The notes under the pieces: model-generated | Database searches by the model: none | What the model was told of the DNA's origin: nothing | Seen by the model: the letters and a program-made list of their open reading frames with translations, nothing else | Source of the DNA: an uncultured Candidatus Peribacteria bacterium | Lineage (GTDB): Bacteria > Patescibacteriota > Gracilibacteria > Peribacterales > Peribacteraceae | Length of the DNA stretch: 64,000 nucleotides | Direction: 5' to 3' | Assembly: GCA_964488165.1 (NCBI GenBank) | Contig: CAZATU010000003.1 | Span: 79,372 to 143,371, forward strand | Position numbers and translations under genes: made by a program | Shown: positions 1 through 64,000 of the stretch, piece after piece | Layout of the letters: every line of letters begins with the position of its first letter | Position numbering within the stretch: the stretch's first letter is position 1

Positions 1-826
1 CACACTCTTGGAACGCCTGCGTGTACTGCAGCGCCACTTCCACCTGGCCGTCGTCGGTGTCCTTGTCGAACACGATCGGCGAGCCGATGCGTTCTTTGGA
101 CTCATTGAGATGCGACACATACGCGCCGATGCCGCCGTCGAACTGGAAGCGGTAGAGGCGGGGGAATTTTCGGTCGCCTTCGGGGCGCTCCTTGCGGGCG
201 TCGAGCACGCCGAGGGAGATGCCGCGCGTCAGGTAGGTTTGCTGGCGGAAGCGTGTCAGCAGCGTTTCGAGGCTCAGCTCCAACGTGTCAAAAATCTGCG
301 AATCCGGAAGGAAGCTGATCATGGTGCCGCGCTTCTCCGTCTTGCCGCCGACTTTCATGTCGCCGTGCACTTTGCCGCGGCGGAATTCCTGCACATGGCA
401 TTTGCCGTCGCGCCACACTTCGGCACGCAGCCATTCGCTGAGCGCGTTGACGACGGAGGAACCGACGCCGTGCAAGCCGCCAGAGACCTTATACCCGGAA
501 GCGTCGCCGCCGAACTTGCCGCCGGCGTGCAGGGTTGTTAGCACCACTTCGAGGGCAGGGCGGCCGGTTTGCTTGTGCTTGTCGACGGGGATGCCGCGGC
601 CGTTATCCTCCACGCTCACCGAACCGTCTTCCTGCAAGGTGACAAGGATGGCGTTGCAGTGGCCAGCCATGGCTTCGTCGATCGCGTTGTCGACGATTTC
701 GTACACAAGGTGATGCAAGCCTCGGGCATCGGTGGAACCGATGTACATACCCGGGCGCTTGCGCACAGGTTCAAGGCCTTCGAGGACTTGGATGCTATCG
801 GAGTTATAGGACGGCTGAGCGGACAT
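1..826 (-). CDS. gyrB: DNA gyrase subunit B, N-terminal ~275 codons (gene continues beyond window start)
   Basis: Not in ORF track because it runs off the edge. Minus-strand translation from the ATG (complement of 824-826) reads MSAQPSYNSDSIQVLEGLEPVRKRPGMYIGSTDARGLHHLVYEIVDNAIDEAMAG..., the canonical GyrB/ParE GHKL ATPase N-terminus. The frame stays open to position 2 (...DDGQVEVALQYTQAFQEC). Confidence 0.9.
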   Translation of the reverse strand, partial: MSAQPSYNSDSIQVLEGLEPVRKRPGMYIGSTDARGLHHLVYEIVDNAIDEAMAGHCNAILVTLQEDGSVSVEDNGRGIPVDKHKQTGRPALEVVLTTLHAGGKFGGDASGYKVSGGLHGVGSSVVNALSEWLRAEVWRDGKCHVQEFRRGKVHGDMKVGGKTEKRGTMISFLPDSQIFDTLELSLETLLTRFRQQTYLTRGISLGVLDARKERPEGDRKFPRLYRFQFDGGIGAYVSHLNESKERIGSPIVFDKDTDDGQVEVALQYTQAFQEC

Positions 827-1009
827 GCGGGAAACTGGCGAAAAGATGAACGGAGTCTACGTGAACGCACGCTGCGTGAAAAGCCCCGTTTTTACCGTTT
901 TACTCCGGATTTCGTTTGTTTCTCGCGCCCGACCGCCGGCCGGAAGAGGCCTACTTGCATCGGCGGCGCATGTGCCGTACCCTCTCTGCACGTTTCCCCT
1001 GCATTTCTC

Positions 1010-1225
1010 GTGGCTATCTACGCAGTACGCAAAGGTGAAGAATCCAACGACCGCCTCCAACAGCGGTTCAAGCAGCAGTGCCAGAAGGCTGGCATCGTGA
1101 AGCTGCTCCGCGTCCGCAACATCTTCAAGCGCAAGCCCAACCGCCGCTTGAGCCGCCTCCGCGCGCTCAAGTGCGAGGAATTCCGCGCGGTAAACCGCAA
1201 GAAGAAGTTTTACTCCAACATGTAA
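1010..1225 (+). CDS. rpsU: 30S ribosomal protein S21
   Basis: Last 71 codons of the 569..1225 ORF, starting at GTG 1010: VAIYAVRKGEESNDRLQQRFKQQCQKAGIVKLLRVRNIFKRKPNRRLSRLRALKCEEFRAVNRKKK. This matches the S21 pattern (V.V..GE..D.AL.RFK..C.K.GI..E.R.R..F.KP..R). Confidence 0.7.
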   Translation: MAIYAVRKGEESNDRLQQRFKQQCQKAGIVKLLRVRNIFKRKPNRRLSRLRALKCEEFRAVNRKKKFYSNM

Positions 1226-1226
1226 T

Positions 1227-1243
1227 CCTTCCTCGGAAGGTTT
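1227..1243 (+). terminator. Possible small hairpin plus T-run after rpsU
   Basis: CCTTCC-tc-GGAAGG (1227-1240) followed by TTT, immediately after the rpsU stop. Short stem, weak. Confidence 0.3.
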
Positions 1244-1276
1244 GCCCGCGGCGGTGTTTTTTCGTAATGGCACTTC

Positions 1277-1792
1277 TTATTTAGCCTTGCCGCGGCAACA
1301 ACGCTTGAACTTCTGGCCGCTGCCGCAGGGGCATTTGTCGTTTACCCCGATTTTCTGGCCTTGGTTACGCACGGTCCTGCCAGGCAATAGGCGCGACAGC
1401 ACCTTCTTGGCGCCTTGATCTTGCGCAAGCTCCGTCACCGCTTTGGTCATGGCGGCAGGGTCCGTCACATCCACGCCCTCGAGTGCGGCAAGCACCGGGA
1501 TTTCTGCATCGTCGATGTCGTTGCCGACCCTCAGGAGACTCTTGAGACGTTCTTGAATGACCGCGGCCAGATCCATCGCTGTATCGCCTTGGTTGCGCGT
1601 GCTCAGAATCTCGTGCGCCAAGCGCAGCACCTGATCCTTGTTCATGCCGATGCGTTTGCCGCCGGCCTTACTAAGAATGCCGTCGAGCACAGCTTGCACT
1701 TCGGGCTGCGCCAAAGCGCCGAGGAGCGGCAACTCTTCGGGGGGCACATCATCGGCCGGCAGCTGCTCTTCATTCGGCATCGCTCGGCGCAT
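1277..1792 (-). CDS. SEC-C metal-binding motif protein (hypothetical)
   Basis: C-terminus ...KCPCGSGQKFKRCCRGKAK is the SecA-type SEC-C zinc motif (CPCGSG.K.K.CC). The start is ambiguous (1819, 1792 or 1780); it must lie below the ctp stop at 1845. Confidence 0.7.
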   Translation of the reverse strand: MRRAMPNEEQLPADDVPPEELPLLGALAQPEVQAVLDGILSKAGGKRIGMNKDQVLRLAHEILSTRNQGDTAMDLAAVIQERLKSLLRVGNDIDDAEIPVLAALEGVDVTDPAAMTKAVTELAQDQGAKKVLSRLLPGRTVRNQGQKIGVNDKCPCGSGQKFKRCCRGKAK

Positions 1793-1844
1793 CGTAAAAG
1801 AGCATGCAACAAGAGGCAAACACTCCGGAGGCGATCGTGGCTCG

Positions 1845-3485
1845 TCAGCGCAACAAATCGAGTGCGCGGAGCATCTGCTCGTCGCGGACGTCTTCGTTGC
1901 GCACGGTGAAGTCGGGTTCGATGCCTTCGCCGTCGATTTTGCGGCGATTGGGCGTGAACCACTCGGCGATGGTCATCTTGAGACTGGAGCCGTCCTTGAA
2001 ATCGACCACCTGCTGCACGGTGCCCTTACCAAAGGTGCGCTCGCCGACGATGTTCGCGCGCTTGTAATCCTGGAGGGCACCAACGACGATCTCCGACGAG
2101 CTCGCCGAGCCGCGGTTTGCCAGGACCACCACGGGGACCGACGGGTCGAGCGTGGGCGGATCGAGTGTTTCCTCGGTGTATTCGTCGCCACGGGTCTTGA
2201 TGCGCACGACGGTCGAACCCTTCGGCAGGAAATTGCTGAGCACGACGGTTGCCGCGTCGAGCAGGCCGCCGGGATTGTTGCGGATATCGAGGATGAAGCC
2301 CTTGGGATGCTTGTCGTTGACGTCCTGCATGATGGACCGCAGTTCGCGCTGCGTGCGCTCGCCGAACTGGACGAGGTGCACCACGGCGATGGACCCCTGC
2401 CAGGAAAGCTCGACTTCGGGGACATTGATGACGGCGCGCTCCACGAGCACATCGAACTGACTTCCCTCGCGCTTGATCCTGAGCTTCACGCTCGTGCCTT
2501 CCTTGCCGCGTACTTTGCTCACAGCCTCGACAAACGACATACCGCTCAAGCTCACGTCGTCGGCGCTGATGATCTCATCACCCGAGAGCAAGCCCGCGCG
2601 CTGCGCCGGAGATTGCGGCAGGGGCGAAACGATGAGCAACGCGTTGTTGTGGTATTCCACTTGGGCGCCGATACCGGTGACTTTGCCCTCCAACCGCGAT
2701 TGAAATTCATCGGCGTTGACCGGTCGTAAGAAGGTCGTGTAGGGGTCGTCCAAGGTCTGAACCATCGCCTCGGCGGCGCTGTAGGCGGCTTTTTCGGGGT
2801 CGATCTTCTCGGCGTGCAGGTACTGATCCTGCAACAACATCCACATCGCCTGCAGGACATCCTGCTGCGGGAGCGGCTCACGCGCGCGCGACTTGAAGCG
2901 GATCACCGTCTTGCTGCGCTGTTCGTCGACGGGTGCCGCGATATCCTCCCCCGTCACCTTGCGCAGGAGCAGGCGCGCCGAGGCGCCCGTCACCGCGCGC
3001 TCGGGTACGAAACGCTTGCCGCGGGCGGCCGTGACCCAGTGGCGTTCGACGGCGATATTGACGGCGCGCTCCAAGGCAGTGCCTTCGGGTACATCGGTGA
3101 AGTGCGTGATGGGCGGCGTGGGTTCAAGACTTTGGAGCTGCATGAGTATTTGCAGCGCTTCGCCCAGCGTGATAGGCCGGCCGATGTTCAGCTCGCTGCC
3201 GAAGAGCGACAGCGCACCGCGCTTGTACGCGGCGGCGATGAACGGACGGTAGGACGACGGAATGGCGCGCGAGTAGGGCATCTCGACTGAGACGTCCTTA
3301 GGCATGCCCAACGTATCGACGGCAGCGCGGATGAATTCTCCGCGAGACACGGGCTGATCGAGCGACTTGGCGAATGCGTCGACCCACGGAGACGACGCAC
3401 TAGCCGTGGAAACGGCGAAGACGAACACTCCAAATGCAGCCACGCGGCAACAAGCCCTGAATGCAGGAAACTTCATGCTGCGCAT
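1845..3485 (-). CDS. ctpA: S41 family C-terminal processing peptidase with N-terminal signal peptide and SLH-like repeats
   Basis: PDZ segment (GIGAQVE...SPAQRAGLLSGDEII) plus Ser/Lys dyad motifs RGSASSSEIVVGAL and ERTFGKGTVQ. The N-terminal part has SLH-like segments (FTDVPEGTALERAVNIAVERHWV...). Confidence 0.9.
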   Translation of the reverse strand: MRSMKFPAFRACCRVAAFGVFVFAVSTASASSPWVDAFAKSLDQPVSRGEFIRAAVDTLGMPKDVSVEMPYSRAIPSSYRPFIAAAYKRGALSLFGSELNIGRPITLGEALQILMQLQSLEPTPPITHFTDVPEGTALERAVNIAVERHWVTAARGKRFVPERAVTGASARLLLRKVTGEDIAAPVDEQRSKTVIRFKSRAREPLPQQDVLQAMWMLLQDQYLHAEKIDPEKAAYSAAEAMVQTLDDPYTTFLRPVNADEFQSRLEGKVTGIGAQVEYHNNALLIVSPLPQSPAQRAGLLSGDEIISADDVSLSGMSFVEAVSKVRGKEGTSVKLRIKREGSQFDVLVERAVINVPEVELSWQGSIAVVHLVQFGERTQRELRSIMQDVNDKHPKGFILDIRNNPGGLLDAATVVLSNFLPKGSTVVRIKTRGDEYTEETLDPPTLDPSVPVVVLANRGSASSSEIVVGALQDYKRANIVGERTFGKGTVQQVVDFKDGSSLKMTIAEWFTPNRRKIDGEGIEPDFTVRNEDVRDEQMLRALDLLR

Positions 3486-3500
3486 TGTACTCCCCTTCCC

Positions 3501-4859
3501 CTACACCGCAACGCCGTCGACGTCGCGCACGAAGAGCTCGGATGCCTGAATATGGCCATGTTCCTCGCGATTTTGCTTGCACAAGAAGAGCCACGTCAGA
3601 AGCCAGAACCCTCCCACTACGTAGAGCAACGCCGGAAGGAGCAACAGCGGGATGAGCCGCAACGAAGAGCCGGCGGGGCTGCCGAGCAGTTCCCCGATAT
3701 TCGTCGGTTGGCCGGGCAGCAAATCGGGCAGTGTGACGAGGAAGTTGAAGACAGCATGCAGTACGATGGCCGATACGAGGCCGATAGAAATCATTTCGAT
3801 GCGGAGTACGCGCTCGTCGCTGATGCGCAGCGCCTGCGCGATGCGTCCGGTGATGCCCGTGCCGCGGCCGCGCGCCCGCTGCTGCACCAAGAGAGGCTTT
3901 GCGAAGATGGCAATGCCGAGGAAGTACCCCATCACGCCGGTCGATACGATGTGGACCATGCTCGTGAGCACCGACCGCCCCAGCACATTGCTGAAGAAGC
4001 CCATGACATCGGGCGTTTCGGGGCGCAGCAGATATCCCTCCACGAAGCCCTGGAAGTAGAGCGGATTCACGACGTTCTCGGCAAACGAGAAGCCGATCGC
4101 CGCGATCACCGACAGCTGCAGCACATCGTCGACGCTGGTGAACACCGGCTGGCCGCTGCGGCGCATCACCCAGTATTTGCTCACCTCTTCAAGGACGCCA
4201 ACGAGCAAAAACGCGACGAACTCGGTGGCAAGCAATGCCGTGAGTTTGTTGTGGATACCGAGCGTGTCGTGCACGAAGGAATTGGCAGATTGGTGGAAGC
4301 TTTCCGGAACGATTTTGACGAGGAAGAACTGCAGCTCCACGCCGTGCCGCACCAGCGAGTCGTAAAAGAGGATCGGCAGCGTGGAAAGCATGCCCGCGAA
4401 GAAGAGCAGTAAAACGGCGGAGCGCCGCTCTGTGTGGTACTTGAGGAAGAGGCGACACCAGACGATGGCTGGTATGAGCGCCACGGCACCGGCGATGAGG
4501 TGGGCGTTGCGGTCTTGCGGGGCTTGATGACTGAGGGTGCTAAGCCCCAGCCAGAAAAGGAAGATCCCCAGGATCGTTACTTTTGTTTCCACTTCCCAAG
4601 GGCCGAAGAGCGCCTTCCATCCCAAGATGAGCAGCAGGATGCCGACCGCCGACACGTACGCATTCACGACAGAACCCGGCGTTTGGTAGACCGCGGCGAT
4701 TTTGAGCATCGCCACCGAGCAGAGCGTGCCGAAGACACACGCAAAGAGCAGGTGCAGATTGCGGTGCTGCACGCGCTGGGACAGGTCGAACGCCGCAAGC
4801 AACCCCACAGCAAGAAGCACCATGACCGTGCGCTGCGAGAGGAGATCGGCAAAAGGCAT
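3501..4859 (-). CDS. PrsW-family intramembrane protease
   Basis: Polytopic membrane protein with the PrsW motifs EExxK (LEEVSKYW), FxxxE (GFSFAEN) and HxxxN (LHAVFNF). Start trimmed to MPFADLL. Confidence 0.75.
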   Translation of the reverse strand: MPFADLLSQRTVMVLLAVGLLAAFDLSQRVQHRNLHLLFACVFGTLCSVAMLKIAAVYQTPGSVVNAYVSAVGILLLILGWKALFGPWEVETKVTILGIFLFWLGLSTLSHQAPQDRNAHLIAGAVALIPAIVWCRLFLKYHTERRSAVLLLFFAGMLSTLPILFYDSLVRHGVELQFFLVKIVPESFHQSANSFVHDTLGIHNKLTALLATEFVAFLLVGVLEEVSKYWVMRRSGQPVFTSVDDVLQLSVIAAIGFSFAENVVNPLYFQGFVEGYLLRPETPDVMGFFSNVLGRSVLTSMVHIVSTGVMGYFLGIAIFAKPLLVQQRARGRGTGITGRIAQALRISDERVLRIEMISIGLVSAIVLHAVFNFLVTLPDLLPGQPTNIGELLGSPAGSSLRLIPLLLLPALLYVVGGFWLLTWLFLCKQNREEHGHIQASELFVRDVDGVAV

Positions 4860-4952
4860 CGGTATATTGTACCAGGTTCTGAGAAGTTTCGCTAGCGTTG
4901 GCTGCGCATGGGGCCATGGCACGGCCGGGCGTCAATCGCTAGACTCCAGGCC

Positions 4953-6494
4953 ATGCAGCTGCCTTTTTTCTCAAAGGACGACGCGTTTGAAGGACGTACC
5001 GGCGCCTGGCTCGGCGGCGTAGCGGTGCTCGTAATTTCGTTCTTCAGCGTCTTTTACAACTTCTGGACCCCTCGTTCGTTCTTCTGGGATGAGAACTACC
5101 ACGTGGCCGCGGCACAGAAATATTTGAACGGCGTCTTCTTCATGGAGCCGCATCCGCCGCTCGGCAAGCTCGTGATCGCCGCGGGCGAAGCATTGCTGGG
5201 CTTCAACACGACGAACGACCAGTTCATCGGCACCGATTACGCCAACAACCCGCCGGAGGATTTCGTGATGACGGGCTTCCGTCTCTTCCCCACGTTGCTG
5301 GCGTGGCTCTCGGCCCCGCTGCTTTTCCTGTGCTTCCTCGCGCTCACCAAGAAGCCGCTGCACGCCACGCTCTTGAGCTTCTTCTACATGTTCGACAACG
5401 CCATCCTGGTGCAAGTACGCGCGGCGATGCTCGAAGGCACGCTCATCTTCTTCTGCGCGCTCACGATCCTAAGCTTCCTCCTCCTGCGCGACGCGGTGGA
5501 TCGGCCCAAGCGCTGCTTGTGGCTTGCGGCGCTGTTTGGCGTTGCATGGGGCGCCGCGGTGACTACCAAAATCTTCGCGCTGATCTTCCTTCTTCTACTC
5601 CCAACCATCGCCTGGTGGCTGCGGAAATCGCCGGCGCTCCTCCTGCAAACGCTCGGTGTCATTGCCGCGACCTTCCTTCTGACGGGCGTCGCGGTGTGGC
5701 AGGTGCACTTCGCCGTCGGCACGTCGATCCAGCCGAGCCTCTCCGATGAGGGCTACTACCAGGCTTCCGATACCTACAAGACGTACCTGGAAGAAGGAAA
5801 GAATCGTTCGCTCACAGCCTTCCCGGTGATGCTGCGCGACTCCATGGCGTACATGCACAGCTACGAAAGCGGCGTGCCGAAGCTCAACCTCTGCAAAGAC
5901 GATGAGAACGGCAGCCCGTGGTTCTTCTGGCCGGTGGGCGGACGCACAATCAGCTACCGCTGGGAGACGCCCGACAACAGCGTCTATCAGTATCTCTACC
6001 TCGTTCCGAACCCCGTCGTGTGGGGCCTCGCCCTGCTCGCCGTGCTCTTCGCGGTGAGCTTGGTCTTCGGCGCGCTGTTCGGCGGCGGCATGAAGGACGT
6101 GAAAGACCTCCCGCTACTCCTGACGTTCTTGGCGCTCTACTGCGGTTTCTTCGCCGCAGTGGCCCATATCGAGCGCGTGCTCTACTTGTACCATTACTTC
6201 CTGCCGCTCATCTTCGGCATGCTGCTCGTGCCGCTGTGTGTGAGCAATATCCGCAGCTTCGGCACGAAGGTGGCAACCGAGAGCGCCAAGACGACGCTGC
6301 TGCTCGTGCTCAGCGCCATGACCTTCCTGTCGTTCCAGTACTTCCGGCCGCTGACGTATTACGAGCCGATGTCGGATGAGGCCGTCGCGCGCCGCGCACT
6401 GCTGCCTATCTGGGAACTGCGCTGCGCCCGCTGCACCCGCGATAGCAAGATCGCCCTGCCGGTCGTCGAGCAGAAGGTCGATGTCGTCGAATAA
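4953..6494 (+). CDS. Dolichyl/polyprenyl-phosphate-mannose protein O-mannosyltransferase-like (GT39/PMT family)
   Basis: N-terminal loop FWDENYHVAAAQKYLNGVFFMEPHPPLGKL resembles the PMT DE-motif loop. Many TM helices. Start trimmed to MQLPFFSKDD. Confidence 0.8.
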   Translation: MQLPFFSKDDAFEGRTGAWLGGVAVLVISFFSVFYNFWTPRSFFWDENYHVAAAQKYLNGVFFMEPHPPLGKLVIAAGEALLGFNTTNDQFIGTDYANNPPEDFVMTGFRLFPTLLAWLSAPLLFLCFLALTKKPLHATLLSFFYMFDNAILVQVRAAMLEGTLIFFCALTILSFLLLRDAVDRPKRCLWLAALFGVAWGAAVTTKIFALIFLLLLPTIAWWLRKSPALLLQTLGVIAATFLLTGVAVWQVHFAVGTSIQPSLSDEGYYQASDTYKTYLEEGKNRSLTAFPVMLRDSMAYMHSYESGVPKLNLCKDDENGSPWFFWPVGGRTISYRWETPDNSVYQYLYLVPNPVVWGLALLAVLFAVSLVFGALFGGGMKDVKDLPLLLTFLALYCGFFAAVAHIERVLYLYHYFLPLIFGMLLVPLCVSNIRSFGTKVATESAKTTLLLVLSAMTFLSFQYFRPLTYYEPMSDEAVARRALLPIWELRCARCTRDSKIALPVVEQKVDVVE

Positions 6495-6547
6495 TTCTTC
6501 ATGACGGGACCTTCGTCGACCGGAAGCGTCAATGGCGCCTGCACCCA

Positions 6548-7867
6548 ATGCTTGCGATACTGACGCGCATGCGGTCCGCCCCTTCCGGGAACCCGGAGTG
6601 TTGCACGATCACGTGGCTGAGTATCATAGTGGTCGGCGCGATCTTACTGCGCGTGCTGCTCCTGGGTTCGCCGGGCAACGGCTTTGACTTGCATACCAAC
6701 GAAGGCTGGGCGCTCAGCGGCGTGGTGTATGGGACCCCTGCGTCGTACGTCCATCAGGATTTCGGCACGATGCTGCCCAATTATCCGGCGTTTTCACTGT
6801 CACTGTTCTCCGGCATCGGCAGGCTCTACGCCCTCGTCTCCCCCACCCTCGACCGGGGCCCGCTGCTCCGCAGTCTAATTAAGCTGCCGGGTGTGGTGGC
6901 GGATGTCGCCATCTGCATCATGGTGTTCTTCTTCGTGCGGCGCATCGGCGGCAAGCAACGCGCGCTGGCGGCCTCGGCCATCTACGCCGTGCACCCGGCG
7001 GCCCTCGGGAACTCCGCGATCTGGGGGCAGATCGACAGCGTCCATAGCGCCTTCATGCTGGGCTTCATCATGATGGCTCTCGACAAACGCTGGTTTCTGG
7101 CCGGCGTGCTCCTGGCTTTGGGGCTGCTCTCCAAGGTGCAAACGGCCCTCCTTGGACCGCTGGTCGTGGTGCTGACATTTACGGATTTCCGCTCCCTCTG
7201 GAAGCTGCCCGCCGGGACTATTGCGGGCGCCATGGCCGTCTTGCTGCCGTTCGCGGCGGGAGGGCACCTGAGCAATGCGCTACACATTCTTTCGAGTTCG
7301 GTGAATTTCTATCGGCAAACCTCGATGAACGCCTACAACCTTTGGTTCGCGGTCTACGGCCCGGCGAGCTTTCACATCACCGACAGCACGCTCCTGCCGT
7401 GGAAGCTGAGCATCCATACCACGGGGCTGCTGCTCTACCTCGCATCGGCGGTGGTGCTGCTATGGTGCGTCCGCAGGAGCATCGTCGCCACGCCCGCCAA
7501 GGCACAGCAGACACCCCTGCTGACGCGGGCAACGGGCCTGCTCATCGCATCCGCTGGGCTCTCCTTCGCGTTCTTTATCGTGAATACCCAAATGCACGAA
7601 CGGTATTTGCAGCCGCTGGTCGTCCTGGGCTTGCCGCTGGCGTTCGTGAGCCCCAGGTGGGCCTGGATCTACGGGCTGAGCACCACGCTCTACGCGATCA
7701 ACATGATGAACGTGATCGGCGGCAACGGCTGGGCTCAATCCATCGTCCGTGCGGTTCCGCATGGTGTCACCGTCATCGCCGTCTGCCAAACGCTCCTCTT
7801 GGCATGGTTGTTCTGGGAGGCGCTTGCCTGGAGGAAGCGGCTGCGCCTCAGCGCAGCGAACGCTTGA
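6548..7867 (+). CDS. Polytopic membrane protein, GT-C-fold glycosyltransferase-like
   Basis: ~12 hydrophobic segments, sitting inside the glycosyltransferase cluster. The family assignment is inference only. Confidence 0.65.
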   Translation: MLAILTRMRSAPSGNPECCTITWLSIIVVGAILLRVLLLGSPGNGFDLHTNEGWALSGVVYGTPASYVHQDFGTMLPNYPAFSLSLFSGIGRLYALVSPTLDRGPLLRSLIKLPGVVADVAICIMVFFFVRRIGGKQRALAASAIYAVHPAALGNSAIWGQIDSVHSAFMLGFIMMALDKRWFLAGVLLALGLLSKVQTALLGPLVVVLTFTDFRSLWKLPAGTIAGAMAVLLPFAAGGHLSNALHILSSSVNFYRQTSMNAYNLWFAVYGPASFHITDSTLLPWKLSIHTTGLLLYLASAVVLLWCVRRSIVATPAKAQQTPLLTRATGLLIASAGLSFAFFIVNTQMHERYLQPLVVLGLPLAFVSPRWAWIYGLSTTLYAINMMNVIGGNGWAQSIVRAVPHGVTVIAVCQTLLLAWLFWEALAWRKRLRLSAANA

Positions 7868-8546
7868 GCTGGAGGAGCTCCGAAAACATGCGGATGATCA
7901 CGGAGAACTTGGCGCCGGTTTGTTGGCCGGCGCGGCGTGGGTAATGCGGCACGGGTACTTCGGCCCAACGGATGCCAGCGCGCTTCCAGCGGTAGAACAT
8001 TTCGCCGTTGATGAGTGCGCCCGTGGCGATGGTCGGCCTGCCGATCTTCCACGCCTCGCGGGTGAAGAGCTTGAGCCCGCAGTTTACGTCCCCGACACGC
8101 ACCCCGAGAATCGAGCGGACGAGCGCGCCGTAGAGCCGGGCGTTGAGCTTGCGCCTCCAAGGGTCGGCCCTGCGCACGCGAATGCCCGTGACCACCGCAT
8201 GGGTTGCAATCTGTGCGAGGAGCTTGCCGGTGTCTTCGGCATGGAATTGGCCATCGCTGTCCATGAAGGCGATCAAGTCTGTGTCGGCGCTGTCGCAGCC
8301 CGTACGGACAGCGGCGCCGTATCCCTGGTTGGCCGCATGCCGAACAAGGCGGACGCGCGGATCGTCCTTGGCCATCTTCTCCACGATCCCCACCGAGGCG
8401 TCCTGGGAACCGTCGTCGACGACGATGACTTTGCCCGCAACACCCTCGGCGTCATACCAACCAAGAACATCGATGATAGTGGCCCGAATGTTCGGCTCCT
8501 CGTTATAGCACGGCAGAACAATGGTGAGGGAACGCGCTTCGGCCAT
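7848..8546 (-). CDS. GT2 polyprenyl-phosphate glycosyltransferase (Dpm1/GtrB/ArnC-like)
   Basis: LTIVLPCYNEEPNI...VIVVDDGSQD...AANQGYGAAV...FMDSDGQF (GT-A fold, DxD motif). Start trimmed to MAEARSL. The 3' end overlaps the convergent 6548..7867 by 20 nt. Confidence 0.85.
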   Translation of the reverse strand: MAEARSLTIVLPCYNEEPNIRATIIDVLGWYDAEGVAGKVIVVDDGSQDASVGIVEKMAKDDPRVRLVRHAANQGYGAAVRTGCDSADTDLIAFMDSDGQFHAEDTGKLLAQIATHAVVTGIRVRRADPWRRKLNARLYGALVRSILGVRVGDVNCGLKLFTREAWKIGRPTIATGALINGEMFYRWKRAGIRWAEVPVPHYPRRAGQQTGAKFSVIIRMFSELLQLKRSLR

Positions 8547-8622
8547 GCGCCACAGTGTCCCAAGACAATCGCCGCAAGGCAAGAAGCAGATGCAACCACG
8601 CAAATCGTGGTAGGCTTGCAGC

Positions 8623-10449
8623 ATGTTGCCTTCTCTGATTCAGCGGATTTCCCGGTGCGTCCCGTCGCTGGAACGCTGCTTTGCCCATCGGCGTGCGCTC
8701 TGCGCCGCAGGGCTCCTGTCGCTGCTTGTAGCAGCATTCCTGCAGAGTGCGGCGCAGCCGAAGGTGTTGGACGTGAACTATCGGTTCAACGACGGCGAAC
8801 GGACGTGGGCCACACTGCCGTTGTCCTTTACATCCGATGAAGGCGGCACGATCGCCGTCGATATTGTGTTCAAAATGGGGCTGCTGACGCCGACGTCGCT
8901 GCGCTTCATCCCCGATGACTGCATCGAGGACATCGCGCTCAACGCCGCCCCGATCGTGTTGCCCGAGGGCGACGTGTGCGACTTTGAACGCGGCATCGCC
9001 ATCGATCTTTCCTCGGCGCTCAAGCCGGGGGAAAACCTCGTCAGTATCACCCTCTCGGACTTCGGGGGCGTGGGGGGCATCGACATGACCCTGCCCGCGT
9101 TCGCCGCAGTTTCGCTCGTGCCCCAGGCGCTGGCGATCATTGGCATGCTGCTGCTCGCGCTCGGCATCTTTCCGAGGCTGCGCTTCTTGCGCGACGACCC
9201 GCTGCTGCTCGGCACGCTGATCGCAGGAACCGCGCTGCGCACCATCTACCTGCTGCTGACACCGGCGAATGTCCGGGGCCATGACGTCGACGGGCACATC
9301 GAATACATCCTCTACATGACCAGCCACGTCTTTCCGCCGCCGTCGGACATGGGATGGGAGACCTACCAGCCCCCGCTGTACTACGGCCTTTCGGCCCTCT
9401 GGCTCCACATCACCCGGCTGCTGCCGTCGAGCATGCTGTCGGATCGTTCATCGCTGCAACTCTTCTCGCTACTACTGTCCGTCGCGACGCTCACGGGATG
9501 CGCGTGGATCGCCAAGAAAACGCTCGGCAGCTTCGGCCGAACGTTCCCGGCGCTCGCACTGGGCCTGCTGGCTGCGCTGCCGTCGTGGGTGTTCTTCAGC
9601 GCGCGCATCAACAACGACGTCCTTTCCCTCTTCGTGCTTGTCTGCGGCGTTGCTGCCGCGATAGCGTGGTGGGAACGGGGCGGCACGGTGCGCTGGTACC
9701 TCTGCTGTGTCATCGCCGCGCTGGCCGTGTGGGTCAAGGCGAACGGCATCGCGCTGCTGCCCCCCATCCTGCTCCTCTACGTTCTGCGCCGCGGCGAAGG
9801 AACCGCCCTCCACCGCGTGGAGCGGGCTTGCGGTGGGCTCGTGCTGGCAAGCGTGCTGATCCTCAGTATGTACGCCCCGCGGATGCTGAGCCATTCCGAA
9901 GGACCGCGCCTCGTGGGCAACGCGCTGCATATCGGCGACGAAATGCGCCTGCCGAACGCGCTCGAAAACCTGACGACGTTCGACCCGGCACGCTTCCTGC
10001 TGGAACCGTTCAATTCGCCCTGGGAGGGTCACCGTCGTGAATTCTTCCTGGAGTACGTGTATCGATCGGCGTTCTTCGGCGAATTCAATTTCGGCGATGC
10101 GCTGATTCCCTTCGGCTCCGCCATTCTCGGCGTCAGCCTCTTCGCACTTGCGTTGGCGGTGGTGGGCGGGGGCATGGGGATGGTGCGTCACGCGAAGCAG
10201 TTCACTCCAGTGATGCTGGTGGGTCTGGCCGTCTTCTTCGCACATCTGTGCTTCCGTCTTTCCTACCCCTTTTCGGTCAGCCAGGATTTCCGCTATTCGC
10301 CGCTGCTTGCGTTGCCCGTGGCTATCGCGGCGGCCGCCGGGGCGAGTATGGGCGGCAGCGCGCTGCGGCGGGCTTCGACGTGGCTCTTGGTGCTGCTGTG
10401 TGTCCTCTGCACCACCTTCACACTGATCATTGCGCCAGGCTCTGCATGA
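8623..10449 (+). CDS. Membrane protein with extracytoplasmic N-domain plus GT-C (ArnT/PMT_2-like) polytopic region
   Basis: Signal anchor, then a ~130 aa soluble domain, then >10 TM helices including ETYQPPLYYGLSALW, as in the first loop of ArnT-type enzymes. Confidence 0.7.
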   Translation: MLPSLIQRISRCVPSLERCFAHRRALCAAGLLSLLVAAFLQSAAQPKVLDVNYRFNDGERTWATLPLSFTSDEGGTIAVDIVFKMGLLTPTSLRFIPDDCIEDIALNAAPIVLPEGDVCDFERGIAIDLSSALKPGENLVSITLSDFGGVGGIDMTLPAFAAVSLVPQALAIIGMLLLALGIFPRLRFLRDDPLLLGTLIAGTALRTIYLLLTPANVRGHDVDGHIEYILYMTSHVFPPPSDMGWETYQPPLYYGLSALWLHITRLLPSSMLSDRSSLQLFSLLLSVATLTGCAWIAKKTLGSFGRTFPALALGLLAALPSWVFFSARINNDVLSLFVLVCGVAAAIAWWERGGTVRWYLCCVIAALAVWVKANGIALLPPILLLYVLRRGEGTALHRVERACGGLVLASVLILSMYAPRMLSHSEGPRLVGNALHIGDEMRLPNALENLTTFDPARFLLEPFNSPWEGHRREFFLEYVYRSAFFGEFNFGDALIPFGSAILGVSLFALALAVVGGGMGMVRHAKQFTPVMLVGLAVFFAHLCFRLSYPFSVSQDFRYSPLLALPVAIAAAAGASMGGSALRRASTWLLVLLCVLCTTFTLIIAPGSA

Positions 10450-12068
10450 CGCGCGGCGCCCGCCAGCACCGGGCCGCCTTCCCTCCGACATGGGCACATG
10501 CCATAGCTGCGCTGCGCAACGAATGGGTGCTGCTCTCGCTCATCGTGGCGTTGGCGATGATCGTCCGGCTCTACCGCTTCGGCGCAATTCCGGGCGGCCT
10601 CAACCAGGACGAAGGATCGCTGGCCTACGACGCCTATTCGCTGCTGCGCTACGGCATGGAACGCAATGGCCACACATGGCCGCTGATGCTTGAAGCGTAT
10701 GGATCGTCGATGAGCGGTACGTTAGCGGCGTACCTCTCGATGCCATTCATGGCCATCGGCGGACTGACAATTGCCACAGCCCGCTCGCTTAACGCCGTCA
10801 TGGGTATCATCACCGTGGGGACATTCTGGGCCATCGGACGGGAGGGTTGGAATGCGCGCACGGGTCTTCTTGCCGCGTTCTTCGTGGCCATCAGCCCCTG
10901 GCACATCATGGCCTCCCGCTGGGGACTCGATTGCAACCTCTTCCCGCCGCTGTTTGCGCTCGCCTTCCTTGTACTGCTGACGCTCCGCGAACGGCCCTGG
11001 GGGCTCAGCCTCTCGGCGGCGATCTTCGGACTCTCGCTCTACAGCTACGGCGTGGCGCTTGTGGCCGTTCCCGCATTCTTACTTCTTGCGCTTGCAGCGC
11101 TCCATCTGCGAGGAGAGTGGCGATGGAAACCCATCCTTGCGGCGGGAGCGTGCTTCGCCGTGATCGCGCTGCCGATGGCTGTTTATCTGTTCGTGAATGA
11201 ACGGGAGCTGCCGACGGTGCATCTGGGGCCATTCACCATCACCAACCTCGCCACCACGCCACGCTACCGCGAAGGATCATCCGTGTTTTCAGCGCATTTC
11301 TTCATGGACGCGGTGCACAACCTCCGCACCTTCGGGTACGCGCTACTACGCCAGCATGACGGCTGGTCGCACAACACCATGTGGCCGCACGGCATCGTGT
11401 ACTTCCCGGGCGCCGTCGCGGCCGTCCTCGGCGCGGGGGCATTGCTCCGTCGCGCAGTGCGCGAACGCCACAGCGGTTCGCTCTACATGCTGGCATGGAT
11501 GGGAGCCGCAGTGGTGCTGGGCGGCGTCGTCCATGCGGACGCCATCAACCGGATCAACATCGCCATGCTGCCGATGATCTTCTGCTGCGCGCTGGGGGTC
11601 TCCGTCGTCCCGTGGCCGCGCGTGCGCGTCGCCGTCGTGTGCATGTTTTTAGTGCTCTTCGGCTGGTTCAGCTGGGACTACTTCACCGTATTCCCACAGA
11701 AGATCGCCCCGGAATTTTTCGCGGGCCTCACGGACGCCTCCGCCAAAGCATCTTCACTCACCACGGGCAAGATCTGCGTCACTGAGCAAGCCAACATGCC
11801 CGAGATCGCCGTGCTCTTCGGCACGAAGCTCGATCCCCATATTTTCGCCTCCACTGTCGAGTACGCGGACCCCAACGCCCATTATCGCCACGCGATCCGC
11901 TTCGGACGTTATACATTCGGGCTTGCGCGCTGCGACGCCGAAGGCGGTGGCGCTGCGTACGTTGCGCATGCGGCGGAGGTACCAGCATTGATCAGCCGCG
12001 GCTTTGCGCTCCAAGGCACGTACCAGGGCTACTCCGTACTTACGCCGCCGACGGCTTCCGCACTTTGA
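10446..12068 (+). CDS. GT-C glycosyltransferase (ArnT/PMT_2-like)
   Basis: LYRFGAIPGGLNQDEGSLAYDAYSLL is the typical ArnT-family first periplasmic loop. Start set to ATG 10446, which forms an ATGA overlap with the upstream stop. Confidence 0.75.
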   Translation: MTRGARQHRAAFPPTWAHAIAALRNEWVLLSLIVALAMIVRLYRFGAIPGGLNQDEGSLAYDAYSLLRYGMERNGHTWPLMLEAYGSSMSGTLAAYLSMPFMAIGGLTIATARSLNAVMGIITVGTFWAIGREGWNARTGLLAAFFVAISPWHIMASRWGLDCNLFPPLFALAFLVLLTLRERPWGLSLSAAIFGLSLYSYGVALVAVPAFLLLALAALHLRGEWRWKPILAAGACFAVIALPMAVYLFVNERELPTVHLGPFTITNLATTPRYREGSSVFSAHFFMDAVHNLRTFGYALLRQHDGWSHNTMWPHGIVYFPGAVAAVLGAGALLRRAVRERHSGSLYMLAWMGAAVVLGGVVHADAINRINIAMLPMIFCCALGVSVVPWPRVRVAVVCMFLVLFGWFSWDYFTVFPQKIAPEFFAGLTDASAKASSLTTGKICVTEQANMPEIAVLFGTKLDPHIFASTVEYADPNAHYRHAIRFGRYTFGLARCDAEGGGAAYVAHAAEVPALISRGFALQGTYQGYSVLTPPTASAL

Positions 12069-12705
12069 ACAAATCCAGCATGCCCAAGAGGAAACGGTGC
12101 CTGCGCTCCACGACGAAGCCGACGCTCTGCGCCAGCTCGCCGAGCGCTCCGTTTTGAAATGACTGTACATGCGTGTCATCCCAAATGATGCCGCGCGTGC
12201 GCGTCCATACCGCCCAGATCATACGAAACAGCAGGTTGTCGCTCGGAACGAGCAACAATGCATAGCCACCAGGCTTCAGGATTCTCAGCATCTCGGCGAG
12301 GGCTTTGCGGGGTTCGAAGACATGCTCGAGCATTTCAAAGCAGGTCACCACATCCGCCGATGCATCGGGAAACGGCAACGCATGAGCGTCGGCGACCGAG
12401 AAGTGCATCCCCGGGATCGAAGCCCAATGGTGCTTGGCCCATGCGATCGAGTCCGGCAAGACGTCGATGGCATCGATCCGCGCGGGTGCGACCTGATCCC
12501 ATACCACCTTCGTGAGGACGCCGTCGGCGCAACCGATATCGACGATCGTGGCGCCGGGGCATCGCTCAAGGAGCGAGCGCACGGCATGAAAACGACGGGT
12601 ATGCCAGAAGCGCTGCAGCGGATTCACCTGCAACGAGCGGTGGTACCAGTCCGGGGGAACATTCCTGTGGAGATGTGCCGCATCTTGCTGTCGTGCGTTG
12701 GTCAT
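12040..12705 (-). CDS. Class I SAM-dependent methyltransferase
   Basis: Motif I VDIGCADGVL and post-I/II LKPGGYALLLV. The start abuts the stop of the upstream Cys-rich protein gene (12706). Confidence 0.8.
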   Translation of the reverse strand: MTNARQQDAAHLHRNVPPDWYHRSLQVNPLQRFWHTRRFHAVRSLLERCPGATIVDIGCADGVLTKVVWDQVAPARIDAIDVLPDSIAWAKHHWASIPGMHFSVADAHALPFPDASADVVTCFEMLEHVFEPRKALAEMLRILKPGGYALLLVPSDNLLFRMIWAVWTRTRGIIWDDTHVQSFQNGALGELAQSVGFVVERRHRFLLGMLDLFKVRKPSAA

Positions 12706-14508
12706 TTAGCTTCGGCGGCGGCGCATCCAAGCAATGCCACCGGCCGCGCCGGCTGCCATCACCGCGATGATGCCGGGGCCGGACTGCGGCACCGGAGCGC
12801 CCGTGGGCAGCTGCGCAGGAAGCGTGGAAGCGGTTGTTGTGACGGTGGTAACTGCCGATCCGCGCAGGAACCGGAAGAGCGAGGCATCGGTCCACTTCTT
12901 CGCCATGACCACTTCCCGCGCCTGCTCTTGCTTACAGGTCCGCGAGCAGCCATCGCCGTGGATCAGGTTGCCATCGTCGCACTCCTCGTCGCCGTCGACG
13001 ATCAGATCACCGCAGCGCGCGAAGGAACAATCGGACCTGCACATGCTTCCGGGGCTGTTGGCGTTGTCATTGCCCATGTCACACTGCTCGCCGGCCTGGC
13101 GCATGCCGTCGCCGCATGAACGAGACAGGAAGCGGCAATCGGGCGTGCAGATATAGGGAAGCGACGGATTGTGCTTCTTCGGCTCGCACTGCTCGCCGAG
13201 CAAGACCTCCACGACGCCGTCACCGCAGGACCCCTTCTCGAAGTAACAATCGAAGCTGCAACCGTCGCGGTCCTTCGTGTTGCCGTCATCGCACTCCTCC
13301 TGCTCGCCGTCCAGCCTGCCGTTGCCGCAGAGCGGATGCCGGCGCAGCCAATCGAGCATCGCAAATTCCTCCGTTTCCAGGATGGGTTGGGGCACGTCCT
13401 CGACAACTTCTTCGACGACTTCTTCCTGCCATTCTTCCTCCGGAGGGGTATCCGCCTGCTCCTCGGGGATCTGCTCTGTTTCGTCGCCCTGGCCTTCGTC
13501 CGTCAACACCTCGTCAGACGGGGGAACCTGTTCTTCCTCAACGACAGGCTCATCGTTGCGCTCCATTTCTTCGACGGGGATCGGCTCCAACACATTCTCG
13601 GCATTCAGCCGCAGCGGCGCTCGACGCTCGGGCTCTGCGGGTGCTCCATCGCACGCGCCGTCGGAACAATCCGGCTGGCAGGTCATGACATCGGGGCGGT
13701 CCGGCGCGGGCAGACACACGGAAGCGTAGGGCCTGTAGGCCTCCGGGTCGGCGTCGGCGGGCGCTCCTTGGTAGCACTGCATGGAGCTCTCGCACGGCAG
13801 ACCGTCAGCGATGAACGCATAGGAATCGCCGGACGGATGCATGCCACACTGACGCATGCGAATGTCGGGGGCGCAGATCGCCGGATGGTCATTGGGGGCG
13901 GACGGGTCGAGCGAGAGCCGCCAGGGTTGTGGCAAGGTGTTTTCGACGAATGCCTCCCAGACGCCGTCCACGTTCCGGAACGGCCCCTTTGCGGGGTCGC
14001 ACATCGTAAAGGCTACGGCGCCGCGCGGGCACTTGCCGTTGCAATTGCCGTCGGGAGACCACGCGACGTCGGCGTTGGGGAAGAGCCCCTGTTCCAGGAA
14101 GGAGACTTCCTGCTCGGTGGGCATACGGATGCAGACCGGATACGACCATGTCTTCGTACACTCGCTGTCCAACTCCGAATTCTCTGCATCGCATCGCTCG
14201 GTGCAACCGATATCCGCGCCGAAGAGCATGGCATTCTCGGGCACATCGCAGGCCACGGCGCCTTCGGTTGCGGCTATGCAATCGTCGACGGACGGGTACC
14301 ACACCTCGCCGCTCGCTTCGTCGCACACATCTTCAAAGAGCGGCGTGCAGATGCGTTCTTCGGCAAGCGGGGGCGACGAACACGCGCCCTGGGGGGCCGC
14401 GACCTCGCCGAGCAGTGAGCGCATCGACGGCGATCCACCGTAGAGCATGACCACTCCGCCAAGGAGCAGGAGTGTTCCGCCAACGGCAAGCAGCGACCGT
14501 CGTGTCAT
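12706..14508 (-). CDS. Cys-rich-repeat surface protein with acidic linker and C-terminal sorting-signal-like tail
   Basis: N-terminal signal anchor. Three to four CG(D/N)G.....E.CDDGN....DGC...C repeats (Myxococcus-type cysteine-rich repeat / DUF4215-like). The tail is ...LPAQLPTGAPVPQSGPGIIAVMAAGAAGGIAWMRRRRS. Confidence 0.8.
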   Translation of the reverse strand: MTRRSLLAVGGTLLLLGGVVMLYGGSPSMRSLLGEVAAPQGACSSPPLAEERICTPLFEDVCDEASGEVWYPSVDDCIAATEGAVACDVPENAMLFGADIGCTERCDAENSELDSECTKTWSYPVCIRMPTEQEVSFLEQGLFPNADVAWSPDGNCNGKCPRGAVAFTMCDPAKGPFRNVDGVWEAFVENTLPQPWRLSLDPSAPNDHPAICAPDIRMRQCGMHPSGDSYAFIADGLPCESSMQCYQGAPADADPEAYRPYASVCLPAPDRPDVMTCQPDCSDGACDGAPAEPERRAPLRLNAENVLEPIPVEEMERNDEPVVEEEQVPPSDEVLTDEGQGDETEQIPEEQADTPPEEEWQEEVVEEVVEDVPQPILETEEFAMLDWLRRHPLCGNGRLDGEQEECDDGNTKDRDGCSFDCYFEKGSCGDGVVEVLLGEQCEPKKHNPSLPYICTPDCRFLSRSCGDGMRQAGEQCDMGNDNANSPGSMCRSDCSFARCGDLIVDGDEECDDGNLIHGDGCSRTCKQEQAREVVMAKKWTDASLFRFLRGSAVTTVTTTASTLPAQLPTGAPVPQSGPGIIAVMAAGAAGGIAWMRRRRS

Positions 14509-14611
14509 TGCGCACCATTGTAGCAGCACTCACCCACGTTGCACGCCATTGCATTCGCACGCGACTCGCTGCCTGGTATGCTCTCCCTGTTCACACTCTT
14601 TTTTCCGCATC

Positions 14612-16009
14612 ATGCCCGCCACAGCACTCGACCAGATCGTCTCCCTCTGCAAGCGTCGCGGCTTCATCTTCCCCGGTTCGGAAATTTACGGAGGACTGGC
14701 CAATACGTGGGATTACGGCCCGCTCGGCATCGAGCTCAAAAACCGCGTGCAGCGGCTGTGGTGGAACCGCTTCGTGCGGCAGCGCCAGGACATGGTGGGC
14801 CTGGAGAGCGGCATCCTCATGAACCCCAGAGTGTGGGAGGCCAGCGGCCATGTGGGCAACTTCGGAGACCCGCTCGTCGATTGCAAATCGTGCAAGCAAC
14901 GGTTCCGCGGCGACAAGCTGATTGAGGAGAAGCTCGGCGTGGAGGCGGCCGCGATCCTCAAGCTCGAGCAGGTCCAGCCGATGCTCATGGCCGAGAAGAT
15001 CGCCTGCCCCGCGTGTGGCAAGCTTGATTGGACGGTGGCCAAGAAATTCAGCCTGATGTTCAAAACGCAACAGGGTGTGATCGAAGGTGAAGGCGCCGAC
15101 ATCTACCTGCGCCCCGAAACGGCCCAGGGCATGTTCGTCGATTTCAAGCAGGTCAGCCAATCGATGCGCAAGCGCTTACCGTTTGGCATCGCACAGGTGG
15201 GCACGGTCTTCCGCAACGAGATCACGCCGGGCAACTTCACGTTCCGCACCCGCGAGTTCCAGCAAATGGAGATCGAGTACTTCGTGGAACCCGGCAGCGA
15301 AGCCGCCATCTTCGAGGACTGGAAAAACCAGATGTGGCAGTGGTGCCTGGATATCGGCCTCTCACCCGAGCGCCTGCGCATCCGCGAGCACACCAAAGAA
15401 GAACTCTCGCACTATTCCAGCCGCACGCTCGATATCGAATATCTCTACCCCTGGGGTTGGGGCGAGCTGTACGGCCTGGCGAACCGCTCCGACTTCGACC
15501 TCACGCAGCATCAAACGACGTCCGGCGAAGACCTGCAGTACACCGACCCCGACGACGCGCAGCACAAGTTCCTGCCGTACGTTGTGGAGCCCACGTTCGG
15601 CCTCACGCGCACCGTGCTCGCGCTGCTGCTGGAAGCATACGACGAGGAGAAGCTCGCCGAAGACGATACGCGCACCGTGCTGCGCCTCGTGCCGGCCATG
15701 GCTCCAGTGGACGTCGCCATCCTGCCGCTGAGCAAGAAGGAGCACCTGCTCGGCAAAGCACAGGAGTTGTATAAAAAATTGATTCATGAAACGCCCCTCT
15801 CCATCGACTTCGACGTGACGGGTTCGATCGGCAAACGCTACCGCCGCCAGGATGAAATCGGCACGCCCAAGTGCATCACGGTCGACTTCGGCACGCTGGG
15901 CGAAGACCCGGCGCAGGGCGAACCCGATACGGTCACCGTCCGCGACCGCGATACGCTCCAGCAGGTACGCCTGCCGATTGCGGAACTCGTAGCGCATTTG
16001 GCCAAGTAA
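14612..16009 (+). CDS. glyQS: Glycine--tRNA ligase (class II, homodimeric GlyQS type)
   Basis: MPATALDQIVSLCKRRGFIFPGSEIYGGLANTWDYGPLG..., FRNEITPGNFTFRTREFQQMEIEYF. Start trimmed by 55 codons from the ORF-track start. Confidence 0.92.
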   Translation: MPATALDQIVSLCKRRGFIFPGSEIYGGLANTWDYGPLGIELKNRVQRLWWNRFVRQRQDMVGLESGILMNPRVWEASGHVGNFGDPLVDCKSCKQRFRGDKLIEEKLGVEAAAILKLEQVQPMLMAEKIACPACGKLDWTVAKKFSLMFKTQQGVIEGEGADIYLRPETAQGMFVDFKQVSQSMRKRLPFGIAQVGTVFRNEITPGNFTFRTREFQQMEIEYFVEPGSEAAIFEDWKNQMWQWCLDIGLSPERLRIREHTKEELSHYSSRTLDIEYLYPWGWGELYGLANRSDFDLTQHQTTSGEDLQYTDPDDAQHKFLPYVVEPTFGLTRTVLALLLEAYDEEKLAEDDTRTVLRLVPAMAPVDVAILPLSKKEHLLGKAQELYKKLIHETPLSIDFDVTGSIGKRYRRQDEIGTPKCITVDFGTLGEDPAQGEPDTVTVRDRDTLQQVRLPIAELVAHLAK

Positions 16010-16113
16010 CGCGATCTTCTCCGAACGCTCTCTCTTTCTTGATCATATTTTGTATACAAGAAAAAGACGCACTGTAGCTTGCCGCTGCGTCGGACAATCG
16101 GTAGACACACGGC

Positions 16114-16491
16114 ATGACAGAATTCCCCCAGCCTTCCGAGGAGCCGCACATGATCATCGTGCGATGGCAAAGCGACGTGTTCAAAGCGCACGAAGCACTG
16201 TCACCGCAGACGCGTCAGAACATCGAAAACCTCCATACGATGCGTCTGATGCGCGTCATGACGGACTATATGGCGCTCGTGCGATCGGTCGTGGAAAGCA
16301 TCCTCAAGCAGAATGCGCCCGGGTTTCCTTCTCGTTTTGCCTATCTGCCGCCATCGATTGTGTGCGATGACGAAGGCATTCACGGTGCGCTGACGGTGAT
16401 CGCCACGGCCCCCGCCCATCTCTGGACGACGGTGGAGCACCACGTCACGCAAACACTTGAAGGCCTGCACCAGGAGGTCTGCACGCAATGA
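16114..16491 (+). CDS. Hypothetical protein
   Basis: 125-aa ORF with non-mirror composition and an ATGA overlap with the next ORF. No motif recognised. Confidence 0.5.
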   Translation: MTEFPQPSEEPHMIIVRWQSDVFKAHEALSPQTRQNIENLHTMRLMRVMTDYMALVRSVVESILKQNAPGFPSRFAYLPPSIVCDDEGIHGALTVIATAPAHLWTTVEHHVTQTLEGLHQEVCTQ

Positions 16492-16856
16492 CAACATCCG
16501 GCATTCGTGCTAGCTTTGGGGCCATGAAGCCCAAGGAATTCGCCCAACGACTCGGGGAAACATTCGCCGTCATCCAGCACGGCATGGACCTCGGCGCCGA
16601 ATGGGCATTGAAGAAAGTCGCCAAGATGCAGGAAGAGCAACAGCGCGAGGAGAAGCAACTACGCGCAGAGCTCGCGGCCGCCACAGGCGAAAACCCCACC
16701 GCAGAACCGCCGGAAGCGGCGCAACCATCGTTCGTCAGCCGCGGTTTACAGGGTGCGAAGACCTTCTTTCAGATGCTCACCGACATCGGCGAAACCTATT
16801 ACAAGCGCTACGGCGAGATCAAAAAAGACACCGCACAGGCCCATCCGAAGCCCTAA
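16488..16856 (+). CDS. Hypothetical protein (charged, helical)
   Basis: 122-aa ORF coupled to the previous ORF by ATGA. E/K/Q-rich centre. No motif recognised. Confidence 0.5.
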   Translation: MTTSGIRASFGAMKPKEFAQRLGETFAVIQHGMDLGAEWALKKVAKMQEEQQREEKQLRAELAAATGENPTAEPPEAAQPSFVSRGLQGAKTFFQMLTDIGETYYKRYGEIKKDTAQAHPKP

Positions 16857-16860
16857 GCAC

Positions 16861-16889
16861 TTGCATCGAGGGCCTTGGGGCGGTATATC
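16861..16889 (+). promoter_or_regulatory. Sigma70-like promoter candidate for rpsB-tsf
   Basis: TTGCAT (16861-16866), 17-nt spacer, TATATC (16884-16889). Confidence 0.45.
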
Positions 16890-17012
16890 TATCCGGTCCC
16901 TTCCGACCGATCGCTGCGGTCCTGACCCGCAAGGGTATCCTCCGCACCAGGCGAAATGACGTCGGAAGCAGTCCCCAAGGATCCACTACCGCTCCCCTTC
17001 CCCACGCGTCCC

Positions 17013-17726
17013 ATGACGACGATTCCGTCCGAAAAAGAGCTGATCGCCGCTGCCTGCCACTTCGGCCACCCGAAAGAGAAGTGGAACCCGAAGATGAAGC
17101 CCTATCTGTATACGACGCAGAAAGGCATCCATATCTTCGACCTCGTGCAGACGCGCGCCCATTTGGAGGAACTCTGCCAGCATTTGCGCAAGTTCCAGGC
17201 CGAAGGCAAGACCGTGCTGCTCGTTTCCACGAAGCAGCAGAGCTTGCACTTGGTGGAACGCCTGGGCCAGAAGCTCGGGCAGCCCGTGGTTACGAAGAAG
17301 TGGATCCCGGGGCTCATCACCAACTGGGCCACGCTCAAAAAGCGCCTCCAGTACTACAAGGACCTCCGCAAGGGCTTCGTGACCGGCGAAGTGGAGAAGT
17401 TCACGAAGAAGGAACAGGTCGCCCTTCGCAAGAAACTCGCCAAGCTCGACAGCGCCCTTGCCGGCGTCGCCGAGATGACGGGCCTGCCCCAGGCGCTGTT
17501 CGTCGTCGACGCGCTGCGCGACAACGTGGCCGTAAAGGAAGCGATCAAGATGAAGATCCCCGTCTTCGGCATCTGCGACAGCAACGCCGACCCCGACGAA
17601 TTCGCCTGCTTCGTGCCCTGCAACGACGATGCTACGAAGTCCGTCGAGATCGTCCTGCAGACCATCGAACGCTCCCTCGCCGACCTGCGCCCCAAGCAGG
17701 ATGATGAGGAAGAAGTGTCCATCTGA
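17013..17726 (+). CDS. rpsB: 30S ribosomal protein S2
   Basis: LIAAACHFGHPKEKWNPKMKPYLYTTQKGIHIFDL...FVVD...A.KEA.K..IPVFGI.DSN. Start trimmed to MTTIPSEKE (16956 is also possible). Confidence 0.92.
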   Translation: MTTIPSEKELIAAACHFGHPKEKWNPKMKPYLYTTQKGIHIFDLVQTRAHLEELCQHLRKFQAEGKTVLLVSTKQQSLHLVERLGQKLGQPVVTKKWIPGLITNWATLKKRLQYYKDLRKGFVTGEVEKFTKKEQVALRKKLAKLDSALAGVAEMTGLPQALFVVDALRDNVAVKEAIKMKIPVFGICDSNADPDEFACFVPCNDDATKSVEIVLQTIERSLADLRPKQDDEEEVSI

Positions 17727-17754
17727 TCGCTCCGTTCGCCTTCCCCCCTCCGCC

Positions 17755-18531
17755 ATGTCTTCCGTTTCCGCCGCCGCCGTTTCCGCCCTTCGCGCCCGCA
17801 CGGGCGTTTCGATTCTTGCCTGCAAGGAAGCCCTTGAGGAATCCGGCGGCAATGAGGAAAAGGCCATTGAGCTGCTGCGCAAGCGCGGCATTTCTCAGGC
17901 AGCGAAGAAGGCTGAACGCGCCCAGGGCGAAGGAAAGATCTTCGCCGCCGAGGCCGATGGCAAAGCTGCCGTGGTCTTGCTGCGCTGCGAAACGGACTTC
18001 GTCGCCCGTGCCGACGGCTTCAGCGCGCTCGGCGCCGAGCTTGCTGACGCGTTGCTGGCAGGTGGCGAAGCCGCTGTGAAAGCCCTTGCCGACAAGAAGC
18101 TTCCCGAAGCCGTGCAGTCGTTGGGAGAGAACGTTTCGATGGACGAAGTGCATGTGATCTCCGCTCCGGTGATCGGCACGTACGTGCACTCCAACGGCAA
18201 GATCGCCGTGATTATCGGCCTTTCAAAGGGAAGCCGCGAGATGGCCCGCGACGTCGGCATGCATGCGACGGCCATGAACCCCCAAGTAGTGAGCCCCGAT
18301 GAGATTGCCGAGGCCCTGGTGGAGAAGGAGAAGGAAATCTGGCGCGAACAGCTGAAGAAAGAAGGCAAGCCCGAAGCGATGTTCGACAAGATCATGCTGG
18401 GCAAGGAGAAGAAGTTCCGCGAGGAGAACGCCTTGCTCAAGCAGCCATTCGTGAAAGACGGGCAGAAAACCGTGGAGCAGTATATCGACGGCGCCACGGT
18501 GACGGCCTACATCCGCCTTTCCGTCTCGTAG
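17755..18531 (+). CDS. tsf: Translation elongation factor Ts
   Basis: MSSVSAAAVSALRARTGVSILACKEALEESGGNEEKAIELLRKRG (UBA-like N-domain). Start trimmed by 42 codons. Confidence 0.92.
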   Translation: MSSVSAAAVSALRARTGVSILACKEALEESGGNEEKAIELLRKRGISQAAKKAERAQGEGKIFAAEADGKAAVVLLRCETDFVARADGFSALGAELADALLAGGEAAVKALADKKLPEAVQSLGENVSMDEVHVISAPVIGTYVHSNGKIAVIIGLSKGSREMARDVGMHATAMNPQVVSPDEIAEALVEKEKEIWREQLKKEGKPEAMFDKIMLGKEKKFREENALLKQPFVKDGQKTVEQYIDGATVTAYIRLSVS

Positions 18532-18548
18532 GTTTCTCGCATCGCCGG

Positions 18549-18935
18549 TTACCAGCCCAAGAGCTTTTTCATTCTTGTGCCGAAGGTTTCGGCAGGCTTC
18601 ACGAGGCCGGTCTTCTGATCGTAGCTCGGCAAGCCTTCGATCTGCATGCCGGGATTCCACGTATGAAGATCGGCGATCGAAACCTGTTTTCCCTGCTCGC
18701 TATTGGCATAGAAGACAACAACACGCAGCTTGCCATCGGCATTGCGACGAACAACGGAAGGGCCTGCCGACACCATCGTCTGTTTGGTCTTTGAGAACAC
18801 CTGCAGTTGATGGTCCGCATCATCGACAGAGATAGTCCAACAATTCTCAGCCACCTGATGAAACCGCAGTGTGCAGGGCACAACTGGCTCGGCCTCGCCG
18901 TGTTCGGAATCTCCGGGAATAGATGGATCACGCAT
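18549..18935 (-). CDS. Hypothetical protein
   Basis: ORF directly downstream of the 640-aa Cys-rich protein gene. Start trimmed to MRDPSIPGD so that it does not overlap that gene. No motif recognised. Confidence 0.5.
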   Translation of the reverse strand: MRDPSIPGDSEHGEAEPVVPCTLRFHQVAENCWTISVDDADHQLQVFSKTKQTMVSAGPSVVRRNADGKLRVVVFYANSEQGKQVSIADLHTWNPGMQIEGLPSYDQKTGLVKPAETFGTRMKKLLGW

Positions 18936-18957
18936 ACAATATGGGGGAACAAAAGGC

Positions 18958-20880
18958 TTACCAGCTTCTCCAGGGCATCTCGATTTCATCGAGCGGAACG
19001 TCTTCGATAGATAACAGATGGCCGTCCTGCCCGCTTGCAGCCGGCGCCGGCTTGCGCTTGCGGATGCGCGCAATGACTAGAGAAAAGAGTGCCACCACTG
19101 TCAGGCCCGCAAGGCCTACAAGAAGAGGCTGCGGGTTGATCATGGAGAGCACGGAAGTCGACGGCGCGGCGTTGCGCATGAGCCCGCTGCCCGCCGAGGG
19201 CGGCTGCTGGCCATTCGCGGAGACCAAGACGACCTTCACGGCAATCTTGCAGCCGCTGCCGCAGTCGGTGCCACCGTCGCATTCTTCCTTGCCCTGGACG
19301 ATGCCGTCGCCGCAACGGGCCTTCCTGCACTCGTTCGTGCACATATCGTCGTTGATCGCGTTGGCGTCGTCGCATTCTTCCGCCAGCTGACGGATGCCGT
19401 CACCACAGAACACGGTGTGGCAGCCATTGGTACAGCCGTCGGTGTCGATCAGGTTGCCGTCATCGCAGTCTTCTCCGCGCTGAATAAATCCGTCGCCGCA
19501 CGACTGGAATTTGCAGAGCGCGGTGCAGGCGTCGGCGCTGCTTGTATTGCCGTCATCGCACTGTTCGCCCTGCTGCACGATGCCGTCGCCGCACGACGGG
19601 AGCTTGCAGGTATTGGTGCAGGCGTCGGTGTTCATTTGATTGCTATCGTCGCACTGTTCGCCCTGCTGCACGATGCCATCGCCGCACGCGGGGCTGCGGC
19701 AGGAATTGGAACAAATGTCCCCGTTGACGGCGTTGGCATCATCGCAATCTTCGCCGTATTGCACGATGCCGTCGCCGCAGGTCGGCGGGCGGCAGGCATT
19801 GCTGCACCCGTCATCGTTGATGCCGTTGCCGTCGTCGCACAGTTCCGGTGACTGCGTAAAGCCGTCGCCGCAGCCGGGTAAACGGCACGCAACGGTGCAG
19901 AGATCGGCGTTGTTCTCATTGCCGTCATCACACTGTTCGCCGTACTGGAGAATAGCGTCGCCGCAGCTGGGCATGGTGCAGTCGGCCGTGCAACCGTCAT
20001 TGGAGCTGCGATTGCCGTCGTCGCACTGTTCGCCGTACTGGAGGATGCCGTCGCCACACGCCGGACGCTTGCAGGCGTTGGTGCACATGTCCGCATCGAA
20101 TGTGTTTCCGTCGTCGCATTCCTCCCACGGCTGCAAAAAGCCATCGCTGCACCGCGAACTCAGGCAGAGAATCGTGCACGAGTCGGCACTGTTGCGGTTG
20201 CCGTCGTCGCATTCTTCGCCGCGATCGAGCTGGCCGTTGCCGCATTGAGGCGAATACTCGACGACATTCCCCTGCACTGCGGCTTGCTCCTGCGGACGTT
20301 GCACGGCTTGCGCCGCGGCGACCTGTGTTTGCTGTGTGCAGGCGGCGAGGAATTGCGACTCGCAGCCGCCGAAACAACCGTCGTCACCGCAGTCGGGTAC
20401 GGTGCAGATCTGGCCACATGCGGGCTGCTCCTTAAAGCGGAGCACGATGGCATTTTCATCGATTTCCTGGTCGTATTCACCGTACGCGTAATACTGCTGC
20501 GGTTCACAGGACTCGCCGATGGAAGGCGAAACGACGCCATCGCCGCAGAAGAGCTGGCGGCATTTGGCAGTGCAATCGCCGCTGCCGTTCCTGCCGAAGC
20601 CAGTGTCACACTCCTCCCCCTCCTCCATTTGGATCGTGGCGTCCCCGCAATGCGGCGGACGGGGAATGTCATCCTCGGAAAGCTGCACCGGGGGAGCAAG
20701 CTCCACGGGCGGACAGCCGGGCGTATTAATGGCAAGCCCGACGCATTCCATCTGGGCCGAGCCCATTGCGGCGAAGACGCTGAGCGTCACGCCGCCGAGG
20801 AGCACCAAGCTCACAACCGTGGACTGGCGCGATATGGCTCGGGAGGAAGTCATAAATCCAAGTAGTATAGCAAAGAACAT
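18958..20880 (-). CDS. Cys-rich-repeat type I membrane protein (11 tandem 31-aa repeats)
   Basis: Signal peptide, 11 repeats of CGDG.....E.CDD(G/A/S)N....D.C...C at exactly 31-aa spacing, then a TM helix (LLVGLAGLTVVALFSLVIA) and a ~45-aa cytoplasmic tail. Confidence 0.85.
   Translation of the reverse strand: MFFAILLGFMTSSRAISRQSTVVSLVLLGGVTLSVFAAMGSAQMECVGLAINTPGCPPVELAPPVQLSEDDIPRPPHCGDATIQMEEGEECDTGFGRNGSGDCTAKCRQLFCGDGVVSPSIGESCEPQQYYAYGEYDQEIDENAIVLRFKEQPACGQICTVPDCGDDGCFGGCESQFLAACTQQTQVAAAQAVQRPQEQAAVQGNVVEYSPQCGNGQLDRGEECDDGNRNSADSCTILCLSSRCSDGFLQPWEECDDGNTFDADMCTNACKRPACGDGILQYGEQCDDGNRSSNDGCTADCTMPSCGDAILQYGEQCDDGNENNADLCTVACRLPGCGDGFTQSPELCDDGNGINDDGCSNACRPPTCGDGIVQYGEDCDDANAVNGDICSNSCRSPACGDGIVQQGEQCDDSNQMNTDACTNTCKLPSCGDGIVQQGEQCDDGNTSSADACTALCKFQSCGDGFIQRGEDCDDGNLIDTDGCTNGCHTVFCGDGIRQLAEECDDANAINDDMCTNECRKARCGDGIVQGKEECDGGTDCGSGCKIAVKVVLVSANGQQPPSAGSGLMRNAAPSTSVLSMINPQPLLVGLAGLTVVALFSLVIARIRKRKPAPAASGQDGHLLSIEDVPLDEIEMPWRSW
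19246..20244 (-). repeat. 93-bp-period coding tandem repeat array (11 units)
   Basis: The first Cys of successive repeats falls at residues 213, 244, 275 ... 523 of the 640-aa protein, a strict 31-aa (93-nt) period. This is a coding repeat, not a CRISPR. Confidence 0.85.
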
Positions 20881-20902
20881 CGAATTCTGCTCTTGGATAC
20901 TC

Positions 20903-20931
20903 TTGTCAAATTATCATGACAGTGGTAGAAT
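20903..20931 (+). promoter_or_regulatory. Sigma70-like promoter candidate for the response-regulator gene
   Basis: TTGTCA (20903-20908), 17-nt spacer, TAGAAT (20926-20931). This implies the GTG at 20932 is not the start and favours ATG 20983. Confidence 0.5.
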
Positions 20932-20982
20932 GTGAAGTTGGATCGGGTAGAGAGCACCGCACCCCCGTCCTCACCAACACCC

Positions 20983-21372
20983 ATGGCCAAAGGAACACTC
21001 ATCATCGCGGAAGACGACATGGCTCTCCGAAACCTCTACATGAAGAAGTTCGGACTCTCGGGCTATAACCTCAAAACGTGTGAAAACGGCCAGGAGGCAC
21101 TGACTGCCCTCCAGACGATCACGCCGGATATTCTCGTGCTCGACATCCACATGCCGGTGATGGACGGCTTCACCGTGTTGCAGAACCTTCCGCCCCCGGG
21201 GCAGCGCCCGTACGCCGTGCTGATGCTCACGAACTTCAGCGACCCGAAGGCGTTCGAACAGGGCAAAGCGCTCGGCGCAGACGGCTTCTTTGTGAAGAAG
21301 GATATGAGCATCCGCAAATTAGTCGAGATGGTCGATGCGCTCATGCTGCAGAAGCGCCAGGGGCAAAGCTAA
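20983..21372 (+). CDS. Stand-alone response regulator receiver (CheY-like REC) protein
   Basis: LIIAEDD...DILVLDIHMPVMDGF...LMLTN...GADGFFVKK. No output domain. Confidence 0.85.
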   Translation: MAKGTLIIAEDDMALRNLYMKKFGLSGYNLKTCENGQEALTALQTITPDILVLDIHMPVMDGFTVLQNLPPPGQRPYAVLMLTNFSDPKAFEQGKALGADGFFVKKDMSIRKLVEMVDALMLQKRQGQS

Positions 21373-22535
21373 AGGCCGATGCGCGCAAGCATGCGCGCGA
21401 ACCAGCGCAGCGATGGAGGGCTGGTGAGCGGCTCACTACTGAGGATATCGCCGCGAAGGGCTTCGCGCATTTTGGTGACGGCGATGCTGGAGGATGACTC
21501 GACGAGCACGTTCACCTCGCCCATGTCATCGAGGGAAGAGGTCATCAGGTTGGCCGAGCCGAGGAACAGCGTCGAGCGATCGACCAGGATCACTTTGCCG
21601 TGGACGATCCTCGGGTAGAGCAGCAACTGCAACTTCCCCGGTGCGCCTTCGGCGATCAGCCGCGCCATGGACTGGAGATTGGCATGGTGATGCAAGTCGA
21701 CGCTTTTCGGCATGATGACGACTACACGCAGGCCTTCTTTGCTCCGGCGTATGAGCAAATCGATCACTGCGGCGTCGCTAACGTAACAATGCTCCACGAC
21801 GATGGATTCCCTGGCATGTTCGAGGAGGCGCATCACGGTGGGGCGGATGCTCTTTCGCACCTCGGTATTCATGATGAGGCGCACCGCGCCGTCGCCTCCC
21901 CGGTCCGAACGCTTCAAGAATTGCTCCACGAATTGTTCGCCACGCAGCTCCACGAGGTAGTCGTGCCAGTCGTAGCGATATTCATCGGAAATGTTCATGC
22001 CCGCGAGCAGCAAAATGGACCCGTCGATGATGTAGACCTTGGTGTGATCGTTGTGCTTGGCGTAGACGACTTCGATATTCGGATGCGACCAGAACCGCTT
22101 CCATAAGGGCAAATCGCTTGTGCGAGTGCCGAGGAAATCCTCGTGGAATTCGAAGAAATCGCCGATGACCTCTTTCATCAAACTCACTTTGACGCCGCGG
22201 TCGGCGGCTTCGAGGAGCACCGAGGCGATGCGTTGGCCGGTGCTGTCGTCCTTCCAGATGAACATCTGGATGATGATGGTGTGGCGCGCGCGGCGCAGCA
22301 GGAGTTCGATGCGCGGGAACGCCTCCTGGCCGTCGACCCATACGCGCACGGGAGGCCGCTGGACGATGCGTCCGACGTGCTCGGACTGCAGCACCACCTC
22401 CATGCGGATGCGGTAGAACAGGCGCAGGAAGCTCACCATCCGCTGACCCTTGCGGCCGAAGAGATAGCGCGAGAGGAACCGCGCGATGGTGCGCACATGA
22501 CGCTGCTGCCAGAACCACAGATTGGCCATGTGCAC
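21369..22535 (-). CDS. Phospholipase D family protein (cardiolipin synthase-like), two HKD motifs
   Basis: HTKVYIIDGSILLLAGMNISDEY and HGKVILVDRSTLFLGSANLMTSS, both HxK(x)4D. Confidence 0.85.
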   Translation of the reverse strand: MHMANLWFWQQRHVRTIARFLSRYLFGRKGQRMVSFLRLFYRIRMEVVLQSEHVGRIVQRPPVRVWVDGQEAFPRIELLLRRARHTIIIQMFIWKDDSTGQRIASVLLEAADRGVKVSLMKEVIGDFFEFHEDFLGTRTSDLPLWKRFWSHPNIEVVYAKHNDHTKVYIIDGSILLLAGMNISDEYRYDWHDYLVELRGEQFVEQFLKRSDRGGDGAVRLIMNTEVRKSIRPTVMRLLEHARESIVVEHCYVSDAAVIDLLIRRSKEGLRVVVIMPKSVDLHHHANLQSMARLIAEGAPGKLQLLLYPRIVHGKVILVDRSTLFLGSANLMTSSLDDMGEVNVLVESSSSIAVTKMREALRGDILSSEPLTSPPSLRWFARMLARIGL

Positions 22536-22630
22536 AGCCTACGGCAGCCGAAAGAAACGCGCTCGTGGAAATATTGCTGCAAAAAGGCATTTATGCTATA
22601 ATTCTCAGAACATTCCGAACATCCACACCC

Positions 22631-25630
22631 ATGCCTCCCCAAACACCTTCTTGGCTTACCGGACGCACGGGAACCGCTCTCGCCACGGGTGCGCTCGCGG
22701 TGATCATCGGCGTGGCGGGCCGCAGCATGCTCAGCGCCTCCGTGAGCACGCCGTTTCCGGATGTTCCCGACAACTACCCGTACCTCCAGGCGATTAACTT
22801 CGTCCGCAAGAACGAGGTGATGACGGGGCATGACGACGGCACGTTCCGACCGAACGTATCGCTGCAGCGCATCGAACTCGTCAAAATCGTGATGACGCTC
22901 AACAGCACAACGGATCAGCGCTTCGCATGCACCGAACGCATGCGCGCCGAGCCCGTGCCCTTCAACGACATCCAAACGGAACGCGGCATCTGGTACTGGC
23001 CCTATCTGTGCCTGGCGCACGAACGCGGGATCATCAACGGCTATCCCGACGGTTCGTTTAAGCCCACGAAAGCCGTCTCGTTCGCCGAGCTTTCAAAGAT
23101 CGTCGCCAAGGCGTTCGGCATCGAACCGATCGTCGTGGTAGAAGACGATGCGCCGTGGTACGCCCGCCCGATGCAGGCTCTCTACGACCACGATCTCGTG
23201 CCTCCGACGGTCCAGGAGCCAGCCGTACCGGTAAGCCGTGGCGAAACCGCCGAAGTGCTCTACCGCATTCTGAAGCAAGCGGCAGATGGGCGGGTCGGCG
23301 ACGAGGGCTGGCACGGCGCGGCGCCAAGCCAACAGGGAGACGTGGAAACCACATCGTTCGATTTCGGCGAGTGGGCCTCGCGCTTCAGCTGGACGCAGCC
23401 CGAACCCAAAGGCCTGCGACCGATTCGCGGAGCGACGTCGAGCGCCAGCATTTACCTGGAAGACGAGGATTCGAGCAGCAGTTCGGATGATGACGAGAGC
23501 TCTTCCAACGGCAGCGACGGTAATTCTTCGGGCTCATCCCAGCGTTCCTCGAACGATTCTTCGGATGACGATGGCGGAAGTTCGTCCTCCAGCAGGAGCA
23601 CGAGCGGTGGCACGACGAGCGGCTCCCTCAGTAGGACAACGACGAGTAGCAGGACCTCCGTTTCCAGCACCCGCAGCACCACACGCTCTGCGTCGTCTGA
23701 TGGGCAAACGTCATCGTCCGACAGCAGTGACAATTCATCGACGTCCGACAGCAGTGACAATTCGTCAACGTCGTCCGATGCGACGTCCTCGGCGACATCA
23801 AGCTCCGTCAGCAGCTTCCCCGTCAATCGCTACCCCGCGACCTACGAGGCTATTTCGTACGATGAAGTGCGTGACCGCAAATTCTTCTTCCGCGATATGA
23901 ACGGCGGCGATGAGGCCTTCTCGACCTTCTTCAGCATCTATGGGTTCCTGCCAAACGTGGTCAGCAGCGACCCGGGCTTCCTGCCCGAAAGCAACGGCAC
24001 GTTCAGCGCGGAAACCCTCGACCGCTGGGAATGGTTCATCCGCGACAATGCAGAGTTCTTCGGCATCGATGACCCGGGCCGGTTCCACTTTGACGACGTC
24101 ACTCCGGGGAAGAACCTCTACGTCGCCTCCGATCCGGCATTCCCCTTCCAGCTGCCGTTTGCAGGGCAATATAACCCATTCGGCTCACTGCGGCTCCAGG
24201 CGCAAGTGCGGTATGACGGCACAAGCGAACGCCGCGTAGCAGTCGTCACCGGGCACTGGTGGCCGGAAGCCGGGTTCCCGAACCCGCGCTTTACGTTCGA
24301 CGCCGTTGCAGAACGTCTCATCGACAAGGAGATTCGCTTGATCGTTACAGTGCGATCGTCGAAAGTCCTCGTCGACGGCCAGGTGCAAAGCTCGTCGCAA
24401 GCCTGGGGCTATGGCGGCATGGAGGATAATCCCCTCGCCCGGTGGACGCCGTGCGACCCTCCGGCATGGTGCCCTGAACCGGAGCCCTACGAATGGTGGG
24501 ATGACATCCAGCCTGAAGATCTCACGGTGAACCTCATGTACATGGGCTTCATCCCCCAGCAGGGGTTCAATATCCGGCACGAGGACACCAAGCTCGAATT
24601 GCGCCTCGTACACCGCGTCACGTTCCGCCGTGATCTCGGCGACGGCGTCACCGTGATGTTCACCAAGTACTACGACGCGATCCAAGGGAACGAGCTCAAG
24701 ATTCCCGTCATGTGCCCCGCGCAGGAGCGCGTCTGGCCGGAGCAAAACGGCTTCGATCCTTCCGCGCTCGACAAGCCGACGGAAAACCCCGACCAGGACA
24801 TCGAGGGCTACCCGAAGCCTCTGACCAGCAACCATCGACTGCAGCCCCCGGATGATCCGGAATCGTGGCAGGGGCTCAGCATCGAAGAGTTGATCGACCG
24901 GCGCAAATGGGAATTCATCGACCGCAACCCGGACGTGTCGTTCGACCTCATCGACATGGATTCCAGCGGCATCATCCGCCAACTCGTGACCCGCGACCCG
25001 CGCTTCGTGCAGGACGTCGACGACGACGTTCCCGAGTATCCCCTGGAATGGTCGCAGATCGACTTCAACGGCGGCGAACAGGGAGAATGGCGTGCACTCC
25101 TCGAAGACAACGCCGAATTCTTCGGCCTGGAACGGGGCTTCGGCATGCGGCACATCAGCCACTGCCCGGCGCCGATGGACACGATCTTCGGGCGCTCGCC
25201 GCGCTCGCTCGACATCGGCTACGAAATCGACGGCGGGTTCGATTTGGCGCTGCGCATGATGCCGACGTCGACCCCCTCACCAAAAATGTTCTACGCCTCG
25301 GGAGGGCCCAGGGTAACGAAAATGTCCGGGCTCTACAGCACAGGCCAGATGAGCCGGAAGATGGTTGCAACCCTCACGATGGCCTTTTACCCCGATGCTT
25401 CGCTGCCGCGCAAGCCGGTGCTCGCCCGTTGGGAGATCGAAGATCGCTTCCGCGATTTCATCCCCATGGACAACCTACAAATCCGCCTTGGGCCGATGTT
25501 CGTGTGGAGCGGCGGGCAGAATGCGCTGCGCCTTGTGTATGCGGTTGGCACGCACTTCGATGATCGGTCGCCCATGGGCCTCTGGGAATGGATCATTGAC
25601 GCCATGACCGGTGAAGAGCTCACGCAGTAA
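22631..25630 (+). CDS. Large SLH-domain surface protein with Ser/Thr/Asp-rich linker
   Basis: Signal anchor. SLH repeats (FPDVPDNYPYLQAINFVRKNEVMTGHDDGTFRPNVSLQRIELVKIV; ...ERGIINGYPDGSFKPTKAVSFAELSKIV). A ~120-aa S/T/D-rich linker, then a ~600-aa C-terminal region with no recognisable motif. Confidence 0.85.
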   Translation: MPPQTPSWLTGRTGTALATGALAVIIGVAGRSMLSASVSTPFPDVPDNYPYLQAINFVRKNEVMTGHDDGTFRPNVSLQRIELVKIVMTLNSTTDQRFACTERMRAEPVPFNDIQTERGIWYWPYLCLAHERGIINGYPDGSFKPTKAVSFAELSKIVAKAFGIEPIVVVEDDAPWYARPMQALYDHDLVPPTVQEPAVPVSRGETAEVLYRILKQAADGRVGDEGWHGAAPSQQGDVETTSFDFGEWASRFSWTQPEPKGLRPIRGATSSASIYLEDEDSSSSSDDDESSSNGSDGNSSGSSQRSSNDSSDDDGGSSSSSRSTSGGTTSGSLSRTTTSSRTSVSSTRSTTRSASSDGQTSSSDSSDNSSTSDSSDNSSTSSDATSSATSSSVSSFPVNRYPATYEAISYDEVRDRKFFFRDMNGGDEAFSTFFSIYGFLPNVVSSDPGFLPESNGTFSAETLDRWEWFIRDNAEFFGIDDPGRFHFDDVTPGKNLYVASDPAFPFQLPFAGQYNPFGSLRLQAQVRYDGTSERRVAVVTGHWWPEAGFPNPRFTFDAVAERLIDKEIRLIVTVRSSKVLVDGQVQSSSQAWGYGGMEDNPLARWTPCDPPAWCPEPEPYEWWDDIQPEDLTVNLMYMGFIPQQGFNIRHEDTKLELRLVHRVTFRRDLGDGVTVMFTKYYDAIQGNELKIPVMCPAQERVWPEQNGFDPSALDKPTENPDQDIEGYPKPLTSNHRLQPPDDPESWQGLSIEELIDRRKWEFIDRNPDVSFDLIDMDSSGIIRQLVTRDPRFVQDVDDDVPEYPLEWSQIDFNGGEQGEWRALLEDNAEFFGLERGFGMRHISHCPAPMDTIFGRSPRSLDIGYEIDGGFDLALRMMPTSTPSPKMFYASGGPRVTKMSGLYSTGQMSRKMVATLTMAFYPDASLPRKPVLARWEIEDRFRDFIPMDNLQIRLGPMFVWSGGQNALRLVYAVGTHFDDRSPMGLWEWIIDAMTGEELTQ
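23461..23816 (+). repeat. Low-complexity Ser/Thr/Asp-rich coding region with a 27-bp tandem duplication
   Basis: SSSSDDDESSSNGSDGNSSGSS...SSDSSDNSSTSDSSDNSSTSS. Units tccgacagcagtgacaattcatcgacg (23717-23743) and tccgacagcagtgacaattcgtcaacg (23744-23770). Confidence 0.85.
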
Positions 25631-25696
25631 AACCGTCCCGTGCGCATCGCAAGCGAGTCACAGACGCATCCTTCCCCCTCCTGCTAGGATACACCC

Positions 25697-28177
25697 ATGC
25701 AATTCCAGATTGCCGCAATCGCCGCTCTTGTCGCCGCCATCGTAGGCGGGGCCATCGGCATACTGCGCTTCCTGGCCGATCGCAAGCGCGAGGAGGACAT
25801 GGTGTGCCTGCAATTGCTCGTACCGAAGAAAGTGACGCGCGAGGAAAAGGATGAGGAGAGCGATCAGTACGGCAAGGACTTCAAGGAGGTCACGGGCGTG
25901 ATGGACCACCTCTTCCAATCGGCGCACAGCATTTGCGAGGGGTCGCTCTCGAGGCTCTGGAAGGGGCAACCGTTCTTCTCGCTCGAATACGCAGCGATGG
26001 AGGGAGAAATCCTCTTCTTCGCGGTGTGTCCACGCTCAATCGCGGCCACCCTCGAAAAGCATTTTACGTCGTTCTACCCGGAATGCCTCGTGGAAGAAGT
26101 CGAGGATTACAACATCTTCACTCCGCAGTCGGTCGTTGCCGCATGCACGCTCGCCCCCTCGGGGACCTATGAAAAAGTCTTCAAGACATACCAGCACATG
26201 AAGAGCGACCCGCTGAATGCCATCACCAACGCGTTCTCCAAGATCCGCAGGGACGAAGGCGCGGCCGTGCAGTTCGTGCTGCGCCCCCAAGTCGGCACCT
26301 GGCAGCACCGCGTGCAGAAGGAGGCGATCAACCTCCTCAATCCCAAAAAGAAACGTGGCAACGGTTCCATCTTCAACCCGCTCTACTGGGTACGCGCCGT
26401 CTTCGAGTTGATTACGGCCTCCGGCGACGTCGTCGATCTTTCGGCCCAAGACCAGCCCACGAGCGAACGTGTTTCCCAGATGCTTGAGGAATACAGCAAG
26501 GCGGTGGATGAAAAGGCGTCGACACCGGGCTTCCAGTGTACCGTGCGCATCGTGGCCTCAGCGCCCACCCAGGCACGCGCCGACGGCATTCTCGACGGCA
26601 TCGTGGGCTCCTTTGGCCAATTCACGGAAGTGCGCGGCAACGGCTTCCGCCGGGTGCGCTTCTCAAGCAAGCGCTCGATCATCGATCGCTACCTGCGCCG
26701 CACCCCCCATCGCACATTCCGTCAGCGCCTGCAGTTCCCGGCGATGCTGCTCGGTACAAACGAGCTCTCGAGCTTCTTCCATCTGCCGCACATCAAGTAC
26801 AACAAGGCCGACACGATCAAGTGGCAGAATTTCAAACTCGCCCCCGCCCCCAAGAATATTCCCGAGGAGGGCTTGTTCCTCGGCTACAACACCTACCGCG
26901 GCGAAAAACGGCTCGTCAAAATGCACAACGAGGATCGCTTCCGCCACTTCTACATCATCGGACAGACGGGTACGGGTAAATCCTCGATCCTCCAGCTCAT
27001 GGCACGCCAGGATTTCAGCCAGGGCAAGGGTGTGTGCGTGGTGGATCCGCACGGTTCACTCATCGACGACTTGATGCCGTATATCCCGCGCGAGCGCGCC
27101 GACGACGTCATCTACTTCAACCCGGCCGATACCGAGCGCCCGATGGGCTTGAACCTCCTCGAAGGCAAGTCCCCGGAGGAGCGCGACCTCATCGCCCTGG
27201 ACGCCATGAACATGATGGTGAAGATGTTCGGCGAGGAAGTGTTCGGCCCCCGCATCCAAGACTACTTCCGCAACGGGTGTCTCACGCTCATGGAAGACGA
27301 CGAAGAGGGCGGCGCCATCACCGACCTCGTGCGCCTCTTCACCGACGATGAATGGCAGAAGTACAAAGTTTCCAAGGTGAAAAACCCAATCGTAAAATCC
27401 TTTTGGACGAACCAAATGGCAAAAACCGGCCAGCGCGAGAAGCAGGAGATGATCCCCTACTTCGCCGCGAAGTTCGGACAGTTCTACACCAACACACTGA
27501 TGCGCAATATCGTCGGCCAGACGCGCAGCTCCTTCGACGTGGCACAGTGCATGAATGAAGGGAAGATCTTGCTGATGAACCTCTCGAAAGGTCTCATCGG
27601 CGACATCAACTCGACGCTGCTGGGCATGATCGTGGTCAACAAGATCCAAGTGGCCGCCATGCGCCGCCAGCGCGAGGACGTTTCGACCCGCAAGGATTTC
27701 TTCCTGTACATCGACGAATTCCAAAACTTCGTCACGCAATCCATCGAATCGATCCTCTCCGAGGCTCGCAAATACCGCCTCGGGCTGATCCTGGCGCACC
27801 AATACATCGACCAGCTGGAAAAGGAGAGCAAGCTGTCTGGCTCCGTGAGTCTCAAGGGCGCAATCTTCGGTAACGTCGGCTCCATGATGTTCTACAAAAT
27901 CGGCCCGCAGGACGCCGAAGTGGGCGCCAAGGAAATGGGGCCCGTCTTCAGCGAACAGGATCTCGTGAACATGGACAAGTTCAAGGGCGCCATGAAGCTC
28001 TGCATCGACGGCCAGCCCTCGCGCCCCTTCACAATCGAAGTACCGCGCCCCTGGCTCGACACCACTTACGTCAAGGACAGCCAGGCCGCCGAAGCGTTCA
28101 AGCAGCTCTCGCGCCTGAAGTACGGCAGGCAGAAAGATTTCGTCAGCCGCGAAATCCTGCGGCGCATCGGCGCGTAA
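25697..28177 (+). CDS. VirD4/TraD/TraG-like P-loop ATPase (type IV coupling-protein family) with N-terminal TM helix
   Basis: Walker A YIIGQTGTGKSSIL. GVCVVDPHGSL. Walker B FFLYIDEFQNF. ...GLILAHQYIDQL. N-terminal hydrophobic helix. Confidence 0.75.
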   Translation: MQFQIAAIAALVAAIVGGAIGILRFLADRKREEDMVCLQLLVPKKVTREEKDEESDQYGKDFKEVTGVMDHLFQSAHSICEGSLSRLWKGQPFFSLEYAAMEGEILFFAVCPRSIAATLEKHFTSFYPECLVEEVEDYNIFTPQSVVAACTLAPSGTYEKVFKTYQHMKSDPLNAITNAFSKIRRDEGAAVQFVLRPQVGTWQHRVQKEAINLLNPKKKRGNGSIFNPLYWVRAVFELITASGDVVDLSAQDQPTSERVSQMLEEYSKAVDEKASTPGFQCTVRIVASAPTQARADGILDGIVGSFGQFTEVRGNGFRRVRFSSKRSIIDRYLRRTPHRTFRQRLQFPAMLLGTNELSSFFHLPHIKYNKADTIKWQNFKLAPAPKNIPEEGLFLGYNTYRGEKRLVKMHNEDRFRHFYIIGQTGTGKSSILQLMARQDFSQGKGVCVVDPHGSLIDDLMPYIPRERADDVIYFNPADTERPMGLNLLEGKSPEERDLIALDAMNMMVKMFGEEVFGPRIQDYFRNGCLTLMEDDEEGGAITDLVRLFTDDEWQKYKVSKVKNPIVKSFWTNQMAKTGQREKQEMIPYFAAKFGQFYTNTLMRNIVGQTRSSFDVAQCMNEGKILLMNLSKGLIGDINSTLLGMIVVNKIQVAAMRRQREDVSTRKDFFLYIDEFQNFVTQSIESILSEARKYRLGLILAHQYIDQLEKESKLSGSVSLKGAIFGNVGSMMFYKIGPQDAEVGAKEMGPVFSEQDLVNMDKFKGAMKLCIDGQPSRPFTIEVPRPWLDTTYVKDSQAAEAFKQLSRLKYGRQKDFVSREILRRIGA

Positions 28178-28186
28178 TCGCAGTGT

Positions 28187-29533
28187 TTACCACGCGTCGG
28201 CTACTTCGTGTTCGGGCGTCGCGATCACCAGGTAGCGTTCGCTGATCGAGTCCGGAGGCCAGCAGGTATAGAGGATGAGCTCTTCGCCGTCGCCCTCTTC
28301 CTGGTAGGTGGCGAGGTCCTTTGCCGGAACGGTCTTCTTCTCGCGGACGAGGTAGGTGAAGGTGCGCCCCTCGAAGGACACGGTCACGCGGTCGCCGATC
28401 TGCAACTCGCTGATGCGGCGGAAGATCTTGGTGAAGGCGGACACATCCCACGGGTAACTGCTCGAGTGACCGTAGACGAGGATTTTACCGCCGCGTCCGG
28501 GGTAGCTGAAGAGGTGTCCGACGCCGTCCCGCAAGGGCGCGAGCAAGCCCTGGTGTGTGAAGGGGTCAGCCGGGTGGTTAATGTTCAACGAATCAATCCC
28601 AAGGCTTGGCAGCGAGATGGCGAAGGTGTCGTTTGCGGCGGGCGAGGCATCGGCGACGAACGTGGTGGTCGAGGGGGTGAAGCGCTCGATTCGGGGAGCC
28701 GGTGCAGGAGGTGGCAGATCGACATGCTCCACGTCGAGGGGCTCTTCGATGGTCGCCGCTTCCTGCGGCTCCTGATGTTCCAACACCAACTCCGGATCAT
28801 CTGCGGGCGAGGCAGCCTCCTGCTCGGGTGCAGTATCGACGTCCTCCATCTCCTCCTCGGGCGCTGTAGCAGGTTCGTCCGCTGGGACAGCATCATCAAA
28901 CACGTAGGGTTCACCGGGCGCGTGCTGCCCTCCGACACTGGCCATCAAGGCACCGTTGCCCACGGCGATCTGGCGGCCGCTCCACTGCATCACAGAAGAA
29001 TCGAGCGATGCGACGGCATCATTGCCATAGAGGAGGCTCAGCAAATAGACGTACTCCTCGCGCGGCAGCGGCACAGAGCTCACCGGCGTGCGCATGCCAT
29101 AGGCGGCTGCCACTTCCTGGAGCGTGGGGACGTACTGCACGTCGGGGTTCGGGCCGGGGACGTAGAGGAGCGGGCTCTCCTGCTGCCAGGCGCGCGACAA
29201 CAAAATCGCCGCCTCTTCGCTGCTGAGCACCGAGCCGGGGCGGAAGGTGCCGTCGGGGTTCCCCTGGATCAACTTGGCTTGGAACGCGCTCTCCAAGAAC
29301 GGTGCATACCAATGATGCTGGCGCACATCCGAAAAGAGCGCCACCGGAGGCATGCCGGAGCGGTAGTGATCGACTGCATCCCTCGCGGCGGGGCTGGATT
29401 CCACAAGCAATGCAACGGCCTCGGCGCGCGACAGCGTCGCGTCTTCGGCATGGGCGGATACGGCAAAGACTCCTCCGGAGGCCAGGATGACGCTGAGAGC
29501 CAACAGGGTGATACCACGGGTGGCGTTCGTCAT
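28187..29533 (-). CDS. Sortase-domain protein with cleavable-looking signal peptide and N-terminal SLH domain
   Basis: C-terminal sortase motifs: ISLPSLGIDSLNI, GGKILVYGHSSS (His), ELILYTCWPP (TLxTC-type Cys), ERYLVIA (Arg). The N-terminus is ...VFAVSAHAED, then FSDVRQHHWYAPFLESAFQAKLIQGNPDGTFRPGSVLSSEEAAILL (SLH). Confidence 0.8.
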   Translation of the reverse strand: MTNATRGITLLALSVILASGGVFAVSAHAEDATLSRAEAVALLVESSPAARDAVDHYRSGMPPVALFSDVRQHHWYAPFLESAFQAKLIQGNPDGTFRPGSVLSSEEAAILLSRAWQQESPLLYVPGPNPDVQYVPTLQEVAAAYGMRTPVSSVPLPREEYVYLLSLLYGNDAVASLDSSVMQWSGRQIAVGNGALMASVGGQHAPGEPYVFDDAVPADEPATAPEEEMEDVDTAPEQEAASPADDPELVLEHQEPQEAATIEEPLDVEHVDLPPPAPAPRIERFTPSTTTFVADASPAANDTFAISLPSLGIDSLNINHPADPFTHQGLLAPLRDGVGHLFSYPGRGGKILVYGHSSSYPWDVSAFTKIFRRISELQIGDRVTVSFEGRTFTYLVREKKTVPAKDLATYQEEGDGEELILYTCWPPDSISERYLVIATPEHEVADAW

Positions 29534-29564
29534 AGTTCGAACAACTTAATACTTTTTATGACTT

Positions 29565-29593
29565 TTGTCAATATCGACTCCTGCATGTATGCT
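29565..29593 (+). promoter_or_regulatory. Sigma70-like promoter candidate for ychF (near-leaderless)
   Basis: TTGTCA (29565-29570), 17-nt spacer, TATGCT (29588-29593). The ychF ATG at 29604 lies only 10 nt after the -10 element. Confidence 0.45.
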
Positions 29594-29603
29594 CTGTGCT
29601 CCT

Positions 29604-30698
29604 ATGGCGCTCCAAATCGGCATCGTCGGCCTCCCCAATGTGGGCAAATCGACCCTCTTTAACGCCTTAACGCGCACCCGCGGCGCCCAGGCGGCCAATT
29701 ACCCCTTCTGCACGATCGACCCCAACGTGGGCATCGTGGAGGTACGCGACCAGCGCCTTTCGGAGCTCGTGCGCCTGGTGGAGCCCAAGAAGTCGATTCC
29801 CGCCACCGTCCGCTTCGTCGATATCGCCGGGCTCGTGAAAGGCGCCAGCCAGGGGCAAGGCCTCGGCAACCAATTCCTGCACCACATCCGCGAAGTGGAC
29901 GCGATTTGCCACGTCGTCCGGGCGTTTACCGGCGGCGACATCATCCACGTTGAAGGGTCCGTCGACCCCAAACGCGACCGGGAGATCATCGAAACCGAGC
30001 TGTGCCTCGCCGACCTCGACAGCGTGCGCAAACGACTCGATAAGTCCCAAGGAGCGGCGCGCACCGGCGACGTCAAAAAGCGCGCGGAAGTCGACGTGCT
30101 GCAACGTGTGCTGGCGGCCCTGGAGCAAGGGATGTTGGCCGGAACGGTCGAACGGAGCCCGGATGAAGCGCTGCTGCTTGCCGACCTGCACCTCCTCACC
30201 GACAAGCCGATCATCTACGCGATCAATGTCGCCGAAAATGACCTCAAAACAGCGATGGGGCAGGATTTCCATGCACAGCTGGGTTTGCCTTCCACGGTCC
30301 AGATCACCCCGATTTCGGCAAAAATCGAAGAGGATCTTCAGGACCTTACCCCCGAGGACGCCTCCGTCTTCCTCCAGGACCTTGGCGTGACCTCCTCCGG
30401 CCTCGATCGCCTGATCGATAGCGCCTACGCAGCCCTTGGCCTCCAGACCTTCTTCACTGCCGGCGTGCAGGAAGTGCGCGCCTGGACGGTGCATGTCGGC
30501 GCTACCGCCCCGCAAGCCGCAGGTGTCATCCATACCGACTTTGAAAAAGGATTCATCTGCGCGGAGACTATTTCGTATAAAGATTTTGTTCAATTTGGAA
30601 GCGAGCAGAAAGCCAAAGAAGCAGGAAAGATGCGCCAAGAAGGAAAGGGGTACGTGGTCCAAGATGGCGACATCTTCCACTTCCGTTTCAACGTCTAA
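29604..30698 (+). CDS. ychF: Redox-regulated ribosome-binding ATPase YchF
   Basis: MALQIGIVGLPNVGKSTLFNALT...ANYPFCTIDPN...; C-terminal ...YVVQDGDIFHFRFNV. Confidence 0.92.
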   Translation: MALQIGIVGLPNVGKSTLFNALTRTRGAQAANYPFCTIDPNVGIVEVRDQRLSELVRLVEPKKSIPATVRFVDIAGLVKGASQGQGLGNQFLHHIREVDAICHVVRAFTGGDIIHVEGSVDPKRDREIIETELCLADLDSVRKRLDKSQGAARTGDVKKRAEVDVLQRVLAALEQGMLAGTVERSPDEALLLADLHLLTDKPIIYAINVAENDLKTAMGQDFHAQLGLPSTVQITPISAKIEEDLQDLTPEDASVFLQDLGVTSSGLDRLIDSAYAALGLQTFFTAGVQEVRAWTVHVGATAPQAAGVIHTDFEKGFICAETISYKDFVQFGSEQKAKEAGKMRQEGKGYVVQDGDIFHFRFNV

Positions 30699-30703
30699 AC
30701 ACC

Positions 30704-31015
30704 ATGAGCACGTTCATCGCCCGCGAGGAACCGTTCGTCTGCGGCAGATGTGGCAAAAACGTTCATCCCTTGGGAAAGGGCTCCTATAGGAACCATTGCC
30801 CATTTTGCCTCTGGAGCAAACACGTCGATGATGAAGGCCCGGGCGACCGCGCATCGGCCTGCAATGGTTTGGAGCAACCGATGGGTGTTGATTTCCGCTC
30901 CAAGAAGGGCTGGATCATTCTTCATGTCTGCACGAAATGTGGAAAAACCATCCGCAATAAAGCTGCTCCGGATGATGATCAGGAGATTCTTTCCACATTG
31001 CGTCCACAGATCTGA
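30704..31015 (+). CDS. RNHCP domain protein
   Basis: Contains the eponymous motif ...GSYRNHCPFCLWSKHVD... plus flanking CxxC pairs (CGRCG, CTKCG). Confidence 0.75.
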   Translation: MSTFIAREEPFVCGRCGKNVHPLGKGSYRNHCPFCLWSKHVDDEGPGDRASACNGLEQPMGVDFRSKKGWIILHVCTKCGKTIRNKAAPDDDQEILSTLRPQI

Positions 31016-31155
31016 AGTATTTTTGTGTTCGGTTTTTCCTTCTTCTGCAAGGGCTCTTTTCCTTATGGTGCTTGCTGTCGAAGAAGGAGTGAGAGTAGCG
31101 TCACCCCTTGCCATGCGTTTCCTGGTGTTTGCCGCCCTCTTCGGCCTGTTGTTCG

Positions 31156-31617
31156 TCAGCTTTTAGGCTTCCCTCCGCCTGCCGACAACACCTGAGCGAT
31201 GTACCGATCGCTGAAGCTGGTCTTCACCGGCAGACGTTCTTGCACATTGCCTTCGGGGAGGGCGTGCACGGCGTCTTCATGGGTTGCGGGGTGCGGCTCC
31301 ACAGCAACGGAGAAGTTCCCCTGCTGCATCGCCGCACGGACACTGGGGGGCGCCTCCTCGGCGTCGAGCACGGCATCAATGCCGTGCGTGCCAATATCCT
31401 CTCGCATGCGCTCATACACCATTCCCTGTGCTTGGGGTTCTGCCTCCAGCGCAAAATGGAATTCTGCGAGCTGTTCGGCTTTACGCATTTCCTTCTCCAA
31501 ATCTTCGGGGCCCTTCACGTTATCGCGCAAACGCTCATACGCTTCGGGGCTGCGCATGCGCTGGCGAATTTTCTCTCGTTCATGCGATGGCAGATGATCG
31601 ACCCAGGAACCTTGCAT
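31156..31617 (-). CDS. Hypothetical protein
   Basis: 153-aa ORF with a charged helical N-half (EREKIRQRMRSPEAYERLRDNVKGPEDLEKEMRKAEQL). No motif recognised. Confidence 0.55.
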   Translation of the reverse strand: MQGSWVDHLPSHEREKIRQRMRSPEAYERLRDNVKGPEDLEKEMRKAEQLAEFHFALEAEPQAQGMVYERMREDIGTHGIDAVLDAEEAPPSVRAAMQQGNFSVAVEPHPATHEDAVHALPEGNVQERLPVKTSFSDRYIAQVLSAGGGKPKS

Positions 31618-31661
31618 GCGCCCATGCTACTGGAGGAACGCGCGGCCGACGAGCGCGGCGC

Positions 31662-31928
31662 CTACTTGGTTCGCCGCATCGGCATTTGCTGATCTCGCAT
31701 GTCCATCTGCATTTCCTGGCGCTGGCCCTGGCGCATCATATCCATCGGTTTACCGGTGCGGGCGTCGCGCATGCCATGGAAGAACATCGCCGCGAAGACC
31801 CCCATCATCAGGACCCACAGCAGCAGGAACACCGCCGATACAATCACGTGCGCCACGAGCGCGTGCCCGTAGATCGCGAAGCAGCGCTTGAGGAAGTTGT
31901 CGGACGTAAGCCAGGTGTCGTGCTTCAT
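31662..31928 (-). CDS. Small membrane protein (hypothetical)
   Basis: Two hydrophobic helices followed by a Met/Gln/Arg-rich tail. Start trimmed to MKHDTW to avoid overlap with the nrdJ 3' end. Confidence 0.45.
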   Translation of the reverse strand: MKHDTWLTSDNFLKRCFAIYGHALVAHVIVSAVFLLLWVLMMGVFAAMFFHGMRDARTGKPMDMMRQGQRQEMQMDMRDQQMPMRRTK

Positions 31929-31962
31929 GGCGCGCTTGGGGGAAAAAGCAATGCCCAGCATA

Positions 31963-34900
31963 TCACGAGCAGCCGCTGGTGGCACCACAATCAAGGCAGA
32001 CCTCGCACGACCCGTTGCGCTTCATCTTCACAGAACCGCAGCCGCCGCAAATGGCGCCGGTGAACCCCTGGAGCTTCGCCTGCTGCAGCTTGCTGCCCAC
32101 CGTAGACGACGTGTGCACGGCATTCTCCAGCTCGTGATGGGTCTTGTCGTCGGTGCGGGTGAGGAAGTCCGACGGCGCGGCGGAGCCTTCGTCGAGGACG
32201 GGCAGGCGCATGGCGAACGCGTCTTTGCTCTTGGTGCCCGTAGCGTAGGCGATATCGACCAATTCGCTATTGTGCACGCGCTTTGCCTTTTCCTTGGTGA
32301 GGAACTTGAGGGCGAGCCAGCGTCCCATGTAATCCATCAAGCTCTTGGCCATGGGGATTTCCTCGTTCATGGTGAAGCCCGACGGCTCAAAGCGGGTGTG
32401 GACCAGCTTGTCGCAGAGCACTTCAAGCGGCACGCCGTACTGCAGGTTGAGCGAGAGGCTCAATGCCAACGTATCCATCACGCCGGAGAGCGTGGTCCCC
32501 TCCTTGCTCATCTTGATGAAGATCTCGCCGGGCTGGCCGTCTTCGTACATGCCCACGTGGATGTAGCCCTCGTGGCCGGCGATGGAGAACTTGTGCGTGA
32601 TCGACAGGCGTTCGGCCGCGAGCTTGCGGCGGCGCGGCACCTCCTTGATCACGATTTTTTCGCGGATTTCCACCTGCTTCTCCTCCTTCTTGTCGTCTTT
32701 ATCGGACGATGAGGTGTTGAGCGCCTGGCTCATCTTGCAGCCGTCGCGGTAGAGCGCATTGGCCTTGATGCCGAGCTTCCAGCTGAGCAGGTAGGCGTTC
32801 TTGATGTCCTCGACGGTCGCTTCGTTGGGCAGGTTGATCGTCTTGCTGATGGCTCCGGAGATGAAGGGCTGCGCGGCGGCCATCATGCGGATGTGGCCCT
32901 GGTACGCGATGAAGCGCTTGCCGATCTTGCCGCACTTGTTGGCGCAGTCGAAGACCGCCATGTGCTCGGGCTTGATGTGCGGGCAGCCTTCGGTGGTCAT
33001 ATAGCCGCAGACGACCAAGTTGGCCTCTTCGATCTGCTCCTTCGTAAAACCGATGGCCTCGAGCAGGTTGAACGTGGGCGACTGCATCTGCTCATCGCTG
33101 ATGCCCAAGCGCTTGAGCGTGGCGTCGCCAAGCGCCCAGCGCGTGAAGGCGAAGCTCAGTTCGAACACCTGCGAGAGCTGCGCCTCGATCTTGGCGATGT
33201 CCTCGTCGGTGAAGCCTTTCTGCTTGAGGCTCTGGCGATTGACGTGAGGCACCCCCTCGAGGCTCATGGCCCCCATGACGTAGCGCATGATCTCGCGGAC
33301 CTCGGTATCGCTGTAGCCAAGCGCGTGCATTGCCGGCTCCACCGACTGGTTGGCGATCTTCATGTAGCCGCCGCCGGCGAGCTTCTTGAACTTCACGAGC
33401 GCAAAGTCGGGCTCGATGCCCGTGGTATCGCAATCCATGACGAGCCCGATGGTGCCCGTGGGCGCGATAACGGTGGATTGGGCGTTGCGGTAGCCGAACT
33501 GCTCGCCGAGGCTCAGGGCGCGATCCCAGCACTCCTTGGCGGCTTCGAGCATCGCGGGAGGGCAGATGTCCTGGTCGATGCCGACAGGAATGACATGGAG
33601 GCCTTCGTAGTCTTTGGCCGGAGCGTCGTAGGCGGCGCGGCGGTGATTACGCATGACGCGGAGCATGTGCTCGCGGTTCTTGTCGTAGCGGGCAAACGTA
33701 CCGAGCGGCTTGGCCATTTCGGCGGAAGCGGCGTACGACTGGCCCGTGAGGATCGATGTCAGTGCGGCGCAGATGGCGCGGCCCTGGTCGGAATCGTAGG
33801 GAATGCCCATGCGCATGAGCAGGGCACCCAAGTTGGCGTACCCCAAGCCCAGCGTGCGGAACTTGTAGCTGAGTTCGGCGATCTCCTTGCTCGGGAACTG
33901 GGCCATCAGCACGGAAATCTCCAAGACGACGGTCCAGAGGCGCACCGCGTGCTTGTAGCGCTCCAGCTCGAAGGTGGCGTGCTCCTGGTCGTAGAACTTG
34001 AGCAGGTTGATGGATGCGAGGTTGCAGGCCGTGTTGTCGAGGAACATGTATTCGCTGCAGGGGTTCGACGCATTGATGCGGCCGTCCTCGGGGCAGGTGT
34101 GCCAATCGTTGATCGTCGTGTCGTACTGCAGGCCGGGGTCAGCGCACGCCCAGGCGGCGTAGCCGATTTTGTCCCAGAGCTGACGCGCCTTGAGGGCCTT
34201 GCAGGCCTGCGCGGGGCGGCCGGCGGCCGCAGACTTCGCAAGCTCGGTGCGCCAGAAGAGCTGCCAATCGCCGTCGCGCTCCAGCGCCTCAAAGAACTCG
34301 TGGGCGATGCGCACGGAGTTGTTGGAGTTCTGGCCCGAGACGGTGGCGTAGGCTTCGCCGTTAAAATCGCGGTCGTAGCCTGCGGCCACAAGCGCTGCGA
34401 CTTTCTTCTCTTCGTTGACCTTCCAATCGATGAACGCCTCGATATCGGGGTGGTCCAAGTTGAGACAGACCATTTTCGCGGCGCGGCGCGTGGTGCCGCC
34501 GGACTTGATGGCCCCCGCGGCGCGGTCGCCGATTTTGAGGAAGCTCATGAGGCCCGAGCTCTTGCCGCCGCCGGAGAGAGGCTCGCCTGAGCCGCGCAAA
34601 CTGGAGAAGTTCGTCCCTGTGCCGGAGCCGAACTTGAAGAGGCGTGCCTCGCGGGTCCAGAGGTCCATGATGCCGCCCTCGTTGACCATGTCGTCGGACA
34701 CGGACTGGATGAAGCAGGCATGGGGCTGGGGGTGCGTGTAGGCGTCCTCGCTCTTGTGCACCTCGCCCGTGGCAGGGTCGCAGTAGTAGTGCCCCTGTGC
34801 GGGGCCGGTGATGCCGTAGGCGTAATGGAGGCCTGTATTGAACCATTGGGGGCTGTTGGGAGCCGCCATCTGGTGCACAAGCATGTACGACAGCTCGTCC

Positions 34901-35334
34901 TCGAACGCCTGGGCGTCCTGAGGCGTGGCGAAGTACCCGTGCGTCTCGCCCCAAAACCTCCAGCAACCAGCAAGGCGGCGCACCACCTGCTTCACGCTGC
35001 GCTCGGGCCCGAGAATGACGTTGCCGGAAGCATCGCGGATCACGTTGCCCTTGGCATCAAGCTGGGGCACCCCGGCCTTGCGGAAATACTTGCTCACCAC
35101 GATGTCGGTTGCCACCTGGCTCCAGCCCGCCGGGATCTCTGCGCCTTCCATTTCAGAGACCACGGAACCGTCGGTGTTCTTGATGCGGCTCGTGCGCTTC
35201 TCGTAGGTCACTTCCTCCAGCGGGTCGCTGCCCGGCGTCGTGAAGACGCGCGAGATGGAAAGACCGGTGCCGTACACGGACGACGAAGGCCGGGAAGAGG
35301 TTGCCGCGGAAGCGGCAAGAGAGACGGGAACCAT
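31963..35334 (-). CDS. nrdJ: Adenosylcobalamin-dependent (class II) ribonucleotide reductase
   Basis: GLSISRVFTTPG..., ...NPCSEYMFLDNTACNLASINL..., C-terminal Cys cluster CGGCGSVKMKRNGSCEVCLDCGATSGCS. Start trimmed to MVPVSL (ATG complement of 35332-35334). The 85 upstream codons of the ORF-track call are Arg/Pro/Cys-rich and overlap the regulatory palindromes. Confidence 0.9.
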   Translation of the reverse strand: MVPVSLAASAATSSRPSSSVYGTGLSISRVFTTPGSDPLEEVTYEKRTSRIKNTDGSVVSEMEGAEIPAGWSQVATDIVVSKYFRKAGVPQLDAKGNVIRDASGNVILGPERSVKQVVRRLAGCWRFWGETHGYFATPQDAQAFEDELSYMLVHQMAAPNSPQWFNTGLHYAYGITGPAQGHYYCDPATGEVHKSEDAYTHPQPHACFIQSVSDDMVNEGGIMDLWTREARLFKFGSGTGTNFSSLRGSGEPLSGGGKSSGLMSFLKIGDRAAGAIKSGGTTRRAAKMVCLNLDHPDIEAFIDWKVNEEKKVAALVAAGYDRDFNGEAYATVSGQNSNNSVRIAHEFFEALERDGDWQLFWRTELAKSAAAGRPAQACKALKARQLWDKIGYAAWACADPGLQYDTTINDWHTCPEDGRINASNPCSEYMFLDNTACNLASINLLKFYDQEHATFELERYKHAVRLWTVVLEISVLMAQFPSKEIAELSYKFRTLGLGYANLGALLMRMGIPYDSDQGRAICAALTSILTGQSYAASAEMAKPLGTFARYDKNREHMLRVMRNHRRAAYDAPAKDYEGLHVIPVGIDQDICPPAMLEAAKECWDRALSLGEQFGYRNAQSTVIAPTGTIGLVMDCDTTGIEPDFALVKFKKLAGGGYMKIANQSVEPAMHALGYSDTEVREIMRYVMGAMSLEGVPHVNRQSLKQKGFTDEDIAKIEAQLSQVFELSFAFTRWALGDATLKRLGISDEQMQSPTFNLLEAIGFTKEQIEEANLVVCGYMTTEGCPHIKPEHMAVFDCANKCGKIGKRFIAYQGHIRMMAAAQPFISGAISKTINLPNEATVEDIKNAYLLSWKLGIKANALYRDGCKMSQALNTSSSDKDDKKEEKQVEIREKIVIKEVPRRRKLAAERLSITHKFSIAGHEGYIHVGMYEDGQPGEIFIKMSKEGTTLSGVMDTLALSLSLNLQYGVPLEVLCDKLVHTRFEPSGFTMNEEIPMAKSLMDYMGRWLALKFLTKEKAKRVHNSELVDIAYATGTKSKDAFAMRLPVLDEGSAAPSDFLTRTDDKTHHELENAVHTSSTVGSKLQQAKLQGFTGAICGGCGSVKMKRNGSCEVCLDCGATSGCS

Positions 35335-35368
35335 GGGGACAGGGGGAACGACGGTGAAGGAGGGAGGG

Positions 35369-35416
35369 ACACAGGATCTAGTGTCCCTTGGGCGACAACA
35401 CCACAAGGTATAGGAG
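35369..35416 (-). promoter_or_regulatory. Tandem NrdR-box-like palindromes upstream of nrdJ
   Basis: Minus-strand reading. Box A is ctcctataccttgtgg (35416-35401). Box B is acactagatcctgtgt (35384-35369), embedded in the perfect inverted repeat GGGACAC-n8-GTGTCCC (35366-35387). The boxes are separated by 16 nt, giving 32 bp centre to centre as for NrdR sites (consensus acaCwAtATaTwGtgt). Confidence 0.5.
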
Positions 35417-35658
35417 TCCTCCCGTCGCGCCAACAGTGCCGAGGGTGGACGACCGGACGAGAAAGCGACAGGAATTTTTCGTGATTCCTGAGCGCAACTC
35501 CCAGGTGCTGTAGTGGAGACGGAAATGGTATTCAGGCACGCGTTGGAACGCGGTGCAAGAGGAACCCCGCACGGCGTGTCACGACGCATTCACATCGGGC
35601 GTCCAACGACGGCTACGGCGGATGCAGGCAGCCAGAAAAACATGGTACGCTGTGGCGC

Positions 35659-36327
35659 ATGACGATCCTCCTCCTTCTTGCCGGTACCAACGAACAGAGC
35701 AATAGCGCAATGCTCGCGGACGCTTTCGCCGAAGGTGCGAGAGCGGCGGGCGCCACGGTGGACATCCTTCGTCTGCGCGAATTGCACATCGAGCACTTCA
35801 CGCTCGACTGCTACAAGAACGACTATCCCCACGAACCCGATTTCCTCCAGGTGCAGCGCGCAGTCCAGGGCGCTCACGGCCTGGTGATCGCTACGCCCAT
35901 CTGGAACTTCGGCGTTCCTGCACACCTCAAAAACCTCATCGACCGCATGGGGAGCTTCGCTCTCGACCCGACGCATTCCAAGGGGACGCTCGGCGGCAAG
36001 CCGCTCTTTACGATCTTCACGGGTGGCGCGCCGCTGCCCGCATGGCTCGGCCTGATGAGGAAAACGACGAGCTTCGTCGCCGAGGGGCTGCGCTACTTCG
36101 GCGCGACGCCGTGTGGCACGTCGTTCGAACCCAAGTGCACGCCGGGCCGCGGCGTCTTCGGGGTCGTTGTCGACAAGCGCCCCGACAGCCTTGCCAAGGC
36201 ACGCAGGGATGGCGCGGCCTTCGCCTGCGTCGTGGAGGCATTTGCCAAGGACGGCACGCTGCCAGCTGCGCAGGGGCTGCTGCGCAAGTGCTATGCGCTC
36301 GGGCAGAAGATCATGAAAGCCCTGTAA
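35659..36327 (+). CDS. NAD(P)H-dependent FMN reductase / flavodoxin-like fold oxidoreductase
   Basis: MTILLLLAGTNEQSNSAMLA...GLVIATPIWNFGVPAHLKNLIDR, the typical FMN_red family signature. Confidence 0.8.
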   Translation: MTILLLLAGTNEQSNSAMLADAFAEGARAAGATVDILRLRELHIEHFTLDCYKNDYPHEPDFLQVQRAVQGAHGLVIATPIWNFGVPAHLKNLIDRMGSFALDPTHSKGTLGGKPLFTIFTGGAPLPAWLGLMRKTTSFVAEGLRYFGATPCGTSFEPKCTPGRGVFGVVVDKRPDSLAKARRDGAAFACVVEAFAKDGTLPAAQGLLRKCYALGQKIMKAL

Positions 36328-37369
36328 GCAGCACCTCTTCATCCACGACACCGGCATCGCGGAACCTACGCCATGTGGCACCACCTCCCTCCACAAGGAC
36401 GCTTGTGATGCCCCCTGCTCCGCCCCGATGCGACAACAGGGCATCCCAGAGCGGTGCCCATGCGAAGCCGCCTTCCGCAAAGGGCAGGCACTCTACGGCA
36501 ATGCCCCGCGATCGGAGCTCCTGTACTGCCGTGTCGCCATCGCTGACACGGGCGGCATCCACAACAAGCATCGTACGATCGGGCCGGTCGTCGGTCAGGA
36601 CCCTGGCGCCTCTCGGGCAACGCAGCGTCGGATCGAGAATGATGCGAAGCGGTTGTACATGATCAATTTTTGTACTCGTTCTATTTTTTTGTTCAATGAT
36701 ATTGTTTTCTTGAAGAGAAAAAATTTGAACACTTCTGTTATTCAATAATGGATCATCCGAGCGAACTGTGTCGACGCCTACGAGGATGGCATCGTGCCGC
36801 GCGCGCAGCCAGGCATGGGACCATTGGTTCTGTGTGTCGCTCGTGATGCGACGCGGGGAACCGTCGGGGTTCGCGATGGCACCATCGCGGGCAATCGCCT
36901 GTTTGAGCGTCACCCACGGGCGGCCGAGGCGACGGGCGGCAACGAAGCCGCGATTGAACCGTTCGCAGAGGAGCGACGATACCGGACCCCGCACGTCGAC
37001 GCCCTGCGCGCGCAGCCGCTGGATGCCGGCGCCCGCGACTCTCGGGTCGGGGTCGACCATGCCGACGACGACGCGCCGGATACCCGCCGCAACGATGGCC
37101 TCCGTGCAGGGAGGCGTTTTGCCCGTGTGGCAACAGGGTTCCAGATTGACGTAGAGGATGTCTTCTGAACTAATTTTTTGATCAAACTTTTGGAGAAGAT
37201 CTCGCTCCGCATGCGGATTTCCATATCCGCAGTGCCACCCCTCCGCGAGCACAGCACCATCGCGAACAAGGATGGCCCCGACGAGCGCGCCGTTGCCCAC
37301 TAATCCCCTGCCCCGCTCCGCGAGATCGAGGCACCGGCGCAGCAACGCGTCATGGTGCTCGAAGCTCAT
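36311..37369 (-). CDS. ribD: Bifunctional riboflavin biosynthesis protein RibD (deaminase/reductase)
   Basis: Deaminase zinc motifs HAE...PCCHTGKTPPC. Reductase part ...DDPLLNNR...PLRIILD...VEGG. Start trimmed to MSFEHHDALL, an ATGA overlap with the upstream gene. Confidence 0.9.
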   Translation of the reverse strand: MSFEHHDALLRRCLDLAERGRGLVGNGALVGAILVRDGAVLAEGWHCGYGNPHAERDLLQKFDQKISSEDILYVNLEPCCHTGKTPPCTEAIVAAGIRRVVVGMVDPDPRVAGAGIQRLRAQGVDVRGPVSSLLCERFNRGFVAARRLGRPWVTLKQAIARDGAIANPDGSPRRITSDTQNQWSHAWLRARHDAILVGVDTVRSDDPLLNNRSVQIFSLQENNIIEQKNRTSTKIDHVQPLRIILDPTLRCPRGARVLTDDRPDRTMLVVDAARVSDGDTAVQELRSRGIAVECLPFAEGGFAWAPLWDALLSHRGGAGGITSVLVEGGGATWRRFRDAGVVDEEVLLTGLS

Positions 37370-37809
37370 CGGCGGTCGAGGTACTTCTGCAGTGGTGAGA
37401 GGTGCGGTGGTACTTGCGGGAGCGGCGCGGGTGGTTCTTCTGCGACGGGCTCCTCCATCGGCGTCTGCTCGGCGGACACGCTCGGCTTGGGCAGCAACCG
37501 ATGATGGCGATGGATCTTCAGAAGATTGCGCAGGCCGCCAGTGCCGTTCTCGAGGACATGCGCGATGCGCGTCACTGTCGCCGTGCTGGCTCCGGTCTCT
37601 TTGGCGACCTGGCGGTAGCTCCACCCCTTGCCGATGAGCCGTGCGATTTCGAGGCGCTCGCTCAACGCCTGCATCTCGCTGAGTGTGCTCAAATCACGGA
37701 GCACATCTTCAAACGGAGCATCCGATCGGGCGGCCGTACGCAGGGCCGAAACCAACGATCGAAACCACGGTTCCTTGCGCCAAGCGTCTTCTGTAAAACG
37801 TCGCTTCAT
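37366..37809 (-). CDS. TrpR-like YerC/YecD family DNA-binding protein with C-terminal extension
   Basis: ...LSERLEIARLIGKGWSYRQVAKETGASTATVTRIAHVLENGTGG matches the YerC/YecD HTH (TGASTATI.RV). Start could be 37857 or 37809. Confidence 0.75.
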   Translation of the reverse strand: MKRRFTEDAWRKEPWFRSLVSALRTAARSDAPFEDVLRDLSTLSEMQALSERLEIARLIGKGWSYRQVAKETGASTATVTRIAHVLENGTGGLRNLLKIHRHHRLLPKPSVSAEQTPMEEPVAEEPPAPLPQVPPHLSPLQKYLDRR

Positions 37810-37921
37810 GCGAACAAGACTACTATAGACCATTCCAGTGTCAACGTAGTAAAACATTGATCATCTGGATGACGCTTGGAATCCTTCGCTCCTTTTGACA
37901 GCCGTACTACACTGTTGACGC

Positions 37922-38557
37922 ATGCGCAAAGAAGATGCATTAAACGCTGTAGAGGACGTGTCGAGTTTCCTCGCCGGCGGAGGCTCGGTGTGCTCGTTTG
38001 CAACCATGGCCGCGCGGTGCGGCCAGGTACTCTATTGCCCCACGACAATTGATGCAGGCACTCAGCGGACGATTGCTCCCGTGATACGCAGATTCCTCCA
38101 AGGGGCACAGCGCGACACTGCAGGCCGCGCCTACGCCTGCATCGTCATCGACACTGCGGCGCCGACCACGGCGGCGGAACACCGCGACCGTGCCTATGCG
38201 TTACGGGAGGAGGTCGGCGTGGCCATCCTCCAATCGCAGCGTCTGCTGCCGATTGCCTGGGGTCTTCGTTCACAGGCAAAGCACCTGCTGGAAGAGCGCC
38301 CGGGCGTCTTGTCGATCCCGGCGGGCGCGCTGGAAACCGTGCTCTTTGCCATGGCACCGCACTATCCCCCGCGCCATCGCCGCCACGCCCCGAGGCTCAT
38401 CCTGCCACTCACGCTGCGCAACGACGCGATTATGCTGGGCACGGCGCACCCCAAGGTCGTCGAGATGATCCACGACGAGGTATTCCAGCGCTGCGACGAA
38501 CTGCTGGGTGCTATGGCCTTCTACGAAGAGATGACGTCGGAAAGCAGTGGGGCGTAG
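37922..38557 (+). CDS. Hypothetical protein
   Basis: 211-aa ORF, divergent from the TrpR-like gene. No motif recognised. Confidence 0.5.
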   Translation: MRKEDALNAVEDVSSFLAGGGSVCSFATMAARCGQVLYCPTTIDAGTQRTIAPVIRRFLQGAQRDTAGRAYACIVIDTAAPTTAAEHRDRAYALREEVGVAILQSQRLLPIAWGLRSQAKHLLEERPGVLSIPAGALETVLFAMAPHYPPRHRRHAPRLILPLTLRNDAIMLGTAHPKVVEMIHDEVFQRCDELLGAMAFYEEMTSESSGA

Positions 38558-38566
38558 AATGCCGGC

Positions 38567-39973
38567 ATGTACGAACGCCTCCTGCGCGCGTCGGCTCTTG
38601 CCTTCACCATCGCGTTTGCCGCAGCTGCTATTGGCATGTTCTTTCATGATATCGCGATCAACCCGCAGTACGACAATCAAGGCATCTGGTACGCATCCGA
38701 TGGAATCACGGCACTCTACCGCGGAACGCTGGATGACTTCTACTTCGCCAAACGCAAGTACCCGCTGCTCTACGTCATGCCATACATTCCCCTCCTGCTC
38801 CCACTGCCGTACGGGGGACCGCCCACCGCCATCTTCTTCGCCATCGGGCGCTTCGTGAGCTTTGTATACGGCATCGGGACGCTCGCGATGCTCTGGCTTG
38901 CTGGCAAGAGACTGCACTTGGGCAAAACACCCATGCTCCTCGCAATGACCAGCATCATGCTGGTGTTGTTCTCTTCGGCCATACGTCCACACATCGCCGT
39001 TACGTTCTGGACACTGTGCACGTACATCTGCGCACTACGCCTCGCGGAGCGGCGGACCACTTCACGGGCAGTGCTAGCATTTGGCGCAGCGACCATCGCT
39101 TTCTGCACCCTGCAGAGCGGACTGTTGGCATTCATTTTTCCGGTCTGGGCATGGCTGCGGACGAGTCGCTCCCGGCGCGACGCCCTCCTCCTTGGCTCGA
39201 TCCTGTGCGTGTGTGCCGGAGTCAGTGCGGTGCTGGGCTACCCCTTCCTCTTTGCGCCAGGTACCGAAGTTTCGGCGGACTTAGGTCACGACGTGGGCCT
39301 GCGGTTCGGTGTCGCACACCTGCCTGCCCTCCTCGCACACCTCCTGGGTAATAGCCCCCTTCTCTTCCTCCTCGCAGCACTTGGCGTAGCACGATGGATC
39401 CGCGGCCCGCGCGAACCATGGGACGTCCGGTTGACCCCCGTCGTGGTCTACATCGCCCTCTTCACAAGCATATTTACCCTGCACACCTCGACCGTTGGGC
39501 GGTTTTTCCTGCCCGTACTCCTCCTCCTGCCTCTCCTTACGGCGCGCACGTTCGTGTCACTCCCCCGTCCGCTCGCCGCAGCATTCCTCCTCGCCATGAC
39601 CGTCGTGCACGGGAATATCGCTCGGCTCTCGCTGAAGCCCAATACCTACCAGCGCACCTGGGAATTCCTGGACCAGCGCGAAGGATTCGTTGCCACCGTA
39701 GGGCAGCCGTACTATTTCTTCGGCCTGGAACAGGCACGCATTGCCACTACGCCGGAAGAGGTGGAGCGCACGCAGACGCTCGTGATCCCTGACTATGACG
39801 GCAGAACGGGAAACCCCGAAACGTGGTCCTACTGCTTCCGGGTAGAATCGTCGCACTGGACAAAGGAGATCGTCCTCCTCTGGAACGATACCCCATGGGC
39901 ATTCGTGCACGCGCTCGAGGCCCGGGCGCTTGGCCCGAACCTCAGCGTATATTGCAGAAAGGAGGGTGCTTAA
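38567..39973 (+). CDS. Polytopic membrane protein, GT-C/ArnT-like (putative)
   Basis: ~11 hydrophobic segments followed by a C-terminal soluble domain. Architecture resembles the GT-C proteins at 6.5-12 kb. Function is inferred only. Confidence 0.6.
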
Positions 39974-42090
39974 CCGTTGCTGCGATCGATGGTCGTGGCA
40001 CCGGCGCGTGACTTCACGATCTCTTCGGCGACGTTCCGCGGCACCTTGTCGTAGTGGCTCGGCTCCATCGCGTAGCTCGCGCGACCCTGGGTCATGGAGC
40101 GCACGTCGGTGGCGTAGCCGAACATTTCGGCCAGTGGCACGCGGGCGTCGATGACTTTGGCCGTACCACGCTCGGTCTGGCCCAAGATGAGTCCGCGGCG
40201 GGACGACAGGTCGCCCATCACGTCGCCGAGGTATTCCTCGGGCGTCACCACTTCCACCTTCATGATCGGCTCGAGGATCACCGGGTCGGCCTTGCGTGCG
40301 GCGTCCTGGAACCCGATGGATGCAGCGAACTTATACGCCATTTCGGAGGAGTCGACGTCGTGGTACGAACCGTCGAGCAGCTCCACTTTGACGTCCACGA
40401 CGGAGAAACCGGCGAGGATGCCGCGGCTCATACCCTCCTGGAAGCCCTTGTCGCAGGGCGAGATGAATTCGCGGGGAATACGGCCACCCACCACGGAGTT
40501 GACGAATTCGTAACCCTTGCCCGCTTCCTGCGGGAAGAGCTTGAAGACGACGTGACCGTACTGACCGCGGCCACCCGTCTGCTTGATGTACTTGCTCTCG
40601 CCGTCGACTTCCTTCTGGATCGTTTCGCGGTAGGCCACCTGGGGCTTACCGACGTTGGATTCCACTTTGAACTCGCGGCGCATGCGGTCGACGATGATAT
40701 CGAGGTGGAGCTCTCCCATGCCCGCGATGATCGTCTGGCCGGTCTCGTCGTCGGTGCGGACGCGGAAGGTCGGGTCTTCTTCGGCCAGTTTCTGGAGGGC
40801 AATGCCCAATTTCTCCTGGTCGGCCTTGGTCTTGGGTTCGATGGCCATGGAGATCACCGGTTCAGCGAAGGAGATCGATTCGAGCTGGATCGGCTTGTCG
40901 CCGTCGCAAAGGGTTTCACCCGTGCGGACATCCTTGAGGCCGATGACAGCGCCGATGTCGCCCGCTTCGATCTGGGTGATTTCCTCGCGGGAGTTGGCGT
41001 GTAGGCGCACCAAGCGACCGATGCGCTCGGTGTTGCCAGAGCGCGCGTTAATGACGCCCGTACCGGCCTTGAGCACGCCGGAATAGACGCGGACGAAGGT
41101 CAGGCGGCCCACGAACGGGTCGGTGGCGATTTTGAACGCCAAGCCCGAGAAGGGCTGGTCGTTTGCGGCCTTGCGGGCCTCTTTCTCGCCCGAGTTCGGA
41201 TTGGTACCTTCCACAGCAGGGATGTCGAGAGGGCTCGGGAGGTAGGCAACGACGGCGTCGAGAAGGAGCTGGACGCCCATGTTCTTGAGGCTCGATCCGC
41301 AAAGCACGGGGTAGATCTTGCCGCTGACGGTGGCCTGGCGGATGCCGCGGTAGAGCTGCTCGTCGGTGAGCGCGCCGTTTTCGAGGTAATGGTCGATCAT
41401 GTCGTCATTGGCTTCGGCGACTTTCTCCATGAGCACAGCGCGGTACTCAAGCATCGGCTCATGCATATCCTCTGGAACGGGGCACTCCACCTGCTTCTCG
41501 CCGTGTTCGCCTTCGAAGGTGTAGGCCTTCTTGGCCACGAGGTCGATGATGCCCTTGAAGGTGCTCTCGGAGCCGATGGGCAGCTGAATCGCCACGGCAG
41601 CCTTGCTCAAACGGTCGTGGATTGAGCCGAGCGACATGAAGAAGTCACCACCGGTTTTATCCATTTTGTTGACGAAGGCGATGCGCGGCACGTCGTACTT
41701 ATCGGCCTGGCGCCACACCGTTTCCGACTGGGGCTCCACGCCCTGCGAGCCGTCGAAGACGACGCAACCACCGTCCAAGACGCGAAGGCTGCGTTCCACT
41801 TCGGCGGTGAAGTCGACGTGTCCGGGAGTATCGATGAGGTTGATTGTGAAATCGATGGGCGTGGGCTCGCCGGGGGCGATGCCCTTCCAGCGGCACTGCG
41901 TGGCGGCGGCGGTGATGGTGATGCCGCGCTCGCGCTCCTGTTCCATCCAGTCCATGGTGGCTTCACCCTCGTGCACTTCACCGATTTTGTAGTTCTTGCC
42001 GGTGTAGAAGAGGATGCGCTCGGACGTCGTCGTCTTGCCCGCGTCGATGTGGGCGATAATACCGATGTTTCGTACGTGCTTGAGATCCAT
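39970..42090 (-). CDS. fusA: Translation elongation factor G
   Basis: [31 protein letters not shown]...[11 protein letters not shown]. Start trimmed by 9 codons. Confidence 0.95.
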
Positions 42091-42155
42091 AGAACGACAG
42101 GTGAAAACAGGTAGCAAAGGCGGACTCCGGGCACGGTGCCCGCAGACGCTTGGGG

Positions 42156-42184
42156 ACTATAGGGAAGCCCCGAAACAAGCGCAA
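42156..42184 (-). promoter_or_regulatory. Sigma70-like promoter candidate for fusA
   Basis: Minus strand: TTGCGC (42184-42179), 17-nt spacer, TATAGT (42161-42156). Confidence 0.45.
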
Positions 42185-42214
42185 TGGCTGATCCGGCGGC
42201 AAATCGCTTTGCCG

Positions 42215-42439
42215 TCAGGCCGCGAGCCAGGCTCCCCGACGCTCCAACTCGGCATCGACGATGGGGCCGATCTGCGCGAGCGCGGATTCCCCTTCCCCCA
42301 TCGGCATATCCGCTGCCAGAACCGCCCCCCAGACGTCGCGACGCAGCACATCGCTTAGGCCCACACGCGAGGCTTCCATGAGCGACGTATAGTATGCTTC
42401 AAATGCGCTTTGGAGCTGCGGGAACAGGGAATCGTTCAT
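42215..42439 (-). CDS. Small hypothetical protein (74 aa)
   Basis: ORF preceded by the best promoter match in the window (next feature). No motif recognised. Confidence 0.5.
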   Translation of the reverse strand: MNDSLFPQLQSAFEAYYTSLMEASRVGLSDVLRRDVWGAVLAADMPMGEGESALAQIGPIVDAELERRGAWLAA

Positions 42440-42474
42440 GGGAGCTGCGTTGGGGGAAGTTTTTTGACCGAACT

Positions 42475-42502
42475 ATTATACTGATTTTTCTATTTTTTGC
42501 AA
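42475..42502 (-). promoter_or_regulatory. Strong sigma70-like promoter candidate in an AT-rich spacer
   Basis: Minus strand: TTGCAA (42502-42497), 16-nt spacer, TATAAT (42480-42475). A 35-nt leader runs to ATG 42439. Confidence 0.55.
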
Positions 42503-42549
42503 TGGTCCATGAGGCACTCCCAAAGAGAGCGTACCCAGCCGCACCACCC

Positions 42550-42945
42550 TCAAGCCGTACGACGTCCGAGTTCGCGCCATGTATACCCAAGACGCCGCAG
42601 CCGCCAGGCAGAGCGCCCTGCAGCCGCAAGCACGAAAGCAAAGAACAGCCACGGAATGAGTCCGCCCACCACCACCGCGACCAGTGCCACCAGCGGCGGA
42701 ATCCGCAGCTCCACAGCCACCTGGAAGAGGAAGTACGCCACCGTGAAGAACGCGGCAATATCGGCAAAACTCAGCAGCAGGCTGAGTGTGGTCGCCACGG
42801 CGAGCGGAAGCCCCTGCAGCAACGGCGAGGCGAAGAGTACACAAAGACCGATCGTCATCTTCGCGGCGACGGCGATCAGCAAAGCACGGTTGGTGCGCGC
42901 AAGGTCGGGCAATGGCCGCGATGCTGTGCGGCCGTGGACGATCAC
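42550..42945 (-). CDS. Small polytopic membrane protein (hypothetical)
   Basis: 131 aa with ~4 hydrophobic helices. The GTG start overlaps the rpsG stop (GTGA). Confidence 0.5.
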   Translation of the reverse strand: MIVHGRTASRPLPDLARTNRALLIAVAAKMTIGLCVLFASPLLQGLPLAVATTLSLLLSFADIAAFFTVAYFLFQVAVELRIPPLVALVAVVVGGLIPWLFFAFVLAAAGRSAWRLRRLGYTWRELGRRTA

Positions 42946-43394
42946 TTGGCAAGATGCGCGAACGCCTTGTTGGCCTGGGCCATCTTGAGGACGTCCTGCT
43001 TCTTTTTCACGGCGCCGCCCTGTTCGGCTGAGGCATCAAGCAGCTCGAGAGCGAGCTTCTGTGCCATGGGAATGCCGCTGCGATCGCGCGCGGCATTGAG
43101 GATCCAGCGGAAGGAGAGGGCCTGCTGGCGCTTGGGGTTCACTTCGACCGGCACCTGATACACGGCGCCACCGACGCGCTTGGGGCGCACTTCGACGAGC
43201 GGCGTGGTGTTGAGCAGGGCCTTCTGGAACACTTCGAGCGGAGCGTCTTTCGTGCGCGTCTTGATGACCTCCATGGAATCCCAGAACACGCGGCGGGCTA
43301 CGGACTTCTTGCCGTCGTGCATCATGCAGTTGATAAACTTCTCGATGAGAGGAGAAGAGTCGGCCGGGATGAAAGCTTTGATGGGCTTAGGCAT
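42942..43394 (-). CDS. rpsG: 30S ribosomal protein S7
   Basis: ...KFINCMMHDGKKSVARRVF...VEVRPKRVGGAVYQVPVEV... Confidence 0.95.
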   Translation of the reverse strand: MPKPIKAFIPADSSPLIEKFINCMMHDGKKSVARRVFWDSMEVIKTRTKDAPLEVFQKALLNTTPLVEVRPKRVGGAVYQVPVEVNPKRQQALSFRWILNAARDRSGIPMAQKLALELLDASAEQGGAVKKKQDVLKMAQANKAFAHLAK

Positions 43395-43414
43395 AGAGGG
43401 GGGCGATCAGGAGA

Positions 43415-43837
43415 TTATGCTTTCTTGGGACGGCGCGCGCCGTAGCGGCTGCGGCCTTGCTTGCGGTTGCGAACACCTTCGGTATCGAGCACGCCGCGGA
43501 CGATGTGGTAGCGGACACCCGGAAGGTCTTTCACGCGGCCTCCGCGGACAAGAACGACGGAGTGTTCCTGGAGGTTGTGGCCTTCACCCATGATATAGGC
43601 CTTCACTTCGTGACCGTTGGTAAGGCGAACGCGGGCGATCTTACGCAAGGCGGAGTTCGGCTTCTTCGGCGTCATGGTGGTGACTTTGAGGCACACGCCG
43701 CGCTTGAAGGGGGCGCCTGCAGGCAGCGGAACCGGCTTCATGAGCAGGGAGTTCCAGGTGTACTGGAGCGCCGGGGACTTCGATTTGGCGCGCTTATTGC
43801 GGCGAGGCCGACGGATGAGCTGGTTGATGGTAGGCAT
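43415..43837 (-). CDS. rpsL: 30S ribosomal protein S12
   Basis: [13 protein letters not shown]...[67 protein letters not shown]. Start trimmed to 140 codons. Confidence 0.95.
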
Positions 43838-43881
43838 ACGAGGCTGGAAGGGTACTGGGAAACAAACGGGGTGACAAGGGC

Positions 43882-47727
<3,846 letters not shown>

Positions 47728-47825
47728 GAAACGCTTGGGGAAGAGGAAAAATGCACACATGCAAGCCGGTCGCCTCCTGGCCACGTTCGTCTCAAACGTG
47801 CGGAAAACGCCCGGTGAATGGGTCT

Positions 47826-47853
47826 ATTGTACCGATCCCCTACTTTCTCGCAA
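47826..47853 (-). promoter_or_regulatory. Sigma70-like promoter candidate for rpoC
   Basis: Minus strand: TTGCGA (47853-47848), 16-nt spacer, TACAAT (47831-47826). About 90-nt leader. Confidence 0.45.
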
Positions 47854-47860
47854 GCGGTTT

Positions 47861-50800
47861 TTACGCGAGTTCGTCGCGGGGGGGCATATCCGGCAGCGGA
47901 GGGCGGGTGCCCATGCGCGCCGTTCGGTCGCCTCCTTCCACGCCACTGCGGATCGCAGCGGGATCGAGGCCGGGCATTGTGCGCTTCACGGCTTCATCGG
48001 CAAGCACGTGGGCCTCGCCATACGTGTGTAGGGGCGAGCCATCGGGCTTCTTCTGGTCAAGGAAGTGCAGGAGGTAGAAGGAGTAGTACGAGCTTGCATC
48101 GCTCCAGTCGCCGCCCACTACGCCAGTAGCAATATTGGTGACGATCTCCTTGGTATGCACGATCATCGTGACGCGTCCGGTATGGGCGCTGGAAAGCTCG
48201 GTGTAGAGGTTGGTCCGGAGGTTCGCGGGGTCAAGACCACCGCTGTGGCAGGCGATGACGTCGAACGTGAAGCGGCAATCTGGGAAGGCATCTACAAGCC
48301 TGCCAACATCGGCGGGGCTTAAGGGGAACCGCGTTCTGCCGTCGGCGCTGGTAAACGACATACCCGTTGTGGAGCCGTGCACGCCAAGTGAAATGTAGAA
48401 ATCACGCACACCCTGGGCAGTCATGGCGCGCACACTCTCTTCCATCATCGCGTGAGGATCACGGTCGACGCCGCGCGCCGGCGCGCCGGAACTTACGAAC
48501 GTATGCCCACGGCCGGCGAGCATGCGCGGCATGTTCGTAATGTTGTTGCGAGTGATGTTCTGCTTGGCGTCGTAGAGGCCGATATAGCCAATGGGCCGAT
48601 CGCGAGGCAGGTCGAACGTGCGCATCCTTGCGCTGTCGGCGCGCTCGGAAGCGCGGATCGCCTCGCCACGACGCATGGCCTGCTCTACATCGGGCTTGAT
48701 GGCCGGGGTTCCGGTGGAAATATTGGTAAAGAGATCGCCCAAGTGCAGGCTGATCTGCGTCGACGGATCATCGGCGCGGCGCAACGTCACCTCGCTGCTA
48801 TCACCATCGTCGCCTCGGAGGTCCCAGGTGGAGAAGAGCCAACGCTGGGCAACGCCATCGACCGTGCGGGTAAACCCAAAGCATTCCCAGTCCGCTGCAC
48901 CAGCATTCTTGAATACCTCGATTGAGGTCGTGCCGCTGGTATAGCGCGGTGCGCGGGTGAAGCAGCGGTCGACGGATTGGTAGAAATTGAATTTGTCTTG
49001 GTTTGAGAGAGCCCTTCTGCGCAAAAGGAACAGCACCGAGCTGCGAGTATTGACTGAATTGGCTCCGCCTTCGGGCGTTTGCGTCGAGGCATCGTAGGTC
49101 ATCTGCCAGCCGCGGTAGCTCATGTGCACTTTGCGACCCTCGATGCGATGGCCCATGGTGCCCCAGGTGAGGGCATTAACGCGCTTGGCAAAGTCCTGGT
49201 CATCGGCGGAGGGGCCGATGGCATCGGCACCCGTCACATCGCCTGCGCTATACTCGGGAGGCCGCACCGGCGCAGTCTTCACGAATGTAAGCGCTCTACG
49301 TTGCTCGGCGGCAGGATCGGTAATGATCCTGTTGCCCTCTGCGGCACGATTACGAAGCAACGTACGCGACGTATCGTTGGCAGCAAGGGCGGTCAGCGCT
49401 GCGGGTGCTTCGAGCGTGTCGGCTACAGCAAGGCGCTGCTCCACCGTAGCGTTCTTGATGAGGTACGATGACCCGCTCGCCGGCACAATCGTGATGATGC
49501 CCATGAGTCGCGTTGCCGAGAACGGCGCAGGATCGGCATCGGGCAAGGCGATCGAACCGTTGGCTTGAATGGTGTAGCGCTTGGTTGTAGCGCCAACGGT
49601 GACATCGACAGTCACGGCTGCCGTCGCAGGATCGACTGAGAAGGTGGTTGCCCTGTTCTTGATGAGCCTTGGAGGCAAGCCCACAAGCGCTGCTGGGCGC
49701 ACGGCCTCAGGGGCGACATCGCGCGTCACGGCGGGGCTGCCGGCGGGCTGGAAGGTAAAGCGGCCGGGCGTGCGGGAGGTAAAGAGCACGGCGCCTCCTG
49801 CTCTACCGATGCTAAAGGGCAAAGTGGTGATATCCACGGCGCGGCCCCCCGTCTTGAGGCTGCCGTCTGCCAATACTTCATAGACAGTGGTCGTACCGTT
49901 GATGACTGCGGTAAAGGAGATCGGTGATGCGGGCGGCGCAACGCGGAATTCGTGGGTGCGGAAAATCGTCATCGCAGCCGGGAAGCCCTCGAAGCCGGCC
50001 GCTGGCGCGGTGGGCACGCGGTCGACTTCATCGCGGAACGCGCGCGCCGCAGCTTCGAGACGGTCTTTGACCGTGCTGTTCGGCTCGAGCACGTTGAACG
50101 AGCGCGTGGTGCCCCTGTAGGTAAGGGCGACGCTGCGGGGAGGCGTGATGGCAAAGGTCATGCCCGCGGGCAACACAGCGGAAGCCACTGCGGCTTCGAA
50201 GCTGCCGGGCGGGGCCTCTGGGGCGTTGAGCGAAATGCCCGCGGCGATGATGGCATTCGTGTAGGTCGTTTCGAGTGCGGCACCCGAATCAGGCTCCGCG
50301 CCCACGGGGGCCAGGTTGATATCGACGGTGCGGGTGACGCCCGTCTTGCTCATGCGGACAAGGGTGTAGCTCGGGTACGCCTTGGTGATGCTGCCCGGGA
50401 GCGTCACTCTCGACCATGCCCGCTCAAAGCCCCTGCGGCGCTGCAGCTCCCTTGCCGACATCGTGAGGAAGGGCGTGATGGCAACGGCGGTGGTGAGGCC
50501 GGGAGCAATCGGGACCGTGCGCGTGAGGCCGTCAAACGACAATGTCACATCGCGCCCGGCGACCGTCACGATCGAAACACCTGCGGGCAACACGATGCCG
50601 CGGACCATGGCTTCGAAGCCGGGAGCGGTTGTTTCTGCAATGGTACGACGTACGGTCTGCGTGCCGACCTGGAAGGCGAATGTGCCGTTTTGGGTGCAGG
50701 TGATGGTGAGGGCTCCATCGCGGCGGGTGACCGTGAACGGCGCGCCGCCCGCAGGAACGATGGCGCCCGCAGCGTTGATCACGAACGGCCGGGCATCCGC

Positions 50801-51628
50801 GCCTTCCCCAAAGATGATGGTCATGGGCGACGTGGGCGGCGTGACGGTGACGGTAAAAGCGGTGTTGCGCTCGATGCGCTCGGGGATGCCGCGCATGGCA
50901 TCGGGAGTCTCGGGCGAAGAGCCCGGCGTCTCGCCGCTGACAAAGCGCGCCACCTGGTCTTCTAAGTACCTGGCGACGGTGTCGGGACGCTGGCCGCTCA
51001 ATGGAATCACATGCGTGCGGCCGTTCAACTGCACCGTCACCTGCATGGTCTGGTCGTTGAGCAAGACGCCCATCTGCGGGTTGCGCAGCGTGAGGCTCGT
51101 CATGGTCGTGCGCACGTTCTGGAGGAGCAGCATGCGCTCCTGCCCGCCCTCGGGGGCGGAGCCGGGAGGCGTCATGCCCGGGTAGGGAGAGGCGCCGGGA
51201 GGCGCGTACCACATCCACGGGCTGGGGTAGGCGTAGCTCTGGTTGGCATACGGGTACATGCCCGACGTATCGAAGGTACCGTTGGGCCACGTACCGTTCA
51301 TCGCCGGATAGTTCTGCAGGTTGTAGACCATCCCGTAATAGTTCTGCTGGATGCCCTGCATCATGTTGGCGTACACGCCCTGCATCTGCGGCCACATCTG
51401 CTGCTGCATCTGCGGGTACTGGTTGAACATGGGCTGCATCCGGTGCGACATCTGCGCGAAGGTGTTGCACATCTGCAGGCAGAACGCGGCGAAGCCGTCG
51501 ACGTTGAGATCAAGCTGTTGGGGGGCTTCGGTCGTCTGCTGCACAGCCTCGGGAGGCGTGGGCACGGCACCGCTTTCCGGAGGAGCGGATTGCCACAGAA
51601 GCCGGCGTTCGGAGAAACGATGCGACAT
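47861..51628 (-). CDS. Giant protein, paralog 1: ERRLL N-motif, Q/M/Y/P low-complexity region, beta-rich repeats, C-terminal caspase-fold (metacaspase/orthocaspase-like) domain
   Basis: Start trimmed to MSHRFSERRLLWQS. The C-terminal region FYISLGVHGSTTG-(x34)-FTFDVIACHSGGL has His at 48377-48379 and Cys at 48248-48250. No signal peptide or TM. Confidence 0.85.
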   Translation of the reverse strand: MSHRFSERRLLWQSAPPESGAVPTPPEAVQQTTEAPQQLDLNVDGFAAFCLQMCNTFAQMSHRMQPMFNQYPQMQQQMWPQMQGVYANMMQGIQQNYYGMVYNLQNYPAMNGTWPNGTFDTSGMYPYANQSYAYPSPWMWYAPPGASPYPGMTPPGSAPEGGQERMLLLQNVRTTMTSLTLRNPQMGVLLNDQTMQVTVQLNGRTHVIPLSGQRPDTVARYLEDQVARFVSGETPGSSPETPDAMRGIPERIERNTAFTVTVTPPTSPMTIIFGEGADARPFVINAAGAIVPAGGAPFTVTRRDGALTITCTQNGTFAFQVGTQTVRRTIAETTAPGFEAMVRGIVLPAGVSIVTVAGRDVTLSFDGLTRTVPIAPGLTTAVAITPFLTMSARELQRRRGFERAWSRVTLPGSITKAYPSYTLVRMSKTGVTRTVDINLAPVGAEPDSGAALETTYTNAIIAAGISLNAPEAPPGSFEAAVASAVLPAGMTFAITPPRSVALTYRGTTRSFNVLEPNSTVKDRLEAAARAFRDEVDRVPTAPAAGFEGFPAAMTIFRTHEFRVAPPASPISFTAVINGTTTVYEVLADGSLKTGGRAVDITTLPFSIGRAGGAVLFTSRTPGRFTFQPAGSPAVTRDVAPEAVRPAALVGLPPRLIKNRATTFSVDPATAAVTVDVTVGATTKRYTIQANGSIALPDADPAPFSATRLMGIITIVPASGSSYLIKNATVEQRLAVADTLEAPAALTALAANDTSRTLLRNRAAEGNRIITDPAAEQRRALTFVKTAPVRPPEYSAGDVTGADAIGPSADDQDFAKRVNALTWGTMGHRIEGRKVHMSYRGWQMTYDASTQTPEGGANSVNTRSSVLFLLRRRALSNQDKFNFYQSVDRCFTRAPRYTSGTTSIEVFKNAGAADWECFGFTRTVDGVAQRWLFSTWDLRGDDGDSSEVTLRRADDPSTQISLHLGDLFTNISTGTPAIKPDVEQAMRRGEAIRASERADSARMRTFDLPRDRPIGYIGLYDAKQNITRNNITNMPRMLAGRGHTFVSSGAPARGVDRDPHAMMEESVRAMTAQGVRDFYISLGVHGSTTGMSFTSADGRTRFPLSPADVGRLVDAFPDCRFTFDVIACHSGGLDPANLRTNLYTELSSAHTGRVTMIVHTKEIVTNIATGVVGGDWSDASSYYSFYLLHFLDQKKPDGSPLHTYGEAHVLADEAVKRTMPGLDPAAIRSGVEGGDRTARMGTRPPLPDMPPRDELA

Positions 51629-51629
51629 G

Positions 51630-51905
51630 CTATGCGTCGAAATTGGGAAGCGGCTCACTCTGACGTTCCTGTTCTTCCTTGCAGCTGCGGCCGAGCTTCT
51701 CCCCTTTCTTCACGAGCTGGTCCATGGAATCGATCCCCTCTTGCACGACGCGTGCGTGCGCATCAAGACCATCACGGAGGAGCTGGGTGATGCTGATGCG
51801 ATCAATTTCCTTCAGACGATCGCTGGCATCGGCAAGCGCCTGACGCACCGGAGGCGGCAGGAGAGGCATGGCCAGCACGAAGGCGCGGAAGGTGGCGGAG
51901 TCCAT
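51630..51905 (-). CDS. Small helical protein (91 aa), partner of giant paralog 1
   Basis: MDSATFRAFVLAMPLLPPPVRQALADASDRL... The TAG stop lies 1 nt before the giant's ATG. Clear paralog of 54613..54894. Confidence 0.75.
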   Translation of the reverse strand: MDSATFRAFVLAMPLLPPPVRQALADASDRLKEIDRISITQLLRDGLDAHARVVQEGIDSMDQLVKKGEKLGRSCKEEQERQSEPLPNFDA

Positions 51906-51919
51906 GTGTGTTTCTCGCC

Positions 51920-51948
51920 ACTATAGCAAAAAAGCCCGATTGAAGCAA
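51920..51948 (-). promoter_or_regulatory. Sigma70-like promoter candidate, module 1
   Basis: Minus strand: TTGCTT (51948-51943), 17-nt spacer ending ...TGC, TATAGT (51925-51920). Only 14 nt to ATG 51905. Confidence 0.5.
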
Positions 51949-51979
51949 TACGGACATCTTCGCATAAGACAATGACCGT

Positions 51980-54616
51980 TTACGCGCTTGCGCCGGGCGA
52001 GATGCCCGGAGGCAGAGGAGGATGCGCATCGGAGCGCGCCGTGCGCTCGCCGCCTGCAACACCGCTGCGGATGACCGCCGGATCAAGACCAGGCAACGTC
52101 CTTTTGATCGCCTCGTCAGCCAGGAGATGCGCTTCGCCATACGTATACAGAGGAGAGCCATCGGGCTTTTTCTGATCGAGGTAATGCAAGAGGAAGAACG
52201 TGTAGAACGACGTAGCATCGCTCCAATCGCGTCCGCCATTGCGAATCCCGGTGGCGATATTATTGACGATTTGCTTCGTGTGGACGAACACGGTCACGCG
52301 CCCGGCGTGCGCACTGGAAAGCTCGGTATAGAGGTTCGTACCAAGATTTGGCGCATCCAGGCCGCCGGTATGGCAAGCGATAACATCGAAAGTGAAGCGA
52401 CAATCCGGATGCGCATCCACCAGCGTGCCAATCTGCTCGGGCGTGAGCGGATAGCGCTCCGAGCCGTCCCTGAACGCCATACCCGTCATGGAGCCATGGA
52501 CCCCGAGGGAAATATAGAAATCATGCACTCCGCTGCGATACAGTTCCGTCACCCGCTCTTCCATCATGGCCAACGGAGCGCGGTTCACGGGCGTGGCGAC
52601 GTCGCCGGATGTCACGAACGTATGCCCTCTGCTCGCGAGCATGCGCGGCATATCGGTCATCGTGTTCTTCGTCATATTCTCATTGCGATCATAGAGTCCG
52701 ATATACCCAATGGGCCGATCGCGCGGGAGCTCGAACGTGCGTATCCGTGCGGCATCGGCCCGCTCCGAAGCACGGATTGCCTCCGCACGACGCATGGCTT
52801 GCTCCACTTCGGCCTTAATGGCCGGCATTCCAGCCTCAATGTTGGTGAACATGTTCTGGAGCTCCACATTGATTTGCGTCGAGGGATCATCGGCGCGACG
52901 CAGTGTGATACTGCCTTCGACGCCTTGCGCACTGCGCGTTGTAAATACGGAAGCGAACCAGCGCTGTGTGACGCCATTGACGGTGCGGGTACATCCGAAA
53001 TGCTCCCAGTCATTCGCCTTGGCATCCTTGAAGACTTCGACGGTCGTGCCAGCGTCGCTCCATCGCGTTGCCCCTGTGAAGCAGCGATCAAGCGATTGGT
53101 AATAATCGAATTTCTCCTGCGTTCCCAAGGATCTGCCACGAGCAATGAAGAGGGCATCAAGCTCCTCTCTGACCAGTGCTGCCGCGGCTGCAGGCGTTTT
53201 GCCTGCCGTGTCACACGTTCGCATCCAACCTCGGTAGCTCATATGAACAAGGCGCCCTTCAATGCGATGCTTCATCGTACTTCCCCATGGCAACGCATTC
53301 ACGAGCTTTCCAAATTCCTGATCGGCAGCTGAGTCGCCTATGGCATCGGCGCCCGTAACATCGCCTTCGCGATATTCGTCAAGCACGAAGGGCTTCTTTC
53401 GCTGCAAGCGAAAGAGATCCTGCTGATCGAAGAGTGGCTTGGTGAGCAGCTGATCGCCCCGCTGCGCTCGCAACCTCAGCGCATCACGCGATTCTTGATT
53501 GGCTGTAAGGAGCGTGAGGCCCTTTGGCACGACGACAGTATCGGCAACGGCAATACGCGACTCCGCCGCGCCGTTCTTCAACGCATACAATGTACCGCTC
53601 TTCGGCGTGATCGTGATCGCGCCCAGCAGACGGGTGACAGTGAATGGCGCAAGAGTGTCATCAGGGGTGGCGATCGTACCGTTTGCCTGGATTGCATAGC
53701 GCTTGGTGGCGTCACCATCGGTGACATCGACCGTGACGGGCGCATCGGCCGGATCGATGGAGAACGTGCTCGGCTGGTTCCTGATGAAACGCGACGGCAA
53801 AGCAACGAATGCCGACGGACGACGAGGCTCCGGAGCAACGTCACGCGTAATGGGAGCTTCTGCACCGGAGCGGAACGTAAAACGCCCGGCGACGCGCGAT
53901 GCAAACGCTACGGCGCCTCCGGCGCGACCCAGGCTGAACGGCAATGCTGCAATATCCACTGCCTTGCCACCCGTCTTGAGTAGGCCATCGGCACCAAGGT
54001 CGTAGACGGTGCTGACGCCGCCGATGAGCGTCGTGCATGCCAGTGGCGCAGCAGCAGGCACCATGCGGAACGTGGATGCTCCGAAGATCCTCATCGCTTC
54101 AGGAAAATCCTCAAAGCCTCCGGAAGGAGCATCTGCAACGCGCTCCGGCTCACCTTTCGTCTGCACAGCGCCATCTGCGTCCGCGCCAACCGCAGACGTG
54201 CCGCCCGGCGACGGCGTATACCACGTCTCCGGCTGTGGGTAGGCGTCGCTCTGGCCACCATGAGGATATGTACTCGCCGAGCTGACGACATCGTTGGGCC
54301 AGGCGCCGTTCATGGCGGAGTACTTCTGGATTGCCTGAAGCATCCCGTCATAGTTCTGCTCAATGCCCTCCGTCATGGTGGCGTAGACCCCCTGGATCTG
54401 CGGCCAGAGCTGCTGCTGCATAGCCTCGGGATAGCGCTTGAACATAGGCTCGAATGCATGTGTGGCCTGCGAAAACGTGTTCACAAGCTCCGGAGAGGAA
54501 TCTCCGGCATCCTGCATGGCGGCCGGCATTCCTTCAGGAGTGGCGGCAGGCTCGCGTGCCTGTTCGGGGTTGGTAGCCTGGTTCAGAAGCCGTCGTTCGC
54601 GAAGGCTCGCGATCAT
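51980..54616 (-). CDS. Giant protein, paralog 2 (same architecture, shorter repeat region)
   Basis: MIASLRERRLLNQA..., ...FYISLGVHGSMTG-(x34)-FTFDVIACHTGGL (Cys at 52373-52375). Collinear with paralog 1 over its C-terminal ~700 aa. Confidence 0.85.
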   Translation of the reverse strand: MIASLRERRLLNQATNPEQAREPAATPEGMPAAMQDAGDSSPELVNTFSQATHAFEPMFKRYPEAMQQQLWPQIQGVYATMTEGIEQNYDGMLQAIQKYSAMNGAWPNDVVSSASTYPHGGQSDAYPQPETWYTPSPGGTSAVGADADGAVQTKGEPERVADAPSGGFEDFPEAMRIFGASTFRMVPAAAPLACTTLIGGVSTVYDLGADGLLKTGGKAVDIAALPFSLGRAGGAVAFASRVAGRFTFRSGAEAPITRDVAPEPRRPSAFVALPSRFIRNQPSTFSIDPADAPVTVDVTDGDATKRYAIQANGTIATPDDTLAPFTVTRLLGAITITPKSGTLYALKNGAAESRIAVADTVVVPKGLTLLTANQESRDALRLRAQRGDQLLTKPLFDQQDLFRLQRKKPFVLDEYREGDVTGADAIGDSAADQEFGKLVNALPWGSTMKHRIEGRLVHMSYRGWMRTCDTAGKTPAAAAALVREELDALFIARGRSLGTQEKFDYYQSLDRCFTGATRWSDAGTTVEVFKDAKANDWEHFGCTRTVNGVTQRWFASVFTTRSAQGVEGSITLRRADDPSTQINVELQNMFTNIEAGMPAIKAEVEQAMRRAEAIRASERADAARIRTFELPRDRPIGYIGLYDRNENMTKNTMTDMPRMLASRGHTFVTSGDVATPVNRAPLAMMEERVTELYRSGVHDFYISLGVHGSMTGMAFRDGSERYPLTPEQIGTLVDAHPDCRFTFDVIACHTGGLDAPNLGTNLYTELSSAHAGRVTVFVHTKQIVNNIATGIRNGGRDWSDATSFYTFFLLHYLDQKKPDGSPLYTYGEAHLLADEAIKRTLPGLDPAVIRSGVAGGERTARSDAHPPLPPGISPGASA

Positions 54617-54894
54617 GCGGCGGAAGAAAAGTCGGGTAGAGCTTCCGACGAACGCTCGCTCTGCTCATCCAATGCACGCATCATTTTGCCGCCCTTCTTC
54701 ACGAGCTCTTCGATCTGCCTGATGCCCTCATGCAGCAGGCTTGCATGTTGTTCCAGTCCTTTGCGCAGAATCCGGACGATGGCGATGCGATCAGACTCCT
54801 GAAAACGCTCACCGGCGTCTGCGAGCGCCTCACGTACCGCGGGCGGCAGCAAGGGCATGGCGAGCACGTACGCGCGGAAGCTGGCGAGATCCAT
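54613..54894 (-). CDS. Small helical protein (93 aa), partner of giant paralog 2
   Basis: MDLASFRAYVLAMPLLPPAVREALADAGERF... ATGA overlap with the giant's start. Confidence 0.75.
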   Translation of the reverse strand: MDLASFRAYVLAMPLLPPAVREALADAGERFQESDRIAIVRILRKGLEQHASLLHEGIRQIEELVKKGGKMMRALDEQSERSSEALPDFSSAA

Positions 54895-54908
54895 AGGGGT
54901 TTCCCCTA

Positions 54909-54937
54909 ATCATAGCAAAAAGCGCCAAATTCCTCAA
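54909..54937 (-). promoter_or_regulatory. Sigma70-like promoter candidate, module 2
   Basis: Minus strand: TTGAGG (54937-54932), 17-nt spacer ending ...TGC, TATGAT (54914-54909). 14 nt to ATG 54894. The spacer 3' half (gc.tttttgc) is shared with the module 1 promoter. Confidence 0.5.
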
Positions 54938-54951
54938 GAATACGCGGCGAT

Positions 54952-55311
54952 TCAGGCGATGTCGGTTTCTTTCGTCGGCTCGATGAGACTGCCGAACGAA
55001 CCGTTGGTCGACGCAAGCGCCTTGCGCAGCTCACCGACGTCAACACCCTCCGAGCACAGCTGGGTCGAAGCGTTCACGCCGGTCTTCTCGGGCTCGGTTT
55101 CGATGACGCCCTTCGTAAGGCTCTGGAGAGAGGCATGGAGAACGATGTAGGCATCACACGCCTCGCACTTGAGCTGCATCAAGAGAAAATCGTCCCCCGT
55201 CATGCGGACGGACGTGAATTCCACGGGGACCTTGCCCCCGCATTGCGGGCAACGCATCTGCTGACGGATGCGCTGGAGGATGAGGTGCAACGTGTGCGGA
55301 TCCCAAATCAC
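54952..55311 (-). CDS. Zinc-ribbon protein (hypothetical)
   Basis: CPQCGG...(x25)...CEAC arrangement. No further motif recognised. Confidence 0.55.
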   Translation of the reverse strand: MIWDPHTLHLILQRIRQQMRCPQCGGKVPVEFTSVRMTGDDFLLMQLKCEACDAYIVLHASLQSLTKGVIETEPEKTGVNASTQLCSEGVDVGELRKALASTNGSFGSLIEPTKETDIA

Positions 55312-55376
55312 GAAGTCATTGTAGCAGATTGGGTCGAAGACGACAACGATTTCCTGCTAGAATATGCCCCTGGTCT

Positions 55377-55874
55377 ATGCGCCCATCTGTCTTCCTCGCC
55401 GCACTTGCGGCAGCGGCCATCCTCGCACCGCTCGCCGCCCTGTCGCTGCGATTCTCAGCGGCGGTGCTCCCGCCCGCGGGCGGCGAAGTGGTCATCGGCA
55501 TCGACCATCAACACGTCGCCACCCTCACGGTGACGGCGACACGCAGTAACGGAAAGCTGTTGTTCGCGGCCGATAACACCGGAACGTCGGGCTTGGGCCT
55601 GCTCGTGCCCGCCGACTGGAAACGCTCCGAAGTACGCAACGTTCCTATTGATTCGATGACGATGGAGCCTCCGGTGCTCGGCATGCGGCGGGTGAGCATC
55701 GCGTCGGGAGCGGGCGTGAGCTTCACTGGTGCCTTCCCTGCAACACTTAAGCTCCATGCGGCCGGAGCGGCGGCGCTCAAAGTGACGATGATCGCGGTGG
55801 ATCTCGATAACGGAACATCGAGCCGGGATGTGCGGTTAGTGCAGCAATCGACGGTGGTGTTGTGGGGAGAGTAG
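55377..55874 (+). CDS. Small secreted protein (hypothetical)
   Basis: Start trimmed to MRPSVFLAALAAAAILAPLAALS (signal-peptide-like). Beta-rich remainder. Confidence 0.55.
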   Translation: MRPSVFLAALAAAAILAPLAALSLRFSAAVLPPAGGEVVIGIDHQHVATLTVTATRSNGKLLFAADNTGTSGLGLLVPADWKRSEVRNVPIDSMTMEPPVLGMRRVSIASGAGVSFTGAFPATLKLHAAGAAALKVTMIAVDLDNGTSSRDVRLVQQSTVVLWGE

Positions 55875-55910
55875 TTCTTTGCAGTAGGGCCGCTTGGGAA
55901 GCAGACTCTA

Positions 55911-56471
55911 TTCCCACTTTTTTAGAAAAAGTTGCCAACGAAACATGCCGGTTTCTTTGCCAACCACACGAATATTCCACCCTTGTCCAAGCGACAAGGG
56001 TGGAGCCCAAGCGCGTGCCGTCAAAGCCCCCACTCCACTTGCGGCACCACCCCCGGCGTTGACGGCGGGCCACCCCAACACGGCATCGCCGTCTACCGCT
56101 CTCCTAGGTATACACATCGGGAGGAAGGAGAACGGGAGGGCCGCCGGGCTGCTCCATCGCGAAGAATCAATCGAACATCCGAACCAGAAGAATGTTGTAC
56201 AGAAGCGCAGCCTGGTTTCTTCTACCAACCTGGCGCGGCCCCGCTGCCACGGGGGGTGTGAGGGGTAGCCCCGCCGTGTCGTGGCGCAGCGAACCGAGCT
56301 GCGCCAACGAGACGAGGAGTCGGACGGGAAACCTTGGACCGTCCGACGACGAGGCCCGGGGCGGTGCGGAGTGTGCACTTGGCGGCGGAGACTTTTCTTT
56401 CGCCGGTTTCTTTGTGTGGTGACAAAGAAATCGGCATCTCTCGTTACGGCAATTTTCTAAAAAAGTGGGAA
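55911..56471. repeat. ~560-bp non-coding element bounded by ~58-bp imperfect terminal inverted repeats, with a GC-rich hairpin-dense core
   Basis: The reverse complement of the left arm (55911-55969, ttcccacttttttagaaaaagttgccaacgaaacatgccggtttctttgccaaccacac) aligns with the right arm (56414-56471, gtgtggtgacaaagaaatcggcatctctcgttacggcaattttctaaaaaagtgggaa), with most positions identical. The core contains perfect hairpins, e.g. ccacccttgtc/gacaagggtgg (55977-56003), ggcgcagc/gctgcgcc and gtcggacgg/ccgtccgac. Only Arg/Pro-rich junk ORFs overlap it. Confidence 0.7.
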
Positions 56472-56500
56472 AGAGAATTTCTCTATGTAGCAAAGAAAAC

Positions 56501-57232
56501 CTAAATAAACCCCTCCACATGCAAATGCTGTTTCTGCAAGCCCCACGTTTCGAGACAGAGTTTTTTCACCTCCGCCGTCATGTCGGGGTTGCCGCATACG
56601 TACACGGTATGGCCGGAGAGATCCGGCAGGATGGTGGGCGTGATCTGCTGGATGCGTCCGCGCAGCCCCTTCCACGCCGCGCTCGGCTGGGAGAGCGTGA
56701 CATGGAGGCGAACGTGCGGATGCTTGGCGCACAGCGCCGACCACTCTTCGAGCCAGAAGAGATCCTCTTCGCTGCGCACGCCGAACACGACGTCCATGGG
56801 GCGTGTATCGCCGCTGGCAAGCGCCGCACGCACATGCGAGCGGAACGGCGCGATGCCCGTGCTGGTGGAAAGAAACATCAGCGGCCGCCCGTCGTGCTCG
56901 AGAACAAAACGTCCGAAAGGCCCCTGGATATCGACACTCCCCCCTTCGCGAAGCGCATGCTCAATCCAGCGGCTCGCCCTGCCGCCGTCTTTGCGCTTGA
57001 TGATGAAGAGCAGCGTGTCTTCCTCGGGCGAAGAAGCGATGGAATAGGCGCGCGGCTGGATATCGGATGGATCATCGAGGCTTGGCACACGCCACAGGAC
57101 GAACTGCCCGGCTTCGTACGCAAACCCCTCGGGGCGCTCCAGCACGATCTCGTGCGTCCCGCGGGCGATGACCGCATTCTTGAGGCAGCGTACGGCAAAG
57201 ATGGGTGTAGCCACAGAAGCCCACTGTACCAC
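56501..57232 (-). CDS. Ferredoxin-NADP reductase-type FAD/NAD(P)-binding oxidoreductase
   Basis: RAYSIASSP (RxYS FAD motif), STSTGIAPF (NAD(P) motif), C-terminal VCGNPDM. Confidence 0.85.
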   Translation of the reverse strand: MVQWASVATPIFAVRCLKNAVIARGTHEIVLERPEGFAYEAGQFVLWRVPSLDDPSDIQPRAYSIASSPEEDTLLFIIKRKDGGRASRWIEHALREGGSVDIQGPFGRFVLEHDGRPLMFLSTSTGIAPFRSHVRAALASGDTRPMDVVFGVRSEEDLFWLEEWSALCAKHPHVRLHVTLSQPSAAWKGLRGRIQQITPTILPDLSGHTVYVCGNPDMTAEVKKLCLETWGLQKQHLHVEGFI

Positions 57233-57236
57233 GAGT

Positions 57237-58355
57237 TCACGCTTTGGCCGCCTTGATCATGGCCAGAAATTCGTCGAAGAGGAACGCGGCATCCTCGGGT
57301 CCAGGAGAGGCTTCGGGGTGGAACTGCACGGCGCGGAAACGATCGCTCTCGTGGCGAATACCTTCCACCGTGCCGTCATTGGCGTTACGGAACCACACCG
57401 ACCAGCCCTTGGGCAGCTCTTCATTGACGGCGAAGCCGTGGTTTTGCGAGGTGATGAGGCAGCGCTTGGACGGAACGCAGACGCCTTCGCGACACTCGTG
57501 CATGAGACACGGTTGGTTGGCTCCGCGATGGCCGTACTTCAACTTGTAGGTGTCGCTGCCGATGGCCAACGCCATCAGCTGGTTGCCTAGGCAAATACCG
57601 AAGGTGGGGATGTCGCGCTCGATCGCCCGCTTGATGGAGCGAATCGTGGGCACGCATTGCTTCGGGTCTCCGGGCCCGTTGCTGATGAAGACGCCGTCGA
57701 TGGCGCCGACGTGCTTGTCGATGTCGTAATCCCAGGGGACACGGACGATGCGCGCGCCGCGCTTGAGCAAGCTGCGGAGAATGTTGCGCTTCATGCCGCA
57801 GTCGTAGGCAAGGATCGTGGGGGCGTCGGGCAAATTGCCGGGGGGTTCGTACGTCAGCACTTCGCCGCAGCTCACTTCAGCGACAAGGTTCTGCAGATTT
57901 GGATCGGGCACCGTGCCGAGCACGGCATCGTCCTTCTGTGCGATGCGCCCGAGCATCACCCCATGCTCGCGGAGCCGCTTGGTGAGCGCACGGGTATCGA
58001 CGCCGGAAATGCCGGGGATCTTGTGGTGTTCGAGCCAGTTGTGGAGGGAGCTCACCGACGCTTGGTGGCTCTTGAAGCGGCTCTCCTGAGCAACGACAAC
58101 GCCGCGCACGTGCACGGCCTCGCTTTCGAGCAACGCGGAAAACCCTCGCGCATCACGCTCCTCGCTCGGGATGCCGTAGTTGCCGATGAGTGGAAACGTG
58201 AACACGAGGATCTGCCCGCGGAAGCTGGGGTCCGTGAGGCTTTCGGGGTACCCCACCATGTTCGTCGTAAAAACCACCTCGCCATGGGCATCGTTTTCGG
58301 CACCGAATGATGCACCGGAATACGTCGTGCCGTCATGCAGGAGAAGCTTCGCCAT
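57237..58355 (-). CDS. carA: Carbamoyl-phosphate synthase small (glutaminase) subunit
   Basis: ...PTFGICLGNQLMALA...HRGANQP...SQNHGFAV...VQFHPEASPGP. Start trimmed to MAKLLLHDG. Confidence 0.92.
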   Translation of the reverse strand: MAKLLLHDGTTYSGASFGAENDAHGEVVFTTNMVGYPESLTDPSFRGQILVFTFPLIGNYGIPSEERDARGFSALLESEAVHVRGVVVAQESRFKSHQASVSSLHNWLEHHKIPGISGVDTRALTKRLREHGVMLGRIAQKDDAVLGTVPDPNLQNLVAEVSCGEVLTYEPPGNLPDAPTILAYDCGMKRNILRSLLKRGARIVRVPWDYDIDKHVGAIDGVFISNGPGDPKQCVPTIRSIKRAIERDIPTFGICLGNQLMALAIGSDTYKLKYGHRGANQPCLMHECREGVCVPSKRCLITSQNHGFAVNEELPKGWSVWFRNANDGTVEGIRHESDRFRAVQFHPEASPGPEDAAFLFDEFLAMIKAAKA

Positions 58356-58414
58356 GGTGCAAATCTGCAGCATGGTAGCGTCGCCACTCGAGGATGACCA
58401 AGCATTTCCGGTGT

Positions 58415-60532
58415 TTACACCACGTCGGAGCCAGCAGACAGACCGTCAGGGCGGAAGCTCGCCGTTTCGACGCCGCCGGTGGGTGTGGTGCGGAAGACGC
58501 CGGCGTCGAGGCCGGGCCACGCGCGTTTGGTGGCTTCGTCGGCGGCGACATGAGCCTGGCCGTACGTCATGCCCTGGTTCAAGAAATGCACGAGGTAGTA
58601 GTCGTAGGGCGTATCGAAGTTGCGGCTGCGGCTGCCGTCGGGGTTCCTCGTTCTGCTGTCGGTGGTCCGGATGGGGTTCGGGAGCTCGGGCTTGGTCTGG
58701 ATGAAGACGCTGATGCGTCCGGACTCTCCGGCAGCTCGGAATTGCTCCGCCATGCGCCCGCTTTGGAAACCGCCGCTGTTGCAGCAGTTCATGCGCAGCA
58801 CGAAGCGGCAATCGTTGTACTTGCTCTTCTTGAACAAGTTCATGAGCTGGCTCGGCTCCAAATCAATCCTGCCTCCGCCGGGGATACCAAATCCTACACT
58901 CGTAGTATCGCCGTGGACGGAGAAATACAGATAGTGATTCTTGATACCGGCGCGGTAGGCAGCATCGAAACGCGACTCGAGGGTGCCAAGCAAGTCCCTA
59001 CCCGCGGCAAAGGTGTCGTTGCCGCCGCCAACCATGTTGTAGCCACGGCTGCCGAGGAATGAGCCGAAGTTGCGGGCATGGTTCTCCTCGGTGGGATCGG
59101 TCTGATCGAAGACACCCGTGTAGAGGATCGACTCGCCACGCGGGAGATCGAAGTTCCGGACGTTTGCGGCGTCGTTGGTCTCGCTCGCGCGGCGTTTGCG
59201 CGCAACTTGCAATGCTTCCTTGATGGCAGAGCCGTTAAGACCGGGTGATGCCAAGAAGGTTCTCGTAAGACCTGCAGCCTGCATGAGCATATCTGAGGCA
59301 TTCTGGAACACGATATTTTGTTCCATGACATGGTTGGTGACGGCCGCTGCAACGTACCAACGTTCGGTCGTACCACCATGATTGACTTCGATAGCGTACC
59401 TGCGGCCATGCTCCGGAGGATTGACGCGCTTGAGCGTGACACCATCGGAAGTACGATCGATACTGGCATCCAATCTGGTCCGAACACTGGAATCGTAGTC
59501 ATTGGCCATTTGCCGGTACACCGAGTTCGGATCTTCGGCAGTGGTACGCACCCAATCGAGACGTGTTTGAATGAAGGACCGTGCCGTCTCGGAATATTCG
59601 ACGCGATTGTAACCGGCACCTGGCGCGACGTCGGGGCCGCGCGGCATTGCGCCAGGCGGCGTTACTCCGGGGCTTGCCGAACCCGACACGGTAATGTCCT
59701 GCCACTGGTAGGGGTTGCGCTCCATTTGATCCTTCCAGCCCACGGAGAAAAGCCCCGGCCGGGTGAATTCGAAGCGGAATGTATGGATATCGCCGAAACG
59801 CGTGGGGCGCACGCGCACGCCGGCCGCCGCTAGAAGCGCGTTGCCGTTTGCCGGCTCCACACTGAGCGTGCGGCTGTTCACGTACACCGATTGCTGCACG
59901 CCACCGGTGCCCGGGAGTTTGACGGCAACAAGGGAGGTGGCATTCAGAATTTCCGTGGAAGCGAGCACGCCGCCGGGCGTCACCTCGGGAGCGCCGGGGG
60001 GTGGACCATAGGGAGGCGCATACGGGTTCGACGGCGGGCCACCATACGGCGCATACGGGTTCGACGGCGGGCCGGATTGCGACGAAGAGCCGGGTCTCCT
60101 GGGCCGCTGGGGGACTCGGCGGCCACCAGGAATGAAAGGCGAATTCGAAGGGTCGGACTGCGGCATGCCGTTGTAATACGGCGGCATGTACTGCGCGTAG
60201 GGATTCGCCTGCTGGCCGTATTGGCCGTAGTACATGTGGGGATATTGCTGGTTGCCCTGCTGCATGCCCGGGTAGCCACTCATCCCCTGCTGCTGCATGA
60301 ACATGTACATCGAGGCATCCACACCCTGGGAGCCGTACTGCTGATACACATTCTGGTAGCCGGGTGAGGCATAGAACTGATTCACGTATTTGAGCGCTTC
60401 CTGGACGCCGGATTCGATGTCGCGCGGCGTTTCACCGGCTCCCTCGGGGGGCGTCGGTCTGTTCTCGGGAGCGGCATGCTGCGCAAGCAGGCGACGTTCC
60501 GCGGCCGTCGAGAAAGCGATGCGGTGGTTCAT
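58415..60532 (-). CDS. Giant protein, paralog 3 (divergent): ERRLL N-motif, Q/Y/G/M/P low-complexity region, C-terminal caspase-fold domain
   Basis: Start trimmed to MNHRIAFSTAAERRLLAQH. ...HYLYFSVHGDTTSVG-(x32)-RFVLRMNCCNSGG (Cys codons at 58781-58786). It shares NFDLPRG... and YGQAHVAADEATKRAWPGLD with paralogs 1 and 2. Confidence 0.8.
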   Translation of the reverse strand: MNHRIAFSTAAERRLLAQHAAPENRPTPPEGAGETPRDIESGVQEALKYVNQFYASPGYQNVYQQYGSQGVDASMYMFMQQQGMSGYPGMQQGNQQYPHMYYGQYGQQANPYAQYMPPYYNGMPQSDPSNSPFIPGGRRVPQRPRRPGSSSQSGPPSNPYAPYGGPPSNPYAPPYGPPPGAPEVTPGGVLASTEILNATSLVAVKLPGTGGVQQSVYVNSRTLSVEPANGNALLAAAGVRVRPTRFGDIHTFRFEFTRPGLFSVGWKDQMERNPYQWQDITVSGSASPGVTPPGAMPRGPDVAPGAGYNRVEYSETARSFIQTRLDWVRTTAEDPNSVYRQMANDYDSSVRTRLDASIDRTSDGVTLKRVNPPEHGRRYAIEVNHGGTTERWYVAAAVTNHVMEQNIVFQNASDMLMQAAGLTRTFLASPGLNGSAIKEALQVARKRRASETNDAANVRNFDLPRGESILYTGVFDQTDPTEENHARNFGSFLGSRGYNMVGGGNDTFAAGRDLLGTLESRFDAAYRAGIKNHYLYFSVHGDTTSVGFGIPGGGRIDLEPSQLMNLFKKSKYNDCRFVLRMNCCNSGGFQSGRMAEQFRAAGESGRISVFIQTKPELPNPIRTTDSRTRNPDGSRSRNFDTPYDYYLVHFLNQGMTYGQAHVAADEATKRAWPGLDAGVFRTTPTGGVETASFRPDGLSAGSDVV

Positions 60533-60885
60533 ACAGACATGCGGGAAGAAGCGGCGTCGGCACCCAGAAGTTCGTCGGCCATTTTGAGCTGCCACACCCG
60601 CTCCCCTTCTTCTTTCGTGACGCGATCATTGCGCCGGTGCGTCTGGATTTCCTGCGCCTGCACATAGAGATAGCCGCTGAATTCCTTGAGCAGATCGCCG
60701 AACGTGCGGAAGGCCCTCCCGTAACGCTCCATACGCAGCCCGTGCTCCTCGGCCGTTTCACCTTTGTACTCCATGTCGAGGTACGGTAAACGGGCGCTGG
60801 TGAGCTCCGGCTCAATCACCGACATGAATCGGTCGTAAATCCACTCCGGGGGAGGCAAGCCTTGTGGGTTTGGTGTGGAAGGCAT
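60529..60885 (-). CDS. Small protein (118 aa), partner of giant paralog 3
   Basis: ATGA overlap with the giant's start. At most a weak resemblance of its charged C-terminal part to the 91/93-aa partners. Confidence 0.65.
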   Translation of the reverse strand: MPSTPNPQGLPPPEWIYDRFMSVIEPELTSARLPYLDMEYKGETAEEHGLRMERYGRAFRTFGDLLKEFSGYLYVQAQEIQTHRRNDRVTKEEGERVWQLKMADELLGADAASSRMSV

Positions 60886-60914
60886 CGGCGAGGAATGGCG
60901 TATGTGTTATGTAT

Positions 60915-60943
60915 ATTATACTTTTTTTACCCCAGAAAATCAA
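60915..60943 (-). promoter_or_regulatory. Sigma70-like promoter candidate, module 3
   Basis: Minus strand: TTGATT (60943-60938), 17-nt spacer, TATAAT (60920-60915). 29-nt leader to ATG 60885. Confidence 0.55.
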
Positions 60944-61791
60944 GCATCCGACGCCAGGTGCTGGGCACGATCCCACAGCGACTGCATGAGCGCGGAGCGG
61001 CGATTGCGCTCCTCTTCGGTGAGCGAAGACCATTCCTCCGGGGATGACCAGCGTTCGAGCAGCGTTTTGAGTGACTGCGCCTGCCGCAGGGCGGCCATGG
61101 AAGCTTGGTCGCTCTTGCCGGTGAACTGCTCCTGGATGGTGCCGACCACCTCGGCCGCCTTGCCCGCCGGCGCGAAGCCGGTCTGGCGGATCTGCGGGGC
61201 AAACTGCATGCCCGAAGCAGTCGACGACGGCTGTATCTGGGGCTGCGCAGGAAGACCGCCCGTAGGCTGAGCAGCCAGCTGCTGGGCGCGAAACGGCGGC
61301 GAAAGCAGGGCAAGCAACTCCTCCGGCACCACGCACCCCGCTTGGAGGCACAGGCCTTGGCAGCTCATGGAAAATTGCGTCAGCAATGCGAGGCGGCGCT
61401 CAAGATGCTCCACAGCATCGCGTCGCATGTCGAGGAAGATCTGGGGGGTGGGCGCCTGCAGAGCGCTCTCCCAATCGGGCTCGGGGATATCGCTCTGGAG
61501 TAGCGGATCGAGGGTGGCGAAGGCAGCGGCCGCGAGAGGCTGTGCGGCAACCGCGATGTCGCGCAATGTGTCGCGCGCCATAGCGAGCAGGTTCGCCCAC
61601 TGGTTCATGCCTTCGTTGAGACGGCGCCAGCTTTCCTGGAGACCAGCAATGCGGCGGCGCAACACGTCAGGCGTCTGTTCTGCGGCGGCAGCAGTGGCAT
61701 CCTTCTGTGAGAACAAGGCCTCAAACGCATCGCGCACCGAGGGGAGCGAAGCGGAGAGCGTCATGCCGGAAGCGGTCGGTGTGGAGGGCAT
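60940..61791 (-). CDS. Hypothetical helical protein (283 aa)
   Basis: Long ORF with non-mirror composition, lying between the transglutaminase-like gene and module 3. No motif recognised. Confidence 0.65.
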   Translation of the reverse strand: MPSTPTASGMTLSASLPSVRDAFEALFSQKDATAAAAEQTPDVLRRRIAGLQESWRRLNEGMNQWANLLAMARDTLRDIAVAAQPLAAAAFATLDPLLQSDIPEPDWESALQAPTPQIFLDMRRDAVEHLERRLALLTQFSMSCQGLCLQAGCVVPEELLALLSPPFRAQQLAAQPTGGLPAQPQIQPSSTASGMQFAPQIRQTGFAPAGKAAEVVGTIQEQFTGKSDQASMAALRQAQSLKTLLERWSSPEEWSSLTEEERNRRSALMQSLWDRAQHLASDA

Positions 61792-61797
61792 GGTCGT

Positions 61798-63999
61798 TTA
61801 TTGGAAATAGGGCGGATATCCGCCTGGGCCGGGAGGCAGGATGCCTTCCGGCGAGCCGCTGGGAGTGCCCGGGTACCCGCCGTAGGGCGAGGTTCCCGGC
61901 AGCATGCCCGGCGGATACTGCCCCGGAGCACCGGGGAAGTTGCCATAGGACGGCGGGCCTGAAGGACGCATACCACCGTAGGGCAGAGTGCCCGGAATCA
62001 CGCGCGGCGCACCGGGCCGGGTGCCGTAGGGTGCCATGCCCGGACCCATGCCGGGGTAGCCGCTGGGTCCTTGCGGCATACCCGGATAGCCGGGCCGCCC
62101 CTGGGGCATACCAGGCATCCCGGGCATACCGCCGTAGGAGGGTGGGCGCGGCGCGGACATGCCGCCGCCACGATTGTGGACGATCTGGTTCCAATCGAAA
62201 TCCCCGAAACCGATGAACGCATGTTGGGCGTTGCCGCCCTGAATGGTATTGGTGACGATGGCCGAGATGCCGCCGCCGCGTGCAGCCACCTCGCGGGCGC
62301 GACCCTGCGCTTCGGGCGGCATGCCCTGGGTACTGGTGAGTTCCCAGTCGACGCCGCTGCGACCGCCGCCGCTCCAGATGGATTGCATGGCTTCGGCAGG
62401 ATTGCGATAGACGCGCGGCACTCGTTGGAACCCGCCGGTGTCGATCTTGCAGAGGATGTATCCCCCGTTCGACGAACGTTCCAGATAGGCGCACACGTAG
62501 TGACCGGGGGTGGCGCGAGCGACGATGTTGCTGATGCCCGCGGCATCCAGAAGGCTGCTCGCGAGCACGGCGAAGTCCTCGCAGTCGCCGGTGGCGCGCA
62601 TGAGCGATTCTTCGGCCGACTGGATGTACTGCTGGCCCGCAGCCTCCGCTTCGAAGTTCACGGTGGAAGCCGTACGAATGCGGTTGCCGGTGCGCGTGAT
62701 GCTGTCTTCGACGGTGAAGTACGATGACACGAACGCGCCGATCGCCTCGGGCGAACCAAGCTGTCGACCCATTTGCTGGAGCATCTGGCGTGCATGATCC
62801 GGGCTCTGCGGACGTTGATTGAGAGACACGGGGCCACCTTCGCCGACGACGTGCATGCCGTGAGGAAGCTGGATCGGGGCGCCTGTGCCGTCGGCACCGG
62901 CGGACACGGACGCCTGCTGGCCGTTGATGCGCACGAGCGCGGGGCGATCGGTGCGGCCGTCGTAGAACACGGTCGCCACAGGGGTGGAACTGCCGTTAAA
63001 GATTTCGCGCACGGTGCGGCCGTCCTGCAGCTCCACGACGCGCGCACTGCCGCCGGGGCCCTGGATGCGGAATTCATCGCCGCGCGCAGTGGTGCCCCAG
63101 GTGACCTGACTTCCATCGGAGCCCTGCCAGGAGCCGCTGCCGACGCGGACGGGTCCGCGGCCGACGAGCGTCTGCGTCCGCGTGACGACCACCGCCTGGC
63201 CCGACGCACCCTCCGCCCAGATGCGCATGCCGTCACTCATGACGCGCATGGGGCCCATCGACTGGATCGCCATGGTGAGGCGTTGTGCCATGTTCTGGAG
63301 CTCCGCGCCGTGCTCCGCGAGGCGGGACGGCGGAATGTTGTGGCGCAGATGGAACGTGCCGCTCACGCCTTGCACCTCGATGCGCTGCCCAGCGACGGAG
63401 AGTTGCTGAAGGACATTCATGATGTACTGACCGTTGAGCTGCTGCTCCTGTGCGTCCCACTCCACGCTCACGTTGGTATTCGAGGGCGTCGGGCCCATGT
63501 TGGGTGGAGCTCCGTACGGAGCTCCCGGAACTCGGCCCATCTGCGGATATCCGCCCTGGTACATGCCGGGACGGTTGATGTTCACCTGCGGCATGTTGCC
63601 CCAGGCGCTCGGAAGGCCGGGGTACATGCCGGGATTCAATGCATGCGCGTACGGGCGGGCAGGGGCCAGGTACGGGCTACCCGGCTGCGGAAACTGGAAC
63701 TGCCGTCCGTAGTTCATCTGCTGGAAGCGCACCTGCGGAGGCACGCCGTGGTTGGAGGTGACGTGATGCATGGGGCCGCCGGGCCGGTGCGAGCTGAAGA
63801 GCTGCGGCGCGCCGCCGTTGAATGACTGAATCGCAAAGCGCTGGTCGGGGCTGCCCCACACCGGTCCGCTCGCCTGGTGCGGAATGGCCGACGGCCAGCC
63901 GCCAAGCTGCGGTTGCGACGGCATGCCCGGCATGACGAAGGGCGACGTGCGCATGGTCGTTGGGCCCATCTGGGGGCCCATCTGCGACCAGGAGTTCAT
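61798..63999 (-). CDS. P/G/Y/M/Q-rich protein with transglutaminase-like Cys-His-Asp core (may extend beyond window end)
   Basis: ...MRATGDCEDFAVLASSLLDAAGISNIVARATPGHYVCAYLERSSNGGYILCKIDTGG. Cys at 62581-62583, His at 62500-62502, Asp at 62440-62442. Flanked by GMPGMPGMPQGRPGYPGMPQG...GGYPPYFQ and an N-terminal P/Q/G/M-rich region. The ATG at 63997-63999 is 1 nt from the window edge. Confidence 0.8.
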   Translation of the reverse strand: MNSWSQMGPQMGPTTMRTSPFVMPGMPSQPQLGGWPSAIPHQASGPVWGSPDQRFAIQSFNGGAPQLFSSHRPGGPMHHVTSNHGVPPQVRFQQMNYGRQFQFPQPGSPYLAPARPYAHALNPGMYPGLPSAWGNMPQVNINRPGMYQGGYPQMGRVPGAPYGAPPNMGPTPSNTNVSVEWDAQEQQLNGQYIMNVLQQLSVAGQRIEVQGVSGTFHLRHNIPPSRLAEHGAELQNMAQRLTMAIQSMGPMRVMSDGMRIWAEGASGQAVVVTRTQTLVGRGPVRVGSGSWQGSDGSQVTWGTTARGDEFRIQGPGGSARVVELQDGRTVREIFNGSSTPVATVFYDGRTDRPALVRINGQQASVSAGADGTGAPIQLPHGMHVVGEGGPVSLNQRPQSPDHARQMLQQMGRQLGSPEAIGAFVSSYFTVEDSITRTGNRIRTASTVNFEAEAAGQQYIQSAEESLMRATGDCEDFAVLASSLLDAAGISNIVARATPGHYVCAYLERSSNGGYILCKIDTGGFQRVPRVYRNPAEAMQSIWSGGGRSGVDWELTSTQGMPPEAQGRAREVAARGGGISAIVTNTIQGGNAQHAFIGFGDFDWNQIVHNRGGGMSAPRPPSYGGMPGMPGMPQGRPGYPGMPQGPSGYPGMGPGMAPYGTRPGAPRVIPGTLPYGGMRPSGPPSYGNFPGAPGQYPPGMLPGTSPYGGYPGTPSGSPEGILPPGPGGYPPYFQ

Positions 64000-64000
64000 A

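Follow-up and report, generated by a model that had tools for sequence, protein, structure and literature searches.

Three small-plus-large gene pairs lie on the minus strand of the window, the 64,000-nucleotide stretch of an uncultured Candidatus Peribacteria bacterium analysed here, and each pair forms a bicistron complete in itself, of a kind found repeatedly across Candidatus Peribacteria. According to structural modelling, the large proteins (G1, G2 and G3) end in a domain with a clan CD (caspase/legumain-like) fold and an intact His-Cys dyad. Small proteins of the S3 type go with a short N-terminal motif of the large protein, ERRLL, and not with the protease.

ORF calls and translations placed the six genes where the sequence-only reading had put them (Table 1), and gene calls made independently for public assemblies yield identical products of 878, 705, 93 and 118 aa. 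The label "giant" was too generous, as proteins of 705-1255 aa are large rather than giant. ATGA stop/start overlaps join S2 to G2 (54613-54616) and S3 to G3 (60529-60532), and at 51626-51632 the letters TAG-C-ATG set the S1 stop 1 nt before the G1 ATG; all three junctions are seen in the sequence itself. Such tight junctions bear out the proposed translational coupling of the small genes to large caspase-fold proteins. No Shine-Dalgarno-like sequence was found before the large genes, which agrees with termination-reinitiation. The public gene call starts G1 at a GTG at 51658 (1265 aa), giving a 29-nt overlap with S1; we favour the ATG at 51628, judging by where the motif lies with respect to the start. 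The core-gene neighbours rpoC (43882-47784) and carA (57237-58373) are present as described, and module flanks comprise rpoC, carA and an FNR-like gene in the window and mfd in relatives. These housekeeping flanks and the conserved synteny led us to reject a mobile element or a defence island, in line with the earlier remark that no obvious mobile element surrounds the modules. Scanning the window for Rfam families and tRNAs gave no matches.

Table 1. Features of the three gene pairs (positions in the window).
Feature	Position	Strand	Description or basis
G1	47861..51628	minus	1255-aa large protein (ORF and translation)
S1	51630..51905	minus	91-aa acidic small partner, pI 5.1
G2	51980..54616	minus	878-aa large protein (ORF and translation)
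S2	54613..54894	minus	93-aa small partner, pI 5.7
G3	58415..60532	minus	705-aa large protein (ORF and translation)
S3	60529..60885	minus	118-aa small partner, pI 5.1; 37-cluster family
ERRLL motif, G1 aa 7-11	51596..51610	minus	translation
ERRLL motif, G2 aa 7-11	54584..54598	minus	translation
ERRLL motif, G3 aa 12-16	60485..60499	minus	translation
Beta-rich ~95-aa repeat, G1 copy 1 (aa 244-325)	50654..50899	minus	HMM from other copies, E 2e-12
Beta-rich repeat, G1 copies 2 and 3 (aa 545-640, 647-739)	49412..49996	minus	repeat HMM
Beta-rich repeat, G2 copies 1 and 2 (aa 167-262, 269-361)	53534..54118	minus	repeat HMM
Predicted clan CD (caspase-like) protease domain, G1 aa 980-1246	47891..48691	minus	hmmsearch, family profile, E 5e-95
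Predicted clan CD protease domain, G2 aa 602-867	52016..52813	minus	AF2 model and Foldseek
Predicted clan CD protease domain, G3 aa 436-697	58442..59227	minus	hmmsearch E 3e-91; alignment A1
Sigma-70-like promoter match 5' of S2	54909..54937	minus	TTGAGG-17-TATGAT, with TG; consensus match only
Sigma-70-like promoter match 5' of S3	60915..60943	minus	TTGATT-17-TATAAT, 10/12; consensus match only

The modules had been described as three paralogues. This holds throughout for modules 1 and 2 (G1 and G2 are 62 % identical over 718 aa, S1 and S2 57 %), whereas module 3 is only partly related. G3 resembles G2 only in its C-terminal 321 aa (32 %) and in the N-terminal motif; S3 has no similarity to S1 or S2 detectable by BLASTP, and hhalign, run between the S3 family and S1/S2, returned a probability of 0.2 %. 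Because the small proteins come from two unrelated families, the set cannot count as three paralogues. The beta-rich repeats, said to be of ~90 aa and common to all three large proteins, measure ~95 aa and occur three times in G1 and twice in G2, but an HMM built from the units detected none in G3; BLASTP of G1 against itself had shown none at all. Alignment confirmed that the blocks FDLPR(D/G), VHG...C(H/N)(S/T)GG and YG(E/Q)AH..ADEA.KR..PGLD are common to G1, G2 and G3.

Assignment of the C-terminal domain to clan CD was obtained from an AF2 model of G2 residues 600-878 (pLDDT 86, pTM 0.86). The best 50 Foldseek matches in the PDB are all caspases, MALT1, legumain, GPI8 or SAVED-CHAT, supporting the caspase fold named by the sequence-only reading (E 1.6e-7 to 3e-4, TM about 0.4-0.5; caspase-11, MALT1, CED-3, legumain and GPI8 are among the neighbours), with sequence identities to the domain of about 8-14 %. 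The model shows an alpha/beta/alpha sandwich whose nearest structural neighbours belong to clan CD. In the domain alignment, H108-G109 and C149 do not vary among 32-41 family members; in the model they stand right after the adjacent strands 100-106 and 141-147, so that the family appears to share with clan CD peptidases a His-Gly ... Cys dyad placed after consecutive strands; the catalytic candidates in G2 are His707-Gly708 and Cys748. Around the Cys, the motif (A/C)C(H/N)(S/T/G)GG is similar to DSCHSGG of metacaspases, and the sole PDB profile match, a marginal one, was to metacaspase-4 (E 0.06, about 50 residues), aligned at the CHSGG cysteine motif. What sets the proteins apart from known clan CD families is a conserved pre-domain of ~200 aa, together with an FDLPR motif and a YGEAHxxAD helix. 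Pfam and NCBIfam gave no match for the large proteins (Pfam nothing at E ≤ 1 for G1-G3), nor did any of 41 relatives match a clan CD family of either collection at E ≤ 0.01. Neither G1-G3 nor the 41 relatives matched the Peptidase C14 profile (PF00656) significantly; Peptidase C13 (legumain/GPI8) and CHAT likewise gave no profile matches, the likeness being at the level of the fold. Searches of Pfam, NCBIfam, PADLOC, PHROGs and the PDB, the last by sequence and by fold, thus agree with the earlier statement that no described family or system fits. The unannotated domain probably represents a new family among caspase-like peptidases.

Queried with G2, a word-indexed protein search returned G2 itself and G1 only, and it was an exhaustive HMMER search that revealed the family, which comprises 191 representative clusters. 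The domain is C-terminal in nearly all of the 150 family matches listed. A genome scan with alignment A4 gave 4 loci, all from Candidatus Peribacteria, and a metagenome scan gave 5; no member was found in the viral contigs scanned with the protease-family alignment. Among identified genomes the protease family is restricted to Peribacteria.

A gene-neighbourhood survey showed that the small-plus-large pairing is conserved in related genomes, as had been anticipated. Contexts were picked by the presence of the small gene. An S3-type gene lies directly upstream of a same-strand large ORF in all 13 distinct modules read, with a spacing of -4 to +57 nt, and tandem modules occur at two loci (L004 and L013). 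The ERRLL-type motif is found at the N-terminus of the downstream protein in 12 of these 13 modules; as background, 1 of the 164 remaining six-frame ORFs that reach 200 aa in these sequences has it. Just 4 of 11 complete proteins downstream of S3-type genes contain the protease domain. Hence the S3-type partner tracks the motif, whatever the C-terminal domain, and the pairing does not hold as a property of the caspase domain, as first supposed. The locus L021, syntenic with module 3 (small gene, large gene, carA, FNR-like gene), encodes a downstream protein of 459 aa with no protease domain. Downstream proteins lacking the protease are acidic and coiled-coil-like, with weak myosin-tail matches. 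Two exceptions were found: at L018 an S3-type gene precedes a protein without the motif, and L005 carries an ERRLL-bearing orthologue without an adjacent small gene. Because contexts were picked by the small gene, the reverse association, in which the motif predicts the partner, rests on seven caspase-type cases, six of them with one.

ERRLL is present in all three large proteins of the window and is followed by a Q/M/Y/P/G-rich stretch, as the translations had indicated. Across modules it stands at the extreme N-terminus as E-R-R-L-L, often continued by x-F, and then by P/E/Q/M/Y-rich low-complexity sequence. The absence of signal peptides and TM helices noted before was borne out: G1-G3 have no hydrophobic N-terminus or TM segment (maximum 19-residue Kyte-Doolittle value 1.70), and their 40 N-terminal residues, read by eye and by hydropathy, are polar and Pro/Glu-rich, with no Sec or Tat signal peptide. 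Tat signals consist of S/T-R-R-x-F-L-K and then an h-region; a Tat reading of ERRLL was ruled out, as no h-region follows the motif. The ERRLL-type motif bears no resemblance to known secretion signals. Other members of the family (P0151-P0161 and relatives) do carry hydrophobic signal peptides and have no small upstream gene; these versions of the protease core are of the Sec type, plus one Tat-like, and all of them lack the partner.

The S3 family comprises 37 clusters of 108-120 aa, and small partners are mostly acidic (pI 4.2-6.2). The AF2 model of S3 (pLDDT 92.6) consists of a small helical head and a 72-residue helix with a conserved hydrophobic stripe of 3-4-3-4 spacing. Foldseek with this model found no fold match in the PDB, and a PDB profile search with the S3 family returned noise only. 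The predicted head with a single long helix is not the helical hairpin of WXG100 proteins (about 100 aa, central WXG), and one of 34 S3-family members matched PF06013 at E 0.024, which is noise. An HMM of S1/S2 found, in all fetched loci, the window's own copies only. S1 has a weak phasin-like match below the Pfam cut-off and the G1 N-terminus a weak PhaE-like match far below the curated cut-off, both probably compositional.

We tentatively favour the view that the small protein is an escort or adaptor for a modular, probably exported, cargo, with putative route and binding. The cargo would consist of four parts: the N-terminal motif with its low-complexity region, variable beta-rich repeats, the conserved pre-domain and the C-terminal clan CD protease. 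Through coupling, the escort would be produced 1:1 with the cargo, whose N-terminal region its long amphipathic helix may bind. Acting as a chaperone or targeting adaptor, it could direct the cargo to the envelope or the exterior without a signal peptide, the motif and low-complexity region standing in for one. The protease would then have its targets beyond the cytoplasm, either surface proteins of the Peribacterium itself or a host cell, and S1/S2 might be a counterpart of S3-type escorts that is specific to the lineage, fitted to the N-terminal region specific to G1 and G2. No export machinery was found linked to the modules, the sole candidate in the window being a VirD4/TrwB-like ATPase 20 kb away. 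That the E-R-R-L-L peptide and its dedicated escort form an undescribed, signal-peptide-free Peribacteria pathway, carrying interchangeable cargos, the new caspase-like family included, to the cell surface or to host cells, is a more doubtful proposal.

The small protein could instead be a cytoplasmic guard, inhibitor- or antitoxin-like, of a leaderless and potentially self-damaging protease, co-translation ensuring that the inhibitor is there first. The upstream position and coupling of the small gene fit this idea, as does the fact that the signal-peptide proteases, which fold outside the cytoplasm, do without a partner, as the guard model predicts; moreover, unrelated small proteins, S1/S2 and S3, accompany the same protease domain. 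However, although the S3-type partners keep a conserved sequence, the protease domain is missing from 7 of the 11 complete proteins encoded downstream, and it is with the N-terminal motif that the partner co-varies. The predicted long coiled-coil-type helix, with no fold match in the PDB, is also unlike known protease inhibitors, and we regard a guard as rather improbable. Somewhat less improbable, though still unlikely, is that the pairs stay in the cell, with no export at all, as stable assemblies of coiled-coil or low-complexity type: a scaffold, a condensate, or a complex associated with granules or a membrane. ERRLL would then serve in docking or assembly, much as encapsulation peptides do in microcompartments and encapsulins: it is short and N-terminal and runs into a flexible linker rich in P/E/A, the Q/N/Y/M/G-rich region looks prion-like, and the coiled-coil character of the non-protease cargos and the phasin-like and PhaE-like matches point the same way. 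Those last matches are weak, though, as noted above; shell or compartment genes were not found nearby, and relatives make the same protease core with Sec signal peptides, which argues for an extracytoplasmic workplace. The beta repeats are Ig-like, a type common in surface proteins, which also speaks against an intracellular assembly.

Sec signal peptides in relatives also count against an anti-phage or conflict system in which a caspase/CHAT-like protease would be the effector and the small protein its sensor or substrate. The fold does resemble SAVED-CHAT and other defence-associated clan CD proteases, and several divergent copies occur within one genome. We nevertheless consider this very improbable: PADLOC gave no matches for eight proteins at E ≤ 1 and PHROGs none, sensor domains (SAVED, NACHT, TPR) were not found, the family is absent from viral contigs, and the housekeeping flanks are no defence island.

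An escort with its cargo has parallels in known systems. In secretion chaperone/effector pairs (class I chaperones of the T3SS, VirE1-VirE2 of the T4SS, Lap-LXG of the T7SSb), as apparently here, the gene of a small acidic helical protein directly precedes, and is translationally coupled to, that of a partner that would combine a conserved N-terminal targeting region with interchangeable C-terminal domains. The putative escorts, however, have no sequence or fold similarity to any of those chaperones, and the motif is a peptide of 5-7 residues at the very N-terminus, with no cognate secretion apparatus identified. Polymorphic toxin and effector loci join a conserved N-terminal trafficking region to a variable C-terminal domain; our modules share with them the constant N-terminal tag with swapped C-terminal domains, even at a syntenic locus (L021 versus module 3), and the tandem arrangement. 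They differ in lacking an obvious downstream immunity gene, in cargos that include non-enzymatic-looking acidic coiled-coil proteins, and in a trafficking domain that matches no known type. Staphostatin-staphopain operons may offer a further analogy, a cysteine protease co-transcribed with a small cytoplasmic protein. Staphostatins, however, are protease-specific beta-barrels encoded downstream of the protease, whereas here the small protein is helical, encoded upstream and also paired with non-protease cargos.

Patescibacteria (CPR) are believed to live on other cells. A 2024 perspective describes what their predicted type IV secretion system does as completely unknown, and effector delivery to host cells as speculation only (PMC11665869). 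The modules offer an N-terminal tag that is conserved, simple to search for and accompanied by a partner gene of its own, on swappable C-terminal domains that include an unannotated clan CD protease, and therefore a handle for listing candidate surface or effector proteins in Peribacteria and for testing the targeting mechanism. If the targeting-pathway reading is true, the tag would be the first recognisable effector signal in the CPR radiation; if the escort is only an inhibitor or a scaffold, this would still be a new protease family with unusual regulation.

Sigma-70-like promoter matches precede S2 and S3 (Table 1), and a similar promoter-like sequence, TTTGCTATAGT, again a consensus match only, lies upstream of S1.

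Each of the large proteins G1, G2 and G3, which start with an ERRLL motif and end in a clan CD (caspase-like) protease domain, is encoded directly downstream of a small partner gene (S1, S2 and S3), and it is the motif, not the protease, that the S3-type partner tracks. The S3 family comprises 37 clusters of 86-183 aa, mostly 108-120 aa, all unannotated and with no relatives in Pfam or the PDB. We read 13 distinct modules (pairs of small and large gene), sampling contexts from the small gene outward: one in the window and the others in the database loci L002, L004 (two), L013 (two), L015, L016, L018, L019, L020, L021 and L022. All 13 contain a same-strand large ORF of 434-1089 aa downstream of the small gene, at -4 to +57 nt, so that conserved small-plus-large pairing was borne out for S3-type modules in contexts chosen by the small gene. 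An ERRLL-type start is found in 12 of the 13 downstream ORFs; in the same sequences, such a motif occurs within the first 45 residues of 1/164 other six-frame ORFs with a length of 200 aa or more. Of the 11 large ORFs whose C-terminus is complete, only 4 contain the protease domain, and the tie between small partner and caspase domain implied by the sequence-only reading was not upheld.

The modules keep to conserved sites, preceding carA and an FNR-like gene (window, L021) or, in marine Peribacter, following dnaN-mfd (loci L021, L004, L013, L015, L016 and L019 overall), while the C-terminal domain of the cargo, as we call the large protein downstream of the partner, varies between genomes. 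L021 (882-4567) is syntenic with module 3 of the window (small, large, carA, FNR-like), and its large protein of 459 aa has an ERRL start and no protease domain. In marine Peribacter contigs, dnaN-mfd is followed by two consecutive modules, of which one has the protease and the other lacks it or is truncated where the contig ends. Two exceptions were observed: the ERRLL orthologue in L005 has no adjacent small partner, and the S3-type partner in L018 precedes a motif-less protein. The architecture consists of a constant N-terminal tag, exchangeable C-terminal domains and a partner dedicated to the tag.

Within the window, the six minus-strand ORFs described earlier, and their stop/start overlaps, were confirmed from the ORFs, their translations and the junction sequences. 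S2/G2 (GCATGATCG) and S3/G3 (GTATGAACC) share an ATGA overlap, and S1/G1 reads TAG-C-ATG (GCATAGCATGTCG). No Shine-Dalgarno-like sequence was found before G1-G3, which is consistent with termination-reinitiation coupling. By consensus matches only, promoter-like sites stand just 5' of S2 and S3, with a similar one (TGCTATAGT) 5' of S1, and every pair looks like an independent bicistron. The 878-, 705-, 93- and 118-aa products are identical in public gene calls for this organism, which start G1 at a GTG 30 nt farther upstream. The modules are flanked by housekeeping genes, namely rpoC, an FNR-like oxidoreductase and carA; EF-G and ribonucleotide reductase lie at a greater distance.

Coordinates of the module genes and of the C-terminal Ala/Val ends in the window
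Feature	Coordinates	Strand	Basis or product
G1	47861-51628	minus	ORF, 1255 aa
S1	51630-51905	minus	ORF, 91 aa
G2	51980-54616	minus	ORF, 878 aa
S2	54613-54894	minus	ORF, 93 aa
G3	58415-60532	minus	ORF, 705 aa
S3	60529-60885	minus	ORF, 118 aa
C-terminal Ala/Val ends	47861-47866, 51983-51988, 58418-58423		family alignment A2

The three pairs had been taken for paralogous modules, which is partly right, since G3 is similar to G2 in parts only and S3 is unlike S1 and S2. Pairs 1 and 2, with 62 % identity over 718 aa between G1 and G2 and 57 % between S1 and S2, are a tandem duplication. The greater length of G1 comes mainly from additional copies of a ~95-aa beta-rich unit, with three copies in G1 (aa 244-325, 545-640 and 647-739), two in G2 (aa 167-262 and 269-361) and none detected in G3. 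Similarity between G3 and G2 is confined to the last 321 aa (32 %) and the N-terminal ERRLL region, and neither BLASTP nor profile-profile comparison found any between S3 and S1/S2.

Further information about the protease domain was obtained from profile searches and modelling. G1-G3 match no model in Pfam, NCBIfam, PADLOC or PHROGs, in agreement with the earlier view, which could place their architecture in no described system. Exhaustive HMMER searching with their three C-terminal regions as query gathered 191 representative clusters, 132 of them at E<=1e-10; the domain is C-terminal in nearly all of the 150 clusters listed, and none of 41 members has a Pfam family match in the region. Alignments of 32-41 members contain an invariant His-Gly, Cys, Tyr and Gly. 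In the confident AF2 model of G2 residues 600-878 (pLDDT 86, pTM 0.86), the His-Gly and the Cys lie directly after two successive strands. The closest PDB folds are all clan CD enzymes (caspase-11, MALT1, CED-3, caspase-7, legumain, GPI8 and SAVED-CHAT; E values from 1.6e-7 to about 1e-4), and the sole PDB profile match, metacaspase-4 (E 0.06), aligns exactly at its CHSGG cysteine motif. The caspase fold claimed from sequence is supported by these fold neighbours, by the placement of the invariant residues and by the metacaspase-4 match. We regard the domain as a new, unannotated sequence family in a well-known fold clan.

This core comes with two types of N-terminus. An ERRLL-type start, roughly h-F-x(0-10)-E-R-R-L-[LIC]-x-F/Q ... 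P-E and followed by a polar stretch that is Pro/Glu- or Q/M/Y-rich, is found in 16 of 41 inspected family members. Others, of 456-503 aa, start with classical hydrophobic signal peptides, one of them Tat-like (SRREFLWLMGGALALG), and no small gene lies upstream of those that could be placed on contigs. At the other end, 15/16 ERRL-type protease proteins in alignment A2 of family members finish in a hydrophobic residue followed by Ala/Val (...ELA, ...GMA, ...DVV), as do 2/8 of the Sec signal-peptide members. This constitutes a second terminal signature, which may mark the proteins for degradation (a degron) or for export, or be recognised by a PDZ/C-terminal protease. The window also encodes a C-terminal processing protease of SLH-PDZ-S41 architecture, a PrsW-like protease and four PMT-type glycosyltransferases paralogous to each other (1845-3485 (-), 3501-4922 (-) and 4908-12068 (+)), and a wall-anchored S41 protease could be relevant to the A/V ends of ERRL-type proteins.

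Most of the partners are acidic (pI 4.2-6.2). S3 was modelled by AF2 with 33 homologues in the alignment (pLDDT 92.6). In this model, two short helices make up a head that bears the conserved M-x-x-I-E-P-(D/E)-L block, and a single unbroken 72-residue helix comes after the head; the model resembles no solved structure. Conserved hydrophobic positions on the long helix follow a 3-4-3-4 spacing, the signature of a helix packing onto another helix. From sub-threshold family matches, S1 and S2 are predicted to be helical as well, and both end in a similar acidic tail, ...L-P-x-F-S/D. S1 has sub-threshold phasin similarity (PF05597, E 5e-5; TIGR01837, E 1e-4), and the Q/M/W-rich N-terminus of G1 (aa 24-119; 51272-51559) faintly resembles PhaE (TIGR01834, E 0.13); both similarities are probably compositional.

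We would propose, with some reserve, as the likeliest mechanism that the partner escorts its cargo by a putative binding, that the cargo is exported without a signal peptide and that the site of protease action lies outside. The small protein would be translated immediately ahead of the cargo from the same mRNA and would bind its N-terminal region, holding the aggregation-prone Q/M/Y-rich segment in solution and/or offering the ERRLL peptide to a receptor. The cargo would then reach the envelope or the exterior by a route that needs no cleavable signal peptide, and the protease would act there. Such a destination is suggested by the ERRLL/low-complexity head, standing where sister proteins with the same core have a Sec signal peptide, and by the beta-rich repeats in the middle of G1 and G2. 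Alternatively, the complex could stay inside the cell as a scaffold, condensate or docking complex; this is unlikely, the only points in its favour being the composition and the very weak phasin/PhaE-like matches. If the partner were an inhibitor that restrains a leaderless protease in the cytoplasm, its absence beside signal-peptide versions would be accounted for, but conserved partners also precede non-protease cargos, and we consider this role quite unlikely. A defence system seems very improbable, given the housekeeping flanks, the conserved synteny and the lack of PADLOC matches and sensor domains.

The proposed escort-plus-tag module has its analogues in chaperone/effector pairs, yet no part of it resembles a known one. 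It is conceivable, if doubtful, that the module stands for a genuinely new targeting pathway of CPR bacteria. The function of the CPR secretion apparatus has been stated to be unknown, with effector delivery merely speculated (PMC11665869). At 22565-29533, at a distance of 20 kb from the modules, lies what is possibly an envelope or secretion locus: a coupling ATPase resembling VirD4/TrwB (25697-28177), flanked by an SLH protein of 1021 aa and a fusion of sortase and SLH; no link between this ATPase and the modules was found within the window. All four family matches in one-genome-per-species contigs belong to Candidatus Peribacteria/Peribacter MAGs, and none was found in viral contigs. The window agrees with published Peribacteria (PMC4736985) in four respects: ~60 % G+C, SLH proteins, sortase and DUF4215 cysteine-rich repeat proteins.

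Other features were observed near the modules. Two ORFs lie directly upstream of S3, 61798-63999 (-), of 733 aa, and 60940-61791 (-), of 283 aa and helical, and neither product matches Pfam. The start codon of the 733-aa ORF is the final complete codon before the window ends, and the ORF may be truncated; both ends of its product are P/G/Q/M-rich, and its core ('GDCEDFAVLASSLL...PGHYVCAY') looks like a transglutaminase-like/LapG-type cysteine protease, the sole support being a marginal LapG match in the PDB (4fgo, E 1.3). A perfect 19-nt inverted repeat (TTCCCACTTTTTTAGAAAA; 55911-55929 and 56453-56471), with imperfect extension to ~65 nt per arm and an arm spacing of 523 nt, is located between the S2 module and the FNR-like gene, where genes are sparse over ~1.2 kb and no Rfam family or tRNA was found. 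Finally, a 119-aa ORF at 54952-55311 (-), on the same strand as S2 and 57 nt upstream of it, encodes a zinc-ribbon-like protein with two CxxC pairs and a weak DUF7351 match, and is a gene in the public assembly too.

Follow-up and report, generated by a model that had tools for sequence, protein, structure and literature searches.

Cysteine proteases of clan CD, which include the caspases, legumain, gingipains and separase, serve as decisive switches and virulence factors. The metacaspases and orthocaspases carry the active-site motif D-[SA]-C-H-S-G, in which an acidic S1 residue lies two positions ahead of the nucleophile (Cys-2), while the catalytic pair of human legumain is His148/Cys189, a spacing of 41 residues. 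In CHAT-domain proteins, a C-terminal caspase-fold domain sits on long bacterial proteins, so such a layout is not unusual in itself. To our knowledge, Peribacteria have never been cultured, and we know of no account of how they interact with other cells. Our analysis of a 64-kb window (the whole stretch of 64,000 nucleotides, to which all positions refer) from an uncultured Candidatus Peribacteria bacterium revealed three giant minus-strand genes among housekeeping genes (rpoC, rpsL, fusA, carA, an FNR-like reductase and RNR). We consider it likely that the C-terminal domains of their products represent a family of cysteine endopeptidases of about 300 aa with the caspase/hemoglobinase fold and a His/Cys dyad, acting extracytoplasmically, and this is the explanation that best accounts for the observations as a whole. 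The window also codes for a cell-wall sortase and SLH proteins. The giant genes and the parts of the first that were modelled are as follows.

47861..51628, minus strand: paralog 1 (P1), 1255 aa from the ATG at 51628
47861..51658, minus strand: P1 from its alternative start, the GTG at 51658, 1265 aa
47861..48790, minus strand: modelled C-terminal module of P1 (aa 957-1265), predicted to comprise a beta-hairpin, a long helix and the clan CD catalytic domain
47924-48616, minus strand: predicted catalytic core of P1, about aa 1015 to 1245
51980..54616, minus strand: paralog 2 (P2), 878 aa, with the leader MIASLRERRLLNQ and a predicted C-terminal caspase-fold domain
58415..60532, minus strand: paralog 3 (P3), 705 aa from the ATG at 60532, with a predicted C-terminal caspase-fold domain

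Residues of P1 are counted from the GTG at 51658; in the family set described below, P1 is member P0012, there beginning MSHRF, and P0010 is identical to P2. For P3, the ATG at 60532 (MNHRIAFSTAAERRLLAQHAAPE) is likely to be the true start rather than the GTG at 60595 of the listed open reading frame. P1 runs from its N-terminal leader (MSHRFSERRLLWQSAPPE) through a segment rich in P, Q, M and Y and beta-rich repeats to the C-terminal domain; a BLAST self-comparison detected no internal repeats.

All three paralogs encode VHG followed about 42-45 residues on by C-(H/N)-(S/T)-G-G. In P1, DFYISLGVHGSTTG contains the predicted catalytic His1094 (codon 48377-48379, minus strand) with Gly next to it, and FTFDVIACHSGGL, 43 residues further along as measured from His to Cys, contains the predicted nucleophile Cys1137 (codon 48248-48250, minus strand) within the motif A-C-H-S-G-G. 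The corresponding strings are VHGSMTG with His707 (codon 52496-52498) and DVIACHTGGL with Cys748 (codon 52373-52375) in P2, and VHGDTTS with His561 (codon 58913-58915) and MNCCNSGG with Cys604/605 (58781-58786, the codon of Cys605 being 58781-58783) in P3. The domains of P1 and P2 are about 70% identical and that of P3 is about 31-32% identical to either, and on alignment all three C-terminal domains are homologous.

A word-indexed search recovered only about 10 clusters of homologues, and an exhaustive HMM search was needed to reveal the family, which comprises 216 protein clusters at E<=1e-3. The domain, of about 300 aa, is C-terminal in all full-length members but a few. Across 140 aligned domains the His is invariant (140/140), the Gly that follows it and the Cys are each present in 139, and A, S or G precedes the Cys in 134; hydrophobic blocks stand ahead of the His and of the Cys (1087-1091 and 1130-1135 in P1 numbering). 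Since the three domains are homologous and the His, Gly and Cys are near-invariant throughout the family, the motif match is not a matter of chance. The residue after the Cys is mostly aromatic or His (Y38/F37/H30/E11/N6), which gives the family an active-site motif of (A/S/G)-C-(Y/F/H)-G-G-G, and the spacing from His to Cys is mostly 36-46 residues. A segment of the form (F/Y)(D/E)(L/I/V)P (E..D.A....FDLP) is likewise conserved just ahead of the catalytic core, before strand 1. At three conserved polar positions P1 and P2 differ from the consensus of the family, with Q/E for D1033, H for Y1052 and H for Q1168. A further homologue search with a broad alignment was unproductive, and a scan of viral contigs found no relatives.

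An AF2 model of P1 aa 957-1265, built on a 103-sequence alignment, reached a pLDDT of 88.4 and a pTM of 0.88. Its elements follow the order b1-a1-b2-a2-b3(His)-hairpin-a3-b4(Cys)-b5-a-a-b6, and in model numbering His138 lies two residues past strand 3 (130-136) and Cys181 two past strand 4 (173-179). When the model was compared with the PDB by Foldseek, the best 50 matches were all clan CD structures, each with a probability of 1.00. Caspase-11 came first (E 2.5e-7, target-normalised TM 0.57), and legumain, CED-3, caspase-8/7/3/4/1, SAVED-CHAT, MALT1, the Arabidopsis metacaspase-9 AtMC9, PIGK and an engineered asparaginyl ligase were also found, although the target-normalised TM to solved clan CD structures was only 0.45-0.59. 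With a model from a shallower alignment, the most significant matches again fell into this fold class, and a few unrelated folds followed lower down at low probability. The initial annotation had proposed a clan CD arrangement on the strength of a VHG and a Cys block in all three giants. Translation of the reading frames confirmed both blocks at every coordinate it gave, and the high-confidence model has the caspase/hemoglobinase topology, an alpha/beta/alpha sandwich with the strand order of caspases. By the model, the C-terminal domain of the giants has the clan CD fold, and sequence alignments put its predicted dyad in register with those of metacaspase-4 and caspase-3. An alpha/beta-hydrolase nucleophile elbow was also considered for the G-C-x-G string and rejected: P1 and P3 misfit Sm-x-Nu-x-Sm, and the best 50 structure matches include no hydrolase of this kind.

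The model suggests how the domain might work. His1094 and Cys1137 would form the catalytic pair at the C-terminal edge of the parallel sheet, the His in the H-G turn after strand 3 and the Cys in the turn after the neighbouring strand 4. Further conserved polar residues are predicted at the same sheet edge, D1033 after strand 1 and Q1168/T1169/K1170 after strand 5. The modelled loop from the Cys to strand 5 is short, at about 25 residues, so the protease is probably a single-chain enzyme like legumain and the type I metacaspases and not one cut at a linker into p20 and p10. We infer that the domain is catalytically active. By analogy it probably acts outside the producer's cytoplasm, because some relatives have Sec signal peptides: Sec-like N-termini were seen in P0036, P0046, P0083, P0140 and a proteobacterial group, and none was found in P1-P3 themselves. 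The protease may then be the effector module, and the variable N-terminal region may target the protein or make it adhere.

Each giant gene is preceded by a small acidic gene.

51630..51905, minus strand: s91, 91 aa, pI 5.1, adjoining P1 upstream; tail ...LPNFDA
54613..54894, minus strand: s93, 93 aa, pI 5.7, upstream of P2; tail ...LPDFSSAA
60529..60885, minus strand: o118, 118 aa, pI 5.1, upstream of P3

The stop codon of s91 (TAG) is separated by 1 nt from the ATG of P1, and the stops of s93 and o118 overlap the starts of P2 and P3, respectively, in ATGA; judging from these junctions, translation of every giant gene is coupled to that of its upstream partner. While s93 is 57% identical to s91, no BLAST connection links these two to the o118 family, and only position, size, charge and the conserved C-terminal tail motif of the partners are common to them. 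Genes of the o118 family lie upstream of leader-bearing genes at 63 metagenome loci as well as in Peribacteria genomes, and partner genes also adjoin members of the protease family in other genomes. The giants share a conserved N-terminal 'ERRLL' leader, which is found on 43 of 57 genes downstream of a partner (metagenome loci, other cargo proteins) compared with 15 of 257 background ORFs, and in 19 of 156 representatives of the protease family. The median pI of the partner proteins is 4.9.

All three pairs thus combine a small acidic gene with an adjacent, co-translated cargo gene whose product has a conserved N-terminus. Such a module looks like the arrangement of secretion chaperones and their effectors: type III class I chaperones and the Lap partners of type VII LXG toxins are likewise small (~90-130 aa), acidic proteins encoded upstream of and coupled to their cargo, and type III and type VII effectors are likewise large, conserved in an N-terminal segment and variable in the 'business' domain at the C-terminus. 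This analogy covers the partner and leader module alone, which is known here from its genes. The partners have no sequence or profile similarity to known chaperone families. Nor did the analysis identify a type III or type VII machinery, and no export machinery is linked to the leader. A VirD4-like coupling ATPase is encoded at 25697..28177 of the window, without a link to the giants. It is conceivable, if rather doubtful, that the giants are cargo of an undescribed delivery route of Peribacteria, in which the ERRLL leader and the partner, with its tail of the 'L..LESAIS' type, would constitute a bipartite export signal, and by which caspase-fold proteases and further effectors, a J-domain protein among them, would be sent into or onto host cells. 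If so, episymbiotic bacteria would use the protease family as an effector for manipulating hosts or acquiring nutrients.

The same resemblance to delivered cargo with leader and partner would also suit a module that acts in cis. Like the cysteine protease domains of MARTX and large clostridial toxins, which form family C80 of clan CD, the domain would make one cut in its own chain after delivery, for example near E..D.A....FDLP, and thereby free the N-terminal region or the protease domain. In nearly every full-length member the domain is indeed C-terminal to a long, variable N-terminal region, and the conserved (F/Y)(D/E)(L/I/V)P just ahead of the core would offer a site. However, the shortest members (~360-500 aa, e.g. 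P0001-P0009 and P0033) consist of little beyond the protease and so have little to free, and no C80 structure occurs among the best 50 matches. We therefore think a self-releasing module unlikely and prefer an extracytoplasmic endopeptidase.

The initial annotation had gone further and called the domain metacaspase-type, an orthocaspase (C14) subclass made unusual by its position at the C-terminus of long proteins. This position is shared with the CHAT-domain proteins, and the assignment itself is not supported. Against Pfam and NCBIfam the three full window proteins had no relevant match at E<=10, P1, P2 and P3 all lacking one to Peptidase_C14 (PF00656) or CHAT (PF12770), and neither family is among the 25 Pfam families most matched by 103 members at E<=1. 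The profile comparison that it had proposed for C14 and C13 was accordingly negative for the former and gave weak, sub-threshold matches to Peptidase_C13 (PF01650) in 3 of 103 members, none of them window proteins (best E 0.0016). The Asp in 'D.IACHSGG' of P1 and P2, read there as that of D(S/A)CHSG, is located at Cys-4 and not at Cys-2, where the 140 domains carry I40/V25/N20/T15/L9/S6.

A diverged true metacaspase or orthocaspase (C14B), Arg/Lys-specific and with an intracellular role in regulated cell death or stress, is consequently improbable in our view. Some observations do point in this direction. The profile of 103 family sequences had a single, marginal match among PDB sequences, Arabidopsis metacaspase-4 (E=0.05), with the dyad in register (the family HG on the catalytic sGHG and ACyGGG on sCHSGGL); P1 and P2 share with this enzyme the local string A/S-C-H-S-G-G-L; and yeast Yca1, like AtMC9, is among the structure matches. 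Metacaspases also have the fold, the His-Gly after strand 3, the Cys after strand 4 and probably the single chain in common with the family. However, besides the missing C14 match, no more than 30 of the 140 domains have His after the Cys, a hydrophobic residue or Asn/Thr (chiefly I/V/N/T) takes the place of the S1 Asp at Cys-2, and the motif is C-(Y/F/H)-G-G-G. Moreover, metacaspases rank below caspases and legumain in Foldseek, and the long proteins that end in the domain have a leader or, in some relatives, a Sec signal peptide.

The other described families also differ from this one. Caspases (C14A) gave the best Foldseek E-values (caspase-11, then CED-3 and caspase-8), and in an hhalign comparison with caspase-3, HG aligned on SHG and AC on QACRG (E 0.0022, probability 13%); however, identity is 10-13%, and the family lacks both Gln at Cys-2 and the long intersubunit linker. 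Legumain and GPI8-PIGK (C13) resemble the family in fold, in being among the top structure matches, in the His-Cys spacing (36-46 against 41) and in the weak C13 matches, and legumain also, if our inference for the family is right, in working outside the cytoplasm, whereas Glu at Cys-2 and a C-terminal prodomain of the LSAM type are absent and the matches fall below the Pfam threshold. The CHAT protease of SAVED-CHAT (PDB 8tl0), the top structure match of the shallower model and within the top 12 for the high-confidence one, is likewise the C-terminal caspase-fold domain of a large multidomain bacterial protein, but the giants have no PF12770 match and no SAVED, TPR or NACHT sensor domains. 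A role as an anti-phage defence effector was also rejected, as PADLOC found no match at E<=1 and the neighbours are housekeeping genes without defence-island context. A 9-sequence profile against PDB sequences returned noise only, and at the level of sequence profiles the family matches none of the clan CD families with statistical significance, the matches to PDB sequences, caspase-3 and C13 being marginal. In our reading, the domain belongs to a new sequence family of clan CD that Pfam and NCBIfam do not contain, and is not a true metacaspase. By alignment, its predicted S1 pocket is unlike those of metacaspases, caspases and legumain at Cys-2, so its P1-site specificity need not match theirs. 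We found no description of it in the literature on Peregrinibacteria, Peribacteria and caspase-like proteins of the candidate phyla radiation.

That the fold serves transpeptidation or ligation, as in PIGK/GPI8 and the asparaginyl ligases, or is a non-catalytic scaffold, is very improbable. In its favour, the structure matches include PIGK, legumain and an engineered asparaginyl ligase, Pfam hints at Peptidase_C13 alone, and the sortase and SLH proteins of the window make surface anchoring chemistry relevant. Against it, the sequence does not separate a ligase from a hydrolase, partner subunits of the GPI transamidase type are absent nearby, and the near-invariant dyad speaks against a scaffold.

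An extracytoplasmic endopeptidase family of this kind would be a further family of clan CD, with at least 216 clusters, its own active-site motif and an unfamiliar S1 pocket, and would provide an enzymatic handle on the very large 'hypothetical' proteins of Peribacteria. The leader and partner module is common to many other unannotated large proteins, and, should it be a mark of exported effectors, the effector repertoire of the lineage could be listed by a rule based on sequence.

The C-terminal domain of the three large minus-strand paralogs P1, P2 and P3 is best described as a new family within clan CD, the caspase/hemoglobinase-fold peptidases. What is new is the sequence family, in a protease clan that is itself well known; it is set apart by its active-site motif and by distinctive genetic packaging.

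47861..51658, minus strand: P1, large ORF
51980..54616, minus strand: P2, large ORF
58415..60595, minus strand: P3, large ORF

Translation and motif mapping reproduced all motif strings and coordinates of the initial annotation. P1 (counted from its GTG start) contains GVHGSTTG with His1094 (codon 48377-48379) and, at a spacing of 43 residues, DVIACHSGGL with Cys1137 (codon 48248-48250); P2 contains VHGSMTG and DVIACHTGGL (Cys at 52373-52375), and P3 VHGDTTS and MNCCNSGG (both Cys at 58781-58786). The C-terminal regions are homologous, with ~70% identity between P1 and P2 and ~31-32% between P3 and either of them. P1 and P2 are 62% identical across their last 718 residues, whereas P3 resembles them only in its C-terminal domain and at its N-terminus. 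P3 is moreover 55-67% identical to proteins of Candidatus Peribacteraceae and Peribacteria MAGs, which makes a Peribacteria genome the probable source of the window.

No matches to P1, P2 or P3 were found in Pfam or NCBIfam, even at E<=10, or in PADLOC, and a word-indexed search of 5.8 billion proteins returned ~10 clusters, all unnamed or "hypothetical protein". An exhaustive HMMER search across 1.84 billion representatives revealed 216 clusters (E<=1e-3), of which 155 reach E<=1e-10. With few exceptions, full-length members (roughly 360 to 2165 aa) carry the domain at their very C-terminal end. The initial annotation had considered such a caspase fold at the end of a long protein unusual; since bacterial CHAT-domain proteases are normally built this way, the placement is not in itself remarkable. 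Support from profiles of known clan CD families is marginal, with sub-threshold matches to Peptidase_C13 (legumain) in 3 of 103 members and none to C14 (caspase/metacaspase), either for P1, P2 and P3 or among the 25 Pfam families most often matched by the 103 members. The best PDB match of the 103-sequence profile was a weak one to metacaspase-4 (E 0.05), placing HG on the catalytic sGHG and iACyGGGl on sdsCHSGGLi, and an hhalign comparison with caspase-3 placed HG on SHG and AC on QACRG (E 0.0022, probability 13%). The register is consistent across these comparisons, which lends weak sequence-level support to clan CD.

The predicted fold supports the clan CD arrangement and so withstands the fold check that the initial annotation had named as a possible refutation. 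Modelling with AlphaFold2 on 12 aligned sequences gave a mediocre result (pLDDT 68), for which SAVED-CHAT and caspases were already the most significant PDB matches; legumain and yeast metacaspase ranked lower, alongside a handful of unrelated folds at low probability. With 103 aligned sequences a second model was confident (pLDDT 88.4, pTM 0.88); it runs through strand 1 (66-73), a helix, strand 2, a helix, strand 3 (130-136), His138, a hairpin, a helix, strand 4 (173-179), Cys181, strand 5 (207-211), two helices and strand 6. As modelled, the elements follow the caspase/hemoglobinase order, and the two dyad residues lie where neighbouring strands end on their C-terminal side. The best 50 Foldseek matches of this model in the PDB all belong to clan CD (probability 1.00, target-normalised TM 0.45-0.59) and include caspase-11 (E 2.5e-7), legumain, CED-3, caspase-8/7/3/4/1, SAVED-CHAT, MALT1, Arabidopsis metacaspase-9, the GPI transamidase subunit PIGK and plant legumains or ligases, with no subfamily clearly preferred.

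Conservation across 140 extracted and aligned domains centres on the putative dyad: His1094 is present in 140/140, Gly1095 and Cys1137 each in 139/140. G1214 follows (99%), and then Y1052, Y1192, A1216, A1220, D1221, F1130, G1083 and R1162 (90-93%). A hydrophobic block precedes each catalytic candidate (1087-1091, F-Y-L/I-x-L/I/F; 1130-1135, F-T-I/V-x-T-I/V). Around the cysteine the family motif is (A/S/G)-C-(Y/F/H)-G-G-G, and the His after Cys that gives P1 and P2 their metacaspase look (C-H-S-G) occurs in just 30 of the 140 domains. The residue at Cys-2 helps to set S1 specificity in clan CD enzymes, being Gln in caspases, Glu in legumain and Asp in metacaspases, clostripain and MALT1. In this family it is I, V, N or T, and the Asp flagged in P1 and P2 by the initial annotation lies at Cys-4. 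The proposed metacaspase-type or orthocaspase subclass is therefore not supported, given the missing C14 match and S1 Asp, the restriction of C-H-S-G to a subgroup and a structure search without metacaspase preference; the initial annotation was right on fold and clan and wrong on family.

We infer that the domain acts as a single-chain cysteine endopeptidase with a predicted His1094/Cys1137 dyad. In the model, the loop from Cys to strand 5 has only about 25 residues, so a cleavable intersubunit linker of the caspase type is absent. Candidate residues for the S1 and S3 pockets are conserved polar positions at the dyad edge of the sheet (D1033 behind strand 1; Q1168/T1169/K1170 and N1175 behind strand 5). 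Strand 1 is preceded by a small, conserved beta domain and a long helix bearing E..D.A....(F/Y)(D/E)(L/I/V)P, and this segment could be a pro-region or autoprocessing site. P1 and P2 carry Q/E at D1033, H at Y1052 and H at Q1168 (about 48155-48562 of the window in P1), departing from the consensus D (84%), Y (92%) and Q (74%) to which P3 conforms; their specificity may therefore differ from that of P3, and the substrate pocket of the P1/P2 pair may have shifted.

Clear Sec-type signal peptides in four relatives (P0036, P0046, P0083 and P0140) and hydrophobic N-termini in a proteobacterial group (P0003-P0009) put the domain in an extracytoplasmic location in these organisms. No signal peptide was found in P1, P2 or P3, which begin with a conserved leader, MSHRFSERRLLWQSAPPE in P1, MIASLRERRLLNQ in P2 and MNHRIAFSTAAERRLLAQHAAPE in P3. 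This leader is common to 19 of 156 family representatives; among the remaining window ORFs with 150 codons or more, none has the strict motif at its N-terminus. Furthermore, a small acidic partner gene lies upstream of each paralog and is translationally coupled to this large downstream gene, its cargo.

51630..51905, minus strand: s91, 91 aa, partner of P1; TAG, one nucleotide, then the P1 ATG
54613..54894, minus strand: s93, 93 aa, partner of P2; ATGA overlap
60529..60885, minus strand: o118, 118 aa, partner of P3; ATGA overlap

Upstream of s91 (51906-51936) and s93 (54895-54925), on the minus strand, we observed a common GC(T)TTTTTGCTAT(A/G)(G/A)T, a promoter-like -10 region, so each partner/giant pair probably has its own promoter. 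Homologues of o118 likewise precede leader-bearing family members in a Peribacter genome (L005, twice), an ENA contig (L007) and an NCBI MAG (L008). A metagenome scan for the o118 family yielded 63 loci; with the leader scored within the first 60 residues and the downstream start between a 13-nt overlap and a 51-nt gap from the partner stop, the motif E-[R/H/K/A]-R-L-[L/I] was present in the adjoining gene at 43 of the 57 loci where the downstream gene could be read, against 15 of 257 other ORFs of the same loci. Partners are ~90-130 aa long (median in the metagenome o118 family 118 aa, median pI 4.9) and end in a tail of the type L..LESAIS; s91 (LPNFDA) and s93 (LPDFSSAA) have similar tails, and BLAST did not link them to o118. 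The metagenome cargo proteins (120 to >1650 aa) are almost all without Pfam matches, and no caspase-fold domain was found in them; the module therefore extends beyond the protease family. One 1172-aa leader-bearing cargo (L010, 5342-8857) has a C-terminal DnaJ (J) domain (Pfam E 1.7e-9). Such a domain recruits Hsp70 and, if the cargo is indeed delivered, would be consistent with activity within another cell. Partner and leader together resemble a chaperone or adaptor combined with an N-terminal targeting segment, an arrangement analogous to type III chaperone/effector and type VII LXG/Lap pairs. The protease alone is of moderate interest; this would be higher if the module marks exported effectors of uncultured episymbionts.

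The genes neighbouring the paralogs in the window (61% GC) are housekeeping genes (rpoC, rpsL, fusA, carA, an FNR-like reductase, a class II RNR); the window further contains several PMT-type glycosyltransferase genes and the following:

22565-25630, plus strand: SLH-domain protein, 1021 aa
25697-28177, plus strand: VirD4/TraG-like type IV coupling ATPase
28187-29533, minus strand: sortase fused to an SLH domain

The coupling ATPase and SLH proteins speak for a monoderm-type envelope bearing an S-layer, and for a possible protein-export ATPase. PADLOC indicated no defence context, and no viral relatives were found. Peribacteria genomes encode many large exported proteins, with reliance on external protein for amino acids, in a published analysis that does not mention this protease family (PMC4736985). 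A 2025 survey found type IV secretion genes widespread in Patescibacteria and suggested repurposing beyond conjugation (PMC12102498).

P1 (47861-51658) lies directly upstream of rpoC (43882-47784, minus strand), the usual place of rpoB, and no rpoB-sized ORF occurs from there to the window end at 64000. A fourth large protein, rich in P, G and Q (61798-63999, minus strand), runs off this end with its N-terminus outside; it has a weak transglutaminase-like cysteine protease signature near GDCEDFAVL (DUF553, E 0.002; Transglut_core, E 0.015; both sub-threshold). Upstream of the s93-P2 pair, a 119-aa zinc-ribbon-like protein with two CxxC pairs (54952-55311, minus strand; weak DUF7351 match, E 2.7e-4) is conserved in a Logan contig (L001).

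Follow-up and report, generated by a model that had tools for sequence, protein, structure and literature searches.

Cysteine-peptidase-fold proteins encoded close together in a Peribacteria (CPR) genome carry charge-poor, low-complexity tracts that are real and selectively maintained accessory regions of this lineage. We located them in a stretch of 64,000 nucleotides (the window), where they occur on paralogs with a caspase-fold domain and on a transglutaminase-like (TGase-like) protein. The observations that bear on their role concern composition, fold, conservation, indels, and linkage to an N-terminal leader and a partner gene (Table 1). We favor, at a probability of roughly 40%, a reading in which selection maintains the tracts as lineage-specific modules for association and spacing, carried by proteins that are probably exported. 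Neither the textbook prion domain nor the metacaspase prodomain describes them.

Table 1. Coordinates of the peptidase-fold genes, their tracts, and associated features, in window positions.
Feature	Position	Strand	Remarks
Paralog 1	47861..51628	-	1255 aa from NCBI's Met
Paralog 1 clan-CD domain	47864..48703	-	starts at aa 976
Paralog 1 catalytic motif, Cys	48236-48256	-	IACHSGG
Paralog 1 catalytic motif, His	48371-48385	-	GVHGS
Paralog 1 low-complexity tract	51113-51487	-	ends at aa 172
Paralog 1 Pro/Gly/Tyr tail	51134..51199	-	aa 144-165; length varies between species; G+C 0.82
Paralog 1 Q/M/Y/W/N-rich segment	51200..51478	-	aa 51-143; sequence-conserved
Paralog 1 ERRLL leader motif	51596..51610	-	
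Small partner gene upstream of paralog 1	51630..51905	-	91 aa; divergent member of the partner family
Paralog 2	51980..54616	-	878 aa; paralog 1 architecture without its ~380-aa insertion
Paralog 2 N-terminal region homologous to tract	54200-54490	-	only mildly biased
Paralog 2 ERRLL motif	54584-54598	-	
Small partner gene at paralog 2	54613..54894	-	93 aa; 4-nt overlap with paralog 2 start
Paralog 3	58415..60532	-	705 aa from MNHRIAF
Paralog 3 clan-CD domain	58418-59227	-	starts at aa 436; His 58907-58921, Cys 58769-58789
Paralog 3 low-complexity tract	59951..60412	-	aa 41-194
Paralog 3 33-nt tandem duplication	60005..60073	-	GPPSNPYAP(P)YG encoded twice
Paralog 3 ERRLL motif	60485-60499	-	
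Small partner gene at paralog 3	60529..60885	-	118 aa; canonical type; stop overlaps paralog 3 start (ATGA, 4 nt)
Helical protein with Q/P-rich stretch	60940..61791	-	283 aa; between TGase-like gene and paralog 3 partner gene
TGase-like/BTLCP-like cysteine-peptidase-fold protein	61798..63999	-	runs off the window; full length 763 aa (P0154)
TGase-like C-terminal P/G/M/Y tail	61801..62199	-	133 aa; 26% P, 25% G
TGase-like core motif, Asp	62431-62448	-	
TGase-like core motif, His	62491-62508	-	
TGase-like core motif GDCEDFA	62569-62589	-	
TGase-like N-terminal M/Q/P/G/W-rich region	63415..63999	-	
Coiled-coil protein	just beyond window end		673 aa; ERRLL-like; M/Q/G/P/Y style

When each protein is represented by its richest 60-residue stretch, the combined fraction of Gln, Asn, Met, Tyr, Pro, and Gly reaches 0.77 in paralog 1, 0.83 in paralog 3, and 0.78 in the TGase-like protein, with charged residues at 2–7%; the window's other ~45 open reading frames (ORFs) with 90 aa or more peak at 0.22–0.45. 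Against a background frequency of 0.246, the binomial tail is 1e-17 to 1e-21 per stretch and is still negligible once corrected for 20,000 stretches. The peptides quoted in the initial annotation were found on the minus strand at 51149-51466 (paralog 1) and within the respective ORFs (paralog 3 and TGase-like), and its description of charge-poor, aromatic/Gln/Met/Pro/Gly-rich tracts that are atypical for this genome region is borne out by the window composition. Its count of four neighboring proteins needs trimming to three in the window, since the bias of paralog 2 is mild (0.50, with 10% charged residues) while the others are strongly biased. The M/Q/G/P/Y style is common to at least five proteins within ~20 kb, counting the 673-aa protein past the window end, and the 283-aa helical protein is conserved in sister strain L011. 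Within paralog 3, the first part of the tract is rich in Gln, Tyr, Met, and Gly, Sup35-like in style, and the second is rich in Pro, Tyr, Ser, and Asn. No linear motif common to the tracts emerged, as shared 3-mer and 4-mer counts fell within shuffle expectation; 'YPGM' stands out among the tract k-mers, post hoc only.

Paralog 1 consists of the ERRLL leader, a linker, the Q/M/aromatic tract, a P/G/Y tail, repeated β-rich modules, and a C-terminal clan-CD domain, in that order. Relative to the L010 ortholog, the Q/M/aromatic segment retains 72% identity with a dN/dS of 0.18, whereas the linker before it has 27% and 0.80; dN/dS is rough in this comparison because dS is saturated (~1). The P/G/Y tail of the same ortholog contains 31 additional residues of PPGY[AR]PP-type repeats. 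To judge from these alignments, the paralog 1 tract is not generic low complexity but is conserved position by position under purifying selection. When strains are compared, the paralog 3 tract has a dN/dS of 0.12 against 0.136 for the remaining protein, and the TGase-like tracts have one of 0.078. Half of the paralog 1 tract is predicted, at low confidence, to be helical. The AF2 model of the homologous region in paralog 2, built from a shallow alignment of three sequences, places two low-confidence helices at aa 43-100 (pLDDT 51-64), followed by ~80 residues at pLDDT 26-33 (aa 101-182) and then confident β and clan-CD domains. The tracts are best described as a conserved module, predicted to be weakly helical, mixed with slippage-prone Pro/Gly/Tyr spacers.

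Indels at the strain and species levels coincide with repeats. The single perfect tandem repeat of the tracts lies in paralog 3 and comprises 26 identical nucleotides (60015-60040 and 60048-60073) set 33 nt apart; sister strain L011 has one copy of the 33-nt unit, corresponding to an 11-aa deletion. Such a duplication is of the minisatellite type rather than a microsatellite. The PGM tract in the tail of the TGase-like protein had been described as a near-microsatellite that could vary in length, and neither property was recovered: TRF detects a 9-nt unit in just 3.1 copies, with a 78% match (62104-62131), further repeats there are just 62–77% identical, and the tail is the same length, without an indel, in the sister strain. 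The coincidence of indels with repeats would be expected if the tracts had grown through slippage during replication and through biased mutation and were tolerated rather than used, an account that also draws on the very high G+C content of the P/G tails (0.70–0.82), the many homologs of both families without tracts, and the only sporadic conservation of prion-like regions in bacteria (Harrison 2019, PMC6400439). For the P/G/Y tails alone, such growth is plausible. As an explanation of the tracts overall we consider it unlikely: tract dN/dS (0.08–0.18) is as low as that of folded domains, with the neighboring linker near 0.8, and within one subfamily such tracts occur repeatedly at the same place in the architecture. 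Moreover, the Q/M/Y parts cannot be put down to GC pressure: the DNA that encodes them has a G+C content of 0.575–0.588, below the window value of 0.616.

The C-terminal domain of the paralogs adopts the caspase/legumain (clan CD) fold, in agreement with what had been proposed from the sequence. Its AF2 model (pLDDT 87.8, pTM 0.87) matched caspase-11, CED-3, legumain, caspase-8/9, SAVED-CHAT, and GPI8 in Foldseek with probability 1.0, E-values of 8.6e-8 to 1e-4, and TM ~0.5, and the result was repeated on paralog 2. Across 69 sequences, H109-G110 is invariant and C152 is at least 90% conserved; in the model, these residues directly follow the hydrophobic β-strands 101-107 (YISLGV-HG) and 144-150 (FDVIA-C). 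The paralogs are putative peptidases. An exhaustive profile search showed the domain to be the founder of a family of 191 clusters that has no annotation, whereas a word-indexed protein search had returned only self-matches for the full paralogs and three close relatives for the C-terminal domain. Scans for further loci gave one in genomes and five in metagenomes. No Pfam or NCBIfam profile of the described clan-CD families (C11, C13, C14, C25, C50, C80) matched at E-values up to 0.1, and Pfam, NCBIfam, and PDB sequence searches with the paralogs and the small partner returned nothing above threshold. PADLOC gave no family match for the paralogs, so a known defense system was set aside, and a phage origin was dropped after searches of viral contigs and GenBank phages found nothing.

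A caspase fold behind a Q-rich tract recalls yeast Mca1, for which control by the Q-rich tract, through zymogen clustering and recruitment to aggregates, has reportedly been proposed. By this analogy, the tracts would be metacaspase-style prodomains or true prion-like switches whose aggregation or amyloid formation controls the peptidase. The intact His/Cys dyad of the clan-CD fold suits such a role, and PAPA-like scores, computed without the FoldIndex step from provisional propensities (reportedly those of Toombs et al. 2010), are 0.196 for paralog 1 and 0.170 for paralog 3 at a cut-off of 0.05, compared with 0.09 for a Sup35N sequence; the TGase-like tail scores low on the same provisional scale. 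The best match in a PDB sequence profile search with the family was metacaspase-4, at an E-value of just 0.037, and another family alignment (A2) gave nothing. The classical prion-domain threshold (Michelitsch-Weissman) is at least 30 Gln plus Asn in 80 consecutive residues. All four proteins fall below it, with maxima of 25 (paralog 1), 23 (paralog 3), 19 (TGase-like), and 14 (paralog 2) against 38 for the Sup35N control, and the TGase-like tail is not prion-like because it is 26% Pro and 25% Gly. The likeness to a metacaspase prodomain does not survive the domain layout: 250–800 residues, including β-rich domains, separate the tract from the peptidase domain, so the tract does not adjoin p20 as a prodomain would. 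Metacaspase identity of the paralogs was rejected for want of Peptidase_C14 p20/p10 homology, and no Cys-rich zinc-finger motif was seen in the paralog sequences. In paralog 2, whose counterpart of the tract is charged and unbiased, the domain architecture is preserved, and relatives with signal peptides argue for an extracytoplasmic family. The metacaspase parallel is one of analogy, not homology, and we regard a prion-like switch as improbable.

The TGase-like protein carries tracts at both ends, without an ERRLL leader or an adjacent partner gene. Its G501-D-C503-E-D-F-A507 motif and H530 are invariant in 10 homologs, and the five closest homologs, but not the five distant ones, also have the Asp of 'IDTGG'; Cys, His, and Asp occur in the conserved TGase-like order. 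Pfam matches fell below the curated cut-offs (DUF553, 18 bits against 20.5; Transglut_core, 16 bits against 23), and the closest solved relatives of the core are the LapG-type BTLCP proteases 4fgo (E 0.003) and 4u65. The N-terminal region, which continues for 30 more M/Q-rich residues past the window in the full protein, is partly common to P0155 and P0156. The C-terminal tail is absent from eight of nine homologs, with P0157 bearing a P/S/A tail instead. Gln-rich, Pro-rich proteins are classical transglutaminase substrates, and the conserved Cys-His(-Asp) core is encoded in the same cluster as the tracts, which could be acyl donors for the adjacent enzyme in building a covalent surface matrix. 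We hold this to be highly improbable, given tracts that are nearly Lys-free, Pfam matches below threshold, and closest relatives that are proteases rather than cross-linking enzymes.

In the clan-CD paralogs, the tract comes directly after the N-terminal leader, whose ERRLL motif is invariant across all three. Among 123 complete family representatives, ERRLL occurs within the first 45 aa in 17 (strict pattern) to 27 (loose pattern). A tract with at least 50% Q/N/M/Y/W is present in six of the 123, all of them among the 17 ERRLL-type members (Fisher p 2.9e-6), and the Q/M-rich tracts of this type sit at residues ~40–170. ERRLL-type and signal-peptide-type N-termini (17 versus 12) are mutually exclusive, with no member having both. 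The canonical partner has the pattern W-Y-D...IEP[DE]L...GET...RM..Y. Most tract-associated ERRLL-type members have a partner gene upstream in translational coupling. It overlaps by 1–4 nt in P0010, P0013, P0029, P0007, and one of two L009 cassettes; in the window, those of paralogs 2 and 3 overlap by 4 nt and that of paralog 1 is adjacent. Another L009 cassette and that of L011 also have an upstream partner, set off by a few intervening nucleotides. For two signal-peptide-type members, the same strand carries no partner. The 91-aa partner of paralog 1 shows weak, sub-threshold phasin matches, and a second ERRLL-like protein of L009 has no clan-CD domain. The initial annotation held that tract-free homologs would argue against a function; homologs of both families do lack tracts, but the tracts recur at one subfamily position and are selectively maintained. 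Since the tract position is taken up by E/K-rich or P/A-rich sequence in other members of the ERRLL type, the conserved feature may be simply a spacer of lineage-dependent composition. The window proteins contain no signal peptide, transmembrane segment, or known sorting motif, and 'SERRLL' was rejected as a Tat motif, as no hydrophobic h-region could be read after it.

The same N-terminal arrangement admits a reading in which the tract is a chaperone-binding or translocation-competent unfolded segment of a non-Sec substrate, kept soluble by the partner until export, and its composition matters only for staying unfolded and uncharged. The placement of the tract immediately after a conserved leader, the conserved and translationally coupled partner gene, the confinement of Q/M-rich tracts to ERRLL-type members, the Sec signal peptides of members without the leader, and a VirD4/TrwB-type coupling protein encoded at 25697-28177 all favor it. 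However, ERRLL-type members from L009 have a canonical partner and no Q/M-rich tract, so the partner more likely reads the leader. The tracts of the TGase-like and 673-aa proteins are C-terminal or leaderless, the locus has no linked secretion system, and the positional conservation of the paralog 1 tract exceeds what an unfolded spacer needs. We view this export role as rather unlikely.

If the tracts are association and spacer modules, as we favor, each would have two parts. One would be an uncharged Gln/Met/aromatic segment, constrained by position and probably weakly helical or conditionally ordered, that may serve as a 'sticker' by binding itself, other tracts, a common partner, or a matrix. 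The other would be a disordered Pro/Gly/Tyr-rich spacer, evolving by repeat gain and loss, that sets the folded β-rich and peptidase domains apart from the N-terminus. The leader and the coupled acidic, helical partner would form an adaptor- or chaperone-plus-leader pair in place of the Sec signal peptide of other members, and the clan-CD paralogs most likely act outside the cytoplasm or on the cell surface. Against the association reading stand the missing signal peptide, transmembrane segment, and sorting motif of the window proteins, the lack of a linear motif shared by the tracts beyond chance, the many homologs that work without such tracts, the E/K- or P/A-rich replacements in other ERRLL-type members, the low confidence of the helix prediction, and the TGase-like protein, whose tracts come with neither a leader nor an adjacent partner.

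A broader and more speculative proposal, which we think decidedly unlikely as a whole, is an undescribed CPR-centered system in which an ERRLL-type leader, a dedicated partner, and (in Peribacteria) a sticky Gln/Met/aromatic segment mark modular proteins for non-Sec export or surface assembly. The marked proteins may include the new clan-CD peptidase family, coiled-coil proteins, and the LapG-like peptidase. Their sticky tracts may co-assemble the components into a condensate- or matrix-like structure, for example at a host-contact site, and the clan-CD peptidases themselves could process the leader at its conserved Arg-Arg.

Among the uncultivated CPR bacteria, annotation is missing for the majority of lineage-specific proteins. 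Our work adds a new clan-CD (caspase-fold) peptidase family of 191 sequence clusters that lies outside Pfam, NCBIfam, and PADLOC, together with a recurrent leader and small-partner cassette that could be a targeting signal. The tracts represent a rare bacterial case in which prion-like-looking sequence is under purifying selection rather than compositional drift; a literature search on CPR or Peregrinibacteria with prion-like or caspase terms found nothing relevant. A role of the tracts in assembly would make them the bacterial equivalent of the sticker-and-spacer domains of eukaryotes, one that probably works outside the cytoplasm. Should they have no such role, the tempting label of a metacaspase with a prion prodomain is still corrected as unsupported.

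Several known systems invite comparison. Type I metacaspases (yeast Mca1/Yca1 and plant AtMC1) likewise combine a clan-CD His/Cys fold with an uncharged Q/P/Y/G-rich N-terminal tract. The proteins described here differ in having no LSD1-type zinc finger, a tract that is not adjacent to the catalytic domain, an ERRLL leader with a partner gene, and relatives with Sec signal peptides. With Sup35 N and FUS-like domains, the tracts share a charge-poor composition rich in aromatics, Gln, Asn, Gly, and Pro. Prion-like domains of the FUS family have a sticker-and-spacer composition, which the paralog tracts, with 14–16% aromatic and 4–7% charged residues, appear to match, and paralog 3 resembles the Sup35 oligopeptide repeats in style (YQQYG...QQGNQQYP...YGQYGQQANPYAQY). 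Unlike those domains, the tracts contain 5–17% Met and 12–26% Pro, stay under 30 Gln plus Asn per 80 residues, and in paralog 1 are conserved by position and not by composition only. The Met-rich low-complexity domain of yeast Pbp1/ataxin-2, said to self-associate (reportedly Kato et al. 2019), is similarly uncharged, Met-rich, and partly helical, but it is not homologous, and the present tracts are bacterial and probably extracytoplasmic.

Among bacteria, a survey put the frequency per protein at 0.0015 for N/Q-rich disordered proteins and at 0.0038 for prion predictions (Harrison 2019, PMC6400439), and candidate prion domains include that of Clostridium botulinum Rho (PMC6400439; Pallares et al. 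2016, PMC4703818). Such candidates likewise are Q-rich additions to conserved bacterial proteins, seldom encountered and themselves conserved only sporadically; here, several occur in one locus of a CPR genome, on peptidase-fold domains, and they are Met/aromatic-rich rather than N/Q-dominated. The TGase-like protein resembles the LapG-type BTLCP (Peptidase C93) in its invariant G-D-C-E-D-F-A motif and downstream His and in weak profile matches to 4fgo, 4u65, Pfam DUF553, Transglut_core, and Peptidase_C93, but it is larger (~760 aa), with large extra domains, tracts at both ends, and no signal peptide. Finally, although there is no sequence or family relationship to the LXG-Lap (T7SSb) and T3SS/T4SS chaperone pairs, and the locus has no linked secretion machinery, the cassette shares with them a small acidic helical protein encoded immediately upstream in translational coupling and a conserved N-terminal element on a modular protein with a variable C-terminal domain.

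The low-complexity regions described in the initial annotation are largely real and go beyond chance. Minus-strand positions 51149-51466 encode the peptide quoted there, and the remaining quoted peptides are present in window ORFs. Over 60 aa, the fraction of Gln, Asn, Met, Tyr, Pro, and Gly peaks at 0.77 in paralog 1, 0.83 in paralog 3, and 0.78 in the transglutaminase-like (TGase-like) protein, with charged residues at 2-7% in the best stretches and binomial tails of 1e-17 to 1e-21 for the three peaks (background frequency 0.246). Other window ORFs of at least 90 aa peak at 0.22-0.45 and paralog 2 at 0.50; three of the four neighbors called biased therefore stand, and paralog 2 does not. In the DNA covered, the 64-kb window and a few related contigs, the composition stands out against the other window ORFs; a bias across the whole proteome may still exist. 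DNA coding for the Gln/Met/Tyr parts has a G+C of 0.575-0.588, below the 0.616 of the window, so GC pressure does not explain these parts. The Pro/Gly tails are G+C-rich (0.70-0.82).

Classical prion domains are recognized at a threshold of 30 Gln plus Asn per 80 aa. The maxima here were 25, 23, and 19 (paralog 1, paralog 3, and TGase-like), with 38 for the Sup35N control. A PAPA-like score, using provisional propensity values, was tentatively positive for paralogs 1 (0.20) and 3 (0.17) because of their Met and aromatic residues. At 26% Pro and 25% Gly, the tail of the TGase-like protein is not prion-like. A survey of bacteria puts N/Q-rich disordered proteins at 0.0015 and prion predictions at 0.0038 per bacterial protein, with sporadic conservation (Harrison 2019, PMC6400439). 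Regions of this type are rare yet known in bacteria, and several clustered at one locus are unusual.

The tract proteins lie in a minus-strand gene run adjoining rpoC and carA. Related contigs derive from Candidatus Peribacteraceae and Peregrinibacteria MAGs, indicating a CPR bacterium with ~62% G+C as the source. Paralogs 1 and 2 are tandem duplicates (60% identity). Paralog 1 corresponds to paralog 2 plus ~380 aa of repeated β-rich modules inserted behind the tract (alignment columns 201-570), and the gene that occupies paralog 2's place on syntenic contig L010 resembles paralog 1 more. The 283-aa protein, also conserved in the sister strain (L011), contains a Q/P-rich stretch of its own (…AAQPTGGLPAQPQIQPSSTASGMQFAPQIRQTGFAPAG…). 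Just past the right end of the window, the sister strain encodes a further tract protein, a 673-aa coiled-coil protein (L011:526-2547) with a start (SLREKRMAHQTPTPE) like the ERRLL leader motif of the paralogs, its own small partner gene upstream (L011:2-505), and a C-terminal M/G/P/Y-rich tract (…MGMMPMMRPGGGGF…GYGYGRVGPMGG…PMMGPPMMGPMMGPGPMPF…). Elsewhere in the window, a cell-envelope gene set includes an S41 peptidase and a 1021-aa protein with SLH domains. Two further proteins of this set carry Cys-rich repeats of the DUF4215 type (nine in one), and others are PMT-type protein O-mannosyltransferases. An 826-aa protein ~20 kb from the locus has TrwB/VirD4-type type IV secretion coupling-protein domains. 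No link was found between the tract locus and the SLH-domain or VirD4-like proteins encoded in the window.

Features of the tract locus and its surroundings (window positions)
Feature	Position	Strand	Remark
rpoC	43882-47784		
Paralog 1	47861-51628	-	1255 aa counted from NCBI's Met
Paralog 1 aa 51-143	51200-51478	-	Q/M/Y/W/N-rich part
Paralog 2	51980-54616	-	878 aa
carA	57237-58373		
Paralog 3	58415-60532	-	705 aa
283-aa helical protein	60940-61791	-	between TGase-like gene and paralog 3 cassette
TGase-like gene	61798-63999	-	cut off by window end
Partner genes	51630-51905, 54613-54894, 60529-60885	-	each abuts or overlaps a paralog start
ERRLL leader	51596-51610, 54584-54598, 60485-60499	-	invariant in paralogs 1-3
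826-aa coupling-type protein	25697-28177		
Cell-envelope gene set	1845-3485, 22565-25630, 12706-14529, 18958-20880, 4908-6494, 8623-10449		

Paralogs 1-3 have in common a C-terminal domain of ~280 aa with no recognized match in Pfam, NCBIfam, PADLOC, or PDB sequence searches. An exhaustive profile search with this domain returned 191 representative clusters at E ≤1e-3, 31 of them at E ≤1e-30; throughout the family it is always C-terminal, and the N-terminal regions ahead of it differ widely in length. An AF2 model built from 69 sequences (pLDDT 87.8, pTM 0.87) matched caspase-11, CED-3, legumain, caspase-8/9, SAVED-CHAT, and GPI8 in Foldseek (probability 1.0, E 8.6e-8 to 1e-4), and a paralog 2 model was likewise placed with caspase/legumain-type folds. 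A His-Gly pair is invariant and a Cys at least 90% conserved, and each comes after a hydrophobic strand, the arrangement that marks clan CD. Fold and signature together bear out the proposed caspase fold. Metacaspase identity was rejected, the sole sequence-level hint being metacaspase-4 at E 0.037; the domain is a new clan-CD family, and that the tracts form a metacaspase-like aggregation switch is quite improbable.

Most members of the clan-CD family lack tracts. A minority, including P0010, P0013, P0029, P0139, P0007, and P0015, carry strikingly similar Q/M/Y/P/G regions, and these proteins have a common leader within the first 45 residues, roughly M-x-x-x-F...E-[RKH]-R-L-[LIV]...P-[ED]. 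Of the 123 complete representatives, the strict motif occurs in 17 and a heuristically assigned Sec-type signal peptide in 12, with no overlap. All six representatives whose tract, at about residues 40-170, reaches 50% Q/N/M/Y/W or more across 50 aa are of the ERRLL type (Fisher p 2.9e-6, uncorrected for relatedness); other ERRLL-type members have E/K-rich or P/A-rich regions in its place. Two metagenomic ERRLL-type proteins combine a Q/M-rich tract with further low complexity: >150 aa of KPKEPEKEKPKD repeats in P0139, whose tract also follows a hydrophobic, TM-like segment, and ~150 aa of PAPAPVPP in P0029.

Upstream of ERRLL-type genes lies a small gene, translationally coupled to the large one and usually overlapping it by 1-4 nt; its acidic helical product has the conserved pattern W/L-Y-D..M..IEP[DE]L...GET...RM..Y. 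This partner occurs three times in the window (the 91- and 93-aa copies are divergent), with P0010, P0013, P0029, and P0007, twice at L009, and in L011; loci with both leader and partner include L003, L004, L009, L011, L012, and L013. A partner gene was absent upstream of P0139, and the signal-peptide-type P0034 and P0035 have no same-strand gene upstream. The second cassette at L009 encodes a coiled-coil protein that lacks the clan-CD domain, making leader plus partner a module independent of the peptidase. Neither was matched by any Pfam, NCBIfam, or PADLOC family. The 91- and 93-aa partners gave weak, sub-threshold phasin-type matches (PF05597, E 5e-5; TIGR01837, E 1e-4; NF047773, E 0.05) and the paralog 1 N-terminal region a faint PhaE match (E 0.095), probably amphipathic-helix resemblances, though several in number. 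We favor the view that the tract-bearing peptidase-fold proteins belong to this leader and partner system.

The Q/M/Y/W/N-rich part of paralog 1 is compositionally biased yet conserved position by position: relative to the L010 ortholog it shows 72% identity and a dN/dS of 0.18, with 27% and 0.80 for the preceding linker (aa 21-50) and 53-76% and 0.09-0.30 for the folded parts downstream, all ratios being approximate owing to saturated dS. Its paralog 2 counterpart aligns and is less biased and partly charged. The AF2 model of paralog 2 places two low-confidence helices at aa 43-100 (pLDDT 51-64, three sequences in the region), followed by ~80 residues at pLDDT 26-33 and then confident β and clan-CD domains.

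The Pro/Gly/Tyr tails vary through indels. The L010 ortholog of paralog 1 has 31 additional residues of PPGY[AR]PP-type repeats, and in paralog 3 a perfect duplication of 33 nt codes for GPPSNPYAP(P)YG, with one of its copies missing from the sister strain. Between strains, dN/dS is 0.12 in the paralog 3 tract versus 0.136 in the rest of the protein, and 0.078 in the TGase-like tracts; the amino-acid sequence of these indel-prone tracts is constrained. Non-adaptive low-complexity growth is plausible for the P/G/Y tails, but dN/dS contradicts it for the other tract parts, and as an account of the tracts it is rather unlikely. We instead favor selected accessory regions in two parts, one a constrained module of Q/M/aromatic residues and the other a P/G/Y spacer prone to slippage. 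The PGM tail, earlier described as a near-microsatellite of potentially variable length, turned out to hold only a degenerate array of a 9-nt unit (3.1 copies matching at 78%) and repeats of 62-77% identity, and it has equal length in the sister strain, with two amino-acid changes. Over 59100-64000, the divergence from L011 is mosaic, with 99.5% identity in the TGase-like gene and only 85-95% in the 283-aa, partner, and paralog 3 genes. Of the 11 differences within the TGase-like gene, 10 lie in its tract-coding ends (dS 0.034 versus 0.0033 in the core). This pattern could come from recombination, a local rise in mutation, or an assembly effect of mixed strains.

The TGase-like protein is 763 aa at full length (P0154). 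Its family has an invariant G-D-C-E-D-F-A motif and His, joined by an Asp in close homologs, and matches DUF553, Transglut_core, and LapG-type BTLCP structures weakly, below threshold. The two nearest homologs keep the N-terminal M/Q/P/W-rich region and lack the C-terminal tail; P0157 has only a P/S/A tail, and more distant homologs have neither region. Given the enzyme's LapG-like affinity and the lack of Lys, it is very improbable that the Gln-rich tracts are a transglutaminase cross-linking substrate.

The uncharged, aromatic-rich sticky parts may drive self- or hetero-association or the binding of a partner, and the tract proteins would act outside the cytoplasm; jointly, we give these two propositions a probability of roughly 0.4. 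Export is suggested indirectly by the mutual exclusivity of the leader with the Sec signal peptides of relatives, the β-rich middle domains, and the chaperone-like partner. That the tract is purely an export-related segment, unfolded or chaperone-binding, is unlikely.

Metacaspases, clostripain, and gingipain R are Arg-specific peptidases. As pure conjecture, the conserved Arg-Arg of the paralog 1 leader and its equivalents would be a candidate site of cleavage should members of the new clan-CD family share this specificity. The likeness to eukaryote-style prion-like prodomains is an analogy only, as the tracts failed tests of membership; the more informative outcome is a new clan-CD family with a leader-partner cassette and with sticky tracts that selection maintains in a single CPR lineage.

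Follow-up and report, generated by a model that had tools for sequence, protein, structure and literature searches.

Three large genes on the minus strand of a 64,000-nucleotide stretch of Peribacteraceae DNA (the window, meaning the whole stretch analysed) encode proteins that carry the sequence E-R-R-L-L-x-Q near their N-termini. This arrangement raises the question of what function the short motif serves, and whether it is connected to the small gene that precedes each large one. A first-pass annotation of the window had offered three candidate roles for the motif: a docking site for the small partner protein, a non-classical export tag, or a processing site.

The ERRLLxQ motif follows the small-gene junctions of three large genes

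A six-frame scan of the window yields four occurrences of ERRLL, three of which are located at the minus-strand N-termini of the large proteins G1 (51596-51610, MSHRFSERRLLWQS), G2 (54584-54598, MIASLRERRLLNQA) and G3 (60485-60499, MNHRIAFSTAAERRLLAQH). G1 (47861..51628, 1255 aa) and its paralogues G2 (51980..54616, 878 aa) and G3 (58415..60532, 705 aa), all encoded on the minus strand, are caspase-fold proteins; this domain is C-terminal in G1. G1 and G2 arose by a recent tandem duplication, and their C-terminal domains are 69-70% identical. The complete motif reads E-R-R-L-L-W-Q in G1 (51590..51610, minus strand, residues 7-13 counted from the ATG at 51628), E-R-R-L-L-N-Q in G2 (54578..54598, minus strand, residues 7-13) and E-R-R-L-L-A-Q in G3 (60479..60499, minus strand, residues 12-18). 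These positions agree with the earlier description of an invariant ERRLLxQ within the first 20 residues, but the invariance is limited to these paralogues.

The small minus-strand genes S1 (51630..51905, 91 aa), S2 (54613..54894, 93 aa) and S3 (60529..60885, 118 aa) precede G1, G2 and G3, respectively. The motif indeed lies directly past these junctions, as had been annotated: the TAG of S1 is separated from the G1 ATG by 1 nucleotide, and an ATGA overlap joins S2 to G2 and S3 to G3. The N-terminal region of G1 (51563..51628, minus strand), which we term the head, comprises the preface MSHRFS, the core motif and the start of a Pro/Glu-rich spacer. A GTG at 51658, positioned 10 codons upstream of the ATG, may instead be the true start of G1 translation. 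This start yields a preface that is more typically rich in His, Phe and Ser, and the motif is translated from either codon.

In the three copies, the motif codons are CGC/CGA/CGT, CGG/CGG/CGC, CTT/CTT/CTG, CTG/CTG/CTT and CAA/CAG/CAG. These synonymous differences indicate that constraint acts on the protein rather than on the RNA. Downstream of ERRLLxQ, each protein continues into a Pro/Glu-rich stretch that has no hydrophobic h-region.

ERRLLxQ is a local version of an N-terminal head found across the family

In these paralogues, ERRLLxQ is the specific version of an N-terminal head that occurs throughout the family and has the core Glu-x-Arg-Leu-hydrophobic. The head begins with approximately 10-15 residues rich in His, Phe, Arg and Ser, followed by the core [R/K/A]-E-x-R-L-[L/I/V/C]-[F/H/R]-x and then by an acidic, flexible spacer rich in Ala, Glu and Pro. 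In the majority of 70 sequences, its Glu is located 9-19 residues from the Met (median 14). In these same 70 sequences, the position preceding the invariant Arg is most often occupied by H (22), R (13), A (10), Q (8), S (6) or K (5). One Arg of the RR pair (x in E-x-R) is not conserved across the family, and neither is the Gln.

The proteins that carry the head have little else in common. When 46 complete downstream proteins (165-1767 aa) are aligned with MAFFT, their identities are 9-19%, and the only conserved columns correspond to the N-terminal HxxFxxxxxExRL, in which the Glu is invariant and the Arg is present in at least 90%. Pfam searches with these 46 proteins are nearly empty, yielding DUF4116 twice and TGL once. 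Many of the cargoes contain Q/M/Y/P/G-rich or coiled-coil regions. The head recurs on unrelated proteins across at least 17 genera, and dozens of otherwise unrelated large proteins are tagged in this manner within one family of ultra-small CPR bacteria, which belongs to the Peribacteria lineage and is here called Peribacteraceae. Head bearers are polymorphic, large, soluble, Cys-poor and mostly 'dark matter' proteins.

A roughly syntenic site adjacent to carA provides an example of cargo exchange. This site holds a caspase-fold protein of 705 aa in the window and an unrelated protein of 1767 aa in locus L156, and no large gene is present there in L003 and L079. The constant N-terminal module, the variable C-terminal domains and the swapping of cargo together match one feature of polymorphic toxin/effector systems in the Zhang-Aravind sense.

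The first-pass annotation had proposed alignment of homologs as a check on the motif. It is retained in orthologues even though the next ~200 residues diverge. For example, the G3 orthologues P0003 and P0004 (54% identity) retain STAAERRLL, and P0157 (31% identity) carries VRERRLCFNE. Other orthologue forms are VQEKRLLSNQ (L158), HAERRLLRQH (L160) and GERRLLFVQ (L166). The G3 orthologue on L031 has no small gene upstream, and a homologue of the caspase domain on L162 carries a TM/signal-like N-terminus in place of the head. Among the matches listed, there are at least three non-self homologues for G3 and at least one for the G2 C-terminal domain, numbers that are low because low-complexity words saturated the candidate list.

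A family of small type-A proteins is associated with the head

S3 belongs to a large family of small proteins, here called type A, that are acidic, helical and 105-140 aa long. It carries the signature YDxxMxxIEPEL...GET.E...R..RY..AF. To define the association of this family with the head, we considered the 79 loci where an HMM-validated type-A gene has a downstream ORF. The ORF that follows is head-bearing at 58 of these loci by a strict pattern and at 70 by a loose one, and an ATGA overlap is present at 26 of the 70 type-A/head junctions. The background frequency of the head is 2.1% among ORFs of the same genome and 3.8% among other ORFs at the same loci, and the enrichment downstream of type-A genes is 20-35 fold. 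The same gene order was also seen at 22 of 30 loci (23 genomes, 17 genera). For finding related loci, a degenerate nucleotide pattern encoding YDxxMxxIEP[DE]L served as the probe. These findings uphold the earlier view of a conserved and functional motif that is linked to the small gene preceding it.

The type-A family is present in all 23 sampled genomes of the same family of bacteria and in none of 178 other genomes of the class; worldwide, it comprises 923 clusters at 50% identity. It has no Pfam entry, no Pfam match reaches threshold, and nothing similar is detected in Pfam or in the PDB (the latter searched with a 72-sequence profile). AlphaFold2 predicts two short helices and one helix of ~65 residues with pLDDT values above 90, and Foldseek comparison of a model of the small protein fused to the head with the PDB yields nothing below E = 5. 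A search of PHROGs for a phage origin produced zero matches. The C-terminal tail is conserved as L-x-x-[LI]-E-S-x-Phi-S. The two are complementary in charge: the net charge of type-A proteins is about -5, and that of the head is about +1.6 with 8% His. An adjacent, co-translated, acidic small protein, together with cargo that shares an N-terminal region only, matches the generic arrangement of effectors with a dedicated chaperone or adaptor, exemplified by T3SS class I, Eag and Lap.

Not all small genes and heads conform to the type-A arrangement

The small partner of the earlier description is two families rather than one: S3 is of type A, and S1 and its paralogue S2 belong to a rare, separate family. 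S1 is helical and has the tail LPxF, and genes of its type elsewhere precede proteins without the motif. The possibility that S1 and S2 are divergent type-A partners was rejected, as no homology is detectable (hhalign probability 0.3%).

Within the 1.23-Mb genome that includes the window, there are approximately 11 head-bearing proteins. An HMM of the head that was derived entirely from other genomes was searched against 16,553 ORFs of this genome, and its top five matches are B6, G1 (ranked second), G3, B8 and B4. It additionally finds B5, G2 and another three cases that are N-terminal. Six of the ~11 bearers have no type-A gene in cis, namely G1 and G2 (which follow S1 and S2), B8 and three others without an upstream partner. 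For bearers of this kind, recognition would have to occur in trans, or the reader of the head would be something else.

Models of two natural read-through fusions were examined for contacts between the small protein and the head. These AlphaFold2 monomer models contain the small protein, the linker and the first 70 residues of the large protein. The first model gives the motif pLDDT values of ~51-67 and the second gives ~54, with no sign of docking in either (n=2, head MSA 10 sequences deep, judged by pLDDT only). This result is weak evidence because the head MSA is shallow and the model is monomeric. The proposed partner-docking role would fit the strong association with type-A genes; the two fusion models leave the motif unstructured.

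The head is not a Sec or Tat signal

The first-pass annotation had excluded Sec and Tat signals, and our analysis confirms this: there is no h-region, the RR pair varies across the family, and TatC is lacking. A Tat signal requires the invariant twin arginine of S/T-R-R-x-F-L-K, but the corresponding x position varies in the 70 sequences, and an acidic spacer rich in Ala, Glu, Pro and Asp occupies the place of the h-region. No match to TatC (PF00902) was detected in the 99.8%-complete genome, and a control search matches 11 of 14 reference genomes. The n-h-c organization of a Sec signal was likewise rejected, as the N-termini are rich in His, Phe, Arg and Ser and then acidic, with no hydrophobic core. 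No 19-residue window with a Kyte-Doolittle value of at least 1.6 is present near the N-terminus; a marginal hydrophobic window occurs in 2 of 54 proteins, far from the N-terminus.

Kinship of type-A proteins with the T7SS proteins EsxA/WXG100 was also considered, but the matches obtained with a 5-sequence profile (E 0.01-0.5) vanish with the 72-sequence profile. WXG100 (PF06013) is absent from the genome, no multi-domain EssC/EccC ATPase was found there, and the one PF01580 match above cut-off is a single-domain FtsK of 847 aa. Two or more VirD4/TraG-like ATPases are encoded in the genome, and VirB4 (PF03135) was undetected in it; T4SS parts of Patescibacteria are divergent in Gracilibacteria (PMC12102498). 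An orphan VirD4-like ATPase in the window had been mentioned in connection with the export-tag reading. However, such ATPases occur in 201 of 201 genomes of the class versus 23 of 201 for the type-A family, so they provide no specific link. Neighbourhoods of bearers contain no conserved machine and only housekeeping genes.

Cys accounts for a median of 0.14% of residues in head bearers versus 1.48% in the long ORFs of the genome. A Cys-poor composition fits exported proteins of monoderm bacteria. This depletion is compatible with export, and it is also expected of disordered low-complexity proteins. Although the bearers have no classical export signal, the absence of TM segments, the low Cys content and the L162 homologue are hints that are compatible with export.

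Possible functions of the head

The head and the type-A protein look like an undescribed protein-sorting or chaperone-handle system. We tentatively favour, as somewhat short of an even case, the reading that polymorphic cargo is recognised by the small partner through the head, a lineage-specific handle that would probably serve non-classical export. The head would be a common handle by which unrelated cargoes are recognised, and its most likely reader would be the acidic, helical type-A protein. Given that the type-A gene is usually directly upstream and translationally coupled, its product could take hold of the head while it emerges from the ribosome. The type-A protein would thus act as an adaptor or chaperone that passes its cargo, most probably, into an export or delivery pathway independent of Sec and Tat. 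We infer both the binding of the head by the small partner and export as the outcome. A more far-reaching proposal, which we regard as possible but doubtful, is that the pair forms the substrate-recognition layer of an undescribed Sec/Tat/T7-independent delivery pathway of Peribacteraceae that could operate through the repurposed Patescibacteria T4SS or an unknown machine. Under this proposal, ~1% of the proteome would be polymorphic, sequence-predictable effectors destined for host cells or the cell surface.

A somewhat unlikely alternative is that the head is an intracellular assembly handle for co-translational hetero-oligomerisation with a small coiled-coil protein, which would aid the solubility of low-complexity proteins prone to aggregation, or build a cytoplasmic scaffold or condensate, with no export involved. 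Such a role is consistent with the translationally coupled junctions, with the predicted 65-residue helix whose shape suggests an oligomeric coiled coil, with the low-complexity and coiled-coil regions of many cargoes, and with neighbourhoods where no secretion machinery was found. However, docking is absent from the AlphaFold2 models, the cargo includes protease-like and transglutaminase-type domains with a diversity typical of delivered effectors, one cargo homologue replaces the head with a TM/signal-like N-terminus, and the bearers are strongly depleted of Cys. Less likely still is a self-sufficient export or targeting signal that a membrane machine (such as the divergent Patescibacteria T4SS or its coupling ATPases) reads directly, with the small protein serving as a co-substrate or accessory. 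Heads on proteins without a type-A gene in cis would be explained, the VirD4/TraG-like ATPases would offer a candidate machine, and the conserved type-A tail might act as a second signal. Most known T4SS signals are, however, located at the C-terminus, and the contrast between class-wide coupling ATPases and a tag system confined to one family, as well as the missing VirB4 match, argue against this explanation. Patescibacteria T4SSs are nevertheless widespread and seemingly repurposed away from conjugation, with unknown substrates (PMC12102498).

Cleavage by a protease at or near E-x-R|L, which would remove the His/Phe-rich segment as in PEXEL processing or propeptide removal, appears quite improbable. 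The Arg-Leu pair is nearly invariant and lies at a fixed distance from the N-terminus, and three bearers are of the caspase fold, whose metacaspase relatives cleave after Arg or Lys. Nonetheless, the caspase-fold domain occurs in only 8 of 61 genomes of the family, whereas the tag system is in 23 of 23 sampled, so general processing of the tag cannot be due to this domain. Furthermore, the preface ahead of the proposed cleavage point has a conserved character, and no candidate protease co-occurs with the modules. Finally, an explanation at the nucleic-acid level (an RNA element in the coupled junction), or by chance through recent duplication of the three large genes, is practically refuted. 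The tandem origin of G1 and G2 would fit the latter, but the synonymous codon differences, the occurrence on unrelated proteins in many genera and the enrichment over background do not.

Comparison with known sorting systems

The logic proposed here for the recognition handle matches that of sorting by a chaperone and an N-terminal signal, as in T3SS, T6SS prePAAR/Eag, T7SS LXG/Lap and VirE1/VirE2. T6SS prePAAR effectors reportedly pair with Eag (DUF1795) chaperones (Ahmad and colleagues, eLife, 2020). As in that system, a short N-terminal motif marks a polymorphic set with unrelated cargo domains, and a small gene is directly upstream. The differences are that a T6SS is absent from the genome, the bacterium is a monoderm-like member of the CPR, the bearers lack PAAR and TM helices, the motif sequence is different, and the small helical protein shows no detectable resemblance to Pfam or PDB entries. 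Similar parallels exist with the T7SS (WXG100, LXG with Lap, PE-PPE), where a helical protein of ~100 aa is co-transcribed with a larger substrate that lacks a Sec signal, and where only the N-terminal region is common to substrates with variable, sometimes low-complexity, C-terminal domains. However, the shared region here is a linear head of ~25 residues rather than a helical domain of 100-200 aa, and the predicted type-A fold is a long helix with a small head rather than a helix-turn-helix hairpin.

VirE1-VirE2 of the Agrobacterium T4SS likewise involves a small, acidic, helical protein encoded directly upstream, and VirD4-like ATPases are present in the genome studied here. The export signal of VirE2 is C-terminal, and VirE1 binds a large internal region of VirE2. 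In contrast, the motif studied here is linear and N-terminal, with no sequence similarity and no specific link to a T4CP. The host-targeting linear motifs of eukaryotic parasites, namely the Plasmodium PEXEL (RxLxE/Q/D) and the oomycete RxLR-dEER, lie behind a Sec signal peptide and function in eukaryotic secretion. They too are N-proximal Arg-Leu motifs that mark a large, lineage-specific, polymorphic repertoire predictable from sequence, but the head has no signal peptide and occurs in a bacterium, so the resemblance is one of logic only. The local ERRLL also resembles the Tat motif S/T-R-R-x-F-L, although the first Arg of the pair is H, A, Q, K or S in most members.

Candidate repertoires of Peribacteraceae genomes

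CPR/Patescibacteria presumably live on other cells, and the proteins that they deliver, as well as the routes of delivery, are almost unknown. The head permits the candidate effector or surface repertoire of each Peribacteraceae genome to be listed directly, including 'dark matter' proteins such as proteases of the caspase fold and a protein of the transglutaminase type (TGL). The analysis also defines a large partner family of over 900 clusters at 50% identity that is uncatalogued in Pfam. Should the system prove to act inside the cell, it would nonetheless provide a new instance of a chaperone handle for low-complexity proteins that tend to aggregate. With respect to gene order, the genes located 3' of the head bearers, where polymorphic toxin systems carry an immunity gene, are heterogeneous, with housekeeping genes among them.

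An N-terminal motif shared by otherwise unrelated proteins

The window spans 64 kb (C3:79372-143371). In its six-frame translation, ERRLL occurs four times, and three of these copies form the N-termini of large minus-strand proteins with a caspase-fold domain: G1 (47861-51628, MSHRFSERRLLWQS), G2 (51980-54616, MIASLRERRLLNQA) and G3 (58415-60532, MNHRIAFSTAAERRLLAQH). All three start codons lie at, or overlap, the stop codon of a small minus-strand ORF. S1 (51630-51905) is joined to G1 by TAG, one nucleotide and ATG, and both S2 (54613-54894) and S3 (60529-60885) run into G2 and G3, respectively, through an ATGA overlap. An alternative GTG start for G1 lies at 51658, 10 codons upstream, and the motif is translated under either start. 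None of the six proteins matched Pfam or NCBIfam at threshold. No Shine-Dalgarno sequence was found at the S1 and S2 starts or at those of the large proteins. Near-identical promoter-like sequences lie ~14 nucleotides 5' of the ATG of S1 (51906-51935, TTTTTGCTATAGT) and S2 (54895-54925, TTTTTGCTATGAT).

A scan of the whole source genome (1.23 Mb, 99.8% complete) revealed further N-terminal copies on unrelated proteins, namely B4 (503 amino acids, ASLRERRLVLF), B5 (1227 amino acids, LTHREARLCHQ), B6 (692 amino acids, ASLREHRMARM, just past the window end), B7 (372 amino acids, RIHREARLLSQ) and B8 (417 amino acids, MRASARERRLVFQ). B4 to B7 are each preceded by a gene of type A, the family of small helical proteins to which S3 belongs (phmmer E 1e-17 to 2e-3 against S3). 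When the 16,553 ORFs of this genome were ranked by a head HMM built from other genomes only, the first five places went to B6, G1, G3, B8 and B4. The HMM also yielded three extra N-terminal cases without an upstream partner (MHDDIHPLVCRPHGMLLAEHRMARF, MHKSPAFGEHRLSTF and MHIDFDPSGREARLLHL), such that about 11 proteins here bear the head.

Some bearers are clustered. The string S6, B6, a headless transglutaminase-like protein, a 283-amino-acid protein, S3 and G3 (C3:143579-146271, past the window end, and window 61798-64000) comprises two modules with two untagged genes in between; the C-terminus of B6 is rich in Met, Gly and Pro. A second cluster (C1:359886-369458) holds the pairs S5-B5 and S4-B4, a tRNA-like stretch and a partnerless head-bearing ORF of ~750 amino acids. 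B5 carries five tandem repeats of ~105 amino acids that contain TESGxxLDFRxxxGKWEFKA.

The first-pass annotation had described ERRLLxQ as invariant. Its place at the N-termini of G1 to G3 was confirmed, but a position profile of 70 sequences is variable at +1 and from +4 to +6 relative to the Glu (0), and ERRLLxQ is therefore a paralogue-specific form of an E-x-R-L-Phi core. The profile reads H at -12, F/H/L/R from -11 to -7, S at -3, F/L/I at -2 and R/A/K/S at -1, followed by H/R/A/Q/S/K at +1, R at +2 (69/70), L at +3 (51/70), L/I/V/C at +4, F/R/H at +5 and F/M/Q at +6. The Glu lies 9-19 residues (median 14) from the initiator Met, and the core is followed by a spacer rich in Ala, Glu, Pro and Asp. 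Heads have a slight positive charge (mean +1.6), with 8% His and 14% aromatic residues, and both the spacer and the partner small protein (median -5) are acidic.

Diversity of the head-bearing proteins

MAFFT alignment of 46 complete downstream proteins (165-1767 amino acids, 9-19% identity) left N-terminal HxxFxxxxxExRL as the sole conserved columns, with an invariant Glu, a result obtained independently of the regular-expression head search. Pfam identified DUF4116 in two of these proteins and TGL in one, along with weak single matches to Snapin_Pallidin, ATPase_2 and Tropomyosin (E 5e-4 to 9e-4) and no others, and a PHROGs search returned no matches. The bearers are also Cys-poor, with a median of 0.14% vs 1.48% for the long ORFs of this genome, only 5.5% of which have 0.3% Cys or less.

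The caspase-fold domain of G1 to G3 is present in only 8/61 family genomes. Its homologues with a visible N-terminus bear the head (VQEKRLLSNQ, HAERRLLRQH, GERRLLFVQ, VRERRLCFNE and STAAERRLL, the first of which is preceded by a type-A gene), except for L159, which has no clear head, and L162, in which a TM/signal-like segment (GLIAGVKAALVSVVLLATP) stands where the head would be. The L162 homologue (G227:C1:139205-140002 region; 27% identity, E 1.6e-18) has the N-terminus RRGSGLIAGVKAALVSVVLLATPG. G3 orthologues (54% identity) keep STAAERRLL, and the ~200 residues that follow are unrelated. The site adjoining carA (window 57237-60885) is occupied by the 705-amino-acid G3 in this genome; in L156 it holds an unrelated protein of 1767 amino acids, and L003 and L079 lack a large gene there. 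In genome G170, carA directly follows the small gene, suggesting loss of the cargo.

Small partner families

Type-A proteins share the signature YDxxMxxIEP[DE]L...GET.E...R..RY..AF, and the family is absent from Pfam. A five-protein profile detected type A in 23/23 genomes of the bacterial family to which the source genome belongs, covering 17 genera, and in 0/178 from other families of the class; among 1.84 billion representatives, the type-A profile matched 923 clusters at E<=1e-3, and the matches listed are all ~90-235 amino acids long, mostly 105-140. The ORF directly after the small gene carried a head in 22/30 loci from the five-protein profile search. Searching with degenerate DNA that encodes YDxxMxxIEP[DE]L retrieved 118 further loci, mostly from Peribacteria MAGs. 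Downstream of 79 HMM-validated small genes (counting those having a downstream ORF), the head was found in 58/79 with the strict pattern (E.R[LIVMRE][LIVCMA] within 32 residues) and in 70/79 with a loose one, against background rates of 2.1% among ORFs of the source genome and 3.8% among other ORFs in the same loci. An ATGA overlap occurs at 26/70 junctions between small and large genes.

S1 and S2 were considered as relatives of type A and rejected (hhalign probability 0.3%, no detectable homology). Their family occurs in only 3/61 family genomes and has the tail E-x-L-P-x-F; in the other two genomes (G210 and G111), such genes precede headless helical proteins. Because S1 and S2 show no detectable kinship with type A, and because one G3 orthologue, on a metagenome contig of 21.8 kb, is not preceded by a small gene, the relationship is asymmetric: downstream of a type-A gene a head can almost always be expected, and a head needs no type-A gene in cis.

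Natural read-through fusions of small and large protein were modelled with AlphaFold2, using an alignment of 62 small proteins and the ten loci in which the small-gene stop is in frame with the large-gene start. The small protein is predicted to form two short helices (the YDxxMxxIEPEL head) and one helix of ~65 residues (pLDDT >90), a shape with only one long helix that suggests oligomeric function. Docking of the motif on the partner, one role offered in the first-pass annotation, was not supported in these monomer models as judged by pLDDT (~51-67 at the motif in one model, the first, and ~54 in the other), a weak negative given the shallow head alignment. Motif pLDDT was low with both the two-residue linker of L088 and the Pro-containing 11-residue linker of L089. 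Foldseek found no relative of the fusion model in the PDB.

Known export routes

The motif was judged from the outset not to be a Sec or Tat signal, and this was borne out. Of the two Arg residues the first varies, no h-region follows, the genome has no TatC, and a marginal hydrophobic window occurs in only 2/54 proteins, far from the N-terminus. Kinship with T7SS was likewise rejected: weak EsxA/WXG100/YwqH matches of a 5-sequence profile disappeared with a 72-sequence profile, no WXG100 protein was found in the genome, and its one FtsK-type ATPase is single-domain.

An export tag tied to the TrwB/VirD4-type ATPase at 25697-28177 (826 amino acids) had also been proposed. No specific tie emerged, as this ATPase is present in 201/201 genomes of the class (45-78% identity) and the tag is family-restricted. 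The ATPase belongs to the core genes of the entire class and is not an accessory conjugation remnant. Its distribution agrees with PMC12102498, which describes T4CP homologues as widespread among Patescibacteria and mostly encoded apart from virB4. A paralogue of 926 amino acids lies at C2:131488-134265, and VirB4 (PF03135) was not detected in the source genome. The neighbourhoods of the modules hold housekeeping genes and no recurring machine. In many genomes of the class, the VirD4-like gene contains 2-39 in-frame TGA codons (none in the family of the source genome), compatible with UGA recoding in some members of the class.

Possible roles of the head

The head is the only feature common to the large proteins, a type-A gene is the only one common to their neighbourhoods, and the two share one narrow phyletic distribution. 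Most simply, the head would be a handle for recognition by the small protein, either in cis as the coupled genes are translated or in trans, with several paralogues as possible readers. We tentatively favour such a handle, probably serving non-classical export, at somewhat under even odds; the export step and its translocon are inferred. We consider it unlikely that head and partner serve intracellular assembly only. The modules appear closer to effector sorting than to a housekeeping complex because TM segments and signal peptides are lacking, cargo is extremely polymorphic and is swapped at a roughly syntenic site, the cargo includes caspase-fold protease and transglutaminase-type (TGL) domains, Cys is depleted, and one homologue has a membrane/signal N-terminus replacing the head. 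The modules can be compared with T6SS prePAAR/Eag, T7SS LXG/Lap, T3SS class I chaperones and VirE1/VirE2.

Heads without a type-A gene in cis would suit a signal that is sufficient in itself and recognised by a membrane machine, a reading that seems less likely still, and the processing site initially suggested as a third role is improbable. The seven motif codons differ synonymously among the G1, G2 and G3 copies, showing that selection acts on the peptide, and an RNA-level or chance feature is scarcely credible. The logic of such a system is known; the motif, partner family and lineage are undescribed in Pfam, NCBIfam, PHROGs, the PDB, PMC4736985 and PMC12102498. The only such systems mentioned in PMC4736985 are exported proteins of Sec type, sortase, T2SS and type IV pili. 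If the export reading is true, the head would be of real value for CPR biology.

Type-A proteins also have a C-terminal tail, L-x-x-[LI]-E-S-x-[FILM]-S-(S/A), 3-6 residues before the stop (47/73 small genes of L033-L150 by a strict pattern; window 60529-60570 in S3). Since it is encoded directly upstream of the large protein's head, tail and head might form a bipartite signal. At locus L004 (G072:C2:72957-77416), 4.5 kb of sequence contains three type-A genes, including a direct tandem pair, so two small proteins may serve in some modules.
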